Shown one piece after another: positions 1-64,000 of a DNA stretch of 64,000 bases. Under the pieces are notes generated by a model. It was not told the origin of the DNA and searched no databases. It saw only the letters and a program-made list of their open reading frames with translations. The stretch is from NCBI GenBank assembly GCA_963725665.1, contig CAVRZA010000011.1, positions 160,001-224,000 of the forward strand, read 5' to 3'. How positions within the stretch are numbered: position 1 is the first letter of the stretch; each line of letters starts with the position of its first letter. The position numbers and the translations under genes were made by a program. Source of the stretch: an uncultured Actinomycetes bacterium (GTDB taxonomy: Bacteria; Actinomycetota; Thermoleophilia; UBA2241).

Positions 1-1915
1 AAGAGCAAGGAGCTGCCGCTGCCGGGGCTCGAGCTCGAAGGCGTCGTGCAAGCCGTCGAGTTCCTGCGCGCCCAGACGCTGGGCGAGAGCCCCACCACCG
101 GCAAGCGTGTGGTCGTCGTCGGCGGCGGCGACGTCGCCTTCGACGCCGGCCGCACCGCCTTCCGCTGCGGCGCCACCACGGTCACCCTCGCCTGCATCGA
201 GGACGAGCGCACCCTGCCGGCCACGGAGGAGGAGCTCGAGGAGGGACGCGAGGAGCAGGTGCACGTCGAGTACTCGCTCATGCCGGTCGAGATCCTCGGC
301 GCCGACGGCAGGGCGACCGGAGTGAAGCTGCAGCGCTGCACGCTGGGCGAGCCCAACGAGCGCGGGTGGCGTCCGCCGCTGCCTGTCGAGGGCGACTACG
401 TCACCATCGAGGCCGACACCGTGGTCTTCGCCATCGGCCAGGCTCTGGTCGACGACTTCCTCGCCGGCGCCGACGGCGTGACCCTCGAGAGGGGGCAGAT
501 CGCCATCGATCCCGACACGATGATGACCGTCGCGCATGGGCGTGTTCGCGGGCGGCGACGCGGCCGCCCAGGGCCCCTGGACCGCCATCGAGGCCATCGC
601 GGCCGGCCGCCGCGCCGCCCGCGCGATGCACGACTTCCTGCGCGGCGAGCAGCTCGTGCGCGTCTGGGACCAGGAGGCCGACAAGGTCAAGATCCCGCAG
701 ACCGAGCTGGCGCCGCTCGAGCCGCAGGCGCGGCGCGTCATGCCGACGCTGCCGGGGCTCGAGCGGCGCACCACGTGGCAGGAGGTGCGCATCGGCTACA
801 CCGAGGAGGACGCCGTCGCCGAGGCCAAGCGCTGCCTCGACTGCGCCGTCTGCTCGGAGTGCCGCTCCTGCGAGCTCGCCTGTCCGGCGAGCGCCATCGA
901 CTTCAGCCAGACGGCCACCGAACAAGAGGTCACCGTCGGGGCGATCGTCATCGCCAGCGGGCACCAGGAGTTCGACGCCTCGCGCAAGATCCCCCTCGGC
1001 TGGGGCCGCTACGACAACGTGCTCACGCAGAGCCAGCTCGCACGCCTCCTCTCGGCGTCGGGCCCGACCGACGGGGAGCTGACACGGCCCTCCGACGGGG
1101 CCGAACCGAAGAAGATACTCATGCTCCAGTGCGTCGGCTCGCGCGACTGCACCTCGACCGGCAACGAGCACTGCTCGGCCGTGTGCTGTCTGTTCGCCAC
1201 GCTGCACGCCTCGCTCATCAAGCAGCACCTCCCCGACGCCGAGGTGACGATCGCTTACACCGACCTGCGTGCGCCCGGCAAGGCGCACGAGGAGTACTAC
1301 CGCCTCGTGCAGGAGCGGGGCGTGCGCTACGTGCGCGGGCGCGTCGGTGAGATCCTCGAGGAGCGCGACAAGCGCCTGACGGTGCGTTTCGAGGACAGCT
1401 TCACCGGCACCAAGGTGGAGGACACCTACGACCTCGTCGTGCTCTCGGCCGGCCTCGAGGCCTCGGCGGGCACGACGCAGATCGCGCGCGTGGCCGGTCT
1501 GCAGCAGGGTGCGGCGGGCTTCATCAAGGAGTACCACCCCAAGCTGCGCCCCGTCGACACGCAGCGCAGCGGCATGTTCGTCGCCGGCACGGCGCAGGGC
1601 CCCAAGAGCATCCCCGACTCGATCGCCCAGGCCAAGGCCGCCGCGGCGCGGGTCGTCTCGATGCTCTCCACCGGCTTCGTGCTCACGCCGGCTCAGGTCG
1701 CCGCGAGCGACCCCGAGATCTGCATCGGCTGCGGCGTCTGCGAGACCGTCTGCCCGCAGGCCGCCGTCACGCTGACGGTCGGTCCCGACGCGCACTCGGT
1801 CGTCGACGCCAACATCTGCCGCGGCTGCGGCATCTGCTCGGCGGAGTGTCCTTCAGGGGCCATCCAGTTGGGCGGCTTCTCCGATGACGAGATCCTCGCC
1901 GAGGTGCGGCTGTGA
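1..1915 (+). CDS. hdrA: HdrL-type heterodisulfide reductase subunit A (HdrA with inserted GltD-like NAD(P)H/FAD domain); 5'-partial, one frameshift near 529
   Basis: ORF 46-1350 begins with a GltD-like VVVVGGGDVAFD...VFAIGQ segment. The frame then shifts to ORF 536-1915: GVFAGGD...EAKRCLDCAVCSECRSCELACP, HdrA motifs QCVGSRD, HCSAVCC and FVAGTAQGPKSI, and two C-terminal CxxCxxCxxxCP clusters. Confidence 0.85.
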
Positions 1916-2466
1916 GTGCCGCCGCGACGGACACGACGACTAGTGGTGCAGCGGCGGTCGCGACTGCGGGGTGCACGCCTGTCGCGACCGTTGCCAAGTC
2001 GCACGCCGACGGCGAGATCGCCGCGCAGGCTCAAGCGGCAGCGGCGAGCGCGGCGGAGCGCACGATCGTCGCCTTCTGTTGCCGCGAGTGCGCCTACGCC
2101 GCGGCGGACGCCGCGGCCAACGCGCGCACCCCGCTGCCGCCCTCGGTGCGTCTCGTCCTGGTGCCTTGCACCGGCCGAGTCTCGCCGCTGCACCTGCTGA
2201 CCGCCCTCGCCCAGGGCGCCGACGGCGCCATGGTCGCCGGCTGTCTGCTCGGCCAGTGTCACTACCGCGAGGGCAACTTCAACGCCGTCGACCGGGTGGC
2301 GTTCACGGCCCGTCTGCTGGAGTCGGTAGGCGTCGAGCCAGAGCGCGTGCGCATGTTCACGATGAGCGCCGGCGAGCCGCCCAAGTTCGTGGCCGCGGTG
2401 CGCGAGATGGACAGGGTGATCGGTGGCCTTCCGCCGCTGCAGCGCGACGCCATGAAGGAGGCCTGA
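1912..2466 (+). CDS. mvhD: MvhD-like [2Fe-2S] hydrogenase/Hdr adaptor subunit
   Basis: AFCCRECAYAAAD, VPCTGRV and GCLLGQCHYREGN motifs; GTGA overlap with the upstream stop codon. Confidence 0.9.
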   Translation: MSAAATDTTTSGAAAVATAGCTPVATVAKSHADGEIAAQAQAAAASAAERTIVAFCCRECAYAAADAAANARTPLPPSVRLVLVPCTGRVSPLHLLTALAQGADGAMVAGCLLGQCHYREGNFNAVDRVAFTARLLESVGVEPERVRMFTMSAGEPPKFVAAVREMDRVIGGLPPLQRDAMKEA

Positions 2467-2471
2467 GAAGC

Positions 2472-2927
2472 ATGCCGCTGACGAACCGCGGACGCGAGAT
2501 CCTCGTGCGCGTGCCGGGCGCGTCCTTTCACAGCGGACACAACATCGGCTGCGAGATCGTGCGCCACGAGGAACTCTGCGTGGGCTGCGGCACCTGCGCC
2601 AAGAACTGCCCCACGGGGGCCAGCGAGCGCGGCGCGACCTTCGACGTGAACCAGCTCCTCGACGCCCCCGAGGGAACGAGGCGTGGCGCGCTCGGCGCCG
2701 CGCTGCGGCGCCTGGCGCGCCACGCCCCCGCGGCCGAGATCGAGGTGCCCGAGCGGGTCACCGTCTTTCGCACCATCGTTTACGACGCCGAGGCGTGCCT
2801 CGGCTGCGGCACCTGCGCGCGCAACTGCCCGGCCGATGCCATCGAGGCGCTGCCGCCGAACGTCGCTCCACAGGCCGGAGTCGGCACCGCCGCGCCGGCC
2901 GAGGCGACGACGGGGGTGACGTCGTGA
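2472..2927 (+). CDS. 2x[4Fe-4S] ferredoxin-like protein
   Basis: ATG at 2472; CVGCGTCAKNCP and CLGCGTCARNCP motifs separated by a long insert. Confidence 0.85.
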   Translation: MPLTNRGREILVRVPGASFHSGHNIGCEIVRHEELCVGCGTCAKNCPTGASERGATFDVNQLLDAPEGTRRGALGAALRRLARHAPAAEIEVPERVTVFRTIVYDAEACLGCGTCARNCPADAIEALPPNVAPQAGVGTAAPAEATTGVTS

Positions 2928-5614
2928 GCGCCGTCGGCACGAACGGCAACAACGGGGCGTCGGTCGCCCCCGCCGACACGGCTGCGACGGGCCCGAGCGT
3001 ACACGGCGCCGCCGGTGTTGCCGGCGGCGAGTCGCCGGTGCTCATCCTCTGCGAGTGCGCTGGGACGATGCCCAACATCGACTTCGCCGGCCTCGAGGAC
3101 GCCTTCGCCGAACGCGCCGAGGTGCTGAGCGGCCGTCACTGGTGCAGCCGCGAGGGCCAGGCCCGTCTGCTCGAGCTGATGGAGGCCGGCGATGGTCGCC
3201 AGCTCGTCTTCGCCGGCTGCTCGAAGGACTTCGCCAACCGGCGCTTCCACCGTCTCATGATGCGCGGGCTCGAGCTCGAGGTCGCCGACATCCGCGAGGG
3301 CTGCTCGTGGGCGCACGGAGCCGTGCGCGGCACGGAGCAGCCGCTCGACGAGATGGCCGCTGTGAGCGACAAGGCGGCGCGCATCATCGAGGCCGCCCTG
3401 ACGTACCCCGCGCCGGCGGCCGACCGCCTCGCCCGCGAGCGTCGCCGCGACTCGGTGCTCGTGATCGGCGGCGGCGTCACCGGCACGCAGGCCGCCTGCG
3501 AGCTGGCCCAGATGGGCCACCACGTCGACCTCGTCGAGACGCGGCCCTTCCTCGGCGGCCGCGCCGCTCGCATCGGCACCGTCTTCCCGACCAACGACTG
3601 CGGCCAGTGTCTGCCGACGACCGACGCCCAGGCCGGCGTGCGCAAGTGCTTCCACCGCAACCTCGCCATCGACGACCCCAAGCTGCACATCTGGCGCCGC
3701 GCCTCGGTCGAATCGGTGGACGGAGGGGCCGGCGACTTCGAGGTCGTCGTGCGCCGCCTGCCCAACATCGTCACCGACGCCTGCATCAATTGCGGCGCGT
3801 GTGAGACGGTCTGTCCCGAGATGAGCGCCGACGGTATGAACAAGGCCATCTACACGGAGTTCTACGACGGCCGCGTGGTGCGCACGGTCGACCTCGAGAC
3901 GTGCAGCTTCTGCGGCGCCTGTGTCGAGGCCTGTCCCGTCGAGGCCATCGACTTCGACCAGTCGCCCGAGCGCATGACGCTGCAGGCGGGCGCCGTCCTC
4001 ACAGCCATCGGCTGTGAGCCGGCGCCAGCCGAGCTCGTCACGCACCTAGGCTACGGCCACGAGCCGGTCGTCACGCAGACCGAGCTCGCCGAGCTTCTCG
4101 ACGACTGGGAGGCGCAGTCGGCCGAGGGACGCGCGCCGGCCAAGGAGCTGGTCATGATCCAGTGCGCCGGCTCACGCGACCGCCGTCGCCTGCCCTACTG
4201 CTCGCGCCTCTGCTGCATGATCGCCCTCAAGCACGCCATCCGCCTGCGCATGCTGTTCCCAGAGATGAAGGTGACCATCTGCTACCTCGAGTTGCGCGCC
4301 GCCGGCATCGGCTACGAGAACTGGTACCTCGAGGCGCGGCGTGCCGGGGTCGAGTTCCTGCGCGGCACGCCGCCGGAGGTGCAGTTCGACGAGAACGGGC
4401 GACCGGTGATCGAGGTCGACGACATGTCGGCAGGACGCAAGAGGACCCTGCGCCCCGACCTCGTGGTGCTCTCGAGCGGCATGGTCCCGGCGAACGACAC
4501 GCGGCGCATCGCCGAGGCTCTGCAGATCGAGCGCGACGAGGACGGCTTCATCGAGATCCTCGACCGCAAGAACCGGGCCACGGAGACCACGCGCGAGGGC
4601 GTCTTCGTCGCCGGATCGGCGGCGGGCCCGAAGGCCCTGGTGGAGTGCAACACGGAGGCCTCGGCGGTGGCCAGCGAGATCCACAACTTCCTCGCCAGCG
4701 CCGGGCGCCGCAGCGCGCCCGCCTCCGTCGTCGACGCGGCGATCTGCGTCGGCTGCGACATCTGCTTCGATGCCTGCCCCTTCAACGCCATTTCCCTGGT
4801 GGAGCGGCCGGCCGACGCGCCGCGTCCGGCTGAGGTGAAGGATCACGGCAAGCTGGCCGTCATCGACGAGGAGGCCTGTCACGCTTGCGGCATCTGCGCC
4901 GCCAACTGCCCCGAGATCGCCATCCGCCACAACCTCGCCGACGAGGCGCTCTTCGGCCGCCTGCGGATCATCACTGAGGGCGTCGACGAGCCCATCGTCG
5001 GCTTCTACTGCAAGGAGTGCGCCGGCGCCGCCATCAGCCTGGGCGGCCTGCGCCACGACAGCTACCCGCCCAACGTGCGGCTGATCGAGCTGCCCTGCCT
5101 CGGGCGAGTGAGCGCCCTGCACATCGCCGAGGCCGCGCGCCTCGGTGCCAAAGGCGTGTTCCTCGCCGGCTGCGCCGAGGGGCGCTGCCAGTATCGGACG
5201 GGAGATTCCAGCGCCGTCGAGCAGGCGCGCCTGGCGGCCGAACTGCTCGAGGACGCCGGACAGCGGCTGCCGATCGAGCTCTGGCACCTGTGCGCCGTCG
5301 ACGGCGCCAGCGTCGGCCGTCGCATCCGCCGCTTCTGCGACCAGGCTCTGAACGATGGGGACCCGGCTAACGACGGCCCCGGCAAGCGAACGGAGCGCGG
5401 TGCGCGCGAGCTGGTGACGGTGGTCGCCGGCGAGGCGGCCTGCGAGGGAGGTGAGAGCAGTGCCTGCAGCTCGCTACTAGCGAGGCACATGAGACCGTTC
5501 GCCGGCTGGCGGACGAGTGCCGCCAGTGCTACCAGTGCGGCCAGTGCGTGGGGGCGTGCCCGAGCGGGTTCGAGCTCGAGGAAGGCCCGCGGCTCGTCGT
5601 GCGCCTCATTCTGA
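2924..5614 (+). CDS. hdrA: HdrA-like flavoprotein fused to a C-terminal MvhD domain (QmoB-like architecture); true 3' end probably near 5454
   Basis: GTG at 2924; ILCECAG, IREGCSW, IGGGVTG, FPTNDC, QCAGSRD and YCSRLCC motifs; four ferredoxin motifs; C-terminal GFYCKEC/PCLGRV/AGCAEGRCQY. Confidence 0.85.
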   Translation: MSAVGTNGNNGASVAPADTAATGPSVHGAAGVAGGESPVLILCECAGTMPNIDFAGLEDAFAERAEVLSGRHWCSREGQARLLELMEAGDGRQLVFAGCSKDFANRRFHRLMMRGLELEVADIREGCSWAHGAVRGTEQPLDEMAAVSDKAARIIEAALTYPAPAADRLARERRRDSVLVIGGGVTGTQAACELAQMGHHVDLVETRPFLGGRAARIGTVFPTNDCGQCLPTTDAQAGVRKCFHRNLAIDDPKLHIWRRASVESVDGGAGDFEVVVRRLPNIVTDACINCGACETVCPEMSADGMNKAIYTEFYDGRVVRTVDLETCSFCGACVEACPVEAIDFDQSPERMTLQAGAVLTAIGCEPAPAELVTHLGYGHEPVVTQTELAELLDDWEAQSAEGRAPAKELVMIQCAGSRDRRRLPYCSRLCCMIALKHAIRLRMLFPEMKVTICYLELRAAGIGYENWYLEARRAGVEFLRGTPPEVQFDENGRPVIEVDDMSAGRKRTLRPDLVVLSSGMVPANDTRRIAEALQIERDEDGFIEILDRKNRATETTREGVFVAGSAAGPKALVECNTEASAVASEIHNFLASAGRRSAPASVVDAAICVGCDICFDACPFNAISLVERPADAPRPAEVKDHGKLAVIDEEACHACGICAANCPEIAIRHNLADEALFGRLRIITEGVDEPIVGFYCKECAGAAISLGGLRHDSYPPNVRLIELPCLGRVSALHIAEAARLGAKGVFLAGCAEGRCQYRTGDSSAVEQARLAAELLEDAGQRLPIELWHLCAVDGASVGRRIRRFCDQALNDGDPANDGPGKRTERGARELVTVVAGEAACEGGESSACSSLLARHMRPFAGWRTSAASATSAASAWGRARAGSSSRKARGSSCASF

Positions 5615-6690
5615 CCGAGGACACCGAGGCGCTGCTCGAGAACGAGGACGTCTGGCGCTGCAGCGAGTGCGGGAGCTGCACCGACGCCTGCCCCATGGAA
5701 GTGCCGGTGAAGGACATGATGGGCGCCGTGCGCGCGCTGCAGCGCGCGCACGGCGCCCGCGCCTGCCCCGAGCGTCAGGCGGCCGAGATCGCCACCCGCC
5801 ACCTGCAGCGTCACGAGCGCATCGACAACCTCACCTTCGGCGTGGCGATGGCGGCCAAGGGCCACGTCCCCAAGGACGTCGTCGGCGCGGCGGAGGCATT
5901 CGGCAGCATCGTCACCGAGAGGCTGCGCGGCCTCGCCAGACGCGAGGGCTCGGCCGCGCCGGACTCGTCCGGAGCGGCGGCGGCGACCGCGGCAACCGCC
6001 ACGGACGCCGATCCCGAGACCGCACCCCAGCCGTTCTACGGCGGCTGCTCGCTGCCCCAGGACGCGGAGGCGCACCGGCTCACGCTGGGCGTGGCCGCGT
6101 CGTTGGGCGTTCCCCTCGTCGAGGAGACGGCGGCAGGCTGCTGCGGTCATCCGTCGCGCGGCCAGGTGGCGGCCAAGTACGCCAGCGGACGCCCCGTGCT
6201 CACCGCCTGCCCGGCCTGCGACGCCAGCCTGCGCGAGGCGCAGATCGACACGACGCCTCTCTGGGAGGCGCTGGTCGCGCGCGCCCGGCGCGACGAGCGC
6301 GCGCTGCTCACCGCGGCGCCCACGTTCGTGCCCTACGTCGGCTGCCTCGGCGAGCGCGACCGCGCGCTCGCTTCGCTCGCGGACGCGGCCGCGCTCGCCG
6401 GCGCCACGGTGCACCAGTCCTTCCCCTCGCTGCACGGTGGCTGCTGCGGCGCGCTGGGCGGCATGTATCGCGGCGAGACGACCACGACCCGCAGGCTGCT
6501 CGACTTCGCCGCGCAGAGGCAGGCGCCCGTGGTCACCACCTGTCTGCTGTGCCGTGACAACCTGCGCTCGGCGGCGAGACGGCGCCGCACGCCCGTCGAC
6601 ATCCACTTCTGGCCCGAGTTCTTCTCCGCAGCGCCGCAGAACGGCACTCAGGCGGCGGGGACCGCGACCGCCAAGGGAGAGGCCCGATGA
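5455..6690 (+). CDS. HdrC-like ferredoxin domain fused to divergent CCG (HdrB/HdrD-like) domains; start uncertain
   Basis: The in-frame CRQCYQCGQCVGACP (from about 5518) lies upstream of the called start at 5548. Also WRCSECGSCTDACP, AGCCGH...TACPAC and GGCCGA...TTCLLC. Confidence 0.75.
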   Translation, partial: EQCLQLATSEAHETVRRLADECRQCYQCGQCVGACPSGFELEEGPRLVVRLILTEDTEALLENEDVWRCSECGSCTDACPMEVPVKDMMGAVRALQRAHGARACPERQAAEIATRHLQRHERIDNLTFGVAMAAKGHVPKDVVGAAEAFGSIVTERLRGLARREGSAAPDSSGAAAATAATATDADPETAPQPFYGGCSLPQDAEAHRLTLGVAASLGVPLVEETAAGCCGHPSRGQVAAKYASGRPVLTACPACDASLREAQIDTTPLWEALVARARRDERALLTAAPTFVPYVGCLGERDRALASLADAAALAGATVHQSFPSLHGGCCGALGGMYRGETTTTRRLLDFAAQRQAPVVTTCLLCRDNLRSAARRRRTPVDIHFWPEFFSAAPQNGTQAAGTATAKGEAR

Positions 6691-7367
6691 CCGAGAAGAC
6701 ACCCAGCCCCGCGAAGGAGACGCGCAAGGAGAATCCCTACGGCGCTCCCGCCGCCAACGCCTTCAAGCCTCGCTCGGCCGAGCGCAAGGACATCGTCACC
6801 ATGATCCTCGAGGACCCGCGCATGGTCGGACACACCGACGGCTTCCAGTCGTGCATCCAGTGCGGCATCTGCACGTCGGGTTGTCCGGCGGCGCGCTTCA
6901 CCGACTACTCGCCGCGCGAGATCGCCCGCAGGGCCCTCGACGGCGACGAGACGCTCCTCACCGACGACTCCGTGTGGTACTGCTACTACTGCTACACGTG
7001 CCAGAGTCGCTGCCCGCGCAAGAACAGCGTGGCGGTCATCAACCAGGTGATCCGCGGTTATCAGGTCGAGCACGGCCACGGTGCACCGCACGTGCAGCCG
7101 TTCGTCACCTGGTGCCAGCGCTTCTACGACGACGGCATGGGCGGAGATCCGCACCTCTTCTTCCCCGACATCATGGAGGCTTTCGGCCCCAAATACCGCG
7201 ACTACATGGAGCACCTGCTCGAGTTCCGCGAGGGGCTCGGCCTGGGGCCGCTCTTCCCCAACGAGAAGGCCGTCGCCGAGGTGCGCACCATCATGGAGGA
7301 GACCGGCTTTAAGGCGCGCCTGGAGAGCCTGGGCGCCTGGGCTGAAGAGCGTCCCGAAGACACGTAG
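6687..7367 (+). CDS. hdrC: Heterodisulfide reductase subunit C-like protein
   Basis: CIQCGICTSGCP and WYCYYCYTCQSRCP motifs; ATGA coupling to the upstream gene. Confidence 0.88.
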   Translation: MTEKTPSPAKETRKENPYGAPAANAFKPRSAERKDIVTMILEDPRMVGHTDGFQSCIQCGICTSGCPAARFTDYSPREIARRALDGDETLLTDDSVWYCYYCYTCQSRCPRKNSVAVINQVIRGYQVEHGHGAPHVQPFVTWCQRFYDDGMGGDPHLFFPDIMEAFGPKYRDYMEHLLEFREGLGLGPLFPNEKAVAEVRTIMEETGFKARLESLGAWAEERPEDT

Positions 7368-7411
7368 GAGCTCTCCCGGCTCACGCCTCCCCGAATAGGG
7401 GGAGACCGGCA

Positions 7412-7720
7412 CTAGCCACGCCCCCCACCCTGCGGGTCGCCCGCCAGCTGCGCTGAGTGCCAGACGGCGACGATCCACACGGTTTCCGACTTCACACGGT
7501 AGAAGAAGCGGTAGGGCGCGACCACGATCTCGCGGAAGGGCAGGTCGGGAAACTCCGGCAGAACGCGCCCCGACTCGGGAAACTTGCGCAAGCGCGACAG
7601 CGACGCCTCGGCCTGCGTGCGCATAGCCGCGGCTGCCGCCGGGTTGTCGGCGCGGATGTAGGCGAGGGCCGCGAGGAACTGCGCCCGAGCGGTGGGCGTG
7701 AACAGGACCTTTCGTCTCAC
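7412..7720 (-). CDS. Type II toxin, RelE/ParE family
   Basis: 102 aa basic protein with FPESGR...PYRFFYRV...VWH; start overlaps the antitoxin stop. Confidence 0.85.
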   Translation of the reverse strand: MRRKVLFTPTARAQFLAALAYIRADNPAAAAAMRTQAEASLSRLRKFPESGRVLPEFPDLPFREIVVAPYRFFYRVKSETVWIVAVWHSAQLAGDPQGGGRG

Positions 7721-7992
7721 GGCCTGCCGAGCAGCTCGTCAGCCTCGGCCAGCACGACCTCGAGGTCGTAGCCGCCACCGCCTTCGATCTCGGCCTCGCC
7801 GCGGGCCAGGAGGCGCAGGATCTCAAGCTCGTGCTGCGTGCGTGCGTAGGTCTGCGTGCTGACCATGACGGCGGCCGCCCGGCCGCGCTGCGTGATGAAC
7901 ACGGGCTCGTGCGAGCTCGCGGCCCGCTTGATGACGCCGGCGGCGTCCTGGCGTAGGTCGGAGATGGGCACGATATTCGGTACTGAAGCCAT
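7717..7992 (-). CDS. Type II antitoxin, Phd/YefM family
   Basis: PISDLRQ...EPVFITQRGRAAAVMVS motif; AGGAGG RBS at 8001-8006. Confidence 0.9.
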   Translation of the reverse strand: MASVPNIVPISDLRQDAAGVIKRAASSHEPVFITQRGRAAAVMVSTQTYARTQHELEILRLLARGEAEIEGGGGYDLEVVLAEADELLGRP

Positions 7993-8018
7993 TGACGATA
8001 CCTCCTAGGACACGACTA

Positions 8019-8037
8019 ACGGTACCACCAACGTACC
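8019..8037 (-). promoter_or_regulatory. Extended -10 (TGG TACCGT) overlapping a GGTAC-N7-GTACC inverted repeat; putative autorepression operator of the toxin-antitoxin pair
   Basis: The sequence acggtaccaccaacgtacc lies just upstream of the antitoxin RBS. Confidence 0.5.
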
Positions 8038-8182
8038 CACGAAGCCAGAGACGCTGCTATCGCTAACGTCGGGCTTCCACATCCCCGTGCATGCCCGACC
8101 TCAGCAGCATAGACCACCGGGCCGCTGGGAATAAGGAGAGGTCTAGTACGAGCCCCGTGGAATCCGAGGAGCGAGGGGGTAG

Positions 8183-8672
8183 GTGCCTCCAGCCTCATAC
8201 ATCGCCGAGCGACGAGGGTACCTGCTCGCGCTGGCGCGCATCTTCCTCGGTGTGCTCTTCCTGGAGACCTGGGTCGAGAACCTGGTCAAGGGACTGTACT
8301 GGACGAACGGCTACGCCGACTTCATCCGCAACTACGCCGACAAGAACGTGCTGCCCCTCTACCCCACCATCCTCGACAGGGTCGTGATCCCCCACGCCGC
8401 CTTCTTCAGCAAGGCGCAGATGTTCACCGAGCTCGTGATCATCGGGCTCTTCCTGCTCGTGGGGTTCCTTACGCCGGTCGCCGGCGTCGTCGCCGGGCTG
8501 TTCGCGCTCAACTTGCTGCTGGCGACGCGAGGCACGGGGGACTGGTGGGGGACCTACGCGACTGCTCGTCGTGCTCGGCTTTCTCGTCGGGCTGGCCCAG
8601 GCAGGACGCACGTGGGGCATCGACGCCCGGCTCGCCGACAGGAATCCTCGCCCCGGCCTGCCGCTCTACTAG
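8183..8672 (+). CDS. DoxX/TQO small-subunit-like membrane protein (frameshift near 8560)
   Basis: LARIFLGVLF...ELVIIGLFLLVGFLT; the shifted frame continues LLVVLGFLVGLAQAGRTWGIDARL to TAG at 8672. Confidence 0.7.
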
Positions 8673-9459
8673 CTCTCCGACCGTCTCGGGCGGGCGCGGG
8701 TGCCCCCGTCGAAGCCGCAGCGGTAGCCACAAGCGGACCAGGGTGACGAAGATGCCGCCGAAAGCCCCCACCGTGCCGCGCGCCGTGCCGGCGATCTTCG
8801 AGCGCCCGGCGCGCGGCCGACTGTGCGCCTCCACGAACGCGATGCGGGCGCCGGCAAGGTGGGCCTTGACGAGCATCTCCGTGGTCCAGGCGAACGGGCG
8901 CGGCTCCATCGTTCAGGCGGCGCAGAAGGCCGGCGTCGATGCCACGGAAGGGTCCGTTGTCGGGCACGTCGAGGTCGAAGAGCAGGCGCAGACACGCGGC
9001 GGCGAGGCGGTTGCCGAGGCGTTGGTGCGTGGGCATGCCGCGAGCGGCATGCCCACGCACGCCGATCACCAGGTCCGCCTCGCCGCGTAGCAGGGGCCCG
9101 ACGAGCAGGGGCAGGTCGCGCGGGTCGTCGCTGCCGTCGCCCTCCATGAAGACGACGGCGCCGGCGCCGCGCGCCAGCGCGGCGCCGGCGCCCGTCAGAC
9201 AGGCATAGCCGTACCCGCGCCGCGGTTCGTCGACGACCCGCGCGCCGCGCCTCTCGAGTAGCTCGCGACTGCCGTCGCGCGAGCCGTTGTCGACGAAGAC
9301 CGCGCGCTCGAGGAGCCCGGGCTCGGCCGCAAGCTCGGCGAGCAGGCCAGGCAGCGCCGGGGCCTCGTCCAGGACCGGGATGACGACCACCCACGGCGTC
9401 GGCTTTTGGGCCGTCCCGAAGCCGGTCTTCCTGCTACGCTCTGCTTGTGATGGGTCCAC
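8669..9459 (-). CDS. Glycosyltransferase family 2 (DPM1-like); frameshift near 8910, 3' end approximate
   Basis: VIPVLDEA, VDNGSRDGS, EPRRGYGYAC, FMEGDGSDDP and GPFRGI motifs; shifted frame gives FAWTTEM...RAGRSKIAGT. Confidence 0.8.
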
Positions 9460-10769
9460 GCCCGAGAGCCTTCATCGGTCTCCTGCTCGTCTGCGCCGGC
9501 CTGCTCGCGATCGCCGCCACCGGCGACCTACGCCAGCAGATGGCACTGTACCTCACCTGCTGGGCGCTGGCCGTGGCCGGCTACCTGCTGATCGTCTCGG
9601 CGCCGCGCTCCCTGCCCCTGTGGGTCGTCGTGAGCGCGGCGCTCCTTCTCGGCCTCGCCCTGCTGCCGCGCACGCCGAGCCTCTCCGACGACATCTACCG
9701 CTACGTCTGGGACGGCCGCGTGCAGCTTGCCGGACACAACCCCTACCTGCAGGCGCCGGCGAGCGCAGCGTTGAACGACGTCGCCTACGCCCAGCGCGGC
9801 CTCATCAACCACCCCGGCGTGCGCACGATCTACCCGCCCCTCGCCGAGCTCCTGTTCGCCGCCGCGGCGCTTCTCGGCGGAGGGATCGTGGCGCTCAAGC
9901 TGCTCGTGGGACTGGCCGGGCTGTTGACGGCCGGCGCGCTGGCCCTTCTCGCGCCGGCCGAGAGGCGACGCGAGGCGCTCACCCTCTACCTGCTCTGCCC
10001 GCTCGTTATCCAGGAGACGTGGGGATCCGGCCACGTCGAGATCGTCGCCGTTCTGTTCGCCGTGCTCGCCGCGGCACTGGTCGCGCGCGGGCGCGACGGC
10101 TGGGCCGGCCTCTCGCTCGGGCTGGGAGCGGCCGTGAAGCTTACCCCGGCGGCGCTCCTCATCCCGGCGCTCGTCGGCGGCCGGGCGAAGCCCGGCCGCC
10201 TCATCCCAGCCTTCATCCTCGCCTTCGCCCTGCCCTACGTGCCCTACCTGCTCACGGGGGGCGCCCTCGGCTCGCTGCAGGACACGGGAGCGCAGCCGCA
10301 GTCGAACCCTTCCCTCTTCGGCCTCCTCGACCTGGTGCTGCCCTACCGAGCAGCCGTGGCCGTCGCGGCGGCCCTGTTCGTGGCGGGCGCCGTGCTGATC
10401 GCGCGCCGGCTGCGCGGGCGCGCGCGCACGGCGCCCGCCTTCGCCTGGGCCGCCACCCTCTTCGTCCTGCTGCTGCCGGTTGCCCAGCCGTGGTACTGGC
10501 TCACCCCGCTGGCGCTCGGCATCGCCGGCGGCGTGCTCCTGCCCCTGTTCCTGGGCCTCGCGGCGCCATTCGGCTACGCCGCCTTCGCCTACCCGAGCTT
10601 CAAGCGCTGGGCGGCGCTTGTGACCTACCTGCCGCTCCTGACGCTCGTCCCGAGCCTTCTCCGTTGGATCCACGGGAGAAGGAGCGGCGAGACAGACCTA
10701 CCCCACGACGAGCTCGCCGCAGCAGCACACGACGCAGGCGGCGGGACCACGCGCGTGGAGTATCCTTAG
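9447..10769 (+). CDS. GT-C fold membrane glycosyltransferase (GT87/DUF2029-like)
   Basis: Polytopic protein with SDDIYRYVWDGRVQLAGHNPY, TIYPP, GHVE, VKL and QPWY motifs. Confidence 0.8.
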   Translation: MMGPRPRAFIGLLLVCAGLLAIAATGDLRQQMALYLTCWALAVAGYLLIVSAPRSLPLWVVVSAALLLGLALLPRTPSLSDDIYRYVWDGRVQLAGHNPYLQAPASAALNDVAYAQRGLINHPGVRTIYPPLAELLFAAAALLGGGIVALKLLVGLAGLLTAGALALLAPAERRREALTLYLLCPLVIQETWGSGHVEIVAVLFAVLAAALVARGRDGWAGLSLGLGAAVKLTPAALLIPALVGGRAKPGRLIPAFILAFALPYVPYLLTGGALGSLQDTGAQPQSNPSLFGLLDLVLPYRAAVAVAAALFVAGAVLIARRLRGRARTAPAFAWAATLFVLLLPVAQPWYWLTPLALGIAGGVLLPLFLGLAAPFGYAAFAYPSFKRWAALVTYLPLLTLVPSLLRWIHGRRSGETDLPHDELAAAAHDAGGGTTRVEYP

Positions 10770-10776
10770 TCCTATC

Positions 10777-12660
10777 GTGGCACTGGACGAACGCAAGCTC
10801 GCCGTCGCCATCGTCGCACGCCCGCCGATCCCCGGACTGGTGAAGACACGGCTCGCCGAATCGCTCGGGGAACAGCGCGCCTGCGAGGTCTACCTCACCC
10901 TCCTGCGCGAGACGATGGCCTCGCTCGCGCGACTGGACGGCGACGACCTTTTCCTGGCGCTCGCTCCCGGCCGCGATGGACAGATGCCTCTCGCGGGGCA
11001 GGACACACTCCGCCTCCTTGGCCTCCCGAACGGCGACACCTGGACCGTCCTCTCCCAGCGTGGCGCCCACCTCGGCGAACGCCTCGGCAACCTGCTCGAG
11101 GATCTCTTCGCGCACGGCTACGAGCAGGCCGTCATCGTCAACAGCGACAGCCCCGGCCTGCCGGTCGAGTACCTCGAGACGACGGGCCGCTGGCTGTCGG
11201 AGGGCAACGGCGACGGGCACGCCGGAGTCGTCTTCGGCCCCACGCCCGACGGCGGCTTCTACCTCGTCGCCGTGGCGCGCCCGGCATGGCTGCGCCACGG
11301 GCGCGCCGTCAAAGCCGCACTGGCGCGCGGGCCGATGGGCACGAGCGAGGCGCTCGAGAGCGTCATCGCGGCACTCCGCGAAGAAGGCCTGCGCTCGCGA
11401 CTGCTCCCCTTCTGGGTCGACGTCGACGACGAGACCGATCTGGCCCTGGCCGGTCGTCTCCTCCCCCAGACCGGATGGGCCCCGCAAGGCCACCCGCGAG
11501 GTGAGCCGCTCGTCGAGTTGCGTGAGGTCTTCCTGCACGTCACCAACCGCTGCGGCACGCGCTGCCCCCACTGCTATGCGCGCCTGAAGGACGACACCGC
11601 CGAGGAGCTCGCCACCGACCAGTGGCGGAGGGTGATCGATGAGGCGGCCGCCCTCGGTGCGCGCAGCTTCGTCCTTCTGGGCGGCGACCCGTTCGCACGC
11701 CGGGACATCTTGGAGCTCATCGATCACGTCACTGGGCCGCTGCAGCGCAAGGCGCGTGTCTTCTTCAACCGTGAGCTCTCACCCGAGGCGGCACGGCGCC
11801 TGGCCACCGTGGGACGCGGCCGGCTGACGCCGTTGCTCAGTCTCGACGGGCCACCGGCCATCAACGACGAGCTGCGCGGAGCGGGCAACTTCGACGCCGC
11901 GATGCGCTCGCTCGAGAGCCTGCAGGCCGCCGGCCTGCAGCCCGTCCTCAACACAGTCGCCCTGCGGCCGGTGCTCCCGGGGCTGCCGGAGTTGGCGCGC
12001 ACCGTCGGCGAGCGCGGCGTGAGAAGGCTGCACCTGATCCTGCCCCACCAGCGCGGTGGCCTCGAGGAGCACCTGGAGATGGCGCCCAGCGGCGAGGAGC
12101 TCCTGACCGCCTTCGAGGAGCTGCTGCCCGCGGCAGCCGAGGCCGGCGTCGTGGTCGACAACCTGGTTGCCTGGAAGCGGCGGCTGCGCGCGCCGCAGGA
12201 TTTCTGCAACGCCGGCTGCAAGGACATCGCCATCGATCCCTCCGGCCTCGTCTATGCGTGCGCTATCACGTGCGGCGACCCTGCCTTCGTGGCCGGTGAC
12301 ACGCGTCAGCAGAGCCTCGAGGACATCTGGCGCCACTCGCCCGCCTTCCGACTGCTGCGGGCCGCGCGCGCCCGCGACCGCGCCGCGTGCGCCGCCTGCG
12401 ACGTCGTCGACGCCTGCGGCGGCGAGTGCTGGATGCAGGCGCACTACGCGGCGCGCGCCCGCGGGCGCGCCGGCGGCTTCGGCGCCGAGTTCCCCTACTG
12501 CGGGCTGGTACGGCCTTTCTTGCGCGAGCTGGCCCGCAGCGCCGAGGAGGCCAGCGAGGTCACCGTTCTGGGCGGGCGGTGCAGCGCCGATGAAGTGACC
12601 GTGCTCAGGGGGCAGCGCGGCGCCGGCGAGGCTGATCTCACCCTATTCGACTGCATATGA
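10777..12660 (+). CDS. Fusion: TIGR04282/DUF2064-type transferase plus radical SAM/SPASM domain
   Basis: N-terminal ARPPIPGLVKTRLA, QRGAHLGERL, SDSP, GPTPDGGFYL and DVDDETDL motifs. C-terminal CGTRCPHC (CxxxCxxC), GGDP, and SPASM cysteines CNAG...YAC...CAACDVVDACGGEC...PYC. Confidence 0.88.
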   Translation: MALDERKLAVAIVARPPIPGLVKTRLAESLGEQRACEVYLTLLRETMASLARLDGDDLFLALAPGRDGQMPLAGQDTLRLLGLPNGDTWTVLSQRGAHLGERLGNLLEDLFAHGYEQAVIVNSDSPGLPVEYLETTGRWLSEGNGDGHAGVVFGPTPDGGFYLVAVARPAWLRHGRAVKAALARGPMGTSEALESVIAALREEGLRSRLLPFWVDVDDETDLALAGRLLPQTGWAPQGHPRGEPLVELREVFLHVTNRCGTRCPHCYARLKDDTAEELATDQWRRVIDEAAALGARSFVLLGGDPFARRDILELIDHVTGPLQRKARVFFNRELSPEAARRLATVGRGRLTPLLSLDGPPAINDELRGAGNFDAAMRSLESLQAAGLQPVLNTVALRPVLPGLPELARTVGERGVRRLHLILPHQRGGLEEHLEMAPSGEELLTAFEELLPAAAEAGVVVDNLVAWKRRLRAPQDFCNAGCKDIAIDPSGLVYACAITCGDPAFVAGDTRQQSLEDIWRHSPAFRLLRAARARDRAACAACDVVDACGGECWMQAHYAARARGRAGGFGAEFPYCGLVRPFLRELARSAEEASEVTVLGGRCSADEVTVLRGQRGAGEADLTLFDCI

Positions 12661-13448
12661 GGCTACTGACGGGCGCGGTCGTGGACCGGGCACAGGAAGC
12701 GGACGAGAAGTCCCGAGGAATGATCAGCGTCGTCATCCCCGCCCTCGACGAGGAGCTCCTCCTGCCACGCTGCCTGGCCTCGCTCGAGGACCAGATCGAG
12801 CACGAGCTCATCGTCGTCGACGGCGGCAGCCACGACCGGACGATCGACCTCGCGGAGAGCGCCGGGGCGCTGGTCGTGCGCAGCCCGCGCGCCAACCGCG
12901 GTCTGCAAATGAACCTCGGGGCGCGCCGCGCTCGGAGCGACGTGCTGCTCTTCCTGCACGCCGACTCCTGCCTGCCACCGGGGGCGCTCGCGGCTGTCGA
13001 GGCGCTGCTGGGCAGCCGTGACGACGTCGTCGGCGGCTGCTTCACGATGCGCCTCGACAGCCGCTCTCCCCTCTGCCGCCTCGTGGCTTGGGGTGGGGAC
13101 CTCTACCACCGCACGGGCCGCTCGCTCTTCGGCGACCGAGGCGTCTTCGTACGCCGCGACGCTTTCGAAGCCGCAGGCGGCTTCCGCGAGCTGCCGATCA
13201 TGGAAGACGTCGACCTCGGCCGCCGCCTACGGGAGTCGCGGGGGCCTTCAGGCGCGCGCGAAAAGAGACGACTGGTGATGCTGCCAGGCCCAGTCGTCAG
13301 CAGCGCGCGCGCCTTCGAGCGCCAGGGGGCCCTGCGTCTGCTGGCACGGATCCTGCTGGCCTGCGCCGCCTATAAGTGCGGGCTGCCGACCGACCACATC
13401 GCCCGCCTCTATCCTGGAGTGGCGGGAGGCCGGCTCATCGCCAACTGA
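12657..13448 (+). CDS. TIGR04283-type GT2 glycosyltransferase (alternative start at 12720)
   Basis: ISVVIPALDEE, VVDGGSHD, QMNLGA, LFLHADS, FGD, GGF..IMEDV and SSAR motifs. Confidence 0.88.
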   Translation: MRLLTGAVVDRAQEADEKSRGMISVVIPALDEELLLPRCLASLEDQIEHELIVVDGGSHDRTIDLAESAGALVVRSPRANRGLQMNLGARRARSDVLLFLHADSCLPPGALAAVEALLGSRDDVVGGCFTMRLDSRSPLCRLVAWGGDLYHRTGRSLFGDRGVFVRRDAFEAAGGFRELPIMEDVDLGRRLRESRGPSGAREKRRLVMLPGPVVSSARAFERQGALRLLARILLACAAYKCGLPTDHIARLYPGVAGGRLIAN

Positions 13449-13550
13449 GCCGGTCCCGCACCTCGAGTGGACACCGCTGTGTCAGCGGCTCGCTGTCGAG
13501 ACAGGCAACACCGTGTCTTGCCCGGTGGTAGCCGCGCCCCGCGGCCACTG

Positions 13551-14237
13551 TCACGTCCGCTCGCCTCTTGGCGTGCCGATCAGGTACACGGCGACGTAGA
13601 CGAAAAGGAACAGCAACGCGAACAGCAACGTGAAGCCGAGCATGCGCACGTTGGCGTTGGGCTGGTTTGCCCGGTCCCAGGCCTTGTCGGCCAGCGCCAG
13701 CGGAGCCTGGAACACATACCAGCTGTTCCAGCCTAAGAAACGGCCCAGGTAGATGCCGACGCTGCCCAGCGCCGTGACGAGCGCCACGAGCAGCCAGCCT
13801 GCCACGCTCCCCGCCGCCCGGCTCACGATCTCCTGCATGAGGCGCAGAGACACGACGCCCAGCAGCAGCCCGGTCCAGGCATACCAGGCGATGAGCATCA
13901 CGTCGTACCAGCCGGGGACGTTGTCGTGGAACTCACCGAGGTGCACGAAGTCGGTCACGATGTACGGCGCGTTGGGAAAGAACAGCAGCCACACGATCGC
14001 CGTGAGCACGACGAGGAGGCGCGATAGGGCGCTGCGCCTGGTGGCCATCCGGTAGGCCAGCGCCGCCAGCACCAGGGGGATCCAGGCGAGGAATAGGTTC
14101 CAGACCAGGAACTGGAAGTTGGACGTGTGGCTGTAGGCCGTGCGCGCCACCACGAGGGCGACGCACATGGCCGAGGCCAGCCCCAGCAGCGTGAAGACCG
14201 CTGCATTGGAACGGCCGACGGTGGACTTGACCGGCAC
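13551..14237 (-). CDS. DUF1361 family membrane protein
   Basis: FLVWNLFLAWIP, WLLFFPNAPYIVTDFVHL and GIYLGRFLGWNSW motifs; GTG at 14237 with a GGGAGG RBS. Confidence 0.85.
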   Translation of the reverse strand: MPVKSTVGRSNAAVFTLLGLASAMCVALVVARTAYSHTSNFQFLVWNLFLAWIPLVLAALAYRMATRRSALSRLLVVLTAIVWLLFFPNAPYIVTDFVHLGEFHDNVPGWYDVMLIAWYAWTGLLLGVVSLRLMQEIVSRAAGSVAGWLLVALVTALGSVGIYLGRFLGWNSWYVFQAPLALADKAWDRANQPNANVRMLGFTLLFALLFLFVYVAVYLIGTPRGERT

Positions 14238-14265
14238 GCGAGCCTCCCGTAGCCGACGTCGTTGA

Positions 14266-14352
14266 ACCCTATCATCCGGCAGCGATGGCGAGTCACCCGG
14301 TCGCCCATGGCTGCTCGCAGACGTCTTACACCTTCCTGACAACTCCCTGACA
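14266..14352 (-). promoter_or_regulatory. Three 11-bp-periodic TGT(C/A)A direct repeats upstream of an extended -10 (TGA TAGGGT); putative OmpR/PhoB-family site
   Basis: Plus-strand TTACA at 14326, TGACA at 14337 and TGACA at 14348; acccta at 14266-14271. Confidence 0.5.
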
Positions 14353-14737
14353 GCATGCCTACCGTCCGTCTCGACGATGTGCTTGAGAACACAGCCACGG
14401 CCGGGCATGGGAGAGCCGAATGCGCGTGAGGGGCTCGACACTGAACCCGAGTTCCCGGGCTCGCTGACGGCACAGAGCTTGATAGCATCGTCAGAGGAAG
14501 GCCGATAGACAGCGCCGCGGCCCCGCGGATGCGGCTCTACCTGAGCGCTACCGGCGCCTCGTTGGCCTCCTCGAGCGTGAAGACCGCACATCGGTGCGTC
14601 GGGGATCTCAGCGCCACGAGGCAGCTCCTCGGCGTCGCGGCGCGTGCTGGTAGTCACGCAGCGGGACGACGCGCTCCTGGCAGATCAGAGTGTAGTGGAT
14701 CGAGGGGATGGAGCTCGAGTGGACGGGCGACGACCCG

Positions 14738-15061
14738 CTACTCCCCTCGCGACTCGGGCGACAACTCCTCGACTTCCTGGTACTCCGTGCACTGCCCACA
14801 GTCACACAAAGGCTCATGGCGCCAGGGGAATTCCGGCAACTCCCGCATGTCCACGACCTGTCGCCACCCCTGTTCATGGATGCTGAAGAACCAGAAGCCG
14901 GACGGATCTCCTCCCTCGGGGCGGAAGTACCAGTAGCACTCGCCGGTGCCGCTGCGCCACCCTGCGTTCCGACCCAGGGCCTTTACCTCGGAGAGGGTGA
15001 GATCCTTGCTCTTTCTCTGCCCGCTCGGCTGCCCCCAGGCGTCATCTGTCTTGTCGACCAC
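14738..15061 (-). CDS. Small hypothetical protein with a C-terminal HxxxCxCxxC motif
   Basis: GGGAGG RBS just upstream of the GTG; Trp-rich composition; WRHEPLCDCGQC. Confidence 0.6.
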   Translation of the reverse strand: MVDKTDDAWGQPSGQRKSKDLTLSEVKALGRNAGWRSGTGECYWYFRPEGGDPSGFWFFSIHEQGWRQVVDMRELPEFPWRHEPLCDCGQCTEYQEVEELSPESRGE

Positions 15062-15186
15062 GTACGCCTCCCACGGCTACCTTGCGCGAATGGGTCGCGC
15101 TACCCATTCGCCCTCGCGCCGTATCGTCCTCCCTGCGGGGCCGGCTTGGCTTCAGATGCCTGGCACGCAAGCGAGGCAACGTTCTG

Positions 15187-15768
15187 CTATCGGGGACTGA
15201 GGCTGAGCCGCTCGGCCATGGCCCGGCCCAGCGCCCGCGCCTCGGCCGTGAGCTGCGCATCGGCGGCGGCGTCGCCGGGCTTGTCCGCGCAGGCGCCCAT
15301 GCTCAAGACGGGCACCTCCTGCGGGTTCGACAGGGCCACGAAGCGGCGCATGGCGGCCAGGGTGTCGTCGAGGCCGGTCTCCGCGGCGACGGCGATCAGG
15401 CAAGCGACCTTCGGGGCCAACCATTGGTCGTGGTAGTAACGGGTCGCGTTGCGGTCGATGAACGTCTTCATCTGGCCCGAGACGTTCTCGTAGTAGACCG
15501 GCGTGGCGAGGATGAGGCCATCGGCGGCGTACACCTTCTCGAGGACGCCGGGCATGTCGTCGTCGTGGGGGCACGCGGCGCGCTCACCGCAGTTCCCGTG
15601 CCCGTCGCAGGCGTCGATGCGCAGATCGGCCAGCATGATGCGCGTGCAGCGGCAGCCGCAGCGCTCGAGCTCCTCGAGGACAGCGTCGACGAGGGCGACG
15701 GTGTTGCCGCGCCGGCGAGGGCTGCCGATGACGGCAACGACCTGGGGCTGCGGTTCGCGAGCGCACAC
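15187..15768 (-). CDS. Iron-sulfur flavoprotein / NADPH-dependent FMN reductase (flavodoxin family)
   Basis: GSPRRRGNT, CDGHGNC..RAACPHDDD and ATPVYYENVSGQMKTFIDR motifs. Confidence 0.88.
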   Translation of the reverse strand: MCAREPQPQVVAVIGSPRRRGNTVALVDAVLEELERCGCRCTRIMLADLRIDACDGHGNCGERAACPHDDDMPGVLEKVYAADGLILATPVYYENVSGQMKTFIDRNATRYYHDQWLAPKVACLIAVAAETGLDDTLAAMRRFVALSNPQEVPVLSMGACADKPGDAAADAQLTAEARALGRAMAERLSLSPR

Positions 15769-15841
15769 GTGGGGACCTCCGGGTGATCGCCGGGCGGGGC
15801 GGGCACGATGGGCGAATCAGACCACCGCAGGCGGCGGAGGG

Positions 15842-17035
15842 TCAAGTCCCGATGTCCCCAACCGACAGCACCGCCGCGCCGCGGATGCGGCTCTCCTTGA
15901 GGGCGAGCAGGGCCTCGTTCGCCTCCTCGAGCGGGAACGCCTGCACCTCGGTGCGCACCGGGATCTCGGCTGCGACCCGCAGCAGCTCCAGGGCGTCCTG
16001 CCGCGTGCTGTTGGTCACACTGCGAATGACGCGCTCCTGGTAGATCAGCGGGTACTCGATCGAGGGGATGGGGCTCGAGTGGATGCCGCCGAGGGCGACG
16101 ATGCCGCCCTTGTCGAGCGCCTTCAGGGCAGCGACCACGAGCTCGCCGGCGGGAGCGAAGATGATGGCCGCATCGAGACGGAGGGCGGCATCGTCGCCCG
16201 GCGCCTCGCCCGCGGCGCCGGCCCACACGGCCCCGAGCTCGCGCGCCAGGCGGCGATGCTCCTCTCCCCGCGTGAAGACGAAGACGTCCCAACCGAGGTA
16301 GGTGGCGACCTGCGTGGCGATGTGGGCGGCGGCGCCGAAGCCGTAGAGGCCGAGCCTCCGGCTCGGGCCCGCGCCGGCTTCGGCGCCGCCGCCGCGTGCG
16401 TCGCCTTCCTCGGCCGCCGTCACGGAGGGAGGAGTGACCGCGTCGCCCGGCATGCCGCAGCCGGCCCTGGCGGCGTCCTCGCCGAGCTCCTCTGCATCCT
16501 CCGCCGACATCTCCTGGCTCGGCAGCGTCGGCTCGCCTGTCACGCCAACGAGCCGCAGGCATCGGTAGCCGATGATGCCGGCGCAGAGCAGGGGCGCCAC
16601 GGAGAGGTCGTCCATGGCCTGGTGCAGCGCGTAGCTGAACGCATCCCGGGCTACGACGTACTCGGCGTAGCCGCCGTCGACGTCGTAGCCCGTGAAGAGC
16701 GCGTTCTCGCACAGGTTCTCCTGGCCGCGCCGGCAGTAGCGGCAGGTCTCGTCGGCCCGCCACAGCCAGGGCACGCCGACGCGCTGCCCGACGCGGCGGG
16801 CATCGACCCCCTCGCCGACCTCGACGACCTCGCCCACGATCTGGTGACCAGGCACGACGGGCGACTTGTGCGGCGGCAGCTCTCCCTCGACGGTGTGCAA
16901 GTCGGTGTGGCAGATGCCGCAGGCGCGCACGGCGATAAGCAGCTCACCGCGCCCCGGCCTGGGCTTCGGCAGCTCGACCAGCTCGAGCGGCCGGTCCTCG
17001 ACCGCCCGCGGTGTGCGCAGCAACACCGCCCTCAC
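15842..17035 (-). CDS. Zinc-dependent alcohol dehydrogenase family protein with a ~55-aa acidic insertion
   Basis: CGICHTDLH, PGHQIVG, CRYC..GQENLC, APLLCAGIIGYR and GLYGFGAAAH motifs. Confidence 0.9.
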   Translation of the reverse strand: MRAVLLRTPRAVEDRPLELVELPKPRPGRGELLIAVRACGICHTDLHTVEGELPPHKSPVVPGHQIVGEVVEVGEGVDARRVGQRVGVPWLWRADETCRYCRRGQENLCENALFTGYDVDGGYAEYVVARDAFSYALHQAMDDLSVAPLLCAGIIGYRCLRLVGVTGEPTLPSQEMSAEDAEELGEDAARAGCGMPGDAVTPPSVTAAEEGDARGGGAEAGAGPSRRLGLYGFGAAAHIATQVATYLGWDVFVFTRGEEHRRLARELGAVWAGAAGEAPGDDAALRLDAAIIFAPAGELVVAALKALDKGGIVALGGIHSSPIPSIEYPLIYQERVIRSVTNSTRQDALELLRVAAEIPVRTEVQAFPLEEANEALLALKESRIRGAAVLSVGDIGT

Positions 17036-17192
17036 GGTCGCCTCCTCCGGCAGGTTCGTCCGCCAACGGTGGCAGGCCTTCTCTTGGCGTCTCGCATGAC
17101 CATAATCGCCATTCTGTCACTTCCCACGACGGCTTCCTCCGTCGATGGCCGTAGGCCGTACTCGCCCCACTTCGCACGCTGTTCATCAACAC

Positions 17193-17220
17193 TTGAAAGC
17201 CGCGCCATGCGGCCTACACT
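17193..17220 (+). promoter_or_regulatory. Near-consensus sigma70-type promoter TTGAAA-N16-TACACT
   Basis: TTGAAA at 17193-17198 and TACACT at 17215-17220. Confidence 0.6.
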
Positions 17221-17225
17221 GGAGC

Positions 17226-17306
17226 AACTGTTGGTCCTTGACGGGACCCCCAGAGACGAAGGGCGCTCACCCCGTGGGCCCAACGTGGTGAGCGCCCTCT
17301 TCTTGT
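17226..17306 (+). ncRNA. Candidate ~80-nt small RNA or leader (two hairpins, the second terminator-like)
   Basis: GGTCCT-TGAC-GGGACC hairpin; GGGCGCTCACC...GGTGAGCGCCC stem followed by TCTTCTTGT; lies directly behind the promoter. Confidence 0.35.
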
Positions 17307-17354
17307 CCTCCAATCTCTCCCACAGGACCCAGAGGAGGAATCTCTATGACGATG

Positions 17355-18527
17355 TCAAGCCGCCGCGGCGGACCTGAACATCGTCTCGTCGCGAAGCATC
17401 GCCCAGATGACGTTCACCCGCCGCCGGGCAAGCGCGATCACGGCTTGGTGATGGCGCTTGCCCTCGGCCCGCTTGCGGTCGTAGAAGGCGCGCGAGGGCG
17501 GGCTGCGCAGACTGGCGAAGGCGGATTGGTAGAAGACCCGCTTAAGGACCTTGTTGCCCCCCTGCATACGGCGCACGTTGCCGCTTCGTTTGCCCGAGTC
17601 GCGGGCCACCGGGATGAGGCCGGCGTAGGCGGCCAGGTGGTCGGCGGAGGCGAAGCTGCTCAGCTCGCCCACCGCCACCAGGAACTCAGCGCCCAGGCGG
17701 GGGCCCATGCCCGGCAGGCTCACCAGGATCTCCGCCTGGGGGTGGGAGAAAAAACGCCGCTCGAGCTCCTGGTCGAGCCGCGCCAGGCGCTCCTTTGTGG
17801 CCAGCACCTCGCTCGCCAGGTCGGCGACGATCGCGGCGCTCACCTCCTCGGCGGGCAGAGAAACGCTCTGGGCGCCCGCCGCCTTAAGGGCGCTCTCGGC
17901 CAGCTTGGCCGCTCCCCGGCAGCCGCGGGCGCGCAGGTAGGCCTCCAGGCGGCGGGCGCCGGCGCGGCGTACCTCGACCGGCGTGCGGTAGCGCTGCACG
18001 AGGAGCAGGGCGCCCTTGGTGGTGAGGTCCAGGGCGCGCTCCAGGCCGGGGAAGACGCCCACCAGCGCCGCGCGCAGGCGGGTGACGGCCCGTGTCTGGT
18101 CTTGAACCAGGTCGCGCCGCCGCGAGGTCAGCAGGGCCAGCTCGGCCAGCACCGCCTCGCTGGGGCGCAGCTCGGAAAGGTCACGGCGCGTGCGTGCCTG
18201 TTCGGCGATGATGCGCGCATCGCGGGCGTCGGTCTTGGCCTCTCCCCGGTAGGCGTCGCGGGAGCGGTTCACGGCCACGCCCGGCAGGTAGAGCACGCGC
18301 TCCTCGCCGCTCCACAGCACGGCCAGGGCGAGGGCGGCGACGCCGCCGGGGATGTCGAGAGCCCAGGTCGTCTGGCCGGCCTGAGCTCTGGCCTCGGCGA
18401 TCAGCCGCCGCAGCTCGTCCTCGTCGTTCTCCACCCGGCGAGAGAAGACGAGGCGTCCCTCCTCATCGATCGCCGCCGCCCAGTGGAAGTCCTTGCCCGC
18501 GTCGATGCCCACCCACAGCCCAGCCAT
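17355..18527 (-). CDS. IS110 family transposase/recombinase
   Basis: GIDAGK, KTDARDA, SLPGMG, AYAGLIP..RDSG, GGNKVLK and ALARR motifs; AGGAGG RBS before the ATG at 18527. Confidence 0.95.
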   Translation of the reverse strand: MAGLWVGIDAGKDFHWAAAIDEEGRLVFSRRVENDEDELRRLIAEARAQAGQTTWALDIPGGVAALALAVLWSGEERVLYLPGVAVNRSRDAYRGEAKTDARDARIIAEQARTRRDLSELRPSEAVLAELALLTSRRRDLVQDQTRAVTRLRAALVGVFPGLERALDLTTKGALLLVQRYRTPVEVRRAGARRLEAYLRARGCRGAAKLAESALKAAGAQSVSLPAEEVSAAIVADLASEVLATKERLARLDQELERRFFSHPQAEILVSLPGMGPRLGAEFLVAVGELSSFASADHLAAYAGLIPVARDSGKRSGNVRRMQGGNKVLKRVFYQSAFASLRSPPSRAFYDRKRAEGKRHHQAVIALARRRVNVIWAMLRDETMFRSAAAA

Positions 18528-18539
18528 GGCCACCTCCTC

Positions 18540-18712
18540 GCTTCCGCCGACCCCTTGCCCGTGGAGCACCCCGCCGGCACCTCCCTACACAGCGATCGCT
18601 CGCCGATCTCTATCAGCGGTCAGGGCGTCCAAAGGGGCCGAGGGGCCATTCCTCCCGAGCCATGCGAGCGGCAGAGACATGACAGCCATCCTCGACCCTT
18701 CTGGGCGTCCCG
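18540..18712 (-). ncRNA. Putative IS110 bridge RNA
   Basis: ~190-nt 5' non-coding end with a stem 18690-18704/18629-18643. Internal 8-mers match the element end (18606-18613 = 17340-17347) and the flank (18648-18655 complementary to 17334-17341). Confidence 0.65.
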
Positions 18713-18776
18713 GACGCTACCGCAAAGAGGGCTCACAGCAAAGAATCCGTACGCCACAGGAGAAAGGTAGGGAGAC

Positions 18777-19223
18777 ATGAACAGTGAGCAACCGCCAGAG
18801 GGACCGCAATGGCGCATTCTGGGCGCCGAGAGAGGCGCTGACTTGGCCGAACACCTGGCCCACGAGCAGGAGGCGGTGCTCATGCTCGGCGACGACGTCT
18901 TCGTGTTTCACCGGCTAGGCGTCGGCACTACGCCGGAGCTTCCCTGGAAAGACGAGACCGAGGAACTCACGCTGCACAGAATGGGGTCTTTTGCCCCACT
19001 GGAGGAGCACGAGCGCGCATACATAGCGCAGCAGAACAGCGAGGCAGAGTACAAGCAGGCAGCCGAGAAGGCGCTTTCCTTCCAACTGATGGGGGGGCAA
19101 CAGGTCATCCGGCTGTACCGACACACACACGCGCACGCGTTCGCCGAGGAGATCCACAAAGAGGGTCTTCGACTGACCATTGTCGGCCTGCTCGATGACG
19201 TGCGAGCGGCGTCAATAGCCTAG
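18777..19223 (+). CDS. Hypothetical protein, lower GC than its neighbours
   Basis: 148-aa ORF with a GGGAG RBS, globular-looking composition and more A/T-ending codons than neighbouring genes. Confidence 0.65.
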   Translation: MNSEQPPEGPQWRILGAERGADLAEHLAHEQEAVLMLGDDVFVFHRLGVGTTPELPWKDETEELTLHRMGSFAPLEEHERAYIAQQNSEAEYKQAAEKALSFQLMGGQQVIRLYRHTHAHAFAEEIHKEGLRLTIVGLLDDVRAASIA

Positions 19224-19447
19224 CGGAGTTGTAGCACCCAGGCGATCAGCACGGCGGCGAGCGCGGGCACGAGGGCGATGCCCGGTCATCTGCGCGACGA
19301 AGGCCGGCTCATTGGGGTCGGGCGGCCCGGGCTTCGAGAGGACGCCGGCGGCAACGGTGATGACGGGCACGGCCAGGAGCGCGGCCCACCCGATGTAGGT
19401 GCGCTTCTGGTGGAGGACCTTGACGATCTCCAGGCGGAGGTTGCCAT
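19220..19447 (-). pseudogene. Truncated second ABC permease paralog
   Basis: After a 1-nt shift it reads NLRLEIVKVLHQKRTYIGWAALLAVPV, paralogous to MRSLGRELQKILAQKRTYLGWAGLLAIPF of 19470-20282; it stops after about 70 codons. Confidence 0.7.
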
Positions 19448-19469
19448 GCGCGCCGCCGCCCGGCGGGCG

Positions 19470-20282
19470 CTAGGTCAGGATGTCCCGCCGCCCGAAGATG
19501 TACCAGGCGAGCGCGGTGACGCCACCGATCGTCGCCGCGTAGGTCAGGACGGCGTTGCGGATCGGGGCCCAGTAGATGGGATCGCGGAAGAGGTCGAGGA
19601 AGGTCGTGCTGTACGCCGTGAACGTGTACGGCTTCATGAAATCGAAGTAGCTGAAGCCGTTGAGGATCGAGAGCACGATGAAGATCACCATGGCGATGAT
19701 GGAGGCCGTGAGACTCGAGTTGGTGAACGTCGAGAACAGGACGGCCAGCGAGATGAGACACATCATGCCCAACAGGATGAGGCCGTAGGTAAGGAGCGTG
19801 AGCCACACGGCGTAGGGGATGCTGACCGTCGTCCCAGAGAGAGTCACGAGCGGCTTCAGCCCAAACACGATGCCGCCCGCAAGCAGACCGCCGCCCCAGA
19901 CGAGCAGCATGCCGATGATCACGTAGACGATGGCGATGCCCCATTTCGAGAAGAGGACGGTCGAGCGGCTCACGGGACGCGAGAGCCACGTCTTCATCGT
20001 CCCTTGCTCGGCCTCGCCGGCTATGGGATACGCCCCCGCCATCGAGGCGAGCAGCGGCAGCAGAAACAACGAGAGCGCCGCCATGGCCGAGAGGGGTACG
20101 AACATGCCGTTGCTCAAGACCTGATCCAGGAAGGGCGGGCCCTCGCCCTCGCTGTGCGGGTTCGAGGAAGAGAGGTAGAGGGCCAGCACCTCGAGGAAGG
20201 GGATCGCCAGGAGGCCTGCCCAGCCGAGGTAGGTGCGCTTCTGGGCGAGGATCTTCTGCAACTCCCGCCCGAGGCTTCTCAT
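19470..20282 (-). CDS. ABC-2 type transporter permease
   Basis: IAGEAEQGTMKTWLSRPVSRSTVLFSK motif; multiple transmembrane helices. Confidence 0.88.
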   Translation of the reverse strand: MRSLGRELQKILAQKRTYLGWAGLLAIPFLEVLALYLSSSNPHSEGEGPPFLDQVLSNGMFVPLSAMAALSLFLLPLLASMAGAYPIAGEAEQGTMKTWLSRPVSRSTVLFSKWGIAIVYVIIGMLLVWGGGLLAGGIVFGLKPLVTLSGTTVSIPYAVWLTLLTYGLILLGMMCLISLAVLFSTFTNSSLTASIIAMVIFIVLSILNGFSYFDFMKPYTFTAYSTTFLDLFRDPIYWAPIRNAVLTYAATIGGVTALAWYIFGRRDILT

Positions 20283-21312
20283 GGCGCGCCCTCCGGCGGC
20301 GCCGCCGGGGCGGCGGCTGCGGCGGTCGCGGCGCTGCGACCGCTGTCGACGTCGCCACTTTGCGTGAGCTCGAGGAAGAAGTCCTCGAGGCCCTGCTCGT
20401 GCGCCGGGATGACGGCGTGCACGTCGAGCTCGGCGGCGACGAGGCGACGCACCAGCTCGGGCACGCTGCCGTCGTCGGCGCTCACCGTCAGGTACTCCTC
20501 GTCGGGAGCGACCTTGTCCGCGCCGAGCAGGTCCGCCAGGACCTGCTCGGCGCGCGCCTGGTCGCTCGTCAGCAGCTTGACGGCGTTGCCCTTGGGGCGC
20601 AGCGCCGACACCGGTCCCTCGATCACCGTGCGTCCCTTGTTGATGATCACGGCGCGGCTGCACACCTGCTCGACCTCGTGCAGAAGGTGCGAGGAGAGGA
20701 AGACGGTCGTGCCCCGCCGGCCGAGCTCGCGGATCAGCTCGCGCACGTCCTTCATGCCCTGCGGGTCGAGGCCGCTGGTCGGCTCGTCGAGGATGATGAG
20801 CTCCGGCCGGTGCAGCAGCGCCGAGGCGATGCCGAGGCGCTGCTTCATGCCGTGCGAGTAGTCGCCGACCTTGGAGTCGGCGCGCTCGCGCAGGCCGACG
20901 ATCGAGAGCACCTCGTCGACGCGCTCCTCGCTGCACCGGCCCCCAGGCGCTGCCGATGATCGTCAGGTTGCGGCGCGCGCTCATGTTGGGGTAGAAGGCC
21001 GGCACCTCGACGAAGCCGCCCAGGTGCCGCAAGGCCTCCTCGCGGTCGCCGCGGCACGCGGTGGTCGAGCACCTGCACCCAGCCGCTCGTCGGGTAGATC
21101 AGCCCGAAGATCATGCGGATGGTCGTCGTCTTGCCGGCGCCGTTGGGACCGAGGAAGCCGAAGATGTCGCCCTTGCAGACGGTGAGGCTCAGGTGGTCGA
21201 CGGCGCGCAGCTTGCCGAAGTCCTTGGTGAGGGCGTCGATCTGCAGCACGGTGGGGCGGCCCTCGCAGGACTCCGCCTGCGAGGGCCGCCCGTTCTCTAC
21301 GTTATTGGACAC
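20279..21312 (-). CDS. ABC transporter ATP-binding protein (frameshifts near 21050 and 20935)
   Basis: GPNGAGKTT, YSHGMKQRLG, ILDEPTSGLDP and SSH motifs spread across three frames. Confidence 0.88.
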
Positions 21313-22564
21313 TGTTGGCGAAGGCGGACAGGTCGGACTGCGGCACCATGCCGGCCGCCACGACCGTCAGCTTGCCCTGCTGCCAGGCGACGACGTTGAA
21401 GAGCGATGTCGAGAGCTCGAGACCGGGCGAGCCGTTGACCATCGTCGGCTGCGCGAGCTGCACCTTGCTCAACTGGCCGAGCTGCTTCTGCAGCTGCGCG
21501 ACTTGATCAGCCGACGCCTGCGTCTCGACGAGCAGCACGCTGCCGAAGCCCTTGCCGTAGTGCAGGATCGCGGTGGGGCTGCCGCCGTTCTCAGCGGGGA
21601 CCACGGCGGCGCCGGTGAAAGGTAGCGTCGCGTTCTGCGGCTCGGCCAGCGTGAAGCCAGCCTTCTCTTGCGCCTGCGCCAGCGTGAGCGGCTTCATCTC
21701 CTGCATCGCCGCGCCGGGCTGCGAGCTTTCCGCTGCGCCGGGCTTTGGCTTCTCAGCGCCCAGGCCCGCCGGAACGCTCAAGGTCTTGTGGACTACCTTG
21801 GCGCCCTCGGGAGGCGTGAACTCGAAGAGCGTCTCGTCGATGCTCGAGTACGAGACGCTGGTAAAGCCGCCGCTGAGCGCCGCAGTAGCGGAGCCCTTGG
21901 GGAAGACCTCCATGCGCAGCGGCACGAACGTGGTGCCGTCGACTGCCACCCGGACCGAGCCCAGCGTCGTGTTCGACGCCGTGGGCGTCAGCGTCAGGAT
22001 GTAGGACTGCTGGCCGGCCACGCTCTCCTGGCCGGTCACAGCGATGTCCGCGGTGGGGGCGAGCTTCTGCAGCGCCGCCTCGATCCGAGTCACCGGATCG
22101 AAGACCGAGGTCGACGGCAGCGGGTTCGGAGACGTCGTGCCCTGCGCGTCGACCGGCACAGCGTACTGAGTCGCCGTGTTCGCGGCGGAGGAGTACGTCC
22201 AGACGGAACCGTTAGCCGCCGTCACCACTAGGTCGCCGCCCTGGCCCTGCGACTCGAGACGCACCTTGCCGTCCTGCAGCCAGATGCGACCCTTGCCTCC
22301 CTGCAGGAGCGAAGCGATCCCGGTCGGCGTCGTCGCACCACCCAGGTTCAGGGCGGAGGTGTCGCCGATCAGGTTGTTGGTCCAGGCGACGTCGCCGCTG
22401 ATCGCTTTGGTGTCGTGCGCTTTCATCGCCACGTCGGCCAGCAACTGCGACGGGGTGACGGCGGGAAGCGTCGCGCTGCCTTGCGCACGTGAGGCCAGCA
22501 CGCCGATGGTCAGGGCGGCGGCTACTACGGCGATGAGGACGGGGATGAGGACCTTGCGAGGCAT
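21302..22564 (-). CDS. Secreted LolA-like/DUF2092 (MucB/RseB-like fold) protein
   Basis: Signal peptide; VAGQQSYILTLTP..TTLGSVRVAVDG..VPLR and FEFTPPEGAKV motifs; ABC transporter context. Confidence 0.75.
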   Translation of the reverse strand: MPRKVLIPVLIAVVAAALTIGVLASRAQGSATLPAVTPSQLLADVAMKAHDTKAISGDVAWTNNLIGDTSALNLGGATTPTGIASLLQGGKGRIWLQDGKVRLESQGQGGDLVVTAANGSVWTYSSAANTATQYAVPVDAQGTTSPNPLPSTSVFDPVTRIEAALQKLAPTADIAVTGQESVAGQQSYILTLTPTASNTTLGSVRVAVDGTTFVPLRMEVFPKGSATAALSGGFTSVSYSSIDETLFEFTPPEGAKVVHKTLSVPAGLGAEKPKPGAAESSQPGAAMQEMKPLTLAQAQEKAGFTLAEPQNATLPFTGAAVVPAENGGSPTAILHYGKGFGSVLLVETQASADQVAQLQKQLGQLSKVQLAQPTMVNGSPGLELSTSLFNVVAWQQGKLTVVAAGMVPQSDLSAFANSVQ

Positions 22565-22751
22565 CGAGACGCTCCTTTTCAGCACTAGCCAGAACAATGA
22601 TTCCCGCGCCGTTGGCAAGGGAACCGCAGGCTAACCCTCATCGTACACCCACGTTCGCCAGCCAGGGTTAAGAAGTGTGAAGAGGATCGGGGTGTCGGTG
22701 ACTGAATCGCGAACGGCCCACGCCACCCGGAGCGGCCAGCCAGTCCCGATA

Positions 22752-22788
22752 GCGCGCGGAGCCCCGGCGATGCCGGGGCTCCGCGCGC
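22752..22788. terminator. 17-bp perfect GC hairpin after the EEP gene
   Basis: gcgcgcggagccccggc-gat-gccggggctccgcgcgc. Confidence 0.65.
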
Positions 22789-22793
22789 CCCCC

Positions 22794-24371
22794 CTACTTC
22801 GTGACCGTGAACGTCGCGCTGCCCGCCGACGTGTAGGCGTCGGTGAGCAGGTAGTGCACGACGTACTTGCCCGGCGGCAGCGGCCATGGCTTTCCCTGAG
22901 AGCTGTCGCCGAGGGTCACCGAGCCGTCGACTTGGGGTGGCACCGTGCCGGACGCGTGGAGGCCCGTGTAGTCCCAGATCAGATAGTAGTCGACGTTCGG
23001 ATCGGCGGCGTTCGCCTTGTAGACGCCGATCCAGTCCCAGCGGTTGGCCGGACCGTCGGTCCAGCTGACGGTGATCGGCTCGCCGACCGCATACGCCAGC
23101 TTGTCGGTCGAGAGCTGGACCTTGGCGTGCTTGGCGCGCAGCCAGAACGGGACGCGCGCCACCTCGGCGCCGTCGCCGGCTGTGAGCACGGCCTCATAGC
23201 CGCCCGCGGCGAGTCGCGAGGTGTCGAACGTGAGCGTGCCCTTCTCGCCCGGTGCGTCCTGGCTCATGAGCGGGGACGCGAGATCGGCCCCAGCGGTCAC
23301 GATGGCGGCCTTGTTGCCGCTCTTGCCGGGCGCGTTGTAGGTAACGGTGACCGAGTCGCCGACGGTCAGCAGCCGGGCGTTGACGGCGACCATGGTCGGC
23401 ATCGCCAGTGGAGTGACTTCGAGGGTCGATACGACCGCACGGTGATCCGAGGGCCAGGGGGTGACGCTGAGTGACACGTCGGGGCCACCTTTCTCACCCA
23501 TGATCTCGCACGCGAGCGTCTTGGCGGGACCGGCGGCGTAGACGTAGTCGATGCGGTCCCTGGGGTCGTTCGGAGACGGGTTGCCGGCCCAGGCGGCGAC
23601 CTTGGGGCGCTTGGCAGGCCAGGTGATGCCCTGGTTCTTCGCCGGGTCGGGGTGCGCGTCACGGTAGGAATCACGGAAGCCAACGTTGAAGAGCGCAAGG
23701 CTGACCGGCCAGGCGACGGGCTCCGTGATCTGCGGCCGCAGGCCCACCGTGGCGGCCACGTAGTCGAGACTCGACGGCTCGTTGAAGTCCCCGGTCAGGA
23801 ACACCGGGTAGCCCTGCTTGGCGAGCTGGGGCAAGACGGGGAGCAGCTCGCCGAGCGCCGACGTGCGCACCTCGTTCTCAGTGGCGATCACCGTGTCGAC
23901 GGGCGTGCCTTTGAGCAGCGCGGTGGGGCCGTCCTTGACGTAGTCGAGGTGGATGTTGCAGAAGGCGATGACGTAGCCCGGCTGCACCTCGATCAAAGCG
24001 TACAGGCCGTCGCCCCCCGACGGCTCGTAGACAGGGTACTTGGAGAGGATCTGCAGGCTGACGTTGTAGAAAGGGTACCCTGTTGCCTTGGCGATCTTCG
24101 GCAGGTTGTTGTAGGACTCCTCGATGCCGACCACGCCGGCGTCGGCCAGCTTGATCGCCTCTTCGGTCTTCTTCAGGCTCACCAGGGTGCCGCCGTACTC
24201 GATGTTGTACTCCATCACCTTGAGCGGCATCGGCTTGCCAGCCGCGACGGCCTTCTCGCTCTCTTTTCCGCTACCGCACGACGCGAGCAGGACGGCTGCC
24301 ACGATCGCGGCGGCGAGGGTCATCCACTTAAGAATGGTGGACCTCAGTCTGCCGTTTGCTGTGCGATTCAC
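22794..24371 (-). CDS. Endonuclease/exonuclease/phosphatase (EEP) family lipoprotein with C-terminal beta-sandwich domains
   Basis: LLASC lipobox; YNI, GIEE, HLD, TGDFNEPS, RIDY and SDH motifs; DWIGVY in the C-terminal domain. Confidence 0.85.
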   Translation of the reverse strand: MNRTANGRLRSTILKWMTLAAAIVAAVLLASCGSGKESEKAVAAGKPMPLKVMEYNIEYGGTLVSLKKTEEAIKLADAGVVGIEESYNNLPKIAKATGYPFYNVSLQILSKYPVYEPSGGDGLYALIEVQPGYVIAFCNIHLDYVKDGPTALLKGTPVDTVIATENEVRTSALGELLPVLPQLAKQGYPVFLTGDFNEPSSLDYVAATVGLRPQITEPVAWPVSLALFNVGFRDSYRDAHPDPAKNQGITWPAKRPKVAAWAGNPSPNDPRDRIDYVYAAGPAKTLACEIMGEKGGPDVSLSVTPWPSDHRAVVSTLEVTPLAMPTMVAVNARLLTVGDSVTVTYNAPGKSGNKAAIVTAGADLASPLMSQDAPGEKGTLTFDTSRLAAGGYEAVLTAGDGAEVARVPFWLRAKHAKVQLSTDKLAYAVGEPITVSWTDGPANRWDWIGVYKANAADPNVDYYLIWDYTGLHASGTVPPQVDGSVTLGDSSQGKPWPLPPGKYVVHYLLTDAYTSAGSATFTVTK

Positions 24372-24422
24372 GTGAGCCCCCTGACCGTGGCACCAGGATT
24401 CGAACCGCGGACCTGTTCCTCC

Positions 24423-25673
24423 TCAAGGCAGTGTCAGCACGTAGGAGCGCCAGCCTGAGTAGAAGCGGTCCCACGAGACGTTGAGATCGCGCTTCACGGC
24501 GTACTTGATGGGCGACTCCGAGAGGTCCGACGTGCCCACGTCGACGGCGAAGCGCCGCAGGGCGCGCTGGCCCCACCCGGCCAGAATGTAGCGCACGAGG
24601 CTACCGCCCTCCTCGTAGAGCAGATCGACGCGCGCCAAGTCATTGCTCTGCCACAGACTGCCGTAGGCAAGCGCCTGCAGCAGCGGCTCGTCTTTGTTGC
24701 CGTTCAGGAGCTCGCCCTTGAGCGCCGCGTAGCTGCGGTCGCCCTCGACCGCCACGCCGATGCCCTCCAGGACCAACCGAGGCACCTGCGGTGCGTCGAA
24801 GAACCACTTCTCGGTCAGCGCGTGCGCCATCTCGTGGGCGAGCATCGTCGGCGCCCAGGTGTCACGGCCCGCCAGCTCAGGAGCGACGATGCCGATGTCG
24901 CCGGGCGACCACGGCGAATCGGAGACGCGCCTGGGCTGGCCCGAGAAGAACTTGATGCGCTTCTCCATGTCGGGGCGCCCGAGGAACTGGACGACCTGTC
25001 GCTCCGAGGAGTAGACGAAGATGAACACGGGCTCGCCGCTGCGCACGCCCAGGACCTCGGCTACGCGCGCCCTCGCCTGCGGCACCAGCTTCGCCATCTG
25101 CTCGGCGCGCAAGCGCCAGGCGGACTCGTAAACCAGCACCGCGGCGCCGAAACGTCGCACCCGGGGGCGGTCGAAAGCCATGAAGCCTTGCGGTCTGAGG
25201 GCGGTGGGCGTCTCGTCGCCGGTGACGACGAGACGCCCACCTCTCCGCTTCACGACAAGCTCCCGCTCGGCCACGAAGCGGTCCGGTGGGCCGCCGCCGA
25301 GCGGCGCTCCGCTGATGACGATGTCGAACGCCCCCGGCAGCCCGGGCGGCGCCGTCACCGACACCGCGAGGCGGCGCAAGTGCAGCGGCGCCAGCCGCGT
25401 CGCGAGGTTGTCGAGCGTCTTCCTGGCCTTGCCTGAGGCCGGCAAGGCGGCGCTCCACGCCGCGCGGTCGCCCTTGGCGAGAGCGGGGAGCGCGGCGGTC
25501 ATGAAGGCGCGCACCTCCGCGGCGGTGACGGGCGGGGGGCCGCTCGCCTGCGGCGAGCGGCCCCCCGCCGCCTCGTCCTTGAAGGCGAGCAGGAGCCCCG
25601 CGGCGGCCATGACAAGCGCGACCAGCGCGAGCGCGGTCGCGAGGACCAAGGGCAAGTTGTGTCGTCTCTTCAC
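24423..25673 (-). CDS. Secreted or membrane-anchored zincin (peptidase MA-like) protein
   Basis: N-terminal transmembrane segment; LAHEMAH...EGIG gluzincin motif. Confidence 0.7.
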   Translation of the reverse strand: MKRRHNLPLVLATALALVALVMAAAGLLLAFKDEAAGGRSPQASGPPPVTAAEVRAFMTAALPALAKGDRAAWSAALPASGKARKTLDNLATRLAPLHLRRLAVSVTAPPGLPGAFDIVISGAPLGGGPPDRFVAERELVVKRRGGRLVVTGDETPTALRPQGFMAFDRPRVRRFGAAVLVYESAWRLRAEQMAKLVPQARARVAEVLGVRSGEPVFIFVYSSERQVVQFLGRPDMEKRIKFFSGQPRRVSDSPWSPGDIGIVAPELAGRDTWAPTMLAHEMAHALTEKWFFDAPQVPRLVLEGIGVAVEGDRSYAALKGELLNGNKDEPLLQALAYGSLWQSNDLARVDLLYEEGGSLVRYILAGWGQRALRRFAVDVGTSDLSESPIKYAVKRDLNVSWDRFYSGWRSYVLTLP

Positions 25674-25864
25674 CAGGGACCCCGTCCAACTGTAGCATCC
25701 CGCCGCGACCCGGCAAGAGCGTCGGCGAGCCTCGGGCGTAGACCGGTCAGGCAGCGCGCCGTCGACGATGGCGTTTCGCAGGCGTTGCGCGCCCTGAGCT
25801 TTGCTGAGGCGACGGCCGGCGGCGTTTGAACGCCGCCCGAGCGGGGACTACACTCGCCAGACTC

Positions 25865-26701
25865 ATGTATCCGGTCCTCTTCCATCTCGGCCCGTTCACC
25901 TTCTACAGCTTCGGTCTCATGGCCGCGCTGGCGCTCATCGTGCCGGCCTACTTCGTGTGGCGGCTCCTGCGCACGCGCGGCGTCCCGGGGGAGTTCTGCT
26001 ACGAGCTCATCTTCGCCGCCGGCATCGGCGGCTTCGCCGGGGCCCGCATCTACTGGATCGTCCAGCACTGGAGTGAGGCCAGCAAAGACCTCTTCAACTT
26101 CCTCGTCGGCGGCTTCGGCCTGACCTGGTACGGCGGCCTCATCGGTGGCTTTATCGGCGTGGTGGGCTGGAGCCTGATACGCAAGCAGAAGGTGGGCCTA
26201 GTCGCCAACGCGATGGGACCGGCCGTGGCCCTCGGCTACGCCATCGGGCGAGTCGGCTGCCAGCTCTCCGGCGACGGCGACTACGGCAAGCCGACGACGT
26301 CGTTCCTGGGGATGGCGTACCCCCACGGCACCGTGCCGACGCCGGCTGGCGTCGAGGTCTGGCCGACGCCGATCTTCGAGATCCTCATCATGGTGCCGAT
26401 CTTCCTAATCCTGTACCGCATGGCGAAGAAGCCCCAACCCGGCTGGTACGTGTTCGGCTGGTTCCTGGTGCTGTCGGGCATCGAGCGCCTTCTCATCGAG
26501 TTCATTCGACGTAACCCCGTCTGGCTCTTCGGCCTGACCGCGCCGCAGATCCTCTCGATCGTGAGCGTCGCCATCGGAGTCGGCATCATCATGGTGCAGC
26601 AGCACAAGCCGCCCGTCGAGGTCCGGCTGCGGGAAGAACGTCTGGGCCCGCAGCCACGCGCAAAGCGCGGCGCCGGCAAGAGGGTGGGGGCGAAAGCCTA
26701 G
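25865..26701 (+). CDS. lgt: Prolipoprotein diacylglyceryl transferase
   Basis: MYPVLF, GARIYW, GLTWYGG, AIGRVGCQLSGD and ERLLIEFIR motifs. Confidence 0.92.
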   Translation: MYPVLFHLGPFTFYSFGLMAALALIVPAYFVWRLLRTRGVPGEFCYELIFAAGIGGFAGARIYWIVQHWSEASKDLFNFLVGGFGLTWYGGLIGGFIGVVGWSLIRKQKVGLVANAMGPAVALGYAIGRVGCQLSGDGDYGKPTTSFLGMAYPHGTVPTPAGVEVWPTPIFEILIMVPIFLILYRMAKKPQPGWYVFGWFLVLSGIERLLIEFIRRNPVWLFGLTAPQILSIVSVAIGVGIIMVQQHKPPVEVRLREERLGPQPRAKRGAGKRVGAKA

Positions 26702-27504
26702 ATCGACAGCGGCGTCGGCGCGGGGACCAGCAACAGCGGGCAGGGCGTGCCCTCGAGCAGCGCCTTGACCCGTTCGCAATGACCCTCGGCGAGCGAATGG
26801 CTCCACGCCGCGACTATCACGTCGGCCCCCAACTCGAGCGCCTCCTGCTGGATGACCTCCCTCGGGTCCCCCACGCGCACGATCGTGCGGTGCCTGCCGC
26901 CCTGGGGGCACTGTGAGAAACGCATGGTGAACTCCTCGCGCCACGACGTCCACTCGTAGTGCTCCTGGTCCATCATGCGCGGCGCCGGCAAGCTGCCCGG
27001 CTCCAGCGGTACGTCCGAGGTCACCACGTGCAAGGCGATGAGCTCGCGTCCCTTGGCGCAGAAGCCCTCCTCGGCGCGACGCATGGCCTCCGACGACGAG
27101 GGGCTGCCTTCGAGCGGCACCAGGACACGCTTGATGTTCGTCACCTCGCGTATCCCCGGCCTGCCGACGAGAAGCGACACGGCCGACTCGCGCACCAGGT
27201 GATCGGTGAGCTCACCTTCGTCGCACAAGGCGCCGGCGAGACAGAAGGAGAGGACGCTCACGTCGTCGGCGCGCGTCGCGGCGAGGATCTCACCCACGGG
27301 GTCGTCGCCGAGATCGACGATCTCGACGTCGCGCGCCAGCTTGTTGGGTATCTCGGGCACCGCGCCGCCGGCGCCGCCAGGAACACGCAGCACGCGCACG
27401 GGCCAGCCGGCGGCGAGAGCGATGGCCCGCGAAGACGCGAGCGCCTTCAGGCAGTCGCTGCCTTCCTCAAGGGCGAACAGGAGAGTCATGGCTTCTCTCT
27501 CCAT
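26698..27504 (-). CDS. Universal stress protein
   Basis: RVLVPLEGSPSS, GDPREVI, ADVIV and PCPLLLVP motifs. Confidence 0.8.
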   Translation of the reverse strand: MEREAMTLLFALEEGSDCLKALASSRAIALAAGWPVRVLRVPGGAGGAVPEIPNKLARDVEIVDLGDDPVGEILAATRADDVSVLSFCLAGALCDEGELTDHLVRESAVSLLVGRPGIREVTNIKRVLVPLEGSPSSSEAMRRAEEGFCAKGRELIALHVVTSDVPLEPGSLPAPRMMDQEHYEWTSWREEFTMRFSQCPQGGRHRTIVRVGDPREVIQQEALELGADVIVAAWSHSLAEGHCERVKALLEGTPCPLLLVPAPTPLSI

Positions 27505-30500
27505 ATTCCCCCGCGCCCACGGACGTATGTGTGCGCGCCGCGCTCGAGGTGCGCCGCCGTGCGGCCGATCACGGCGTCGACCGCGGCGCCCTCGACCTGC
27601 ACCTTGAGGGTCGCGCCGTCGGTCCAGACCTCGAGTCGCGCTCCCCTGAAGCGCAGCGGGAAGCGCAGGCTCTTCCAGTGCTCCGGCAGGTGGGGGTGGA
27701 GGACGACGGCGTCGCCGTGCCGGCGCACGCCGCCGAAGCCCATCACCGTGGCTTGCCAGAGGCCGCCCATGGTCGCCATGTGCAGGCCGCGGGCGGCGTT
27801 GCCCATGTTGTCGGAGAGGTCGACGTCGGCCGCCAGCCGGTAGGAGTCGGTGGCGGCGGCCATCTTGCCCAGCCGGGCTGCGACGGCCGCGTGGATCGCG
27901 GGCGAGAGCGAGCTGCCGTGCACGGTGATAGGTTCGTAGTAATCAAAGTTGGCCGCCGCCACCTCCTGGCTCACCTCGTCGGGCAGCAGGTAGTTCATCA
28001 TCACGACGTCGGCCTGCTTGATCACCTTGGCGTGCTGTGTGACCTCGCGTCCCAGGATGAGATCGGCCGGCATCGGCCTCGGCGTGAGTCGCTCCGGCTC
28101 GATGTCGTCGAGCTCGAAGAAGCCGCCGAACTGCTCGTAGAGCTTCGTCTCGGGGTCGAAGCCGTCGACCATGTTGTCGGCCACAAGGCGCCAGTCGCGC
28201 AGCTCCTTGTCGCTGAGCCGCAGCTTGCGCCGCAGCTCGCCGGCTCGCTTGGGGTCGCGCTCGCCAAGCCAGGCGATGGCGTCGAGGCCGCGGCGGATGT
28301 TCCAGCGCGCCAAGACGTTGGTGTAGGCGTTGTCGTCGACGCTCTCGTGGTACTCGTCGGGGCCGACGACGAGGCGGATGTGATGACGGCCCTCGTCGTC
28401 GTGGCTCGCGCGCGACACCCAGAAGCGAGCCGTCTCGAGGATCATCTCGGCCCCCATGCTGTTGAAGAACTGGTCGTCGCCGGTCACCTTCCAGTACTCC
28501 CACGTCGCCCAGGCCACGTCGGCGGAGATGTGGTGCTCGAGGATCCCTGAGAGGATGGGGATGATCTCGCCGTCGGGCCCCAGGCCGTACGGCGGTGTGG
28601 TCTCGTCGCCGGTGTCGGCCGACTCCCAAGGGTACATGGCGCCGCGGTGGCCGAAGCGCTGCGCCTTGCGGCGCGCCATGTCCAGGCGGTTGTAGCGGTA
28701 GGTCAGCAGCGCCCGCGCCGTCGGCGGGTGCGAGTAGATGAAGAAGGGCACGACGAAGATCTCGGTGTCCCAGAAGACGTGCCCGAAGTACGACATGCCG
28801 GAGAGGCCGCGGGCGCCCACCGAGACGTTGGCATTCGTCGGGTCGGCCGTCGAGATCATGTGGTAGACGGAGAAGCGCACGGCGCGGAGCGCGTGGTCGT
28901 CGCCCTCGATGGCCACGTCGGCGTCGCGCCAGCGCTCCTCCCAAGCCTCGCGATGGCGGCGCAGGAGCTCGTCGTAGCCGGTCTGGCGCGCCTCGCCCAG
29001 CAGCCGCGTGGCGCGGTTCTCGGGCGGTACCTGGCGCGGCGAGGCGGCGACGGCGGCGAGGCGGTCGACCGTCGCCGGCTCGCCGCTCTCGAGCCGCCCG
29101 CCGATCACGTCGCGGTACATCTCGAGGCGCCGCGACACCGGCGAGCCGGGCGCCGGGGTGGTGGCCACGGCTAGGACGTGGCCACCACCCCGGCGCCCGC
29201 GCGTCCTGGCCACGAAGCCCTCGCCGTCGAGCACCTCGACGGCGGCGTCGGTGGTCGGCCCACCGGCGTGGGTGATGCCGAGGCAACCCTCCCACGTGAG
29301 CCTGCCGGAGAAGTTCTCGGGCGTCGCCTCGGCGCGCACGGCGAGCAGGTGACGGTCGGCGAGCGAGGCGAAGCGCGCCGTGCGCAGGCGCACCTCACGT
29401 CCCATGCGGTCGCGCTGCCGCCAGACGCGGAACACGAGCCCCTGGCGCATGTCGAGGATGCGCGTGTGCTCGAGGATCTCCCCGTTGGCGAGGTTCAACG
29501 GCGAGCCGTGCACGAGCAGGCGCAGGCAGAGCCAGTCGGGGGCCGGCACCGGCTGGCGGACGCGCGGCTCGGAGGTGCCGTCGCCGTACACGCCGGCCAC
29601 GAAGGTGGCCGGCGTCGAGGCGGCCGAGCCCTCCTCGAGTGAGCCGCGCGTGCCGGTTTCGCCGTTGGCTACGGTCATCCAGGTCTCGACCTCGCGCTCG
29701 CGGAAGGGGTCGAAGCCATCCACCCTGAAGAGCCACGCCGGATCGGCCGTCGGCTCGGGGAACCCTTCACGCGCGACACGCTCCCGCAGCTCGATCTGCG
29801 CATCGAGGATGCGCAACAATCCCTCGGGTCCGCCCCCGACGTGCAGCACCGGCGGCGCCACGCCGCCGCGCTCGGGACCGACCGAGACGTACTGCGAGTG
29901 CACGAGCTCCGGCACGACGAGTTCCTCGTCCTCGCCGGGCGCGCCGTCGAGCGGGCCGAACTCGGCGCCGCAGACGAGCAGGTCGCTCGTCTCGCGCCCG
30001 CGCTCGCGGACCAGATAGCGCGCCACCCAGCGAATGCTGTCCGACCCGTCGGTGAGACCGATCTCGACGCGCCCGTCGCCGGCCGTGAGGCGCGCCTTGC
30101 CGAACCCGATCTCGTCGGCTAGGCGCGAGGCCAGCGCCAACACCCCGCGCAGACCCTCGAACCCTGCCCGCGCGACTCGGCGGGCGGCCTCTGCCTCGAT
30201 CTCGCGGCGGTCGAGCGCCGACGCCTCGCGCTGCTCCGTGCCCGCGGCCTCAGGCCGGCCGGCTCCGTCGGCCTCGCCGCCCTCCAACGCCCCGCCGCGT
30301 GCGTCCGCTCCCGCACCGCCCTCTTCACCGCGGTCGACATCGGGCAGGAGGTCGACCACGCGGCGGCTGAGCGGCCTGCCCTCGGCGCGCGCCTCGAGAC
30401 CGCGCTCGCCGAGCTCGCCGCACAGCCGTGCGGCGAGCTCGGCGAGCTTCTGCTCCTCGTCGGGGGTCGGCCGCCGGCGCTGCAGCAGGCGCGGCCCCCG

Positions 30501-30845
30501 CGGGCCGACGACGTAGGCTTCGGAGCCTGCCGAGAGCAGCAGGAAGAGGCGTCCTTCGACGCCGGGGCGTGCGTGCAGTTGCCCGTCGACCGCCTGCACG
30601 GCGGCGGTGCTCATGATCGCCACGTCGACGCCGAGCGCCGTCAGGCGCTCGACGCGACTGCGTACAGGGCTCGCGTCGACGTCGGGATCCGGCACGGCGG
30701 TGCCCAGCCAATCGAAAGCGACCACGGGGTAGAGGCGGCCGAGCTCGTGGAAACCGCCGGCGGTGCCGGGGGCCGCGGCAAAGGCCGCCCACGCCTCGGC
30801 CGATCCGCCGTCCCCTCGATCTGTTCCGCGCTCCGTCGCGCTCAT
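27486..30845 (-). CDS. GH65 glycoside phosphorylase with an N-terminal HAD-like domain
   Basis: GARGLSG..YFGHVFWDTE, YPWES, GPDEYHE, KQAD and HGSSLS motifs; N-terminal VVAFDWLGT. Confidence 0.9.
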   Translation of the reverse strand: MSATERGTDRGDGGSAEAWAAFAAAPGTAGGFHELGRLYPVVAFDWLGTAVPDPDVDASPVRSRVERLTALGVDVAIMSTAAVQAVDGQLHARPGVEGRLFLLLSAGSEAYVVGPRGPRLLQRRRPTPDEEQKLAELAARLCGELGERGLEARAEGRPLSRRVVDLLPDVDRGEEGGAGADARGGALEGGEADGAGRPEAAGTEQREASALDRREIEAEAARRVARAGFEGLRGVLALASRLADEIGFGKARLTAGDGRVEIGLTDGSDSIRWVARYLVRERGRETSDLLVCGAEFGPLDGAPGEDEELVVPELVHSQYVSVGPERGGVAPPVLHVGGGPEGLLRILDAQIELRERVAREGFPEPTADPAWLFRVDGFDPFREREVETWMTVANGETGTRGSLEEGSAASTPATFVAGVYGDGTSEPRVRQPVPAPDWLCLRLLVHGSPLNLANGEILEHTRILDMRQGLVFRVWRQRDRMGREVRLRTARFASLADRHLLAVRAEATPENFSGRLTWEGCLGITHAGGPTTDAAVEVLDGEGFVARTRGRRGGGHVLAVATTPAPGSPVSRRLEMYRDVIGGRLESGEPATVDRLAAVAASPRQVPPENRATRLLGEARQTGYDELLRRHREAWEERWRDADVAIEGDDHALRAVRFSVYHMISTADPTNANVSVGARGLSGMSYFGHVFWDTEIFVVPFFIYSHPPTARALLTYRYNRLDMARRKAQRFGHRGAMYPWESADTGDETTPPYGLGPDGEIIPILSGILEHHISADVAWATWEYWKVTGDDQFFNSMGAEMILETARFWVSRASHDDEGRHHIRLVVGPDEYHESVDDNAYTNVLARWNIRRGLDAIAWLGERDPKRAGELRRKLRLSDKELRDWRLVADNMVDGFDPETKLYEQFGGFFELDDIEPERLTPRPMPADLILGREVTQHAKVIKQADVVMMNYLLPDEVSQEVAAANFDYYEPITVHGSSLSPAIHAAVAARLGKMAAATDSYRLAADVDLSDNMGNAARGLHMATMGGLWQATVMGFGGVRRHGDAVVLHPHLPEHWKSLRFPLRFRGARLEVWTDGATLKVQVEGAAVDAVIGRTAAHLERGAHTYVRGRGGIWREKP

Positions 30846-31047
30846 CTGGCGTCTGGTCCCTTCTATCCGACGCCCGGGTACGCTAGCCCTCCCTCAAGCG
30901 CAGCGCAAGGCTAGGCGCGTTCCCGAAGTCGACCCGCCCTTGGACCTTTCCCGTACTCGAGCGACCGGACACGGTAGACTTGACGCTGATCGTCGCCCCG
31001 TCGGGGCGACAGCGTTCCAGCTACCGTGACGCGAGGAGTGGCCGTCG

Positions 31048-32313
31048 GTGATCGAGTTCGATGTCGAGTACGTCCGCAGGCAGTTTCCCGCCCTCGAGAG
31101 GTCGATAAACGGCTTCCCGGCGGCCTATCTCGACGGCCCCGGCGGCACGCAGGTGCCCCGACGGGTGGTCGACGCGGTCGTCGGCTACCTCGTCGATCAC
31201 AACGCCAACACCCACGGCGTCTTCGCGACCAGCGAGGAGAGCGACGCCATCCTCGACCACGCCCATCGCGCCGCAGCCGACTTCCTCGGCTGCGATCGCG
31301 ACGAGGTCAGTTACGGCGCCAATATGACGACCCTCACCCTGCTGCTCGCCCAGGCGATCGCTCGCGAGCTTCGGCCGGGCGACGAGATCCTTGTGACGCA
31401 GCTCGACCACGAGGCGAACCGCGGCCCCTGGGACCAGCTCAACGACCATGGCGTCGTGATCCGCGAGGCGCCCGTCGACCTGGTCACGTGCACCATCGAC
31501 TGGGAAGGGCTCGAGGAGCTGGTCGGCGAGCGCACGAAGGTGATCGCTATCGGCTACGCCTCGAACGCGGTCGGCACGGTCAACGACGTGCGCCGGGCCG
31601 CCGCCGTAGCCCGGCGGGCCGGCGCCCTGTCGGTCATCGACAGCGTGCACTACGCTCTGCACGGACCCATCGACGTGCGCGACATCGGCTGCGACGTGCT
31701 GCTTTGCTCGGCCTACAAGTTCTTCGGACCTCACGTGGGCATCATGTACGTCCGCCGCTCGGTCAGCGAGCGCTTGCGGCCGCTCAAGCTGCGCGCCCAG
31801 GAAGACGCACCCCCCTTCAAGTGGGAGACGGGCACGCTGAACCACGAAGGCATGGCCGGCGCCGGCGAGGCGATCGAGTTCATCGCCGACCTCGGACGTC
31901 ACCACGAGGCCTTCATCGAGGAACGAGCGCCGGGGCGGCTGACCGGCCTGAGTGGTCGGCGGCGCGACATCGTGGCCGGCATGATCGCCACCGAGCTCTA
32001 CGAGCAGCCGCTGGCGCAGCGCCTGATCGAGGGGCTCGAGGCGATCGCCGGCGTCACCGTCTACGGGCCTCCGGCGGGACATGCCCGCACCTCGACGGTG
32101 TCGTTCACGGTCGGGGGACGGAACGCGCAGCATGTCGCTCGGCTCCTCGGTCGGAAGGGCCTGTTCGTCTGGGACGGCGACTTCTACGCCATGCGCCTCG
32201 TAGAGCTCCTGGGGCTCGGCGACCGCAGCGGGCTCGTACGCGTCGGCCTCGCGCCCTACAACACGGCCGACGAGGTCGAGCGCGTCCTCGCCGCGGTCGC
32301 CGAGCTCGCCTAG
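31048..32313 (+). CDS. Cysteine desulfurase-like PLP protein (VC1184/TIGR01976 type)
   Basis: LDGPGGTQVP, LDHEAN, SAYKFFGPH and ETGT motifs. Confidence 0.9.
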   Translation: MIEFDVEYVRRQFPALERSINGFPAAYLDGPGGTQVPRRVVDAVVGYLVDHNANTHGVFATSEESDAILDHAHRAAADFLGCDRDEVSYGANMTTLTLLLAQAIARELRPGDEILVTQLDHEANRGPWDQLNDHGVVIREAPVDLVTCTIDWEGLEELVGERTKVIAIGYASNAVGTVNDVRRAAAVARRAGALSVIDSVHYALHGPIDVRDIGCDVLLCSAYKFFGPHVGIMYVRRSVSERLRPLKLRAQEDAPPFKWETGTLNHEGMAGAGEAIEFIADLGRHHEAFIEERAPGRLTGLSGRRRDIVAGMIATELYEQPLAQRLIEGLEAIAGVTVYGPPAGHARTSTVSFTVGGRNAQHVARLLGRKGLFVWDGDFYAMRLVELLGLGDRSGLVRVGLAPYNTADEVERVLAAVAELA

Positions 32314-32322
32314 AGCGCCCCG

Positions 32323-33222
32323 CTACCCGAGCCGCACCAGGTTGCGCCCGCCGGCTTTGCTCTCGTAGAGGAGCCCGTCAGCGCGCGCGACAATCGACTC
32401 CACCGTGTCCGAGGGCACGCCCAGCGTCGCGCCGACCGAGATCGTCACCTGGAGAGGCTGCGCCTGCTGAGGGTAGCCGGACTTTTCCACCAAGGCGCGC
32501 AGGCGCTCGCCGATCTCGTGCAGAAGACCCGCGCCGACGTTGGGGCAGACGACGACGAACTCCTCGCCGCCGTAGCGAGCCACCTCGTCGAAGGAGCGCA
32601 CGTTGGCCTTCAGGGTGGCCGCCACCAGGCGCAGCATGCGGTCTCCTATCGCGTGCCCATGGTCGTCGTTCACCTCTTTGAAGTGGTCGACGTCGACGAA
32701 CAGCAGGCCGCAGGACCAGCCGTAGCGACGCAGCTCGTCGAGGCGCGCCCTGACGGCCGCCTCGGCGTAGCGACGGTTCCCGACCCCGGTGAGAGGGTCG
32801 ACCATGATGAGGTCTTCGAGCTCGCGCAGACGCTCGAGGGCGGCGACCTGCGGTGAGTCGTCCGAGAAGGTCTCCGCGGCGCCGATGATCTCGCCGTCAT
32901 CCGCCAGCAGCGGCGAGACGCGCACGTGCACCGGCACGCGGTGCCCCTCGCGGTGGCGCACGAAAAGGTCGGCCTCGCGCGGCTCGCCGTCTTGGGCGCT
33001 GCACGCCGCCGGGCAGCCGCTGTCGCAGAGGCTGCAGCCCTGGGCATCGACGTGCATGAGGATGTCGTCGGAGCAGCGCGAGCCTACGACCTCGCCGGAG
33101 GTGTAGCCGGTGATCCGCTCGGCGCCCTTGTTCCAATAGGTGATGCGCCGGTCTCGGTCGAGGAAGTAGACGCCGTCGTGGAGGTCGTCGAGGATTCGCT
33201 TAAACTGGTCGCCGTCGTTCAC
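32323..33222 (-). CDS. PAS-GGDEF diguanylate cyclase
   Basis: YWNKGAERITGY PAS motif; DPLTG, DVDHFKEVND and RYGGEEF motifs. Confidence 0.92.
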   Translation of the reverse strand: MNDGDQFKRILDDLHDGVYFLDRDRRITYWNKGAERITGYTSGEVVGSRCSDDILMHVDAQGCSLCDSGCPAACSAQDGEPREADLFVRHREGHRVPVHVRVSPLLADDGEIIGAAETFSDDSPQVAALERLRELEDLIMVDPLTGVGNRRYAEAAVRARLDELRRYGWSCGLLFVDVDHFKEVNDDHGHAIGDRMLRLVAATLKANVRSFDEVARYGGEEFVVVCPNVGAGLLHEIGERLRALVEKSGYPQQAQPLQVTISVGATLGVPSDTVESIVARADGLLYESKAGGRNLVRLG

Positions 33223-33430
33223 GCTGCCGTCCTTGCTGGAGGCGCAGGGGCCACTGCGCCGGCGTCACCGGCAGTACTATGCCCCATTGGGAGCACCAGT
33301 CGTGCATGATGACTGCCTGTTTCGGCGGGAGACGTGACCATCTTGAGCGAGGTCGTCACGGCTCAAGGACCGGCACCGGGTCTGTCGCCGCGTACGACAG
33401 GAGAAGGATCGAGTCGATCTGGAGGACGCG

Positions 33431-34459
33431 ATGGCAGCGGTCGCACACCACGTGAAGGTCAAGCTTTGCCTGCTTGGCTTCGGCAACGTCGGACGCGGCT
33501 TCTGCGAGCTCGTCGCCGCCCAGGAAGACGAGCTCGCACGCGAGTTCGGCCTGCATTTCGTGGTGACTGCGATCGGCACACGACACGGCTCGCTGCTCGA
33601 GCCCGAGGGCCTGCGGGCGGGCGAGGCGCTGGCCCGCACGAAGGCGGGCCTGCCCTCGCCCGCCCGGCCGGCCGACGAGCTGATAGCCGCCTCGGGCGCC
33701 GGCGTGCTCGTCGAGGCGACGGTGATGGAGCACGCCGGCGCCCCCACCGCCACCAGGCACGTCGAGTCGGCTTTCCGCTGCGGCCTCGACGTGGTCACCG
33801 TCAACAAAGGCCCGGTGGCCTACAACTACCGCCGCCTACAGGACATGGCGCAGTCGCTCGGACGCCGCTGGCGCTTCGAGGGCACGGTGATGGATGGTCT
33901 GCCGGTCTTCAACCTGCTCGAGTTCGCCCTCCCCGGCACGCGGCTGCTCGGCTTCGACGCCGTCTTCAACGGGACGACCAACTTCATCATCGACGCCATG
34001 GCCGCAGGGCGCAGCCTCGACGACGCGCTCGCCGAGACTCAGGCCGACGGCTACGCGGAGGCCGATCCCTCCAACGACATCGACGGCTGGGACGCCGCCG
34101 CCAAGGCAGCGGCGCTGGCGAACGTCGCCATGGACGCACGCCTCACCCCCGACGGCGTCGAGAAGCAGAGCCTGCGCGACGTGCCTCTCGAGCGCATCCT
34201 CGACGCGCGGCGCGGGGGCAAGCGCTTGCGCATGCTCACGAGCGCAGCGCGCGCCGAGGGAGGGGCCGTCGCGGCGCGCGTGCGTGCGGTCGAGCTACCG
34301 CTCGACCACCCGCTGGCGCCGGTCGGCGGCCCCTCCCTCGGCGCCGTCCTGCACACCGACCTTATGGGGGATATCGTCGTCGCCGAGCTGGGCGCGCTGG
34401 TGCCACAGACGGCCTACTCGGTGCTCTCCGACCTGTTGACGCTGCACCTGCGTCGATAA
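33431..34459 (+). CDS. hom: Homoserine dehydrogenase
   Basis: GFGNVG, TVNKGP, FEGTVMDGLP, NGTTNFI and AEADPSNDIDGWDAAAK motifs. Confidence 0.88.
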   Translation: MAAVAHHVKVKLCLLGFGNVGRGFCELVAAQEDELAREFGLHFVVTAIGTRHGSLLEPEGLRAGEALARTKAGLPSPARPADELIAASGAGVLVEATVMEHAGAPTATRHVESAFRCGLDVVTVNKGPVAYNYRRLQDMAQSLGRRWRFEGTVMDGLPVFNLLEFALPGTRLLGFDAVFNGTTNFIIDAMAAGRSLDDALAETQADGYAEADPSNDIDGWDAAAKAAALANVAMDARLTPDGVEKQSLRDVPLERILDARRGGKRLRMLTSAARAEGGAVAARVRAVELPLDHPLAPVGGPSLGAVLHTDLMGDIVVAELGALVPQTAYSVLSDLLTLHLRR

Positions 34460-34531
34460 GCGCAAGCGCCCGGCACGGTCCCCCGCGCGCTTGCCTCATC
34501 CCCGTCGCGCCACTCGAGGCGGCCCGCAGTG

Positions 34532-34948
34532 TCACGGGCCGGTCGCCGTCTCGGCCACCCGCCAGCGTCCCGACGCGTCGCGCACGAGCAGCATGAAGTT
34601 GGGCCACTTGGGGTTGCCGGCCATGGGCGGCGGGTCGCGCGTCAGGTCGGTCTGCAGCATGACCGCGTCGGGACCCTCGACGCTGATCGGCTTGACGCTC
34701 TCGAGGCGGATAGAACGGATCGCCTTCATATCGTCGAGGCCCCAGAAGTGATCGGGGTCGACCATCAGGGAGCGCGCGAGCGTGAAGTCGTCGTCGACGG
34801 CCGCGATGAGCTGCTCGACGACACGCTTCGCCGCAGCCACGTCGGACGCCGAGACCGTGGACGAGGCCGTGGCTGCCGGAGACGAGGCCGCGGCGGCCGC
34901 AGCGATGAGCCGCAGCGTCAATTCCCTGGCCACGTGCCGACCGATCAT
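34532..34948 (-). CDS. Small exported hypothetical protein (DUF4829/NTF2-like)
   Basis: GGGGG RBS; Ala/Ser-rich N-terminus; C-terminal [14 protein letters not shown]. Confidence 0.55.
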
Positions 34949-35176
34949 GGCATCCCCCCTCTCCGTGCGCGCGCCTCAGGTCCGAGCAGCCGTGTCACCT
35001 TGACCGGCCGGAGCGAGACAGGCTTCTCGCCGCACTGTCTCACCGCCGCCGAACCAGCGCCAACCCGCCAAGCACATGCGCGACCGCTTTCGCCGTCTGG
35101 CAAAGAATCGGTCGGCCACTGTACTGTAGGGTGCCGCGCAACGCACGGTCGAGGGCCGACACGAAAGGCACGCAGA

Positions 35177-36382
35177 ATGAGCAGCGAACCTTCGCACATC
35201 GCCCCCTTCCACCCGCCCGAACGGACCCTGATGGGCCCCGGGCCCTCCGACGTCCCCGAGCGCGTGCTCGCCGCCATGGCGCGACCGACGATCGGCCATC
35301 TCGATCCAGCGTTCGTGGTCATGATGGAGGAGCTCAAGGAGCTCTTGCGCTACGCGTTCCAGACGCGCAACGAAGTCACGTTTCCCGTGTCCGCACCGGG
35401 GTCGGTGGGCATGGAGACATGCTTCGTCAACCTGGTTGAGCGGGGCGACACGGTGATCGTTTGCCGCAACGGCGTCTTCGGCGGACGGATGGTCGAGAAC
35501 GTCGAGCGTTGCGGCGGCACTGCGGTCGTGGTCGACGACCAGTGGGGACGACCCGTGACGCCGGAGAAGCTCCAGGCGGCGCTGCACGCCCACCCGGCCG
35601 CCCGCCTCGTCGCCTTCGTCCAGGCCGAGACATCGACCGGCGTGCTGACCGACCCCCGCCCGCTCGTGTCACTGGCCCACGAGCACGGGTGCCTCGCCAT
35701 CGTCGACACGGTGACGGCCCTCGGGGGGTGCGCCGTCGCGGTCGACGAGTGGGGCATCGACGCCGTCTATTCCGGCTCGCAGAAGTGCCTCTCCGTGCCT
35801 CCGGGGCTCTCGCCGGTCAGCTTCAACGAAGCCGCCCTGGCCAAGGTGCGCGCCCGCACGACGCGCTGCCAGAGCTGGTTCATGGACCTCGACCTCGTCC
35901 TCGCCTACTGGGGGTCGTCGACGCGCACCTACCACCACACCGCGCCCGTCAACGCACTCTACGGCCTTCACGAGGGGCTGCTCATGCTCGCCGAAGAGGG
36001 CCTCGAGGAGGCGTGGGGCCGCCACCAACGCCACCACGACGCCCTCGTCGCCGGCTTCGAGGCCATGGGTCTGGGCCTGCCCGTCGAGAAGCCACATCGC
36101 CTGCCGCAGCTCAACCTCATCCTAGTGCCAGTGGGGATCGACGAGGCGACGGTGCGCGCTCGGCTCCTGCAGGAGTTCGACCTCGAGGTCGGCGCCGGAC
36201 TGGGCCCGCTGGCGGGCAGGGTCTGGCGTGTAGGGCTGATGGGCCACGCAAGCCGGCCCGAGAACGTGCTGCTGTGCCTGCGCGGCTTCGAGGACGTGCT
36301 GCGCGACCTGGGGTTCGCGGCGCCCGCGGGCGAAGCCGAGCGGGCGGCGCGAAGCCTGCTCGACGCCGGGTCGCCGGGATGA
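35177..36382 (+). CDS. Class V aminotransferase (alanine/serine-glyoxylate aminotransferase; PucG-like)
   Basis: [35 protein letters not shown] and WRVGLMG motifs. Confidence 0.92.
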
Positions 36383-36435
36383 CGAGCCATCCGGGCGACG
36401 TTTCGTCCAGCCGACACCTTGGCCGGTGAGGCGGA

Positions 36436-36478
36436 GGAGAGGGGCGGGCGGTGCATGCCGCACCGCCCGCCCCTCTCC
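36436..36478. terminator. 19-bp hairpin between convergent genes
   Basis: ggagaggggcgggcggtgc-atgcc-gcaccgcccgcccctctcc. Confidence 0.7.
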
Positions 36479-36480
36479 CG

Positions 36481-37206
36481 TTACAGCTGCAGGAGCCGCC
36501 CGAACCCGAGCACCGGCTCACCGATGCCGGCGAGCCGCAACGCCTCCCAGAACGACGCCTGGTTGGCCGAGACGACCGGCTTGGCGAGGTCCTCCTCGAG
36601 CTCCTGGAGGATCGCCGCCGTGCGCAGGTTCGTGCAACTGATGAAGACGGCGTCGGCGTCGGGACGGTCGAGGTCGCGCGCCTGCGCGTAGACGCGCTCG
36701 GGCGAGGTGCGACCGATGTCGTGGTCGTCAGCGAAGCCGAGGCTGCTCGTGGCGAGCACCTCGAAGCCCTGCTCGGCGAAGTACGCGGCGCCGCGCGCGG
36801 TGACCTCCTCGAGATACGGGGTGGCGAGCACGATGCGCTGCGCCCCAACGGCGCGCAGGCCGTTCGCCGCAGCGCTGGCCGTTGTGGTCACCGGCAGCCC
36901 GCCGGTGGCCGCGCGCATCGTCTCGATGATGCGCTCGTCGTAGCTCTTGCCCTCGACGAAACTGCCGCTGGTGCATCCGAAGACCATGCTGTGCAAGGGA
37001 GCCATGGCGAGCACCCGCGCCGCCTCGGCCGTGCGCTCGGCGAGCTTGCGCAACTCCTCCACGGTGACGCGCGCAAGCTCGACGCGTGTCGTGTGGATAG
37101 ACACGCCCTCGGGCGTCATTGCGTAGCACTCCGGCTCCATGACGGTGCTGGTCGAGGTGTAGATGAGCCCTATCCGGGCCCGGTAGCCGTACAGGTCAGG
37201 CTGCAT
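36481..37206 (-). CDS. Maleate cis-trans isomerase / Asp-Glu racemase family protein
   Basis: FGCTSGS, TPY, FISCTNL and KPVVSANQA motifs (two catalytic Cys). Confidence 0.88.
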   Translation of the reverse strand: MQPDLYGYRARIGLIYTSTSTVMEPECYAMTPEGVSIHTTRVELARVTVEELRKLAERTAEAARVLAMAPLHSMVFGCTSGSFVEGKSYDERIIETMRAATGGLPVTTTASAAANGLRAVGAQRIVLATPYLEEVTARGAAYFAEQGFEVLATSSLGFADDHDIGRTSPERVYAQARDLDRPDADAVFISCTNLRTAAILQELEEDLAKPVVSANQASFWEALRLAGIGEPVLGFGRLLQL

Positions 37207-37402
37207 CAGTCCCCTCCACGAAGCGGTTGTACGGAGCTAGCTTCTGCGCCTCACGGCGAGCACGTCAAGCGCACGCGATCCCCCGGCCGCATCGCCTGTC
37301 AACTTGGTCCCGAGGGCGGTTAGGCGGTACCGTGATAGAAGAGACGCCGCGTCGGTGGAACTGCGGGGCACAACGACAACGACATCGAAGACCGAGGGAG
37401 AG

Positions 37403-38464
37403 ATGCAGGAGATCGTTCGCGAGACGCAGGCCCTACTGGGAGAGAGCGAGCCCTTTGCCCTGGTGACCCTCATCGCCGAGGAAGGGTCGACGCCGCGCGC
37501 CGCCGGCGCCGAGATGCTCGTGCGCGTGGACGGCTCGATCGCGGGGACCGTCGGAGGGGGACTGCTCGAGGCGACGGCGATGCAGCAGGCCCGCGTGGCG
37601 ATCGAGACGAGGCGCTCGACGGCGATCACCGTCGAGCTGACCGGCCAGAACGTCCAGGACGCGGCGATGCTCTGCGGGGGCCGGGCCCAGCTGCTCGTCT
37701 CATTCGTGCCCGCGGGTGACCGCGAGCTGTCGCGGATCTGCTCCGCTCTTGCGGCTGCTCTGGAGGCGGGTCGGCCGGCCCACTTGGTCACTGTGTTCGG
37801 CCCCGCCGGCTGCGGAGGAGGGTGCTTGGTCGCTCGTTCCCTGGTGGAGGACGGCGGTGTAGTGGCCGGCGCGTCGCTCGAACCCGCCATCCTGGCCGTG
37901 TCCCTCTCCGAGGGCTCCGGTGTGCACAACCGCGAGCTGCCCGACGGCCGCGAGCTTCATGCGGAGACCATCGAGCCGGTGCCGGTGGTGGTGATCTGCG
38001 GCGCCGGCCATGTGGGACAGGCGCTCGCTCCGGCGGCGGCCGCAGTGGGGTTCGACATCGTAGTCATCGACGATCGCCCCGAGTTCGCCTCCCGCGAGCG
38101 TTTCCCCATCAGTGCACGGCTCGTCGTCCCGCCCGATTTCGAGCGCGCCTTCGAGTCGGTCGAGCTAGGGACGCGCACCTACGTCGTGGTCGCGACGCGC
38201 GGCCACACGCACGATTTCACGGTCCTCGAGCAGGCACTGCGCACTGAGGCCGCCTACATCGGCCTCATGGCGAGCTCGCGCAAGCGCAGACGCTTCTTCG
38301 AGACGCTGCTCGAACGGGGGCGCACGGAGCAGGACCTGGAGCGCATCCACAGCCCCGTCGGCCTGGCGATCGACGCCGAGACGCCGGCCGAACTGGCCGT
38401 GAGCATCGTCGCCGAGCTGATCAAGGTGCGGGCGGAGTTGCGACAGGCGGCCTTGAGACGATGA
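37403..38464 (+). CDS. xdhC: XdhC/CoxI molybdenum cofactor insertion chaperone
   Basis: GSTPR.AGA, GTVGGG, CGG, GAGHVG, TRGH, YIG and PVGL...TPAELAVSI motifs. Confidence 0.92.
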   Translation: MQEIVRETQALLGESEPFALVTLIAEEGSTPRAAGAEMLVRVDGSIAGTVGGGLLEATAMQQARVAIETRRSTAITVELTGQNVQDAAMLCGGRAQLLVSFVPAGDRELSRICSALAAALEAGRPAHLVTVFGPAGCGGGCLVARSLVEDGGVVAGASLEPAILAVSLSEGSGVHNRELPDGRELHAETIEPVPVVVICGAGHVGQALAPAAAAVGFDIVVIDDRPEFASRERFPISARLVVPPDFERAFESVELGTRTYVVVATRGHTHDFTVLEQALRTEAAYIGLMASSRKRRRFFETLLERGRTEQDLERIHSPVGLAIDAETPAELAVSIVAELIKVRAELRQAALRR

Positions 38465-38491
38465 CATCGCTGCAACGGGCGGCGCCACAGC

Positions 38492-39712
38492 ATGGTAGCG
38501 CCGCGACGGTCGGAGCGTAAGGCGGGTCCGGTGAGCGGTCCGCGCTTTGCGGCCGTCGTGCTGGCCGGCGGGCGCTCGTCACGCTTGCCACCGCTCAAGC
38601 CCCTCCTGCCCGTCGACGGCGTCCCGGCCGTCGTGCGCACAGCGAGTACCTTCGGCGACGTAGGAGTCGAGCCGCTCGTCGTGGTCGGCTTCGCAGCCGC
38701 TGAGCTCGTTCCCGTACTGGAGGCCGCCGCCCTGCACTACGCCGTCAACGAGGACTACGACCGTGGCATGTACTCGTCGCTCGTGACCGGAGTGCGGGCG
38801 CTCGGCGAAGCCGGCGGTGGAACATGCGACTGGCTCTTCGTCCAGCCTGCCGACTGCCCGCTGGTACGCGGCGAGACGATCGGCCGCCTGATGCGCGCGG
38901 CCAGAGGCGCGGGGCGCGGGGCGGCGCGCCCTGAGGGCGCGCCGCCCCGCGCCCTCATCCCGACTGCTCATGGACGGCGCGGGCACCCGCCACTGCTGTC
39001 GGCCGGGCTGCTGCCGGCCGTCCTGAAGCGTGAACCACCTGGCGGTCTGCGTACGCTGCTCGACGACCTCGGCGACGAAATCGGGGAGGTGCCGGTCGAC
39101 GATGAAGGCGTGCTTCTCGACATGGACGACGCCGAAGGCTACGCACGTGTCGAGAGACACGCCGTGCTCGAGAGGCTGCCCGACACAGACGCCTGCGAGG
39201 CGCTCCTGCGACGTCGCGCTACGCCGCCGGCGGTGGTCGCCCACTCGCGGGCCGTGCGCGACGTCGCCCTGCGCCTCGCGCGCGCGGCCAACGCCCAGGG
39301 CCTCGGCATCGATCTCCACCTGCTGGAAGCCGCGGCGCTCACCCACGACGTCGCTCGTGAGCGACCCGACCACGCCGCGGCGGCCGCGGCCGTGCTCGAG
39401 GCCGAGGGCTACCCGCGCGTGGCATGCGTCGCGCGTCACCACATGAGCCTCCCCGGACTACCTTCGGACCCGCCGGGCGAGAGGGAGCTCCTCTACCTTG
39501 CCGACAAGCTGGTGCGCGACGAGACGGTCGTGACGCTAGACGAGCGCAAACGAGAGGCTGCGGCGCGTTTCAGCGCTCCGGAGGCTCAGGCTGCGGCGGC
39601 TGCTAGGCTGCAGGCGGCCGGCGTCGTAGCACGCTCTCTCGAGCGCGCGACCGGCCGCCCGCTGGCGGACCTACTGGCCGAGCCGCCGCCCAACCCCGGC
39701 GGTCGCCCATGA
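38492..39712 (+). CDS. MocA-like nucleotidyltransferase fused to an HD domain
   Basis: LAGGRSSR, GMYSS, QPADCP, GHPP and DMDD motifs; C-terminal AHS...HD...HHM...ADK. Confidence 0.85.
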   Translation: MVAPRRSERKAGPVSGPRFAAVVLAGGRSSRLPPLKPLLPVDGVPAVVRTASTFGDVGVEPLVVVGFAAAELVPVLEAAALHYAVNEDYDRGMYSSLVTGVRALGEAGGGTCDWLFVQPADCPLVRGETIGRLMRAARGAGRGAARPEGAPPRALIPTAHGRRGHPPLLSAGLLPAVLKREPPGGLRTLLDDLGDEIGEVPVDDEGVLLDMDDAEGYARVERHAVLERLPDTDACEALLRRRATPPAVVAHSRAVRDVALRLARAANAQGLGIDLHLLEAAALTHDVARERPDHAAAAAAVLEAEGYPRVACVARHHMSLPGLPSDPPGERELLYLADKLVRDETVVTLDERKREAAARFSAPEAQAAAAARLQAAGVVARSLERATGRPLADLLAEPPPNPGGRP

Positions 39713-40455
39713 GCGCCCGCCTCCCGGAGCTGCTTGCCTGTGACCTCGACGGCACCCTCATCGACGAGGCCGGCCGGCCGCATGCCGGGGTCCCCGAGGC
39801 GCTCGCCTCACTGGTGGCCGTCGGCGTGCCCCTGGCCGTCTGCAGTGGGCGCCCGCTGTACGCGGCGCAGCACCGAAGCGAGCGTCTGGGGGCGGTCCCG
39901 CGTGCGTTCATCTGCTACCACGGGGCGCTCGTCGTCGACACGGCCACGGACGCGTGGCTGCAGCACCTGACGGTGCCGCAGCCACGCGTCCTCGCCGTCA
40001 CTGCCGACGCGCTGGAGGCCGGGCTCTCGGTGACCCTCTACATCGGTGATGAGCGCGTCGAGCTCCCCGCCGAGCCCAAGCGGATCCCCGCCTTGCCCGG
40101 CCCGGTGACTCGGATCATCCTCACGGGCGAGCCGGCCGTGCTCGACGACGCCTTACCCTCACTCAGGAGACGCTGGGGTGAAGGCCTGCGCGTAGAGCGC
40201 GCACACCCGTCGGTGATCGACGTGCTCGACGGACGCGCCGACAAGGGAGCGGCGCTCGCCTTGCTTGCCGCGCACCTTCAGATCTCCCTTGCAGGCGTCG
40301 TCGCGTGCGGCGACTCGCGCAGCGACGTCTCGTTGTTGCGGGCCGCCGGCAACGCGGTCGCGGTCGGCGACGCACCCGACCAGCTGCGGCGCGTCGCCAA
40401 GACAGTCGTCGCGCCCGACCACCTGGCGGCCTTCCTCCTCTCCCTGCTCCGGTAG
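39709..40455 (+). CDS. Cof-type HAD hydrolase
   Basis: CDLDGTL, SGR, DKG and CGDSRSD motifs. Confidence 0.88.
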   Translation: MSARLPELLACDLDGTLIDEAGRPHAGVPEALASLVAVGVPLAVCSGRPLYAAQHRSERLGAVPRAFICYHGALVVDTATDAWLQHLTVPQPRVLAVTADALEAGLSVTLYIGDERVELPAEPKRIPALPGPVTRIILTGEPAVLDDALPSLRRRWGEGLRVERAHPSVIDVLDGRADKGAALALLAAHLQISLAGVVACGDSRSDVSLLRAAGNAVAVGDAPDQLRRVAKTVVAPDHLAAFLLSLLR

Positions 40456-40609
40456 CCTCTGACGGGGGCATGCCGAACGGAAGCCGGTCATCGCCGCATC
40501 CCGCACTCTGCCGTCGATCCCCGGCCTCCCGCCTCGCTCCACACTCGCCGTCGACCGCCGGCCTTGGCGCCGGGGGGCACTCGCCGCTTCGACCAAGCCA
40601 CCGGCCGGG

Positions 40610-40655
40610 TGTGCAGCTGCCCACGACCCCCCGGCAGAAGTGTGCATTCACCCAG
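40610..40655 (+). promoter_or_regulatory. Putative PucR/CdaR-family operator (tandem TGTGCA...CCCA boxes 31 bp apart)
   Basis: TGTGCAGCTGCCCAC at 40610 and TGTGCATTCACCCAG at 40641; similar boxes at 47142/47173 and 49734. Confidence 0.55.
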
Positions 40656-40834
40656 GTCCGGGCCCCCGACCTCTTGTGTTTCATGGTCGCAAGAAGCGCG
40701 GCATCGCGACGCGAGCCCGGGACGCACGATGGCCGTCCTGGGCGTGAGGCGGCGGTGACGCGATTTGAGCTCAAGGGGCCGCGCCAGTCTGCGCCCCGTC
40801 ACCGTCGGCCCTTCGCACGTGCAAGGAGCAACTG

Positions 40835-41452
40835 ATGAAGACAGAGACCAGCGTGGACGCCCGCGAACGCATCGTCGTGCCTGCCCGCGAAGGCAGAGGG
40901 GTGCGCATCGCAAAGGGCCAGTCGTTCCGCATCGTCGACCTCGAGGGCTCCCAGGTCGGCGATCTGTTCGCCTTCAACGCCGACGATGTACGCGAGTACC
41001 ACAGCGCCCACCACACGCGCGCCGTCGTCGATCGGCTGTTCCCCGTACCCGGAGAGCGGTTCCAGAGCAACCTGCGCCGGCCGATCATGACCTTCGTCGC
41101 CGACGACAGCCCCGGCATCCACGACATGCTCATCGCCCCCTGCGACCCCGCGCGCTTCGAGCAGCTGGGGGTGCAAAGCTGGCACGCTTCGTGTCAGGAG
41201 AACCTGCAGATGGTGATGGCCGGCTTCGGCTTTCCCGACGTCGTCGTGCCGCAGTCGATCAACCTCTTCATGAACATCCCGGTGCGACCCGATGGGACGA
41301 TCGACTGGCTCCCTGCGCCCACGAAGGCGGGCGACTCCGTCACCATGCGCGCTGAGATGGACTGCTACATCGTGCTCTCGGCCTGTCCCCAGGACATCAT
41401 CGTGATCAACGACAAGGCGCCGTCGCCGATGGCGATCGACGTGCTCGACTGA
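40835..41452 (+). CDS. DUF1989 / urea carboxylase-associated family protein
   Basis: IVDLEGSQVGD, HDM...C, SCQENL, NLFMN and SACPQD motifs. Confidence 0.9.
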   Translation: MKTETSVDARERIVVPAREGRGVRIAKGQSFRIVDLEGSQVGDLFAFNADDVREYHSAHHTRAVVDRLFPVPGERFQSNLRRPIMTFVADDSPGIHDMLIAPCDPARFEQLGVQSWHASCQENLQMVMAGFGFPDVVVPQSINLFMNIPVRPDGTIDWLPAPTKAGDSVTMRAEMDCYIVLSACPQDIIVINDKAPSPMAIDVLD

Positions 41453-41489
41453 CCGCCCATCGAGAAGAGGGACCTTCGAGGAGGCGCAG

Positions 41490-42395
41490 ATGAGGAAGAG
41501 GTTCGAGTACCTGAGACCCGCCACGGTCGAGGAGGCCTGCGACTTCAAGTCGCGCTATGGAGCGGGCGCTCGCTTCCTCGCCGGTGGGACCGACCTGATC
41601 CACGACTGGCGTCGCGAGCAGGTCTCGTTCGACTACTGCATCGACCTGACCTTCATCCCCGGTCTCGACTCCTTCGAGTGGAACGGGGAGCACCTGCGCG
41701 TCGGGTCCCTGGCCAAGCTGTCAACGATCGCCGCGGCGGCGGCGGAACCCGGCCTGCCGGGCTTCTTGGCCTCCGGCGCGCGCCGCATGGGCACGCCCCA
41801 GATCCGCAATCTGGCGACTGTGGGCGGCAACATCTGCCACGCCTCGCCCTGCGCCGACATGGCCGTCATGTTGACGGCACTCGACGGCGAGGCACAGCTG
41901 CAGTCGAGCCGCGGCAGCAGGTCGCTGCCGTTGCGCGAGTTCTTCAAGGGTGTCAACGAGACCGGCGTGGCGGACGATGAGCTGCTCACGGAGGTCCTCG
42001 TGCCGATCCCAGCGGCCCGTACCGAGGCCTCCTACCAGCGCGCCACGCGCACAAGCGTCGACCTCGCCCAGGCCAGCGCGGCGGTCTGCCTGAGCACGGA
42101 CGACGGCACGACCGTGAGCCGGGCGCGCATCGCGATAGGCGCCTGCGCGCCGGTCCCTGTGCGCTCCGATGCCGCCGAGGAGATCCTCGTCGGCCTCGAC
42201 CTGAACGACCGCGACCGCGAGACCATCGAGCTGGCGGCCTCGCGGGCGGAGTGGGAGACGAGCCCGATCTGCGATATCCGCGGCTCCGACGAGTACCGGC
42301 GCGAGGTGAGCAGGGTCCTCGTGCGACGCGCCGTCGAAGACTGTCTGGCGAGAGCTGGTCGGCGTCCCGGCGTCGGTCTAGGAGGGAGTGCACCC
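41490..42395 (+). CDS. Molybdenum hydroxylase FAD-binding (medium) subunit; reads in frame into the small subunit
   Basis: AGGTDL, QIRNLATVGGN, ASPCAD and DIRGSDEYR motifs. Confidence 0.88.
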
Positions 42396-42863
42396 ATGGC
42401 GACGCTACACGTGAACGGATCGGTGCACGAGCTCGACATCGAGCCGCACGAGACCCTCTCCGAGGTCTTGCGCGAGAAACTCGGCCTGCGCGGGGTGAGG
42501 GTCTCGTGCGGCGAAGGCGAGTGCGGCTCGTGCACCGTGCTCCTCGACGGCCGCCCCGTCACCTCATGCCTGATGCTGGCGCTGCAGGCCGAGGGCAAGG
42601 AGGTCACGACTATCGAGGGCCTAGGCACCGAAGACGATCTGCACCCGATACAGCAGGCGTTCATCGACGAGCAAGGCTTTCAGTGTGGGTTCTGCACGCC
42701 CGGGGTGATCCTGAGCACGAAAGCCTTCCTCGAGACCAATCCCGACCCCACCCCTGCCGAAGCGGCTGCGGCCCTCACCGGTCACATCTGCCGCTGTGGG
42801 GCCTACCCGCACATCGTGCGCTCTGTGATCCACGCGGCGCATCAGAACGGAGGCCCCTCATGA
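42396..42863 (+). CDS. Molybdenum hydroxylase 2x[2Fe-2S] (small) subunit
   Basis: GGAGGGAG RBS; CGEGECGSCTV, QCGFCTPG and ICRCG motifs. Confidence 0.9.
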   Translation: MATLHVNGSVHELDIEPHETLSEVLREKLGLRGVRVSCGEGECGSCTVLLDGRPVTSCLMLALQAEGKEVTTIEGLGTEDDLHPIQQAFIDEQGFQCGFCTPGVILSTKAFLETNPDPTPAEAAAALTGHICRCGAYPHIVRSVIHAAHQNGGPS

Positions 42864-45307
42864 CTCCCAAGCGCGACTTCACCGTCGTCGGCAAGGCGAT
42901 CCCCGTCAAGGATGCCAGGGAGAAGGTCTGCGGCACGCTCAAGTATCCCGTCGACTTCGCCCTGCCCGGCATGGCCTACGGCAAGATCGTGCGCAGCACG
43001 CAGCCACACGCCCGCATCCTGGGGATCGACGCTGCGCAAGCAGAGGCCCTGCCGGGCTACCTCGGCATCGTCACCCACGAGGACGCCCCCGACCTCGACT
43101 GGCACGGCGTCTGGCTCAACTACATCGGCCACATCTTCGACGGCGTCGCCCGCTTCGCCGGCGACGAGATCGCCGCCGTCGCCGCGACGTCGATGGAGGT
43201 GGCCGAACAGGCAGCCGCGCTGGTCGAGGTCGAGTACGAGCCACTGCCGGCCGTCTTCGACCCCGACGAGGCGCTGCTGCCCGACGCGCCTCAGGTGCAG
43301 GCCGCCGGCAACGCGCGCGAGCCCAACGTGTACGAGTGGGGCGATCTCGAAGCGGGCAAGAGAGCGGCCGACTTCACCGTCGCCGCCGACGTCTCCTTCG
43401 GCAGCCAGCAGATGGCGCCCATCGGGCGCAACGCCGCCATAGCCGAGTGGAACGGCGGCAAGGTGACTCTCTACGCCGGCTCGCAGTCGCCCTCGGAGCT
43501 GCGCGACGGGCTCGCGCAGGCGTTCGGCATCCCGCAGAGCAAGACGCGCGTCGTCGCGCTGCCCCTGGGCGCCTCGTTCGGCGAGTTCTGGAGCAACAAC
43601 TTCATGATGGTCGCGCCTCTACTGGCAAAGAAGATCCGCCGGCCGGTGAAGATCGAGCTCACCAACGAGGAGTGCATGGCCTTCGTCAAGCGGCGCCACA
43701 AGGAGCACTGCCGAGCCAGCATGGGCTGCATGAGGGATGGCGAGATCACCTTCATCGACGTCTACCACATCATGGACAACGGCGCCTACGGCTTCAAAGT
43801 CGAGGTCGGCTACTTCAACATCGACAACTGGGGCGCTCGCGCAAGGAGCGGCCGCTACGAGTGCCAGGGGGTCTCGACGAACCTCGTGACCGGCGGCTGC
43901 ATGCGCGGCGTGGGCGACGTCACCATGGGCTCGATCGTCGAGCGGCTGGCCGACCAGCTCGCCGAGAAGATCGGTATGGACCCTGTCGAGTTCCGCATCC
44001 GCAACCAGATCAAGCCGGGCGATCCGCTGCGCCAGACATGGGCGAAGACCCTCATGCGTCACGACGAGGAGGGCTACCGCAAGCTGGTGCGGGAGTCGGC
44101 GCGTGAGGCGCCGCCCGAGCTGCTCGAAAGTTGGCCCAAGCTCTTCCACCTCTCCTCGGGATGCAGTGAGGGCATTCTGCGCAAGGGCGCCGAAGCCTTC
44201 GGCTGGAAGGACAAGTTCGTCGGCTGGGCCAAGCCCTACTACGCAGAGGGACCCAAGCGGCGCGCCGTCGGTGTCGGCACCGGGATCCACCTCTGCGGCG
44301 AAGAGATGGAGGGCAACACCGACGCCGTGGTGCGCCTCATGAAGGACGGCAGCGCCAAGGTCTGCTGCTCCATCGGACGCCACGGCACCTGCGCCGACAC
44401 TACGCAGGCGCAGATCGCCGCCGAGACCCTGGGCATCCCCATCGACAAGGTCGAGGTCGAGACCGGGGACACCGACGCCTGCCCGTGGAGTCGAGGCTCC
44501 CTGGCCAGCACGACACTCTTCCGCACGGGCTTCAAGGTCTGGGCGGCCTGCCTCGACGCCAAACGTCAGCTCCTCGAGCTGGCGGCGCGCGAGTTCTTCG
44601 ACAACGAGCCGTCGCGTCTGGAGATCAGAGAAGGCTACATCCAGTACGTCGACCGCAGCGGCCCCCACGCCGGACGCTGCACCACTTGCAGCACCGGCGT
44701 GAGCAGCATCTCGATCCCCGACGTGATGATGCACTTCCGCTCCGACGCCCTGGGCCCGACCGACAGCATCACGGGGCGGCCGGCCTTCCCCATGCCCCCG
44801 TCGACGGCCTTCTCGCGCCACTTTGCGGCGCAGTTCGCCGAAGTCGAGGTCGACGTCGAGACGGGCGAGGTCAAGCTGCTGGACTACCTCGTGGCGCAGG
44901 ACAGCGGCACCATCATCAATCCCAAGGTCTTCGAGGGGCAGATCATCGGCGGGGCGACGCTCGGCGCGGGCTTCGCGCTGTCCGAGATGCTGGCCTTCGA
45001 CGACGAGGGGCGCATTCTGAACGCCAACCTGACCGACTACAAGGTCCCGCGCATGACCGACTTCCCGGTGTGGACGAAGACGCTCTGGGAAGAAGACTAC
45101 GACCCGGTGGGGCCGTTCGGGGCGCGTTCGGCCGGCGAGGCGCCGATCGCCGCCGCACCCGCAGCGATCGCGCAGGCCGTTCACAACGCCACCGGCGTCT
45201 GGGTGAACCTCCCCATGACGCCCGAGCGCGTCCTCGACGCCCTGCGGGAGCACAAGAAGGCCGAGGAGAGGCGGCCGCGGACTCCGGTCCCGGCGCCGGC
45301 CCGCTGA
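42860..45307 (+). CDS. Xanthine dehydrogenase-family molybdopterin-binding (large) subunit
   Basis: RSTQPHA, CMRGVG, MDPVEFR, GSLAS, INP..EGQIIGG, DYK and AGE motifs. Confidence 0.93.
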   Translation: MTPKRDFTVVGKAIPVKDAREKVCGTLKYPVDFALPGMAYGKIVRSTQPHARILGIDAAQAEALPGYLGIVTHEDAPDLDWHGVWLNYIGHIFDGVARFAGDEIAAVAATSMEVAEQAAALVEVEYEPLPAVFDPDEALLPDAPQVQAAGNAREPNVYEWGDLEAGKRAADFTVAADVSFGSQQMAPIGRNAAIAEWNGGKVTLYAGSQSPSELRDGLAQAFGIPQSKTRVVALPLGASFGEFWSNNFMMVAPLLAKKIRRPVKIELTNEECMAFVKRRHKEHCRASMGCMRDGEITFIDVYHIMDNGAYGFKVEVGYFNIDNWGARARSGRYECQGVSTNLVTGGCMRGVGDVTMGSIVERLADQLAEKIGMDPVEFRIRNQIKPGDPLRQTWAKTLMRHDEEGYRKLVRESAREAPPELLESWPKLFHLSSGCSEGILRKGAEAFGWKDKFVGWAKPYYAEGPKRRAVGVGTGIHLCGEEMEGNTDAVVRLMKDGSAKVCCSIGRHGTCADTTQAQIAAETLGIPIDKVEVETGDTDACPWSRGSLASTTLFRTGFKVWAACLDAKRQLLELAAREFFDNEPSRLEIREGYIQYVDRSGPHAGRCTTCSTGVSSISIPDVMMHFRSDALGPTDSITGRPAFPMPPSTAFSRHFAAQFAEVEVDVETGEVKLLDYLVAQDSGTIINPKVFEGQIIGGATLGAGFALSEMLAFDDEGRILNANLTDYKVPRMTDFPVWTKTLWEEDYDPVGPFGARSAGEAPIAAAPAAIAQAVHNATGVWVNLPMTPERVLDALREHKKAEERRPRTPVPAPAR

Positions 45308-45375
45308 GGCGGGACGCGCCGGGACGATGGCGGCCGCCTCGCAGGCGGCCGGGCGGCAGACCCCCTCCTTCGTAA

Positions 45376-45407
45376 GGCGGGGCGAGGCCCTCGGGCCTCG
45401 CCCCGCC
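45376..45407 (+). terminator. 15-bp hairpin after the Mo-hydroxylase operon
   Basis: ggcggggcgaggccc-tc-gggcctcgccccgcc. Confidence 0.65.
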
Positions 45408-45475
45408 ACCGCCCTGTTCTCTCCCGGGCGAAGGTTGTAGCCTGCCCTCTGCAGCGCATCCCCCTGACGATCGAC

Positions 45476-47140
45476 GTGTTCGGAGGCGTGGTGCCGCAGG
45501 GCGACTACCTGACCGTCGGCGAGCTCGTGACCGAGACCGGCCTCGAGCTCCACCTCCTCACGGGCGAGGTAGGGCTGGAGCGGGCCGTGCAGGGCATCCA
45601 CCTAGCCGACTACGATGATCCCACTCCGTGGATGGCGACCGGCACCGTGCTCATCACCACGGGCGCTCCGTTCGCCGACTCGCCCGAGAAGGCGGTGCGC
45701 TTCCTCGACAGGATCGCCGAGAAAGACACCGTGGCGCTGGGTGTCGGCACGGGGCATAACCTCGATCACGTTTGCCTCGAGATGGTCGAACACGCCCGCC
45801 GCTTGCGCATCGCGGTCTTCGAGATCCCGCCCAGTGTGCCGTTCCGCACAATCTTCGCCTACGTCTACAACGCCCTTGCCTCGAGCGACATGCACCGCCT
45901 CCGTCGTACCTTGGCCGTGCAGGGACAGCTCCTCGACCTCCTCATTGACGAGAAGGGCATCGGCGAGGTCCTCTCCCGTCTTGCGCGCATCCTCGAGATG
46001 CGGGTGGTGCTCTTCGACAGCAGCGGCGCGGTAGTGGCGCGGGCCGGCAGCGAACCCCCAGACGAGGCCACGATCGAGCGTATCTGGAACACTTACACCT
46101 CGACCCAGGACCTGGGACCGCTGGGCATCCTCGAGGTCGAGCACGGCCGCTTCCACATCCGGCGCGTGCTCGTGCATGGCGTCGTTGAGCGCGTGCTGGC
46201 CGCCGTGGTGGAGCAGCCGGCGGCCTCGTCGGAGTTCGCCGAGCTCGCCCTCTCGTACGCGCAGCGTCTCATCGCGCTCGACCTGCAGCGCGAACGCGAG
46301 CAGCACACCCTGAGGCGACGCATGCGGGCCATCCTCCTCGACGACCTGCTCTCGCGGGACGAGGTCGACCGCGACCTGTCGCAGCGGTTGCTAGACCACG
46401 GGATCGACCTCGACCACGCCTGGCGCGTCGTCGTCTGCTGGGTCGACCACTTCGCCCTCGCACCCGGAGAGGAGCAGCCCGGCGAGCGCGAGTCCTATCG
46501 CCTCAAGACCGAGTTGCAGGCGGCCCTCGAGGCGTCTCTCACCGCGCACCGCATCCCCTGCATCAGCATGGTGAAGGGCGAGGCCGTCGTCGCACTCTGC
46601 GTCTTCGACGGTCTCGAGGCGCTCGAGGTGCACGACAGGCTGGTCGAGCTGCGGCAGGCGATCAGCGATCGCCTGCCGCAGCTCGTCACCAGCCTCGGCG
46701 CCTCGTCCTCGGCACGCGGCCAGCTCGGGCCGGCGGCGGCCTTCCGTCAGGCGCGTGAGGCAGTGCGCGCCGCCGGGCAGGGGATCGCCGTCCTCCAGCG
46801 GGTCGTGCTCTTCGAGATGGCCGGAGGGCGGTTCCGCCTGCTCAAGGGCCAGAGCGACGAGTCACTGCGCTCCCTGTGCGAACGCCTCGTCGTCCCCCTC
46901 GTGGAGCACGACCGCCAGCACCACACCTCGCTGATGCCGACACTGCGCACGTTCTTCGACAACCGGCTCTCGGTGCACCAGACGGCCGACGCCCTCTTCA
47001 TCCACCGCAACACGCTGGGCAAGCGGCTGCACCGCATCGAGGAGCTACTCGACGTCGACCTGGCACAGATCGACGACGTCTTCGAGCTCTACCTCGCCCT
47101 GCGCGCCGCCGAGTTGCTCGAGAGCGTCAACACGCTCTGA
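45476..47140 (+). CDS. PucR family transcriptional regulator
   Basis: DPTPW...LITTG PucR domain; C-terminal TADALFIHRNTL.KRL..IE helix-turn-helix. Confidence 0.93.
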   Translation: MFGGVVPQGDYLTVGELVTETGLELHLLTGEVGLERAVQGIHLADYDDPTPWMATGTVLITTGAPFADSPEKAVRFLDRIAEKDTVALGVGTGHNLDHVCLEMVEHARRLRIAVFEIPPSVPFRTIFAYVYNALASSDMHRLRRTLAVQGQLLDLLIDEKGIGEVLSRLARILEMRVVLFDSSGAVVARAGSEPPDEATIERIWNTYTSTQDLGPLGILEVEHGRFHIRRVLVHGVVERVLAAVVEQPAASSEFAELALSYAQRLIALDLQREREQHTLRRRMRAILLDDLLSRDEVDRDLSQRLLDHGIDLDHAWRVVVCWVDHFALAPGEEQPGERESYRLKTELQAALEASLTAHRIPCISMVKGEAVVALCVFDGLEALEVHDRLVELRQAISDRLPQLVTSLGASSSARGQLGPAAAFRQAREAVRAAGQGIAVLQRVVLFEMAGGRFRLLKGQSDESLRSLCERLVVPLVEHDRQHHTSLMPTLRTFFDNRLSVHQTADALFIHRNTLGKRLHRIEELLDVDLAQIDDVFELYLALRAAELLESVNTL

Positions 47141-47141
47141 T

Positions 47142-47187
47142 TGTGCATCTGCCCACCACCTGGCGCGAAGAGTGTGCTCCTGCTGTG
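47142..47187 (+). promoter_or_regulatory. Putative PucR-family operator
   Basis: TGTGCATCTGCCCAC at 47142 and TGTGC at 47173 (the same 31-bp spacing as at 40610). Confidence 0.55.
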
Positions 47188-47349
47188 CGGTTCGCCACGG
47201 CCCTCGGCCCTAGATTGCGGACGACGACACGAGTGGCGGTGCGCGACGCCACGGCCGCGACGCAGCGCGACGACTGAGGCGCAGGCGAGCGGGCCGGTGG
47301 CCGGCACGGACGGACCGTGCGCGCGGGCCGCTGGGGAGGTAGGTGGTCG

Positions 47350-48054
47350 ATGAGCGCAAGCGGATCGGACGGCCGCGCGGCCGTGGTCACCGGTGCCACG
47401 GGGGTGATCGGCGGTGCGGTCGTCGCTCGCCTGCAGGCCGAGGGCTTCACCGTTGCCGGTCTGGACCTGGGACACGGCGGCGGCGACCTGTCGCTCGTGG
47501 TCGACGTGACCGACCGCGAGGCGATGAGAGCCGCCGCCGAACGAGTCACACGGGAGCTGGGCACCATCGAGGTGCTCGTCACCGCACACGGCTACCACGC
47601 CGCCGCCGCCTTCGGTGAGATGAGCCGCGACGACTGGCGGCGGCTGCTCGACACGCACCTGGGAGGCACGGTCAACGCCTGCGCCGCGGTCGTCCCCGGC
47701 ATGGTCGCCGCGGGACTGGGCACGGTCGTGACGACGTCCTCGTGGATCGCCCTCGCCGGCGTGCCGGGCGAGGCCTACTACGCGGCCGCGACCGGCGCCA
47801 TCCTCGCCTTCACCAAGAGCTTCTCGCTCGAGGTGGCGCCCAAGGGGGTACGCGTGAACTGCATCGCCATCGGGCCGGTCGAGACAGGCACGGGAGCGAA
47901 GAGCTTCAGCCCCGGCCAGCCGGCGCCGGCGGAGCTGCCGCTGCGGCGGTACGTCACGCCTGAGGAGATCGCCGACACGGTCTCCTTCCTCATCAGGGAC
48001 GGCGACTTCATGGTCGGCCAGGTCTTCACGCCGGCCGCCGGGGCGGTGGTCTGA
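47350..48054 (+). CDS. SDR oxidoreductase lacking the catalytic Lys (YxxxT)
   Basis: TGATGVIG, YYAAATG and VRVNCIAIGP motifs. Confidence 0.85.
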   Translation: MSASGSDGRAAVVTGATGVIGGAVVARLQAEGFTVAGLDLGHGGGDLSLVVDVTDREAMRAAAERVTRELGTIEVLVTAHGYHAAAAFGEMSRDDWRRLLDTHLGGTVNACAAVVPGMVAAGLGTVVTTSSWIALAGVPGEAYYAAATGAILAFTKSFSLEVAPKGVRVNCIAIGPVETGTGAKSFSPGQPAPAELPLRRYVTPEEIADTVSFLIRDGDFMVGQVFTPAAGAVV

Positions 48055-48055
48055 C

Positions 48056-48817
48056 ATGGGCGTGCTCGAAGACACCGTCTGCCTGGTCACCGGCGCCGCG
48101 CAGGGCATCGGCAAGGGCATCGTGATCCGCATGGCCCAGGAGGGCGCCCGTGTCGCGGTGAACGCGCGCCTCGACGACGCCCGGCTCACGGCCGTTGTCG
48201 ACGAGATGGGCGGTTACCCGGCGCCCTTCGACATCGCCGACCCCGACGCCAACAGGGCCATGGTCGCGGACGTGGAGGCCAGTCTGGGTCCCATCGAGGT
48301 GCTCGTCTGCAACGCGGCGCGCATGACCATGATGCCCTTCCTGGAGCAGCCGCCGGAGCAGTGGTGGGAGCAGATCCGCGTCAACCTCACGGGGCACATG
48401 GACCTCATCACCAAGGTCCTCCCCGGCATGCGCAAGCTGGGCCGTGGCAGGATCGTCCTCATCAGCTCGCTCTGGGGACCGATCGGCTGGGAGAACGCCA
48501 CCGGCTACGCCTCGACCAAGTCGGCGCTGATCGCGCTCGGGCGCTCGCTCGGAAAGGAGCTCGCGCCCGAGCACATCTACGTGACCGTCGTGGCACCGGG
48601 GATCATCGACACCCCCCAGCTCCAGGTCGACGCCGACGACGCCGGCGTCACGCTCCAGGAGATGCACGCCATCTACGCCAAGAACATCCCCGCGGGTCGC
48701 ATCGGCACGCCCGACGACGTGGCGCGCGCGGTCGTCTTTCTCTCGACCGAGACCGCCGGCGCCTACGTGGGGCAGACCCTCCATCCGAACGGTGGTGAGA
48801 TCAGATGCTCGATGTGA
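48056..48817 (+). CDS. SDR oxidoreductase
   Basis: TGAAQGIG, CNA and YASTK motifs. Confidence 0.9.
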   Translation: MGVLEDTVCLVTGAAQGIGKGIVIRMAQEGARVAVNARLDDARLTAVVDEMGGYPAPFDIADPDANRAMVADVEASLGPIEVLVCNAARMTMMPFLEQPPEQWWEQIRVNLTGHMDLITKVLPGMRKLGRGRIVLISSLWGPIGWENATGYASTKSALIALGRSLGKELAPEHIYVTVVAPGIIDTPQLQVDADDAGVTLQEMHAIYAKNIPAGRIGTPDDVARAVVFLSTETAGAYVGQTLHPNGGEIRCSM

Positions 48818-49857
48818 ACGCCACGTGGCGCTACGCGCCGGTGCAGGCCTGGAAGGGCGACGCGGCGGCGCTCGCGATCCTCAGCTTCGACGTCGACGCC
48901 GAGACGCCGCTGCTCGCCGCGGGGGAGAAGTACACGCAGCACCTCTCGACGATGTCGCACCAGGCCTACGGGCCGACAATCGGCGTGCCGCGCATCATCA
49001 GGATGCTGGCGCGGCACGGCAAGCCAGCGACGTTCTTCGTCCCCGGCTGGACGGCCGAGCACTACCCGCGCTGCATGGAGGCGATCCTCGAGTCGGGGCA
49101 CGAGATCGCCCTGCACGGCTACACGCATCGCCCACCCTGCTACAACACCGCCGACGAGCAGCGCGCCGAGATCGAGAAGGGGCTCGCCGCCTTCGAGAAG
49201 TTCGGCGTCAAGCCCTTCGGCTACCGCGCCCCGATGTGGCAGACGTCGAAGCACACGCTGGAGATGCTGGGTGAGTACGGCATGCGCTACGACTCCTCCC
49301 TGATGGACGACGACCGGCCCTACCTGCTCGACACACCCTCTGGGCGGATCGCCGAGATGTGCCCCCAGTGGTACCTCGACGACTGGGAGCAGTACGTCTA
49401 TGTGCCCGATCCCGACATGGGGGCGACCATCAACCGACCCAGCGTCGTCGCCCAATTATGGATCGAGGAGCTCGAAGGCGAGCGCGAGACGGGCTCGCTG
49501 CTCATGCTCACCTGCCACCCCTTCGCCAGCGGCCGGCCGGGACGCATCAAGGCCATCGAGAAGCTGATCGACTTCGCCGACGAGTGCGGGGACGTGGCCT
49601 TCACGCGCGCCGACGAGCTGGCGCGCAAGCTGCTGGCGGTACCCGACGCCGCAGCTCAGCGACGAGCGGCCGGAGTGAACCGCCGACTTGCGGCGACGAG
49701 CGGTGTGCAGGAGCTGAGCGTCCTGCAGGAAGTGTGGGCACCTGCACCTCGCCACGATGGAGTCCCGAGCCATATGCTCACGGCGAATAGGTACAAACGG
49801 TGGCCGAAGCGGGTATCTTGTCGAGCGTTGTCCCGCCTCTCGGAGGAGGTGCCGTAA
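48805..49857 (+). CDS. Polysaccharide deacetylase / PuuE-like CE4 hydrolase (true end probably near 49680)
   Basis: SFDVDAE, YG, TFFVPG, HEIALHGYTH, GYRAP, YDSS, DDW and HP motifs. Confidence 0.85.
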   Translation: MLDVNATWRYAPVQAWKGDAAALAILSFDVDAETPLLAAGEKYTQHLSTMSHQAYGPTIGVPRIIRMLARHGKPATFFVPGWTAEHYPRCMEAILESGHEIALHGYTHRPPCYNTADEQRAEIEKGLAAFEKFGVKPFGYRAPMWQTSKHTLEMLGEYGMRYDSSLMDDDRPYLLDTPSGRIAEMCPQWYLDDWEQYVYVPDPDMGATINRPSVVAQLWIEELEGERETGSLLMLTCHPFASGRPGRIKAIEKLIDFADECGDVAFTRADELARKLLAVPDAAAQRRAAGVNRRLAATSGVQELSVLQEVWAPAPRHDGVPSHMLTANRYKRWPKRVSCRALSRLSEEVP

Positions 49858-49949
49858 GCGATGCGCTTGACATCGTCTCGCAAGGCTACCGACCACCCGG
49901 CGCCGCCGGCGCCGGATCTTACGTCGCAATCCAGACAAGGGGGACTGCA

Positions 49950-51482
49950 TTGAGTGACATCACGGCCCCGCCGCGGGGCAACTCAGGCGAGGCGGAGGCT
50001 CAGAGACTAGGCTACAAGCAGGAGCTGAGGCGCGAGTTCGGCTTCTTCCACGCGTTCGCCATCAGTTTCGCCGACACGTCGCTGATCGTCGCCTTCTACG
50101 GCTCCTTCGCGCTGGCACTGGGGGCGGCAGGCCCCACCTTCTTCTGGGGCATGATCGCCGTCCTGCATCTTCCAGATCCTGGTCGTCCTCGTCCTCGGCG
50201 AGGTGTCCAGCCGCTACCCGCTCGAGGGCGGCATCTACCAGTGGACACTCGAACAGACGGGGGCCACCTCCGGGTGGTTCTCGGCCTGGGCGTACTGGTG
50301 GACGATGGTCTTCACCATGACGAGCTGCGCCTATGCGTCGGCGAGCTTCCTGCTGCCCGGCCTCGGCTTCGACACCGCGGACGAAGGGCTGGTTCATCGC
50401 CGTCGCGGCCGTCATCGTGCTCTTCGGCCTCGCCATCAACAGCATCGCACAGTGTGATCCTCAAGGTATTCGTGACCATCCTGCTCATCGCGGAGGTGAC
50501 GACCACCATCGGCCTCTCCTTGGTGTTCTTCTTCGGCTACCGGGAACACGGCTTCAGCACCTTGTTTCACTCCTTCAACACCGCCGGCAACAGTACGTTC
50601 AACTGGGTCTGGATCGGCTTCTTCGGCGCCATCGCCTTCATGGGCTGGACGTTCCTAGGCTTCGAGGCGGCAGGCTCCATCGCCGAGGAGGTACACGAGC
50701 CGGCCAAGAACGTGCCGCGGGCGATGATCGCGGTGTGCGTCGGCATCGGCATCATCACGCTGTTCGTCACGGTCGCCTTCATCCTCGCCATCCCCAACAT
50801 CAGCGACGCCATGACGGGCAACATCGCCGACCCCGTGATACAGACGCATCACCTTCCACCTCGGCACCGGCTATCGAGAAGCCGCTGCTCGATCATGATC
50901 TCGCTCGGCTTCATGGGCAGCATGGTGGCCTTGCACATGGCGGGCTCGCGCACTCTGTACTCATTCGGGCGCGACAAGATGATCCCCGGCTCGAGCTATG
51001 CCACCATCCTGAGCAAGAACCGCAAGCTCCCGTGGGTGGCCCTCAGCTTCACCTCGGCCATCTCGATCGTCATCCTGCTCGTCAACATCGGCGCGGAGCG
51101 GGTGTTCACGACGCTGTTGCAGATCTCGGCCGCCGGCTTCTTCATCTCGTACGGCTTCGTCGTCATCTCGCAGTTGGTGACGCATATCAACAAGCGTCAC
51201 TCGCACGGGCCGTTCAGTCTGGGCAGGTGGAGCTACCCCATCACGTGGATCGCCTCGGTCTGGATCGTCTTCGAGATCATCAACCTGATGTGGCCGCGCA
51301 GCGCCGTCGCTCCCCTGGTACCAGAACTGGGGCGTGATCACGATCACGGCTGTCCTGACCGTCGCCGGCGCTATCGTGTTCCTCGTCGTGCCGAAGGAAG
51401 GGGGACACGTCGGGCGAGCCGCCCAAGGAGGAGATCGCCGAAGGCGCGGCCTTCGCCGATCATCCGGCCGATTGACGCCTGA
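49950..51482 (+). CDS. APC family amino acid permease (several frameshifts)
   Basis: LGYKQELRR, SRYPLEGGIYQW, GFEAAGSIAEE, SRTLYSFGRD and GPFSLGRW motifs across shifted frames. Confidence 0.85.
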   Translation: MSDITAPPRGNSGEAEAQRLGYKQELRREFGFFHAFAISFADTSLIVAFYGSFALALGAAGPTFFWGMIAVLHLPDPGRPRPRRGVQPLPARGRHLPVDTRTDGGHLRVVLGLGVLVDDGLHHDELRLCVGELPAARPRLRHRGRRAGSSPSRPSSCSSASPSTASHSVILKVFVTILLIAEVTTTIGLSLVFFFGYREHGFSTLFHSFNTAGNSTFNWVWIGFFGAIAFMGWTFLGFEAAGSIAEEVHEPAKNVPRAMIAVCVGIGIITLFVTVAFILAIPNISDAMTGNIADPVIQTHHLPPRHRLSRSRCSIMISLGFMGSMVALHMAGSRTLYSFGRDKMIPGSSYATILSKNRKLPWVALSFTSAISIVILLVNIGAERVFTTLLQISAAGFFISYGFVVISQLVTHINKRHSHGPFSLGRWSYPITWIASVWIVFEIINLMWPRSAVAPLVPELGRDHDHGCPDRRRRYRVPRRAEGRGTRRASRPRRRSPKARPSPIIRPIDA

Positions 51483-51515
51483 CACGCACACGACCTAGAC
51501 AAGCGACGAGACGCA

Positions 51516-51637
51516 GGGCGTGCGGGCGAGCCGGGAGGCTCGCCCGCACGCCCCCTCGTGCCACAACGAGCGGCACGACGTGAACAGGAGTCGCCGGCGC
51601 CGGGTGGCCTTCAAGGCCACCCGGCGCCGGCGACTCC
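51516..51637. repeat. Three consecutive intergenic inverted repeats (17, 7 and 25 bp)
   Basis: 17-bp stem at 51516-51553; 7-bp stem at 51556-51578; perfect 25-bp arms around one central base at 51587-51637. Confidence 0.85.
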
Positions 51638-51657
51638 CTCCAGCGAAAGGAGCGCGA

Positions 51658-52413
51658 ATGGCAGAAGGCAGACTGGCAGGCCGCGTGGCTCTCATCACCG
51701 GCGGCAGCCGCGGCATCGGTGCCGCGATCGCGAAGGCATTCGCTCGCGAGGGGGCCAGGGTCGCATTCACCTACCACAAGCGCGCAGACGCGGCGCGCGA
51801 GGTCGTCGCGGTGATCGAGGCCGCCGGAGACGAGGCGCTCGCCATCCAGGCCGACGCCTCGCAGGTCGACGACGCCAGGCGCGCCGTCGACGAGACGGTG
51901 CATCGCTTCGGCCACATCAACATCCTCGTCAACAACGCCGGCGCCATCGGCGCCGAGTACACGGTGCAGGACATGCCCGTCGAGGAGTGGGATCGGCTTA
52001 TCGGCACGGACCTGCGCGGTGTCTTCCTGGCGACGAAGTTCGCCTTGCCGCACATGAAGACCGACCCGGTCGGCAAGATCATCAACATCAGCTCAGAGCT
52101 GTCGATCAAGGGTCGCCCGACGCAGGCCCACTACTGCGCGGCGAAGGGCGGCATCAACGGCTTCACGCGCGCCCTCCAGTGGGAGGTGGGGCCGGGCATC
52201 TGCGTGAACAGCCTGGCGCCCGGCCCGATAGCGACCGACCTCATCCTCGCCGACATGACGCCGGAGTGGATCGAGAAGGAGAAGGACATCCTCGCCGGCC
52301 GGCTCGGTGAGGTCGAGGAAATCGCGGAGCCGGCGGTCATGCTGGCCTCCGACGAAGGCAACTTCTTCATGGGTCAGTTCATCAGTCCCAACGGCGGCGC
52401 CGTCTTCACGTGA
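51658..52413 (+). CDS. SDR oxidoreductase
   Basis: TGGSRGIG, NNAG and YCAAK motifs. Confidence 0.92.
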   Translation: MAEGRLAGRVALITGGSRGIGAAIAKAFAREGARVAFTYHKRADAAREVVAVIEAAGDEALAIQADASQVDDARRAVDETVHRFGHINILVNNAGAIGAEYTVQDMPVEEWDRLIGTDLRGVFLATKFALPHMKTDPVGKIINISSELSIKGRPTQAHYCAAKGGINGFTRALQWEVGPGICVNSLAPGPIATDLILADMTPEWIEKEKDILAGRLGEVEEIAEPAVMLASDEGNFFMGQFISPNGGAVFT

Positions 52414-52513
52414 GCCGCGAGGGACCGCGACCCAGAAAAGGCAGTGAACACCAGCACGCAGGGTGCCCTGTGACCGATGTGCACGCGCCTCTGGCGCCCG
52501 AAAGGGGTTGACG

Positions 52514-53571
52514 ATGATCACTGAAGGGCTCAAGGGACGCGACTTCATCACCCTGCGCGACTTCACCAGGGCCGAGATCGAGACCATGCTCGACGTGGGC
52601 CTCAAGCTCAAGGCGGACAGCGCGATGCGCGTCCGCCACCAGGACGTGCTGCCCGGACGCACGCTGCTGCATGATGTTCTTCAACCCCTCTCTGCGCACA
52701 CGCAACAGCTTCGAGGCCGGCATCTTCCAGCTCGGCGGGCACGCGCACTTCCTCGAGCCCTCCGCCACGCGCCTGCCCACCCTCGAGGGTGAGGACGTGC
52801 CCTATCAGTCGGAGCGCATCGCCGACGTCGCACGCGTGCTCTCGCGCATGGGCGACGCCATCGCCATCCGCATCCTGGGCGGCGCCGTCGACTGGCAGTA
52901 CGAGAAGTCGCTGCGCATCATCGAGGAGTTCGCCACGTACTCGAAGGTGCCGGTCATCAACATGGAGGACAACAAGTACCACCCCAACCAGGGCATGGCC
53001 GACGCGATGACGCTCTGGGAGCACCTCGGGCGCGACCTGCGCGGGCGCAAGCTGGGCGTCTCCTGGACCTACTCGCCCTCCACCAAGAAGCCCATCGCCC
53101 CGCATCACGACTTCATGTACGCGGCCAGCTTCTTCGGGCCCGACATCGTCTTCGCCCACCCGCCCGAGCTGCGCATCGACCCCGACGTCGGAGCAGGCGA
53201 TCAAGACCAACCTCGAGGCCAACGGCGGCTCCTACGAGGTCGTCGACGATATGGACGCCGCCTGCGAGGACGCCGACGTGGTCTACGCCAAGAACTACGT
53301 GGCGCTTGACCTGCTGCCTCCCGTGACGGCCGAGCCGCAGCACGACGAGATGGCACGCCTTTTCGAGAAGTACCGCGGTTGGATCGCCGACGAGCGGCGC
53401 ATGAGGCTCGCCAAGAAGACCGCCTTCTACATGCACTGCCTGCCCTGCGAACGTGGCTACGAGGTCGCCGATGCGGTGCTCGACGACCCGCAGTGGGGTA
53501 CGCCCTGCTACGACGAGGCCGAGAACCGGCTGCACGCGCAGAAGGGCGTCATGGCCTGCATCATCCCCTGA
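52514..53571 (+). CDS. Carbamoyltransferase, YgeW/AOTCase-like, copy 1 (frameshifts near 52665 and 53190)
   Basis: FFNPSLRTR, HPNQ, WTYSPSTKKP, HCLPCERGYEV and EAENRLH motifs. Confidence 0.88.
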
Positions 53572-53681
53572 AGGAGCCGGCCGGCTCGCGAGCGCGCCGC
53601 GCTCGATGTCCGCTGCAGGGCGGCGAGAGCCGACGCCATTGAAGACCCCGCAAGAGGAGACCACCGAGGAGGGTGTCAAGC

Positions 53682-54729
53682 ATGCAGACGACCTCACTGA
53701 AGGGCCGTGACTTCATCGCCATCTCCGACTTCACCAGAGAGGAGATCGAGACGATCCTCGACACGGCCTTCGAGCTCAAGCTCGAGCGGGCCCGCGGTGT
53801 GCGCCACCATCTGCTCGAGGACGCCACGCTCTACATGATGTTCTACAACAAGAGCCTGCGCACTCGGAACAGCTTCGAGACCGGCATCCACCAGCTCGGC
53901 GGCCACGCCATCTACCTCGACTCCAACGCCGTCTACACACCGGCCGTCGAGGGCAAGGAGCAGGCCTTCGTGACCGAGCGTCTCGACGACGTCGCCAAGG
54001 TGCTCTCGCGCTACGGCGAGGCGATCGCCATCCGCATCTTCGGCGACCCCGTAGGCTGGCTGCACGGCGAGGCCAATGCCTACATGCGCGCCTTCGCCGA
54101 GGCCGCCGACATCCCCGTCATCAACATGGAAGACGACATGTACCACCCCTGCCAGGGCATCGCCGACCTGATGACGATGAAGGAGAAGCTGGGCAGCCTC
54201 GAGAGACGCAAGGTCGTCGTGAGCTGGGCCTACTCGCCCTCGCGCAAGAAGCCCGTCAGCGTGCCGCACTCGATGATGCAGGTGAGCTCGCTCTTCGGGG
54301 CCGACGTGGTCTTCGCCCGCCCGCACGGTTTCGAGCTCGATCCGGCGCAGATCGCGAAGGCCAAGGACAACGTCTCGCGCTACGGCGGCTCGTTCGAGGA
54401 GACCGACGACATGCGCGCCGCCTTCGAGGGCGCCGACGTGGTCTATCCCAAGTGCTGGCCGGCCATCCAGTTCATGGCCGGGCCCGGCAAGGAGGCCGAC
54501 TGGGAGGCCCAGGATGAGCTCTTCGAGGCCAACCGAGGCTGGATCGCCGACGAGGAGATCATGAAGCTCACGAAGCGCGACTGTCTCTACATGCACTGCC
54601 TGCCCTGCGACCGCGGCTATGAGGTGACCGACGCCGGTCATCGACGGTCCTCACTCCGTGGTCTACGACCAGGCCGAGAACCGCATGCACGGCCAGAAGG
54701 CCGTCATGGCGCTCACCATGAGGGGATGA
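53682..54729 (+). CDS. Carbamoyltransferase, YgeW/AOTCase-like, copy 2 (frameshift near 54635)
   Basis: [38 protein letters not shown] and QAENRMH motifs. Confidence 0.88.
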
Positions 54730-54738
54730 GGCTCCACC

Positions 54739-55621
54739 ATGGCTGACGAGACGAGGACGCGCGGCGAAGAGCTGCGCCAGTACAACGCCTGCGGACCGCG
54801 TGCGCAAGCTCCTGCTCTGCCCGCCCGACCTACTACCGCGAGCTCGAGATCTCGGAGATCGCCCACCGCACGGTCCAGGGCGGCGAGGTCGTCGACCTGC
54901 GTGTCGCCGAACCCGATGCACGAGGGTCTGGCGCGGGCCCTCGAGGAGGCCGGCATCGAGCTCGCCTGGGAGGAGCCGCACCCCGACCACGCCTGGCAGG
55001 TCTACACGCGCGACTTCGGCGTCAACACGCCGGCCGGGGTGCTGATCGGCAAGTACCGCTACGAGCCGCGCTGGGGCGACGAGGAGTTCGCCATCGCGGC
55101 CCTGACGAAGCTCGGCGTCGACATCGCCGGTCGCGTGTCTCGGGGCGCCGTCGAGGGCGGCGACTGCTGGCTGCTCGACGAGTCGACGCTCGTCATCGGC
55201 GCCGGCAACCGCTCCAACCTCGAGGGCATCGAGAACGCCGCCGAGATCCTGCAAGCCGCACGGCATCGACGTGGTGCCAGTGGAGTTCGACCCCACGTGG
55301 AACCACCTCGACATGATCTTCCGCGTGCTCGCAGAGAAGCTCGCTATGTACGGCGAGGCCGGTCTGCCGGCGAGCTACGTGCGCTTCCTCAAGGACTGCG
55401 GCTGGCGGCTCATCCCCCTGCCCGAGGAGCAGGTCATGAAGACGGGCTGCAACGTACTCGCGCTCGGTGAGGGACGCATCCTCTCCTTCGCCGAGAACGA
55501 GGCCGTCAACGAGCTGCTCGTGGCCGAGGGCTTCGCGCTCGTGGCGCCGCCGCTGCGCGAGTTCACCAAGATGGGCGGCGGGCCGCACTGCCTGACCTTC
55601 GAGGTGCAGCGCGACCGGTAG
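54739..55621 (+). CDS. Amidinotransferase-fold (pentein) deiminase/DDAH-like protein (frameshifts)
   Basis: YTRD, R..E, VEGGD, HLD, CN and GGGPHCLT motifs. Confidence 0.85.
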
Positions 55622-55718
55622 ACGAGAGCTTGGCAGATCCGCGGGGGCGCGCGGCGCAACCCGAAGGGACACGCCGCCCGCCCCTTGAGCCTTTCGAGAC
55701 GAACGGGAGTCAGCAACT

Positions 55719-56156
55719 ATGAGCACGACGGCGCTCATCGTGATGGCGGTCGCATTCTACGTCGTGTTCGCCGTCTCGAACTCGCAGGCGGGAGGCCATA
55801 TCGACGCCAGCCTGAGCTCCGTCATCTTCAACGGCCTCGGAGCGCTGCTTCCTCTCGCCTTCTACCTGGCCACCCGCGTCGGGCGCCCCGAACGGCTCGT
55901 CCCGACGCGACCCTCGGGCCTTGCCTACTCTGTCGTGGCCGGCGTCGCCGTCGCGGCCTTCTCCGTCGTCCTGATCACGATCTACGGGCGCGGCGGCTCC
56001 CTCTCCTACGTCTTCCCCACCGTCTACGGGGCAGCGGTAGCGCTCACCGCGGTGGTCGGCTGGCTGGTGCTCCGCGAGGCGTTCTCGCCGCTGCACGCGC
56101 TCGGAGTCATGGCCATCGTCGGCGGCATCGTCCTCCTCGCCTTGCCGGCCAAGTAG
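55719..56156 (+). CDS. Small DMT/EamA-like membrane transporter
   Basis: About five transmembrane helices; LVLREAFS..LG motif. Confidence 0.75.
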   Translation: MSTTALIVMAVAFYVVFAVSNSQAGGHIDASLSSVIFNGLGALLPLAFYLATRVGRPERLVPTRPSGLAYSVVAGVAVAAFSVVLITIYGRGGSLSYVFPTVYGAAVALTAVVGWLVLREAFSPLHALGVMAIVGGIVLLALPAK

Positions 56157-56210
56157 CACTCCGGCCGCCAATCGGAGGTGGCGCATCGGCGCCTCCAGAG
56201 AGTCGGCAGA

Positions 56211-57044
56211 TCAGGCCAGCCCGAGCGCTGTGACGGCGGCGATCGTCAGCGCGACGCCGGCGAGCTGGTGAGCCGCCGGCCGCTCACGAAAGACCACGAG
56301 CCCCAGAATCACGGCGAAGGTGGCGAACTGCGCGATCATGACGGAGGCCACGGCGACAGAGCCTGACGTCAGCGCCGTCGCCGAGAGGATGAGGCCGAAG
56401 GCTTCGCACAGGCCCGGCAGCGGCGCCAGCCGGCGCAGGCCCGGCTGGGGAAGAAGGGCCCCACGCCGCACCAGCAGCAGCGGCAGCACGACGGCCAGCG
56501 CGACGACGCGCGAGACCGCCACGGCGCTCACCGGGGCGATGGCGTCGGCGTGTGCGTAGAGCAGGAAGGTGACGCCGAAGACGGCCGCCGCGAACAGCGC
56601 CCACGGCGCCCCGGCTGCCGTCCTGCGCCCCCTTTCGCTGGCGGCGAGCACGCCGCCGGCGACTGCCGCCGCTAGAGCGACGGCCGTCGCCGGCGCGAGC
56701 CGCTCGCCGAGACCGAACGAGATCGCTGCCGCGAAGGCTCCCTCGAGCGCCGTCAGGGGAGCCACGATCGACAGGCTGCCGCGCTCGAGGCCCCTGAGCA
56801 GCGAGCCGAAGGCGATCACGTAGAGCGCACCGGCCACGGCCGCCGAGCCGATCGCCCGCCACTCCGCAGCGGCGTGCGGCAGACCGTCGGTCAGCAGAGC
56901 CGGCGGCAGTGCGACGACGACGCCGACGGCCAGGATCCAGAACAGCACGGAGAGCACCGGGGCGCGCCTGACGACACGCGCCGCGGAGAAGTCGCCGAAG
57001 GCGAAGACGACGGCCGCCAGGAGGCCAAGGGCGACGGTGAGCAC
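56211..57044 (-). CDS. DMT/EamA family transporter
   Basis: G.LSIVAP, LGER and FRERP..QL.G motifs. Confidence 0.85.
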   Translation of the reverse strand: MLTVALGLLAAVVFAFGDFSAARVVRRAPVLSVLFWILAVGVVVALPPALLTDGLPHAAAEWRAIGSAAVAGALYVIAFGSLLRGLERGSLSIVAPLTALEGAFAAAISFGLGERLAPATAVALAAAVAGGVLAASERGRRTAAGAPWALFAAAVFGVTFLLYAHADAIAPVSAVAVSRVVALAVVLPLLLVRRGALLPQPGLRRLAPLPGLCEAFGLILSATALTSGSVAVASVMIAQFATFAVILGLVVFRERPAAHQLAGVALTIAAVTALGLA

Positions 57045-57056
57045 AGCGCCGCCGCC

Positions 57057-57908
57057 CTACGCGACGGCGGCTAGGATCGTCACGGCGACGAGCGTCAGCG
57101 CGATGCCGAGCAACTGAGTGCGCGCCGGTCGCTCGCGCAGCAAGACCATGCCGAGGACGACGGCCATAGTGCCCGTCTGCGCCACGACGATGCCGACGAC
57201 CGAGAGCGGACCCAGCGAGGTCGCGGTGGCGAACGTGAGGATCGCTACCGTGTCGAGGAGGCCGCAAGCGACCACGCGGCGGCGGAACGGACGCGCCACC
57301 TTCCAGGTGCCGCGCAGGATGGCCAGCGGCAGAAGCAACACGACCGTCGCCAAGCCGGCGAACAGGGCCACGCCGACCGGCGGCAGCGCCGAGGCCTCGC
57401 CGAAACAGATGGTGACGAGCCCGAACGCGGCCGCCGCCGCCACGGCCCAGCCGGTCCCGGCGGCGGCTGACCGCGGCCGTCCGCCGTCGGCGTCCGGCTC
57501 GAGCGAGGTCAGCGCACTGCCGACGAGCGCCAGCGGCAGGCCGATCCACACGGCGCGCGCGACCGGCTGCCCGATCAGGAGCACGAAGACCACGGTGAAG
57601 GCGCTCGAGAGCGAGCCCAGGGGGGAGAGCACTGACAGCTTGCCGCGGCTGAGCGCCGTGAGCCAGGCGGTGAAGGCGGCGACCTCGAGCGTGCCGCCCA
57701 GGGCGGCCAGACCGGCGGCACGCCATTGGTCGCCGCCTGAGGGCAGGCTCCCGACGGCCAGGAAGATGACGACCAGACCCGCCAGGGCGACGACCCGGAT
57801 CCAGAGGACTCCCGCGATCGCCGCGGTCGCGCGCGCCACGGGCATGAGAAGGAAGTCCTGCAGCGCGTAGTTGAACGCGGTCGTGAGCCCGAGCAGAACG
57901 GTCAGCAT
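57057..57908 (-). CDS. DMT/EamA family transporter
   Basis: GKLSVLSP and LRERP..QLLG motifs; paralog of the neighbouring gene. Confidence 0.85.
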   Translation of the reverse strand: MLTVLLGLTTAFNYALQDFLLMPVARATAAIAGVLWIRVVALAGLVVIFLAVGSLPSGGDQWRAAGLAALGGTLEVAAFTAWLTALSRGKLSVLSPLGSLSSAFTVVFVLLIGQPVARAVWIGLPLALVGSALTSLEPDADGGRPRSAAAGTGWAVAAAAAFGLVTICFGEASALPPVGVALFAGLATVVLLLPLAILRGTWKVARPFRRRVVACGLLDTVAILTFATATSLGPLSVVGIVVAQTGTMAVVLGMVLLRERPARTQLLGIALTLVAVTILAAVA

Positions 57909-57986
57909 CGCATTCTCACGCTCACGGCCGGTGGTCGAGGATCGGGTGGGTGGAGGGCGCGGGCCTAGGGTCCGCGTCCGCGGACC

Positions 57987-59168
57987 CTAGGCCCGCGCCC
58001 CGAAGAGCTCCCCGTGTTTGGCCGCGATGCCCTCGGCCAAACGATCAAGCGCCGCGTAGTCCTCCGTGCGCGGCAAGCCCTTGCACATCACCGGCTCGAA
58101 GAACTCGGCCTTCACGTGGGGCATCAGCCCGGCGAGCTGGTCGACCGTCTTGCCTCCCCAGCCGTACGAGCCGACGATGGCAGCGTACTTCATCTTCGGC
58201 TTCAACGCGTTGGTCAGAAACGCCGCCGTAGCGGCCGCAGGATGCGGGCCGCCGAGCACCGTCGGTGTGCCGATGACCACGGTGGCCGCATCGACCAGAG
58301 CGGTGGCGAGCTTGCCCGTGTCGACCGACGCGAGATCGAAGCGCTCGACGCCGACGCCACGTGCAGCGAGCCCGTCGACGAGGCGGTCGACCATGTGCCG
58401 CGTGCTGTCGTGCATCGACACGTAGACGATCACGGCGAGGTTCTTGGGCTCGTCCGACACCCAGTCCCGGTAGGCGTCGATGATGAACGCCGGCTTGTCG
58501 TAGACGGGCCCATGCGAGGGAGCGATGAACTTGATCTTGTAGCCGTCGAGCTTGTCGAGGTTCTTCTGGATGATGTTGCGGAAGGGCATCATGATCTCGG
58601 CGAAGTAACGCTTCGCCGGTTCGTAGACGCGGCGCTCCTCGGCGAAGAGGTCGGTGGTGGCGAGGTGGGAGCCGAAGAAGTCGCAACTGAGAAGGAGCTT
58701 CTCCTGCTGCACGTAGGTCGACATGGTCTCCGGCCAATGCACCCATGGGGTGTACAGGAACTTCAGCGTCAGATCGCCGAGCGAAAGGCTCTCGCCGTCG
58801 GCCACCGGCGAGAAGCGCTCGTCGGGCAGGTGAAGCAGATCGATGAGCATCCCCTTGCAGCGCTCCGAGCAGACGATCTTCGCCTTTGGATAGCGCTCGA
58901 GCACCGCGGCCAGTGAGCCGGAGTGGTCCTGCTCGGCGTGGTTGGCCACGATGTAGTCGACCCTGTCGATGCCCTCGAGCTGCTCGAGCAGCACCCCGGT
59001 GAAAGCCGGGTCGACCGTCTCGACGAGCGCCGTCTTGTCGCTGCCGAAGACTAAGTAGGCGTTGTAGCTCGTGCCGTCGGGGATGGGGATGAGCGCGTCA
59101 AAGAGCCGCCGATCCCAATCGACTGCGCCGACGAGCGAGACCCTGTCGGTGATCTTGCGAGCCTTCAT
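57987..59168 (-). CDS. fprA: Flavodiiron protein (A-type flavoprotein)
   Basis: GTSYNAY, NHAEQDHSG, HWPET, SCDFFG, PSHG and GSYGW motifs. Confidence 0.93.
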   Translation of the reverse strand: MKARKITDRVSLVGAVDWDRRLFDALIPIPDGTSYNAYLVFGSDKTALVETVDPAFTGVLLEQLEGIDRVDYIVANHAEQDHSGSLAAVLERYPKAKIVCSERCKGMLIDLLHLPDERFSPVADGESLSLGDLTLKFLYTPWVHWPETMSTYVQQEKLLLSCDFFGSHLATTDLFAEERRVYEPAKRYFAEIMMPFRNIIQKNLDKLDGYKIKFIAPSHGPVYDKPAFIIDAYRDWVSDEPKNLAVIVYVSMHDSTRHMVDRLVDGLAARGVGVERFDLASVDTGKLATALVDAATVVIGTPTVLGGPHPAAATAAFLTNALKPKMKYAAIVGSYGWGGKTVDQLAGLMPHVKAEFFEPVMCKGLPRTEDYAALDRLAEGIAAKHGELFGARA

Positions 59169-59201
59169 GGCACCCCTCTAAGGATCGACTGCGACTGGGG
59201 A

Positions 59202-59864
59202 CTAGGCTATCCGCCACCCGCTGTCGTGTCGAGCACGCCTCCCCAAGGGACGCCGCAGCACCCGCCTCGGTCCTTCCCTGGCCGTTCGGTTTCCGACTTT
59301 CGGTGGCTGCGCCGACGCGCGCCCCGGCACACGCTTCGCCGAGGGTCCCCGCGCTCTTGACCGCGCGCCGTCACTGTCGCCCGCGCACGGTGTAAGCCGC
59401 TGGGCCTCGACCAGGCGCCAGAGGAGCTCGGCAAGCCTCCAACGCTCGTGCGGGCGCCACTCGGCGAGCTTGAGGCTGAGATCGGACGCGCGTGCTTGCC
59501 GGATCTGCCGCAGCGCGTTGAGCCCTTCGACCGTGAGGCGCACGCGCCAAACGCGATGATCTCTGGGGTCACGCGCGGCGTAGATGAGACGATCGCGATG
59601 CAGGCGAGCGAGGTGGCGCGACAACGTCGTCTTGTCGATGCGCAGGTTGCGCGCCAGGTGGGTGGGCGTCGGAGACGTGACGATGTCGATTTCGTTGAGG
59701 ACGGCGTAGCGCACGGGCGTGAGCCGCCACGCCGCGAAGGCCAGCGGCAGGCCGGCGTTGCGCAGCGAAACGATGTAGGGGCGGGGCTTGACGGCGGCGA
59801 AGACCAGGGCCGTCAGCGCCGCCTCGATCATCGCCTCGAGGTTGTCGCGCTCGCGAGGGTGCAC
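59202..59864 (-). CDS. MarR family transcriptional regulator
   Basis: LARNLRIDKTTLSRHLARL...DPRDHR..V.LT.EG motif. Confidence 0.75.
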   Translation of the reverse strand: MHPRERDNLEAMIEAALTALVFAAVKPRPYIVSLRNAGLPLAFAAWRLTPVRYAVLNEIDIVTSPTPTHLARNLRIDKTTLSRHLARLHRDRLIYAARDPRDHRVWRVRLTVEGLNALRQIRQARASDLSLKLAEWRPHERWRLAELLWRLVEAQRLTPCAGDSDGARSRARGPSAKRVPGRASAQPPKVGNRTAREGPRRVLRRPLGRRARHDSGWRIA

Positions 59865-59928
59865 GCGCTCCAGCGTAGCCGCATGCGGGTTGTTGCGAGA
59901 AGTAGGGGACGGGGTGGGTGTGGTGGCT

Positions 59929-59963
59929 GTTTCAGGCAGTTGGCATATACAACCACCTGAAAC
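59929..59963. promoter_or_regulatory. Imperfect palindrome upstream of the MarR gene (operator and/or terminator)
   Basis: GTTTCAGG-CAGTTG-GCATATA-CAACCA-CCTGAAAC. Confidence 0.5.
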
Positions 59964-60062
59964 GGCGAATCACCACCACCGGCCGAGCTCGGAGGCGGCG
60001 CCGCAGAAGGGAAGCTGCGTTGGGGCGCGGAAGAAGCGAGCGAGGTCCGCAGCCCTCGAGCC

Positions 60063-61280
60063 CTACAGCTCGTTCACGAGCTGCTCGAGGAAGAGGCCGA
60101 CGTCGGTGACGATGCCGATGGTCTGGAAGCTGCCGCGGTCGGCCAGTTTCGTCACGACCGCGGGGTTGATGTCGACGCAGACGGTGAGCACCGAGGCGGG
60201 CAGCAGGTTGCCCGTGGCGATAGAGTGCAGCATGCTCGAGAGCATGAGGCAGGCGCCGGCGTCCTGGCAGTAGGGGCGCATCGCCTGCTGGGCGCCGACG
60301 ACGTCGCTGATCACTTCCGGGAGCGGACCGTCGTCGCGGATCGACCCGGCGAGCACGAAGGGCGTGCCGGTCGTCACCAACGTGTGCATCAAACCGGTCT
60401 TGAGCACGCCCTGCTCGACCGCCTGCCGGATGCCGCCGCAGCGCCGCACGGTGTTGATGGCGCGCAGGTGATGCTCGTGGCCGCCGGGCGCCGGCGTCCC
60501 CTCGGTGAGCGAGACGCCGAGCGAGGTGCCGAAGAGCGCGGACTCGATGTCGTGGGTCGCCACCGCGTTGCCGCCAAAGAGCACGTCGACGTAGCCCAGC
60601 TTCACGAGGCGCGCGAGGTGGCCGTGCGCGCCGGTGTGCACCACGGCAGGCCCCACGACGGCGATGATCTTGCGTTCCTGTTCCTTGCTGCGTCTCAGCA
60701 GCCGCGCCACCTCGTGGATGATCTGCGCCTTGGGCTTCTCAGAGGACACCGCTGAGGCCATGAACTCGAACGGCTGGCTCTCGCGCGGGCGTTCGAGGGG
60801 CACGACGCGGAGGCCGCGGCGACCGACGACCAGTCGGTCGCCGCGGCGCACGTCGCTCATCGGTATCGTCTCGGCCGTGCGGCCCGCCGCATCGACCTTG
60901 ACGCCGCAGTCCATTTCCGGCCTCTCCACACGCACCCACTGCCCGCCGAGGCGCACGTACGTCTCGAGGTTCGTGGTCGAGTAGAACTCGTCGGGGAACA
61001 CTCCGTCGGTCGGCGCCTCGGCGAGCTCGGCGTCGTGCGGTTCCACAGAGACGGCGCCGTGCTCTTGGATCGCCTCGAGGATCATCTCGAGGTGCGCTTG
61101 GTCGCGCCCGAAAACACGCAGCACGGCGGTCGAGATGTCCGTCTTGGTGCGCCCGACCTCGAACGACAGGATCTCGTACTCCCCCTCGAGATCCATGATG
61201 TCGTCCATGATCCGCGGGACGAGCAGTGAGTCGATCAGGTGGCCCTGGATGCGGACGTCCTCGTAGAGCTTGCGCGGCAT
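60063..61280 (-). CDS. TIGR00300 family (LOR/SDH-conserved domain) protein, ornithine cyclodeaminase-like
   Basis: GHLIDS, FYSTTN, EMDC, GPAVVHTG, HDIE, AGSIRDDGP, LHSIATGN and KLADRGS motifs. Confidence 0.9.
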   Translation of the reverse strand: MPRKLYEDVRIQGHLIDSLLVPRIMDDIMDLEGEYEILSFEVGRTKTDISTAVLRVFGRDQAHLEMILEAIQEHGAVSVEPHDAELAEAPTDGVFPDEFYSTTNLETYVRLGGQWVRVERPEMDCGVKVDAAGRTAETIPMSDVRRGDRLVVGRRGLRVVPLERPRESQPFEFMASAVSSEKPKAQIIHEVARLLRRSKEQERKIIAVVGPAVVHTGAHGHLARLVKLGYVDVLFGGNAVATHDIESALFGTSLGVSLTEGTPAPGGHEHHLRAINTVRRCGGIRQAVEQGVLKTGLMHTLVTTGTPFVLAGSIRDDGPLPEVISDVVGAQQAMRPYCQDAGACLMLSSMLHSIATGNLLPASVLTVCVDINPAVVTKLADRGSFQTIGIVTDVGLFLEQLVNEL

Positions 61281-61335
61281 GGGTCGCTCCTCTGTCAGCG
61301 TGCCGGCGTCGAGGTTGGCGCAGGGCCGGTCGACG

Positions 61336-62325
61336 CTAGCCGACCGAGTCTATCGTAGTCCGGCCACCGTCAACGGTGAGGAGTGCGTCCCCCGGCGTCC
61401 CCGGCTCGCGCGTCCCGCGAGTGGGGAGAAGCTCGATGACGAGCACACCGCAGAAGATCAGCGTGGCCCCCGTTATGAGCCGCCAGGTGATCGAGTCCAT
61501 GCCGAATATGATGCCGAAGACGGCGCCGAAGACGCTTTCGAAGCAGAGCAGGACGGCGGCGTGTGTCGAGGTCGTGCGGCGCTGCGCCCACGACTGCACG
61601 AAGAAGGCGTAGATGGTGCCCGAGAGGGCCGTCCAGACGATCGCCGCCCAGGCCTGCCACGGTAGCGCCAGGGTGACGTCGGTGACGAACGGCGTGATGA
61701 CGGCGGCGAACACCGCCGAGGCGGCGATCTGAGTGATGGCGAGGGTCGCCGGCGCCACTTTCGCGGCGAAGAACCCGGTCGTCATGATGTGCAGTCCGTA
61801 GAAGAGAGCACCCAGGAGCGTCAGGCCGTCGCCCCAGCTCATGATGGCCCCGCCGCTGAAGACATCCCGTCTGAGCGAGAGTACGCCGAGCCCGGCGGTG
61901 GCGATGATGGCCCCGGCGATCTGGCTGAGGCCGGGCGAGCGCCGCGCGACGAGCCAGTAGAGGAAAGGAACCATGGCGACGTTGAGGCCTGTGATGAAGC
62001 TCGACTTGCCGGGCGTCGTGTACTGCAGGCCGACCGTCTGCACGACGAGCGCCGTGAGGTAGAAGGCGCCCAGGACGGCGCCCATCACCCAGTCGGGCCT
62101 GCGGCTGCGGGTGAGACTGCGCGGCGCGATGGCCGCGAACATGACGAAGGCCGCGACGTAGCGCAGAAGGACGTAGAGCATCGGGTCGATGCGCCCGATG
62201 GCGTCCTTGATGACGACGAAGTTGAAGCCCCAGACGACGGCTACCGAGAAGAGCGTCAGGTCGGCGACGAGCTGCTCGCGGTGCAGCCGCGCGGGAGCCT
62301 GCATCGCCGCGCGCCGGTCGGCCAT
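61336..62325 (-). CDS. DMT/EamA family transporter
   Basis: WGFNF, QTVGL, GD and ESVF motifs; about ten transmembrane helices. Confidence 0.88.
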   Translation of the reverse strand: MADRRAAMQAPARLHREQLVADLTLFSVAVVWGFNFVVIKDAIGRIDPMLYVLLRYVAAFVMFAAIAPRSLTRSRRPDWVMGAVLGAFYLTALVVQTVGLQYTTPGKSSFITGLNVAMVPFLYWLVARRSPGLSQIAGAIIATAGLGVLSLRRDVFSGGAIMSWGDGLTLLGALFYGLHIMTTGFFAAKVAPATLAITQIAASAVFAAVITPFVTDVTLALPWQAWAAIVWTALSGTIYAFFVQSWAQRRTTSTHAAVLLCFESVFGAVFGIIFGMDSITWRLITGATLIFCGVLVIELLPTRGTREPGTPGDALLTVDGGRTTIDSVG

Positions 62326-62346
62326 CGTGCCTCGCTCCCGGCGACG

Positions 62347-63105
62347 TCAGGCCGTGACGCCGCCGTCGACCGACCAGGACACGCCCGTGATCCAGGCCGC
62401 CTCGTCGGAAGCGAGGAAGGCGACGACCGCCGCGATCTCCTCGGGGCGGCCGGCGCGCCCCAGCGGGTAGGGGTCGGCCTGTACGGCCGCGTAGGCCGCC
62501 GGATCGGGCGCGTCGGCGATCGCCTTCTCGAGCATCGGCGTGTCGACGACGCCGGGCGAGACGCAGACGAGGCGGATGCCGTCGGGGCCGTGGTCGATGG
62601 CGAGGGAGCGGGTGAGCATGATGAGGCCGGCCTTGGCGGCCGAATAGACACCCGCTCCCGGTTCGCCGTGGAGACCCGAGTCGCTGGCGATGTTGATGAT
62701 GACGCCCTTCTTGCGCGTGACCATGTGCGCGAGGACGGCCTTCATGGTGAAGAAGGCACCCTTGAGGTTGGTGTCGATGCAGAGATCCCAGTCAACCTCG
62801 CTCGTCTCGAGGATCGGCCTCTCCAGCCACACGCCGGCCGAGTTCACGAGGATGTCGAGGCGCCCGTGACGCTCGAGCGTCTCGGCGACGATGCGCGCGC
62901 AGTCGGAGACGCGCGTGATGTCGCCGAGCACGTAGGAGGCGCGATCGTCGTCTGAGAGGCTGGCCGCCACGGCGCGCGTGCGCGCCGCGCCGCGTCCCAC
63001 CACGACGACGATCGCGCCCTCGTCGCAGAGCCGCCGCGCGCATGCCTCGCCGATGCCCGAGGAGCCACCCGTGACCAGCGCCACCTTGTCCTTCAACCCG
63101 AGCAC
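62347..63105 (-). CDS. SDR oxidoreductase
   Basis: TGGSSGIG, NSAG and YSAAK motifs. Confidence 0.92.
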   Translation of the reverse strand: MLGLKDKVALVTGGSSGIGEACARRLCDEGAIVVVVGRGAARTRAVAASLSDDDRASYVLGDITRVSDCARIVAETLERHGRLDILVNSAGVWLERPILETSEVDWDLCIDTNLKGAFFTMKAVLAHMVTRKKGVIINIASDSGLHGEPGAGVYSAAKAGLIMLTRSLAIDHGPDGIRLVCVSPGVVDTPMLEKAIADAPDPAAYAAVQADPYPLGRAGRPEEIAAVVAFLASDEAAWITGVSWSVDGGVTA

Positions 63106-63133
63106 GCGAGCCTCCTTGTCGGCGGTTTTGGCC

Positions 63134-64000
63134 TCAGCCAGCGCGGCCGCACCAGCGCATGGCGGTGAGCGCGACGATGGCGCAGTAGTCGACGAGCTCG
63201 TCGACCGACACGCACTCGTTCACGGCGTGGGCGGTGTTCATGCCGCGGGGACCGAACGAGAACGTGGGCGTGTCGCCGAAGAGCGTGAACGTGGCCGCGT
63301 CGTGCCACGAGTTGAGGCCGCCGAGGCGGCCGGGCCGGCCGAGCTCGGCGGCCGTCTCGAGCGCGAGCCGCACAAGGGGGTGGTCCCCCGGTATCTCGGC
63401 CGGCGGCACATCGTACTCCCACTCCCAGGTGAGCGGGTGGGCGGCGATCCAGTCGTCGGCCTCGGCGGCGGCATCGATGCGCACGCGCATCTCCTCCTTG
63501 ATCGAGGCGCCGCTCAGGCCGTGCACGGGGAGGTAGTGCGCATCGAGCGTCAGGTGGCAGAAGGCGGGGATGGTCACGTCCCAGGTGCCGCCGTCGACGA
63601 GCACGGGCACGATGTCGCCGGGAGCCAGGAGCGGGTGCCGCATGTCCGGCCGTGCCTGCCAGTCGGCGTTGAGTCGCCGGATCTCGCTGAGGATCGGGAC
63701 CAGCTTCTCGATGGCGTTCACGGCGCCGCCTTCGCGCCAGTCGGGCTGCGGTTCCTGCGAGTGGCCGGCGCGCCCCTCGATCGTGATGCGCGGCTTGAGG
63801 ATCCCCCGGCAGGCGACCCACGCCTCGAACTCGGTGGGCTCGCCGCACAGCCCGGCGTCGGCGCGATAGCCGCGCCGCACGACCTCGCGCCCCCCGGCGC
63901 CAGAGGACTCCTCGTCGGTCACGGTGGCCACGAGGAGGTCGCCGGCCAAGCGGATGCCGAGGCGGTGGAGGAGCTCGACGGCCAGGACCAGCGCGGCGAT
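63134..64000 (-). CDS. M20 family (ArgE/DapE/YgeY-like) deacylase, 5'-partial
   Basis: DEE, GEPT, GRAGHS, NAI and FGP...AH.VNE motifs. Confidence 0.88.
   Translation of the reverse strand: MAALVLAVELLHRLGIRLAGDLLVATVTDEESSGAGGREVVRRGYRADAGLCGEPTEFEAWVACRGILKPRITIEGRAGHSQEPQPDWREGGAVNAIEKLVPILSEIRRLNADWQARPDMRHPLLAPGDIVPVLVDGGTWDVTIPAFCHLTLDAHYLPVHGLSGASIKEEMRVRIDAAAEADDWIAAHPLTWEWEYDVPPAEIPGDHPLVRLALETAAELGRPGRLGGLNSWHDAATFTLFGDTPTFSFGPRGMNTAHAVNECVSVDELVDYCAIVALTAMRWCGRAG

Follow-up and report, generated by a model that had tools for sequence, protein, structure and literature searches.

Oxamate transcarbamylase activity has been known since the 1960s. PMC11326118 names E. coli AllFGH as the sole oxamate transcarbamylase identified, and this enzyme has no relationship to the carbamoyltransferase (CT) family. 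The hallmarks of the transcarbamylase superfamily, as given in PMC4581275, are the motifs SxRT, HPxQ and HxLP together with an Arg in beta4; the same source assigns roles to AOTCase residues E144, K252, R112, H148, Q151 and R322, and lists A/S/P/V/Q, P and V/I/E as the SOTCase pattern at three discriminating positions. In the YgeW/YqeA system, a knotted catabolic CT is described as taking one ureido group from a bis-ureido purine product, with ATP formed via carbamate kinase (CK) (PMC12507026; bioRxiv 10.1101/2025.04.24.650524).

In this current study, a 64-kb stretch of DNA (the window) was analysed. Positions 52514-55621 coincide exactly with three co-directional genes, which encode two carbamoyltransferases (CT1 and CT2) and a small pentein and belong to the 3′ half of a conserved catabolic operon, as yet uncharacterised, with the order PucR–SDR–SDR–PuuE-like NodB hydrolase–APC permease–SDR–CT1–CT2–pentein–small DMT-like transporter (Table 1). 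Intact orthologues in the same order were found in the relative G012, and the operon was found again in seven other loci (L015, L016, L029, L017, L018, L046 and L066). PucR homologues lie upstream of the same cluster in L017, L018 and L029, and upstream of CT2 or CT1 in L013, L014, L135, L061 and L069; homologues of the DMT/SMR-like protein occur at variable positions in the cluster in L015-L018, L029, L046, L047 and L066. The NodB hydrolase, which is the most frequent neighbour of the pentein (8 of 11 close loci), matched the PuuE model TIGR03212 over almost its whole length at 66.9 bits (cut-off 424.6), and its 290-aa orthologue in L017 scored 243.8 bits with PDB 3rxz and 61 bits with PuuE 3cl6. 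Its 3′ end in the window is probably lengthened by an extra base near 49649. Promoter and terminator counts over 45-57 kb did not exceed those in shuffled sequence, so operon boundaries were not obtainable from that scan. An NPN-dependent ornithine cyclodeaminase is encoded 4.4 kb downstream; its membership in the pathway was unsupported.

Table 1. Position, strand and assignment of the genes in the operon.
Feature	Position	Strand	Evidence and remarks
PucR-family transcriptional regulator, first gene of the array	45476..47140	+	Pfam PucR, GGDEF_2, HTH_30
SDR oxidoreductase 1	47317..48054	+	Pfam adh_short; kept in L015-L018, L029, L047
SDR oxidoreductase 2	48056..48817	+	Pfam adh_short; beside SDR1 in the conserved loci of SDR1
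NodB-fold (polysaccharide deacetylase family) hydrolase, PuuE-allantoinase-like	48805..49857	+	Pfam Polysacc_deac_1
APC-superfamily permease	49932..51472	+	Pfam AA_permease_2; gene broken by ~8 single-base insertions
SDR oxidoreductase 3, intact	51658..52413	+	Pfam adh_short; 90% identity to G012 orthologue, single frame
CT1, AOTCase-like carbamoyltransferase, "ureide-cluster" clade, ~351 aa	52514..53571	+	motifs, Pfam; frame broken
CT2, AOTCase-like carbamoyltransferase, "pentein-linked" clade, ~348 aa	53682..54729	+	motifs, Pfam; frame broken
Small pentein, DDAH/ArgZ-like guanidine-modifying enzyme, ~291 aa	54739..55621	+	motifs, Pfam; frame broken
Small four-helix DMT/SMR-like membrane protein, last gene of the array	55719..56156	+	weak EamA and SMR matches

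Both CT1 and CT2 matched Pfam OTCace_N and OTCace, and both carry SxRT, the conserved Arg, HPxQ, HCLP and the C-terminal Arg, which places them in the transcarbamylase superfamily; the DxxxSMG ornithine loop is missing from both. CT1 carries WTYSPSTKKPIAPHH among its loop motifs, and in a joint alignment E. coli YgeW has WAYSPSYGKPLSVPQ at the loop equivalent to WAYSPS..KP.SVP. The motif content put forward in the original prediction was therefore confirmed: the carbamoyl-phosphate motifs are present, the SMG loop is missing, the loop is shared with YgeW, and the motif set of the pentein was found. Each transferase combines a full carbamoyl-phosphate site with acceptor loops of its own. The same prediction had called the pair YgeW-like, and this designation gave way to an AOTCase-like one. 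With the AOTCase model NF003384, the G012 orthologues of CT2 and CT1 scored 286.5 and 257.7 bits, respectively, missing the cut-off of 288 (a CT1 orthologue in L098 reached 268.5 bits), whereas with the YgeW models NF005538/TIGR03316 they scored 168.3/151.3 and 107.8/99.3 bits, respectively (cut-offs 453/500); both transferases fell below every curated NCBIfam cut-off. YgeW is about 396 aa long, with extra helices at the N- and C-termini and a long 240s loop, and its insertions were missing from CT1 and CT2 (348-351 aa) in the joint alignment. Over the extended 120s loop and the proline-rich loop, the alignment of CT2 with AOTCase contained no more than an indel of 1-2 residues, whereas insertions of 10 and 7 residues were needed against P. 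furiosus OTCase. Moreover, when an AF2 model of the G012 CT2 orthologue (pLDDT 84.1) was searched with Foldseek, the best matches were knotted AOTCase structures, with 3kzm first (TMq 0.84) and unknotted OTCases at 0.71-0.78. These alignments and the model suggest that CT1 and CT2 are AOTCase-like carbamoyltransferases of two separate subfamilies within the knotted group, whose chains carry a trefoil knot.

Acceptor-site residues were then compared. Equivalents of AOTCase E144, K252, R112, H148, Q151 and R322 are retained in the alignment with CT2. The AOTCase signature residues Glu92/Asn185/Lys302 and Trp77 of the 80s loop correspond to Thr/Pro/Glu/Thr in CT2 and Ser/Pro/Glu/Leu in CT1, where positions were counted by hand on the alignments and the alignment of the 80s loop is uncertain. 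At the three positions that discriminate SOTCase, CT1 (S, P, E) fits the pattern and CT2 (T, P, E) nearly fits, with phmmer scores to SOTCase structures of only ~108 bits; SOTCase is further marked by the succinyl-binding residues His176, Arg178 and Arg278. Ureidoglycine carbamoyltransferase (UGTCase, a pseudo-ATCase) was rejected as an identity for either enzyme, as it belongs to the unknotted ATCase branch according to PMC4016543 and PMC4581275.

The third gene matched the Pfam ADI and DDAH_eukar families, and its product carries the motifs TRDFG, WNHLD and GGGPHC. Residues D90, E137, D140, H187, D189, H281 and C282 were invariant among 16 sequences, and with a catalytic Cys close to the C-terminus, a His and acidic residues the protein belongs to the pentein superfamily. 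Foldseek searches with its AF2 model (pLDDT 88.1) returned only penteins, among them NnhA and the ArgZ N-domain (rmsd 2.6 Å, TMq 0.80-0.81), and an ESM Atlas look-up returned only generic "arginine deiminase/DDAH family" clusters. Identity to the ArgZ/AgrE N-domain, DDAH and NnhA was 18-23%, phmmer scores did not exceed 40 bits, and NCBIfam scores lay far below their cut-offs (TIGR01078, 47.8 against 489 bits; NF045660, 61.6 against 340 bits; NF052232, 45.4 against 450 bits). In a hand-counted alignment, Asp takes the place of Asn71 of the dihydrolase ArgZ. The pentein represents a new, small family of DDAH/ArgZ-like enzymes in which a Cys/His/Asp set is conserved. In L017 and L018 the operon has retained the pentein but contains no transferase, so a CT is not an absolute requirement for the pentein, which might be a dihydrolase or ureidohydrolase acting in parallel to the CTs, not an upstream step. 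In the CT1 loci L081 and L085-L087, a pentein (43-45% clade) is present where the M20 hydrolase is absent, which fits such a parallel role.

The neighbours of these genes elsewhere point to catabolism. CT2 occurs in a pentein–CT2–CK arrangement in L019 and in PucR–CT2–CK trios in L013, L014 and L135; pentein–CT–CK is found in L030 and L035. The context of CT2 is catabolic. In 43 CT1 loci of at least 8 kb, the neighbours included DAO (26), bicupin (23), IlvC-like (21), allantoinase-like (19) and CK (19), and CT1 is found elsewhere in allantoin-type clusters with AllB, ureidoglycine aminohydrolase, a pseudo-ATCase and carbamate kinase; in L098, AllB and ureidoglycine aminohydrolase scored 522.9 and 261 bits, against cut-offs of 357.85 and 200, respectively. 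The link of CT1 to allantoin is indirect in the genome under study (G000), because no canonical AllB, PuuE or ureidoglycine aminohydrolase was found above cut-off there. The original prediction gave as background that a deiminase and a catabolic CT together yield ATP via carbamate kinase. A carbamate kinase adjoins pentein–CT2 or pentein–CT in the relatives L019, L030 and L035; none is encoded in the 64-kb window. G000 has one carbamate kinase above cut-off (C4:415692-416618), and in G012 the gene lies ~3.5 kb from the operon. As a separate observation, the FTCD–pentein–CT–CK arrangement in L030 provides a lead to steps of clostridial purine fermentation involving ureido-imidazole carboxylate and 4-aminoimidazole, the genes for which are given as not known in the clostridial genome paper PMC3519856.

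The explanation that we favour, and consider somewhat probable, is that the operon encodes an ATP-yielding catabolic pathway for a ureide or guanidine compound, that CT1 and CT2 each form a homotrimer of their own, and that the frameshifts described below are errors. In this pathway, the imported substrate would be rich in nitrogen, a ureide or guanidine compound for which a purine or some other N-heterocycle is a plausible source; the NodB hydrolase would open it and the SDRs would oxidise it. The pentein would hydrolyse an amidino C-N bond and leave a ureido group. CT2 and CT1, as separate homotrimers, would phosphorolyse different ureido intermediates to carbamoyl phosphate, the substrate of CT1 probably being oxalurate-like, and the distant carbamate kinase of G000 could convert the carbamoyl phosphate into ATP, CO2 and NH3. 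Sequential removal of two ureido groups from a single substrate is possible, with a precedent in YgeW acting on 2,3-diureidopropionate (PMC12507026; bioRxiv 10.1101/2025.04.24.650524). In the literature searched, no assayed enzyme was found from either CT clade or from this pentein family.

A more specific proposal, which we regard as unlikely, is a pathway not yet described that would degrade a cyclic guanidine or ureide akin to allantoin and involve substrate-level phosphorylation. The substrate could be, for example, an imino/guanidino analogue of allantoin or another breakdown product of an N-heterocycle. After PuuE-like ring opening, the pentein would turn the guanidino group into a second ureido group, and the two dedicated knotted CTs would recover both carbamoyl groups in the form of carbamoyl phosphate, for a yield of two ATP from each molecule. 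On this proposal, the transcarbamylase-family enzyme for oxamate (oxalurate) that is missing from anaerobic ureide catabolism would be CT1, and the pentein family would be a new deiminase with a substrate other than an arginine derivative.

None of the genes for CT1, CT2 and the pentein (0 of 3) is a single open frame in the window, and seven single-base insertions were located in them (two in CT1, one in CT2 and four in the pentein). CT1 is spread over three frames, the extra bases lying near 52669 and 53190; CT2 is spread over two frames, with an extra base at 54636; and the pentein lies in five pieces, with extra bases at 54799, 54828, 54905 and 55252. In the permease, where tblastn pieces lie in rotating frames, insertions were placed at 50165, 50379, 50453, 50847, 50872, 50890, 51300 and 51411. 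One way to read this damage, which we think rather improbable, is as a real pseudogene array in which the pathway is dead here and alive in relatives. Some ~16 frame-breaking single-base insertions are packed into 5.6 kb (49.6-55.3 kb), whereas rpoB and dnaE of G000 (one open frame each) and most other genes of the window are intact; GC drops to 0.65-0.66 over the operon; and the operon is accessory, with CT2 orthologues in 5 of 41 related genomes. However, all of the ~16 coding-sequence indels are +1 insertions, none of them in a homopolymer, and no deletions, nonsense codons, internal stops or larger lesions were seen in the operon genes. The short-read contig L046 (90% nucleotide identity) lacks these insertions, and contigs from other sequencing runs, which represent the sequence of relatives (at most 0.14 of the sampled words occurred in any indexed run), are one base shorter at 53190, 54636, 54800, 54823 and 55252/55257. 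Near-identical short-read contigs likewise show gaps at the permease insertion sites. When compared with G012, differences at codon positions 1, 2 and 3 numbered 23, 15 and 84 in CT1, 39, 18 and 106 in CT2, and 40, 26 and 86 in the pentein; the intact SDR3 gave 15, 17 and 78. The substitution pattern is thus as constrained as in SDR3, which shows purifying selection on the broken genes. Moreover, in the assemblies of the relatives G012 and G010 the operon is likewise damaged by insertions alone, at sites different from those in the window. Because relatives and the short-read contig lack the insertions and the codon-position counts show purifying selection, the insertions are most probably consensus errors of the assembly and not decay. 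That the damage is concentrated in one operon is odd for random error and leaves some probability for real, recent decay. Such a local cluster of insertion errors would make automatic annotation overlook the whole operon.

Ordinary arginine metabolism, in which CT1 and CT2 would be AOTCase or SOTCase and the pentein an arginine deiminase, dihydrolase or DDAH, is about as improbable as gene decay. Public annotations of the relatives name N-acetylornithine/ornithine carbamoyltransferase and dimethylargininase, and the G012 CT2 falls just 1.5 bits short of the AOTCase cut-off, but AOTCase residues E92, N185, K302 and W77 are replaced, and the pentein reaches only 48-62 bits where the cut-offs are 340-489. 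Although the discriminating positions (T/S, P, E) come closer to the SOTCase pattern given in PMC4581275, CT1 and CT2 lie among PucR, SDR, NodB hydrolase, permease and pentein genes and not beside genes of arginine biosynthesis, and they are present in few related genomes. The ornithine cyclodeaminase downstream would suit such metabolism, yet the 31 pentein loci contained no homologue of it in the vicinity of the cluster. Given that G000 encodes four canonical OTC-type genes and PyrB above cut-off elsewhere, CT1 and CT2 are not needed for arginine or pyrimidine synthesis. The proposal of a non-arginine deiminase pathway therefore holds to the extent that this is not the ordinary ADI/OTCase set, as judged by the missing ornithine loop, the sub-cut-off scores and the OTC genes elsewhere. 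Given the catabolic gene contexts, the public labels of the two CT clades, both large and well conserved, and of the small pentein family, (acetyl)ornithine carbamoyltransferase and dimethylargininase, would be mis-annotations.

It had further been suggested that CT1 and CT2, as diverged tandem paralogs, might form a heterotrimeric enzyme. We consider an obligate heterotrimer with a single substrate very unlikely. CT1 and CT2 lie next to each other, 110 nt apart, in the window, G012, G010, L046 and L066, and transcarbamylase active sites are located at subunit interfaces according to PMC4581275. However, among 62 CT1 loci that are followed by at least 1100 nt of sequence, CT2 was absent from 61, and CT2 occurs without CT1 in L029, L034, L019, L013, L014 and L135, including the PucR–CT2–CK trios. 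Since the motif set from SxRT to the C-terminal Arg is complete in both enzymes, neither has the appearance of an inactive subunit. In a quick tree built from hand-picked rows spanning the range of identities (9 CT1 clusters and 13 CT2 clusters, in each case out of 120 listed), both fell outside YgeW, and CT1 formed its own clade on a long stem with 100% SH-aLRT; the CT1 clade is 74-93% conserved among the 120 clusters listed. The two transferases share 50% identity and are indeed adjacent, but they are two separate clades mostly found singly and not recent duplicates.

An anabolic role, in which the CTs would carbamoylate amines for a natural product or compatible solute like some OTC-branch relatives in viomycin, zwittermicin and padanamide biosynthesis (PMC4581275), is highly improbable, since no NRPS, PKS or other biosynthetic genes were found in the annotated stretch of the window and carbamate kinase, permease and PucR link these genes to catabolism in many lineages.

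The CT clades and the pentein were found in uncultured soil, peat and sediment lineages, according to sequencing runs and record titles, and in those lineages ATP from carbamoyl phosphate may matter for the anaerobic use of nitrogen-rich substrates. Compared with the ADI and agmatine deiminase pathways, the favoured pathway would share the logic by which a pentein makes a ureido compound, a CT phosphorolyses it and CK makes ATP, as in the triplets of L019, L030 and L035. The locus differs in its knotted AOTCase-like transferases in place of OTC/PTC-type enzymes, in a ~290-aa pentein that is distant in sequence from ADI and agmatine deiminase, and in having two transferases, three SDRs and a NodB hydrolase, with CK outside the operon. 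The pentein shares its fold and catalytic Cys/His/acid set with the ArgZ/AgrE N-domain, DDAH and NnhA, but differs from them in its low identity, in the Asp at the position of ArgZ Asn71 and in its neighbours. AOTCase (X. campestris; NF003384) is the best HMM and structural match of the transferases, sharing the extended 120s loop, the proline-rich loop and the acceptor-anchoring Glu and Lys; the sub-cut-off scores, the four replaced residues and a catabolic context instead of arginine biosynthesis set CT1 and CT2 apart. The YgeW/YqeA step of the reductive pathway for 2,8-dioxopurine (uric acid) resembles the locus in its purine-type regulator and in L035, where the pentein lies beside a hydantoinase–CT–CK–PALP–M20 cluster. 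However, CT1 and CT2, at ~350 aa, are without the extra helices of YgeW and score 108-168 bits against the YgeW cut-off of 453, and SsnA, YgfK, YgeX and YgeY were not found in the window. UGTCase and the oxamate transcarbamylase of allantoin catabolism differ in that UGTCase belongs to the unknotted branch and G000 is without canonical allantoin genes. CT1 orthologues nevertheless occur with a pseudo-ATCase-like gene, CK, AllB and ureidoglycine aminohydrolase, and these clusters match the UGTCase setting described in PMC4016543. The last step missing from that setting is a transferase for oxalurate. The steady occurrence of CT1 in allantoin-type clusters makes it a candidate for a transcarbamylase-family oxamate transcarbamylase.

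On the forward strand of the window, whose G+C content is about 70%, two genes of the aspartate/ornithine carbamoyltransferase family (CT1 and CT2), each with a carbamoyl-phosphate domain and an acceptor domain, were followed by a gene encoding one pentein (Pfam ADI/DDAH). All motifs quoted in the original prediction were present in the translations of the three genes. SLRT, HPxQ and HCLP occurred in both transferases; WTYSPSTKKPIAPHH was found in CT1 and the other quoted acceptor-loop stretch in CT2; and TRDFG, WNHLD and GGGPHC were found in the pentein. The motif DxxxSMG was absent from the CT1 and CT2 translations. The prediction was therefore right in substance about genes and motifs, but it overlooked that the reading frame is broken in all three: CT1 was read in three frames, CT2 in two, and the pentein in five pieces.

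The extra bases were placed by aligning the window with the intact orthologous DNA of a related genome, G012 (83% identical). Every frameshift was a +1 insertion and none lay in a homopolymer; about 16 such insertions fell within 5.6 kb (49649-55252), while the remainder of the window looked clean and its other genes appeared whole. A short-read metagenome contig (L046, 90% nucleotide identity) lacked the extra bases at all five sites that it covered, and contigs from other public runs had one base fewer at 53190, 54636, 54800, 54823 and 55252/55257. With each gene piece taken in the frame that it uses, codon positions 1/2/3 differed from G012 at 23/15/84 sites for CT1, 39/18/106 for CT2 and 40/26/86 for the pentein, similar to the pattern in the intact SDR3 (15/17/78), and the pieces of the three genes held terminal stops only. 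Moreover, rpoB and dnaE of the genome carrying the window (G000) were each uninterrupted, at 1243 and 1140 codons, and the assemblies of G012 and another genome, G010, also carried insertion-only damage elsewhere in the same operon. These combined data strongly suggest that the insertions are consensus errors. Given that the operon has a lower G+C content (0.65-0.66) and occurs in metagenomes as several variants 88-99% similar, our guess is that mixed reads caused the clustering.

Coordinates of genes, inserted bases and comparison loci (window positions unless a contig or locus is named)
Feature	Position	Strand	Detail
Co-directional array	45476-56156	+	In order: PucR-family regulator, SDR, SDR, NodB-fold hydrolase, APC permease, SDR, CT1, CT2, pentein, small DMT/SMR-like membrane protein
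CT1, CT2, pentein	52514-55621	+	
Molybdenum enzyme, xanthine-dehydrogenase family	42251-45307	+	1018 codons
Flavodiiron protein	57987-59168	-	ODP metallo-beta-lactamase + flavodoxin
Ornithine cyclodeaminase	60063-61280	-	Nickel-pincer-nucleotide-dependent
Extra base, end of hydrolase gene	near 49649		One base
Extra bases, permease	50165, 50379, 50453, 50847, 50872, 50890, 51300, 51411		Alignment with G012
Extra bases, CT1	52669, 53190		Alignment with G012
Extra base, CT2	54636		Alignment with G012
Extra bases, pentein	54799, 54828, 54905, 55252		Alignment with G012
G000 transcarbamylase-family genes outside the window	C3:87500, C8:44683, C11:502841, C4:416970, C8:164631		
Anaerobe cluster around CT1	L098:5-13857		
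Distant pentein cluster	L035:9995-18009		Pentein in two frames
Distant pentein cluster	L030:8138-12517		Thermacetogeniaceae MAG

The hydrolase of the array has a weak but full-length likeness to the PuuE allantoinase. In G012, the same genes were intact, with a carbamate kinase gene about 3.5 kb away. Pentein relatives were searched in species genomes and mapped by tblastn, yielding 31 loci, in 11 of which the pentein was at least 57% identical to that of G012. Within this close set, which includes three short contigs (L020, L022, L033), the hydrolase was present at eight loci, a CT2-type gene at five (L015, L016, L019, L029, L034), and a CT1-type gene at two (L015, L016). Loci L017 and L018 had the whole cluster with no transferase; L021 also lacked one, and a PucR-CT2-carbamate kinase trio lay about 11 kb off on the same contig (L014). 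These counts show that the hydrolase-pentein pair is the constant core, with transferases between the two in some lineages.

Several genes flank this array. The molybdenum enzyme gene lies immediately upstream of the PucR gene; a homologue (51% identical) adjoins a CT1 orthologue in locus L107, and another XDH-type gene adjoins CT1 in L053. The flavodiiron protein resembles anaerobic nitric-oxide/oxygen reductases, and its gene is flanked by EamA transporters and a MarR regulator. The ornithine cyclodeaminase (TIGR00300, 540.5 bits; cut-off 410.8) corresponds, as a protein of its own, to the C-terminal domain of ArgZ; in other genomes, none of the 31 pentein loci had a homologue of it close to the cluster.

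Among NCBIfam models, AOTCase (NF003384, cut-off 288 bits) fitted both transferases best, and G012 CT2 (286.5 bits) and CT1 (257.7 bits) both fell below its cut-off. This model scored far higher than the YgeW models (168 bits for CT2 and 108 for CT1; cut-offs 453 and 500), so the earlier label of "YgeW-like" does not fit. The alignment of CT2 to AOTCase of X. campestris ran through both the proline-rich loop and the extended 120s loop, whereas insertions were required to align CT2 with an unknotted OTCase. The AlphaFold model of G012 CT2 (pLDDT 84.1, pTM 0.86; residues 56-83 poor) best matched AOTCase structures in Foldseek (TMq 0.84, compared with 0.71-0.78 for unknotted OTCases). When positions were counted by hand on the AOTCase alignment, with residue roles from an excerpt of PMC4581275, the carbamoyl-phosphate residues and the acceptor-anchoring Glu/Lys pair were retained. 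AOTCase residues W77, E92, N185 and K302 were replaced by Thr, Thr, Pro and Glu, respectively, in CT2, and by Leu, Ser, Pro and Glu, respectively, in CT1; at AOTCase-specific positions, both were nearer to the succinylornithine enzyme than to AOTCase. G000 also contains PyrB and four OTC-type genes that score above the cut-off of TIGR00658; its sole carbamate kinase gene adjoins one of these four. With CT1 and CT2, the family numbers seven genes in this genome; an excerpt of a 2015 review gives zero to six for bacteria and archaea.

CT1 and CT2 were 50% identical and represent two clades rather than a local duplication. The CT1 clade was strongly conserved (74-93% identity in all of the at least 120 clusters listed, some titled Anaerolineales or Chloroflexi). 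A quick tree of 52 rows recovered CT1 as monophyletic (100% SH-aLRT), with a long stem, and grouped it with the pentein-linked CT2 clade, leaving outside YgeW and a third, more divergent knotted-type clade, CT3. Eighty CT1 loci from metagenomes were examined, of which 62 extended at least 1100 nt downstream and 43 at least 8 kb. CT2 was also present in only two of the 80 (L046 and L066) and was absent from 61 of the 62; as to whether the pair is conserved, CT1 thus occurs mostly without CT2. Removal of two ureido groups in sequence, one of the two schemes proposed originally, is possible; the other, a CT1-CT2 heterotrimer, is unlikely. Elsewhere, CT2-type genes formed PucR-CT2-carbamate kinase trios (L013, L014, L135) or lay beside pentein and carbamate kinase genes (L019). 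A CT2-like gene, a CT3 gene and carbamate kinase occurred together in genomes G327 (L132), G067 (L136) and G331 (L133, L137), and twin knotted-type transferases are therefore a recurring arrangement. Few relatives have either the CT1 or the CT2 clade: orthologues of CT2 were found in 5 of 41 related genomes, and of 301 genomes sampled from the phylum, 3 had matches at E<=1e-90.

At the 43 longer CT1 loci, neighbors included a DAO-type flavoenzyme (26 loci), a bicupin (23), an IlvC-like reductase (21), an allantoinase-like amidohydrolase (19), carbamate kinase (19), ETF/FixCX (17-18) and an M20 hydrolase (14). A conserved anaerobe cluster surrounded CT1 in L098, L112, L123 and other loci, comprising a pseudo-ATCase-like transferase, a CK-like gene, carbamate kinase, AllB, M20, ureidoglycine aminohydrolase, IlvC-like reductase, a thioredoxin-like protein, CT1, FixCX/ETF and the DAO flavoenzyme. 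In L098, AllB scored 522.9 bits (cut-off 357.85) and (S)-ureidoglycine aminohydrolase 261 (cut-off 200); carbamate kinase was present too, and an ATCase-like gene fell slightly below the ATCase cut-off (228 versus 237). According to an excerpt of PMC4016543, a pseudo-ATCase together with carbamate kinase and allantoinase is the setting of ureidoglycine carbamoyltransferase, and CT1 loci such as L098 match it. On this gene context, CT1 may carry out the final transferase reaction in the anaerobic degradation of allantoin, from oxalurate to oxamate, which would make it a candidate oxamate transcarbamylase of the transcarbamylase family. For this step, a gene has been identified only in E. coli, as stated in part of PMC11326118, and that system, AllFGH, is unrelated to CT1's family. 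A canonical AllB, PuuE or ureidoglycine aminohydrolase was not found in G000.

The pentein matched only 176 database proteins, all from metagenomes or MAGs. Residues D90, E137, D140, H187, D189, H281 and C282 were kept in 16 diverse members. The pentein scored 45-62 bits against the ADI, DDAH and arginine dihydrolase models (cut-offs 340-489), and its nearest solved sequences were ArgZ/AgrE N-domains (40 bits), on which its model (pLDDT 88.1) superposed at 2.6 A; by Foldseek E-value, the model also matched the nitroimidazole hydrolase NnhA. By hand count on the alignment, the family has Asp in place of ArgZ Asn71, as deiminases also do, a weak hint of deiminase chemistry, in which the pentein would stop at the ureido stage. 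More distant members (42-48% identity) had variable gene contexts, including M20 hydrolases, a PALP enzyme and ProC (L025), or a TRAP transporter and 2-hydroxyacid dehydrogenase (L028). In L030, formiminotransferase, pentein, knotted-type transferase and carbamate kinase genes stood in a row, a possible lead to orphan enzymes of clostridial purine fermentation. In L035, the genes next to the pentein encoded a hydantoinase-like protein, a transferase, carbamate kinase, PALP and M20, a layout like that of the E. coli ygeW-ygeX-ygeY-hyuA-yqeA cluster.

With the genes, their families, the conservation of the operon and its catabolic neighbors in hand, the proposal of a non-arginine deiminase pathway is supported in outline. 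An imported ureide or guanidine compound would be opened or oxidised by the hydrolase and SDRs, and the pentein would then create a ureido group. CT2 and CT1, as separate trimers, would phosphorolyse different ureido intermediates, with carbamate kinase yielding ATP. Given the transferase-free clusters (L017, L018), and that among CT1 loci the pentein occurs where M20 is missing, the pentein may instead act in parallel with the transferases and not ahead of them. In the literature searched, no paper paired a DDAH-like pentein with knotted transferases, and none reported an assay for either the CT1 or the CT2 clade. The proposed pathway, built from three mis-annotated families, would be a new form of a known type, for which the arginine and agmatine deiminase pathways are precedents, as is YgeW/YqeA, which acts on 2,3-diureidopropionate according to portions of PMC12507026 and bioRxiv 10.1101/2025.04.24.650524.
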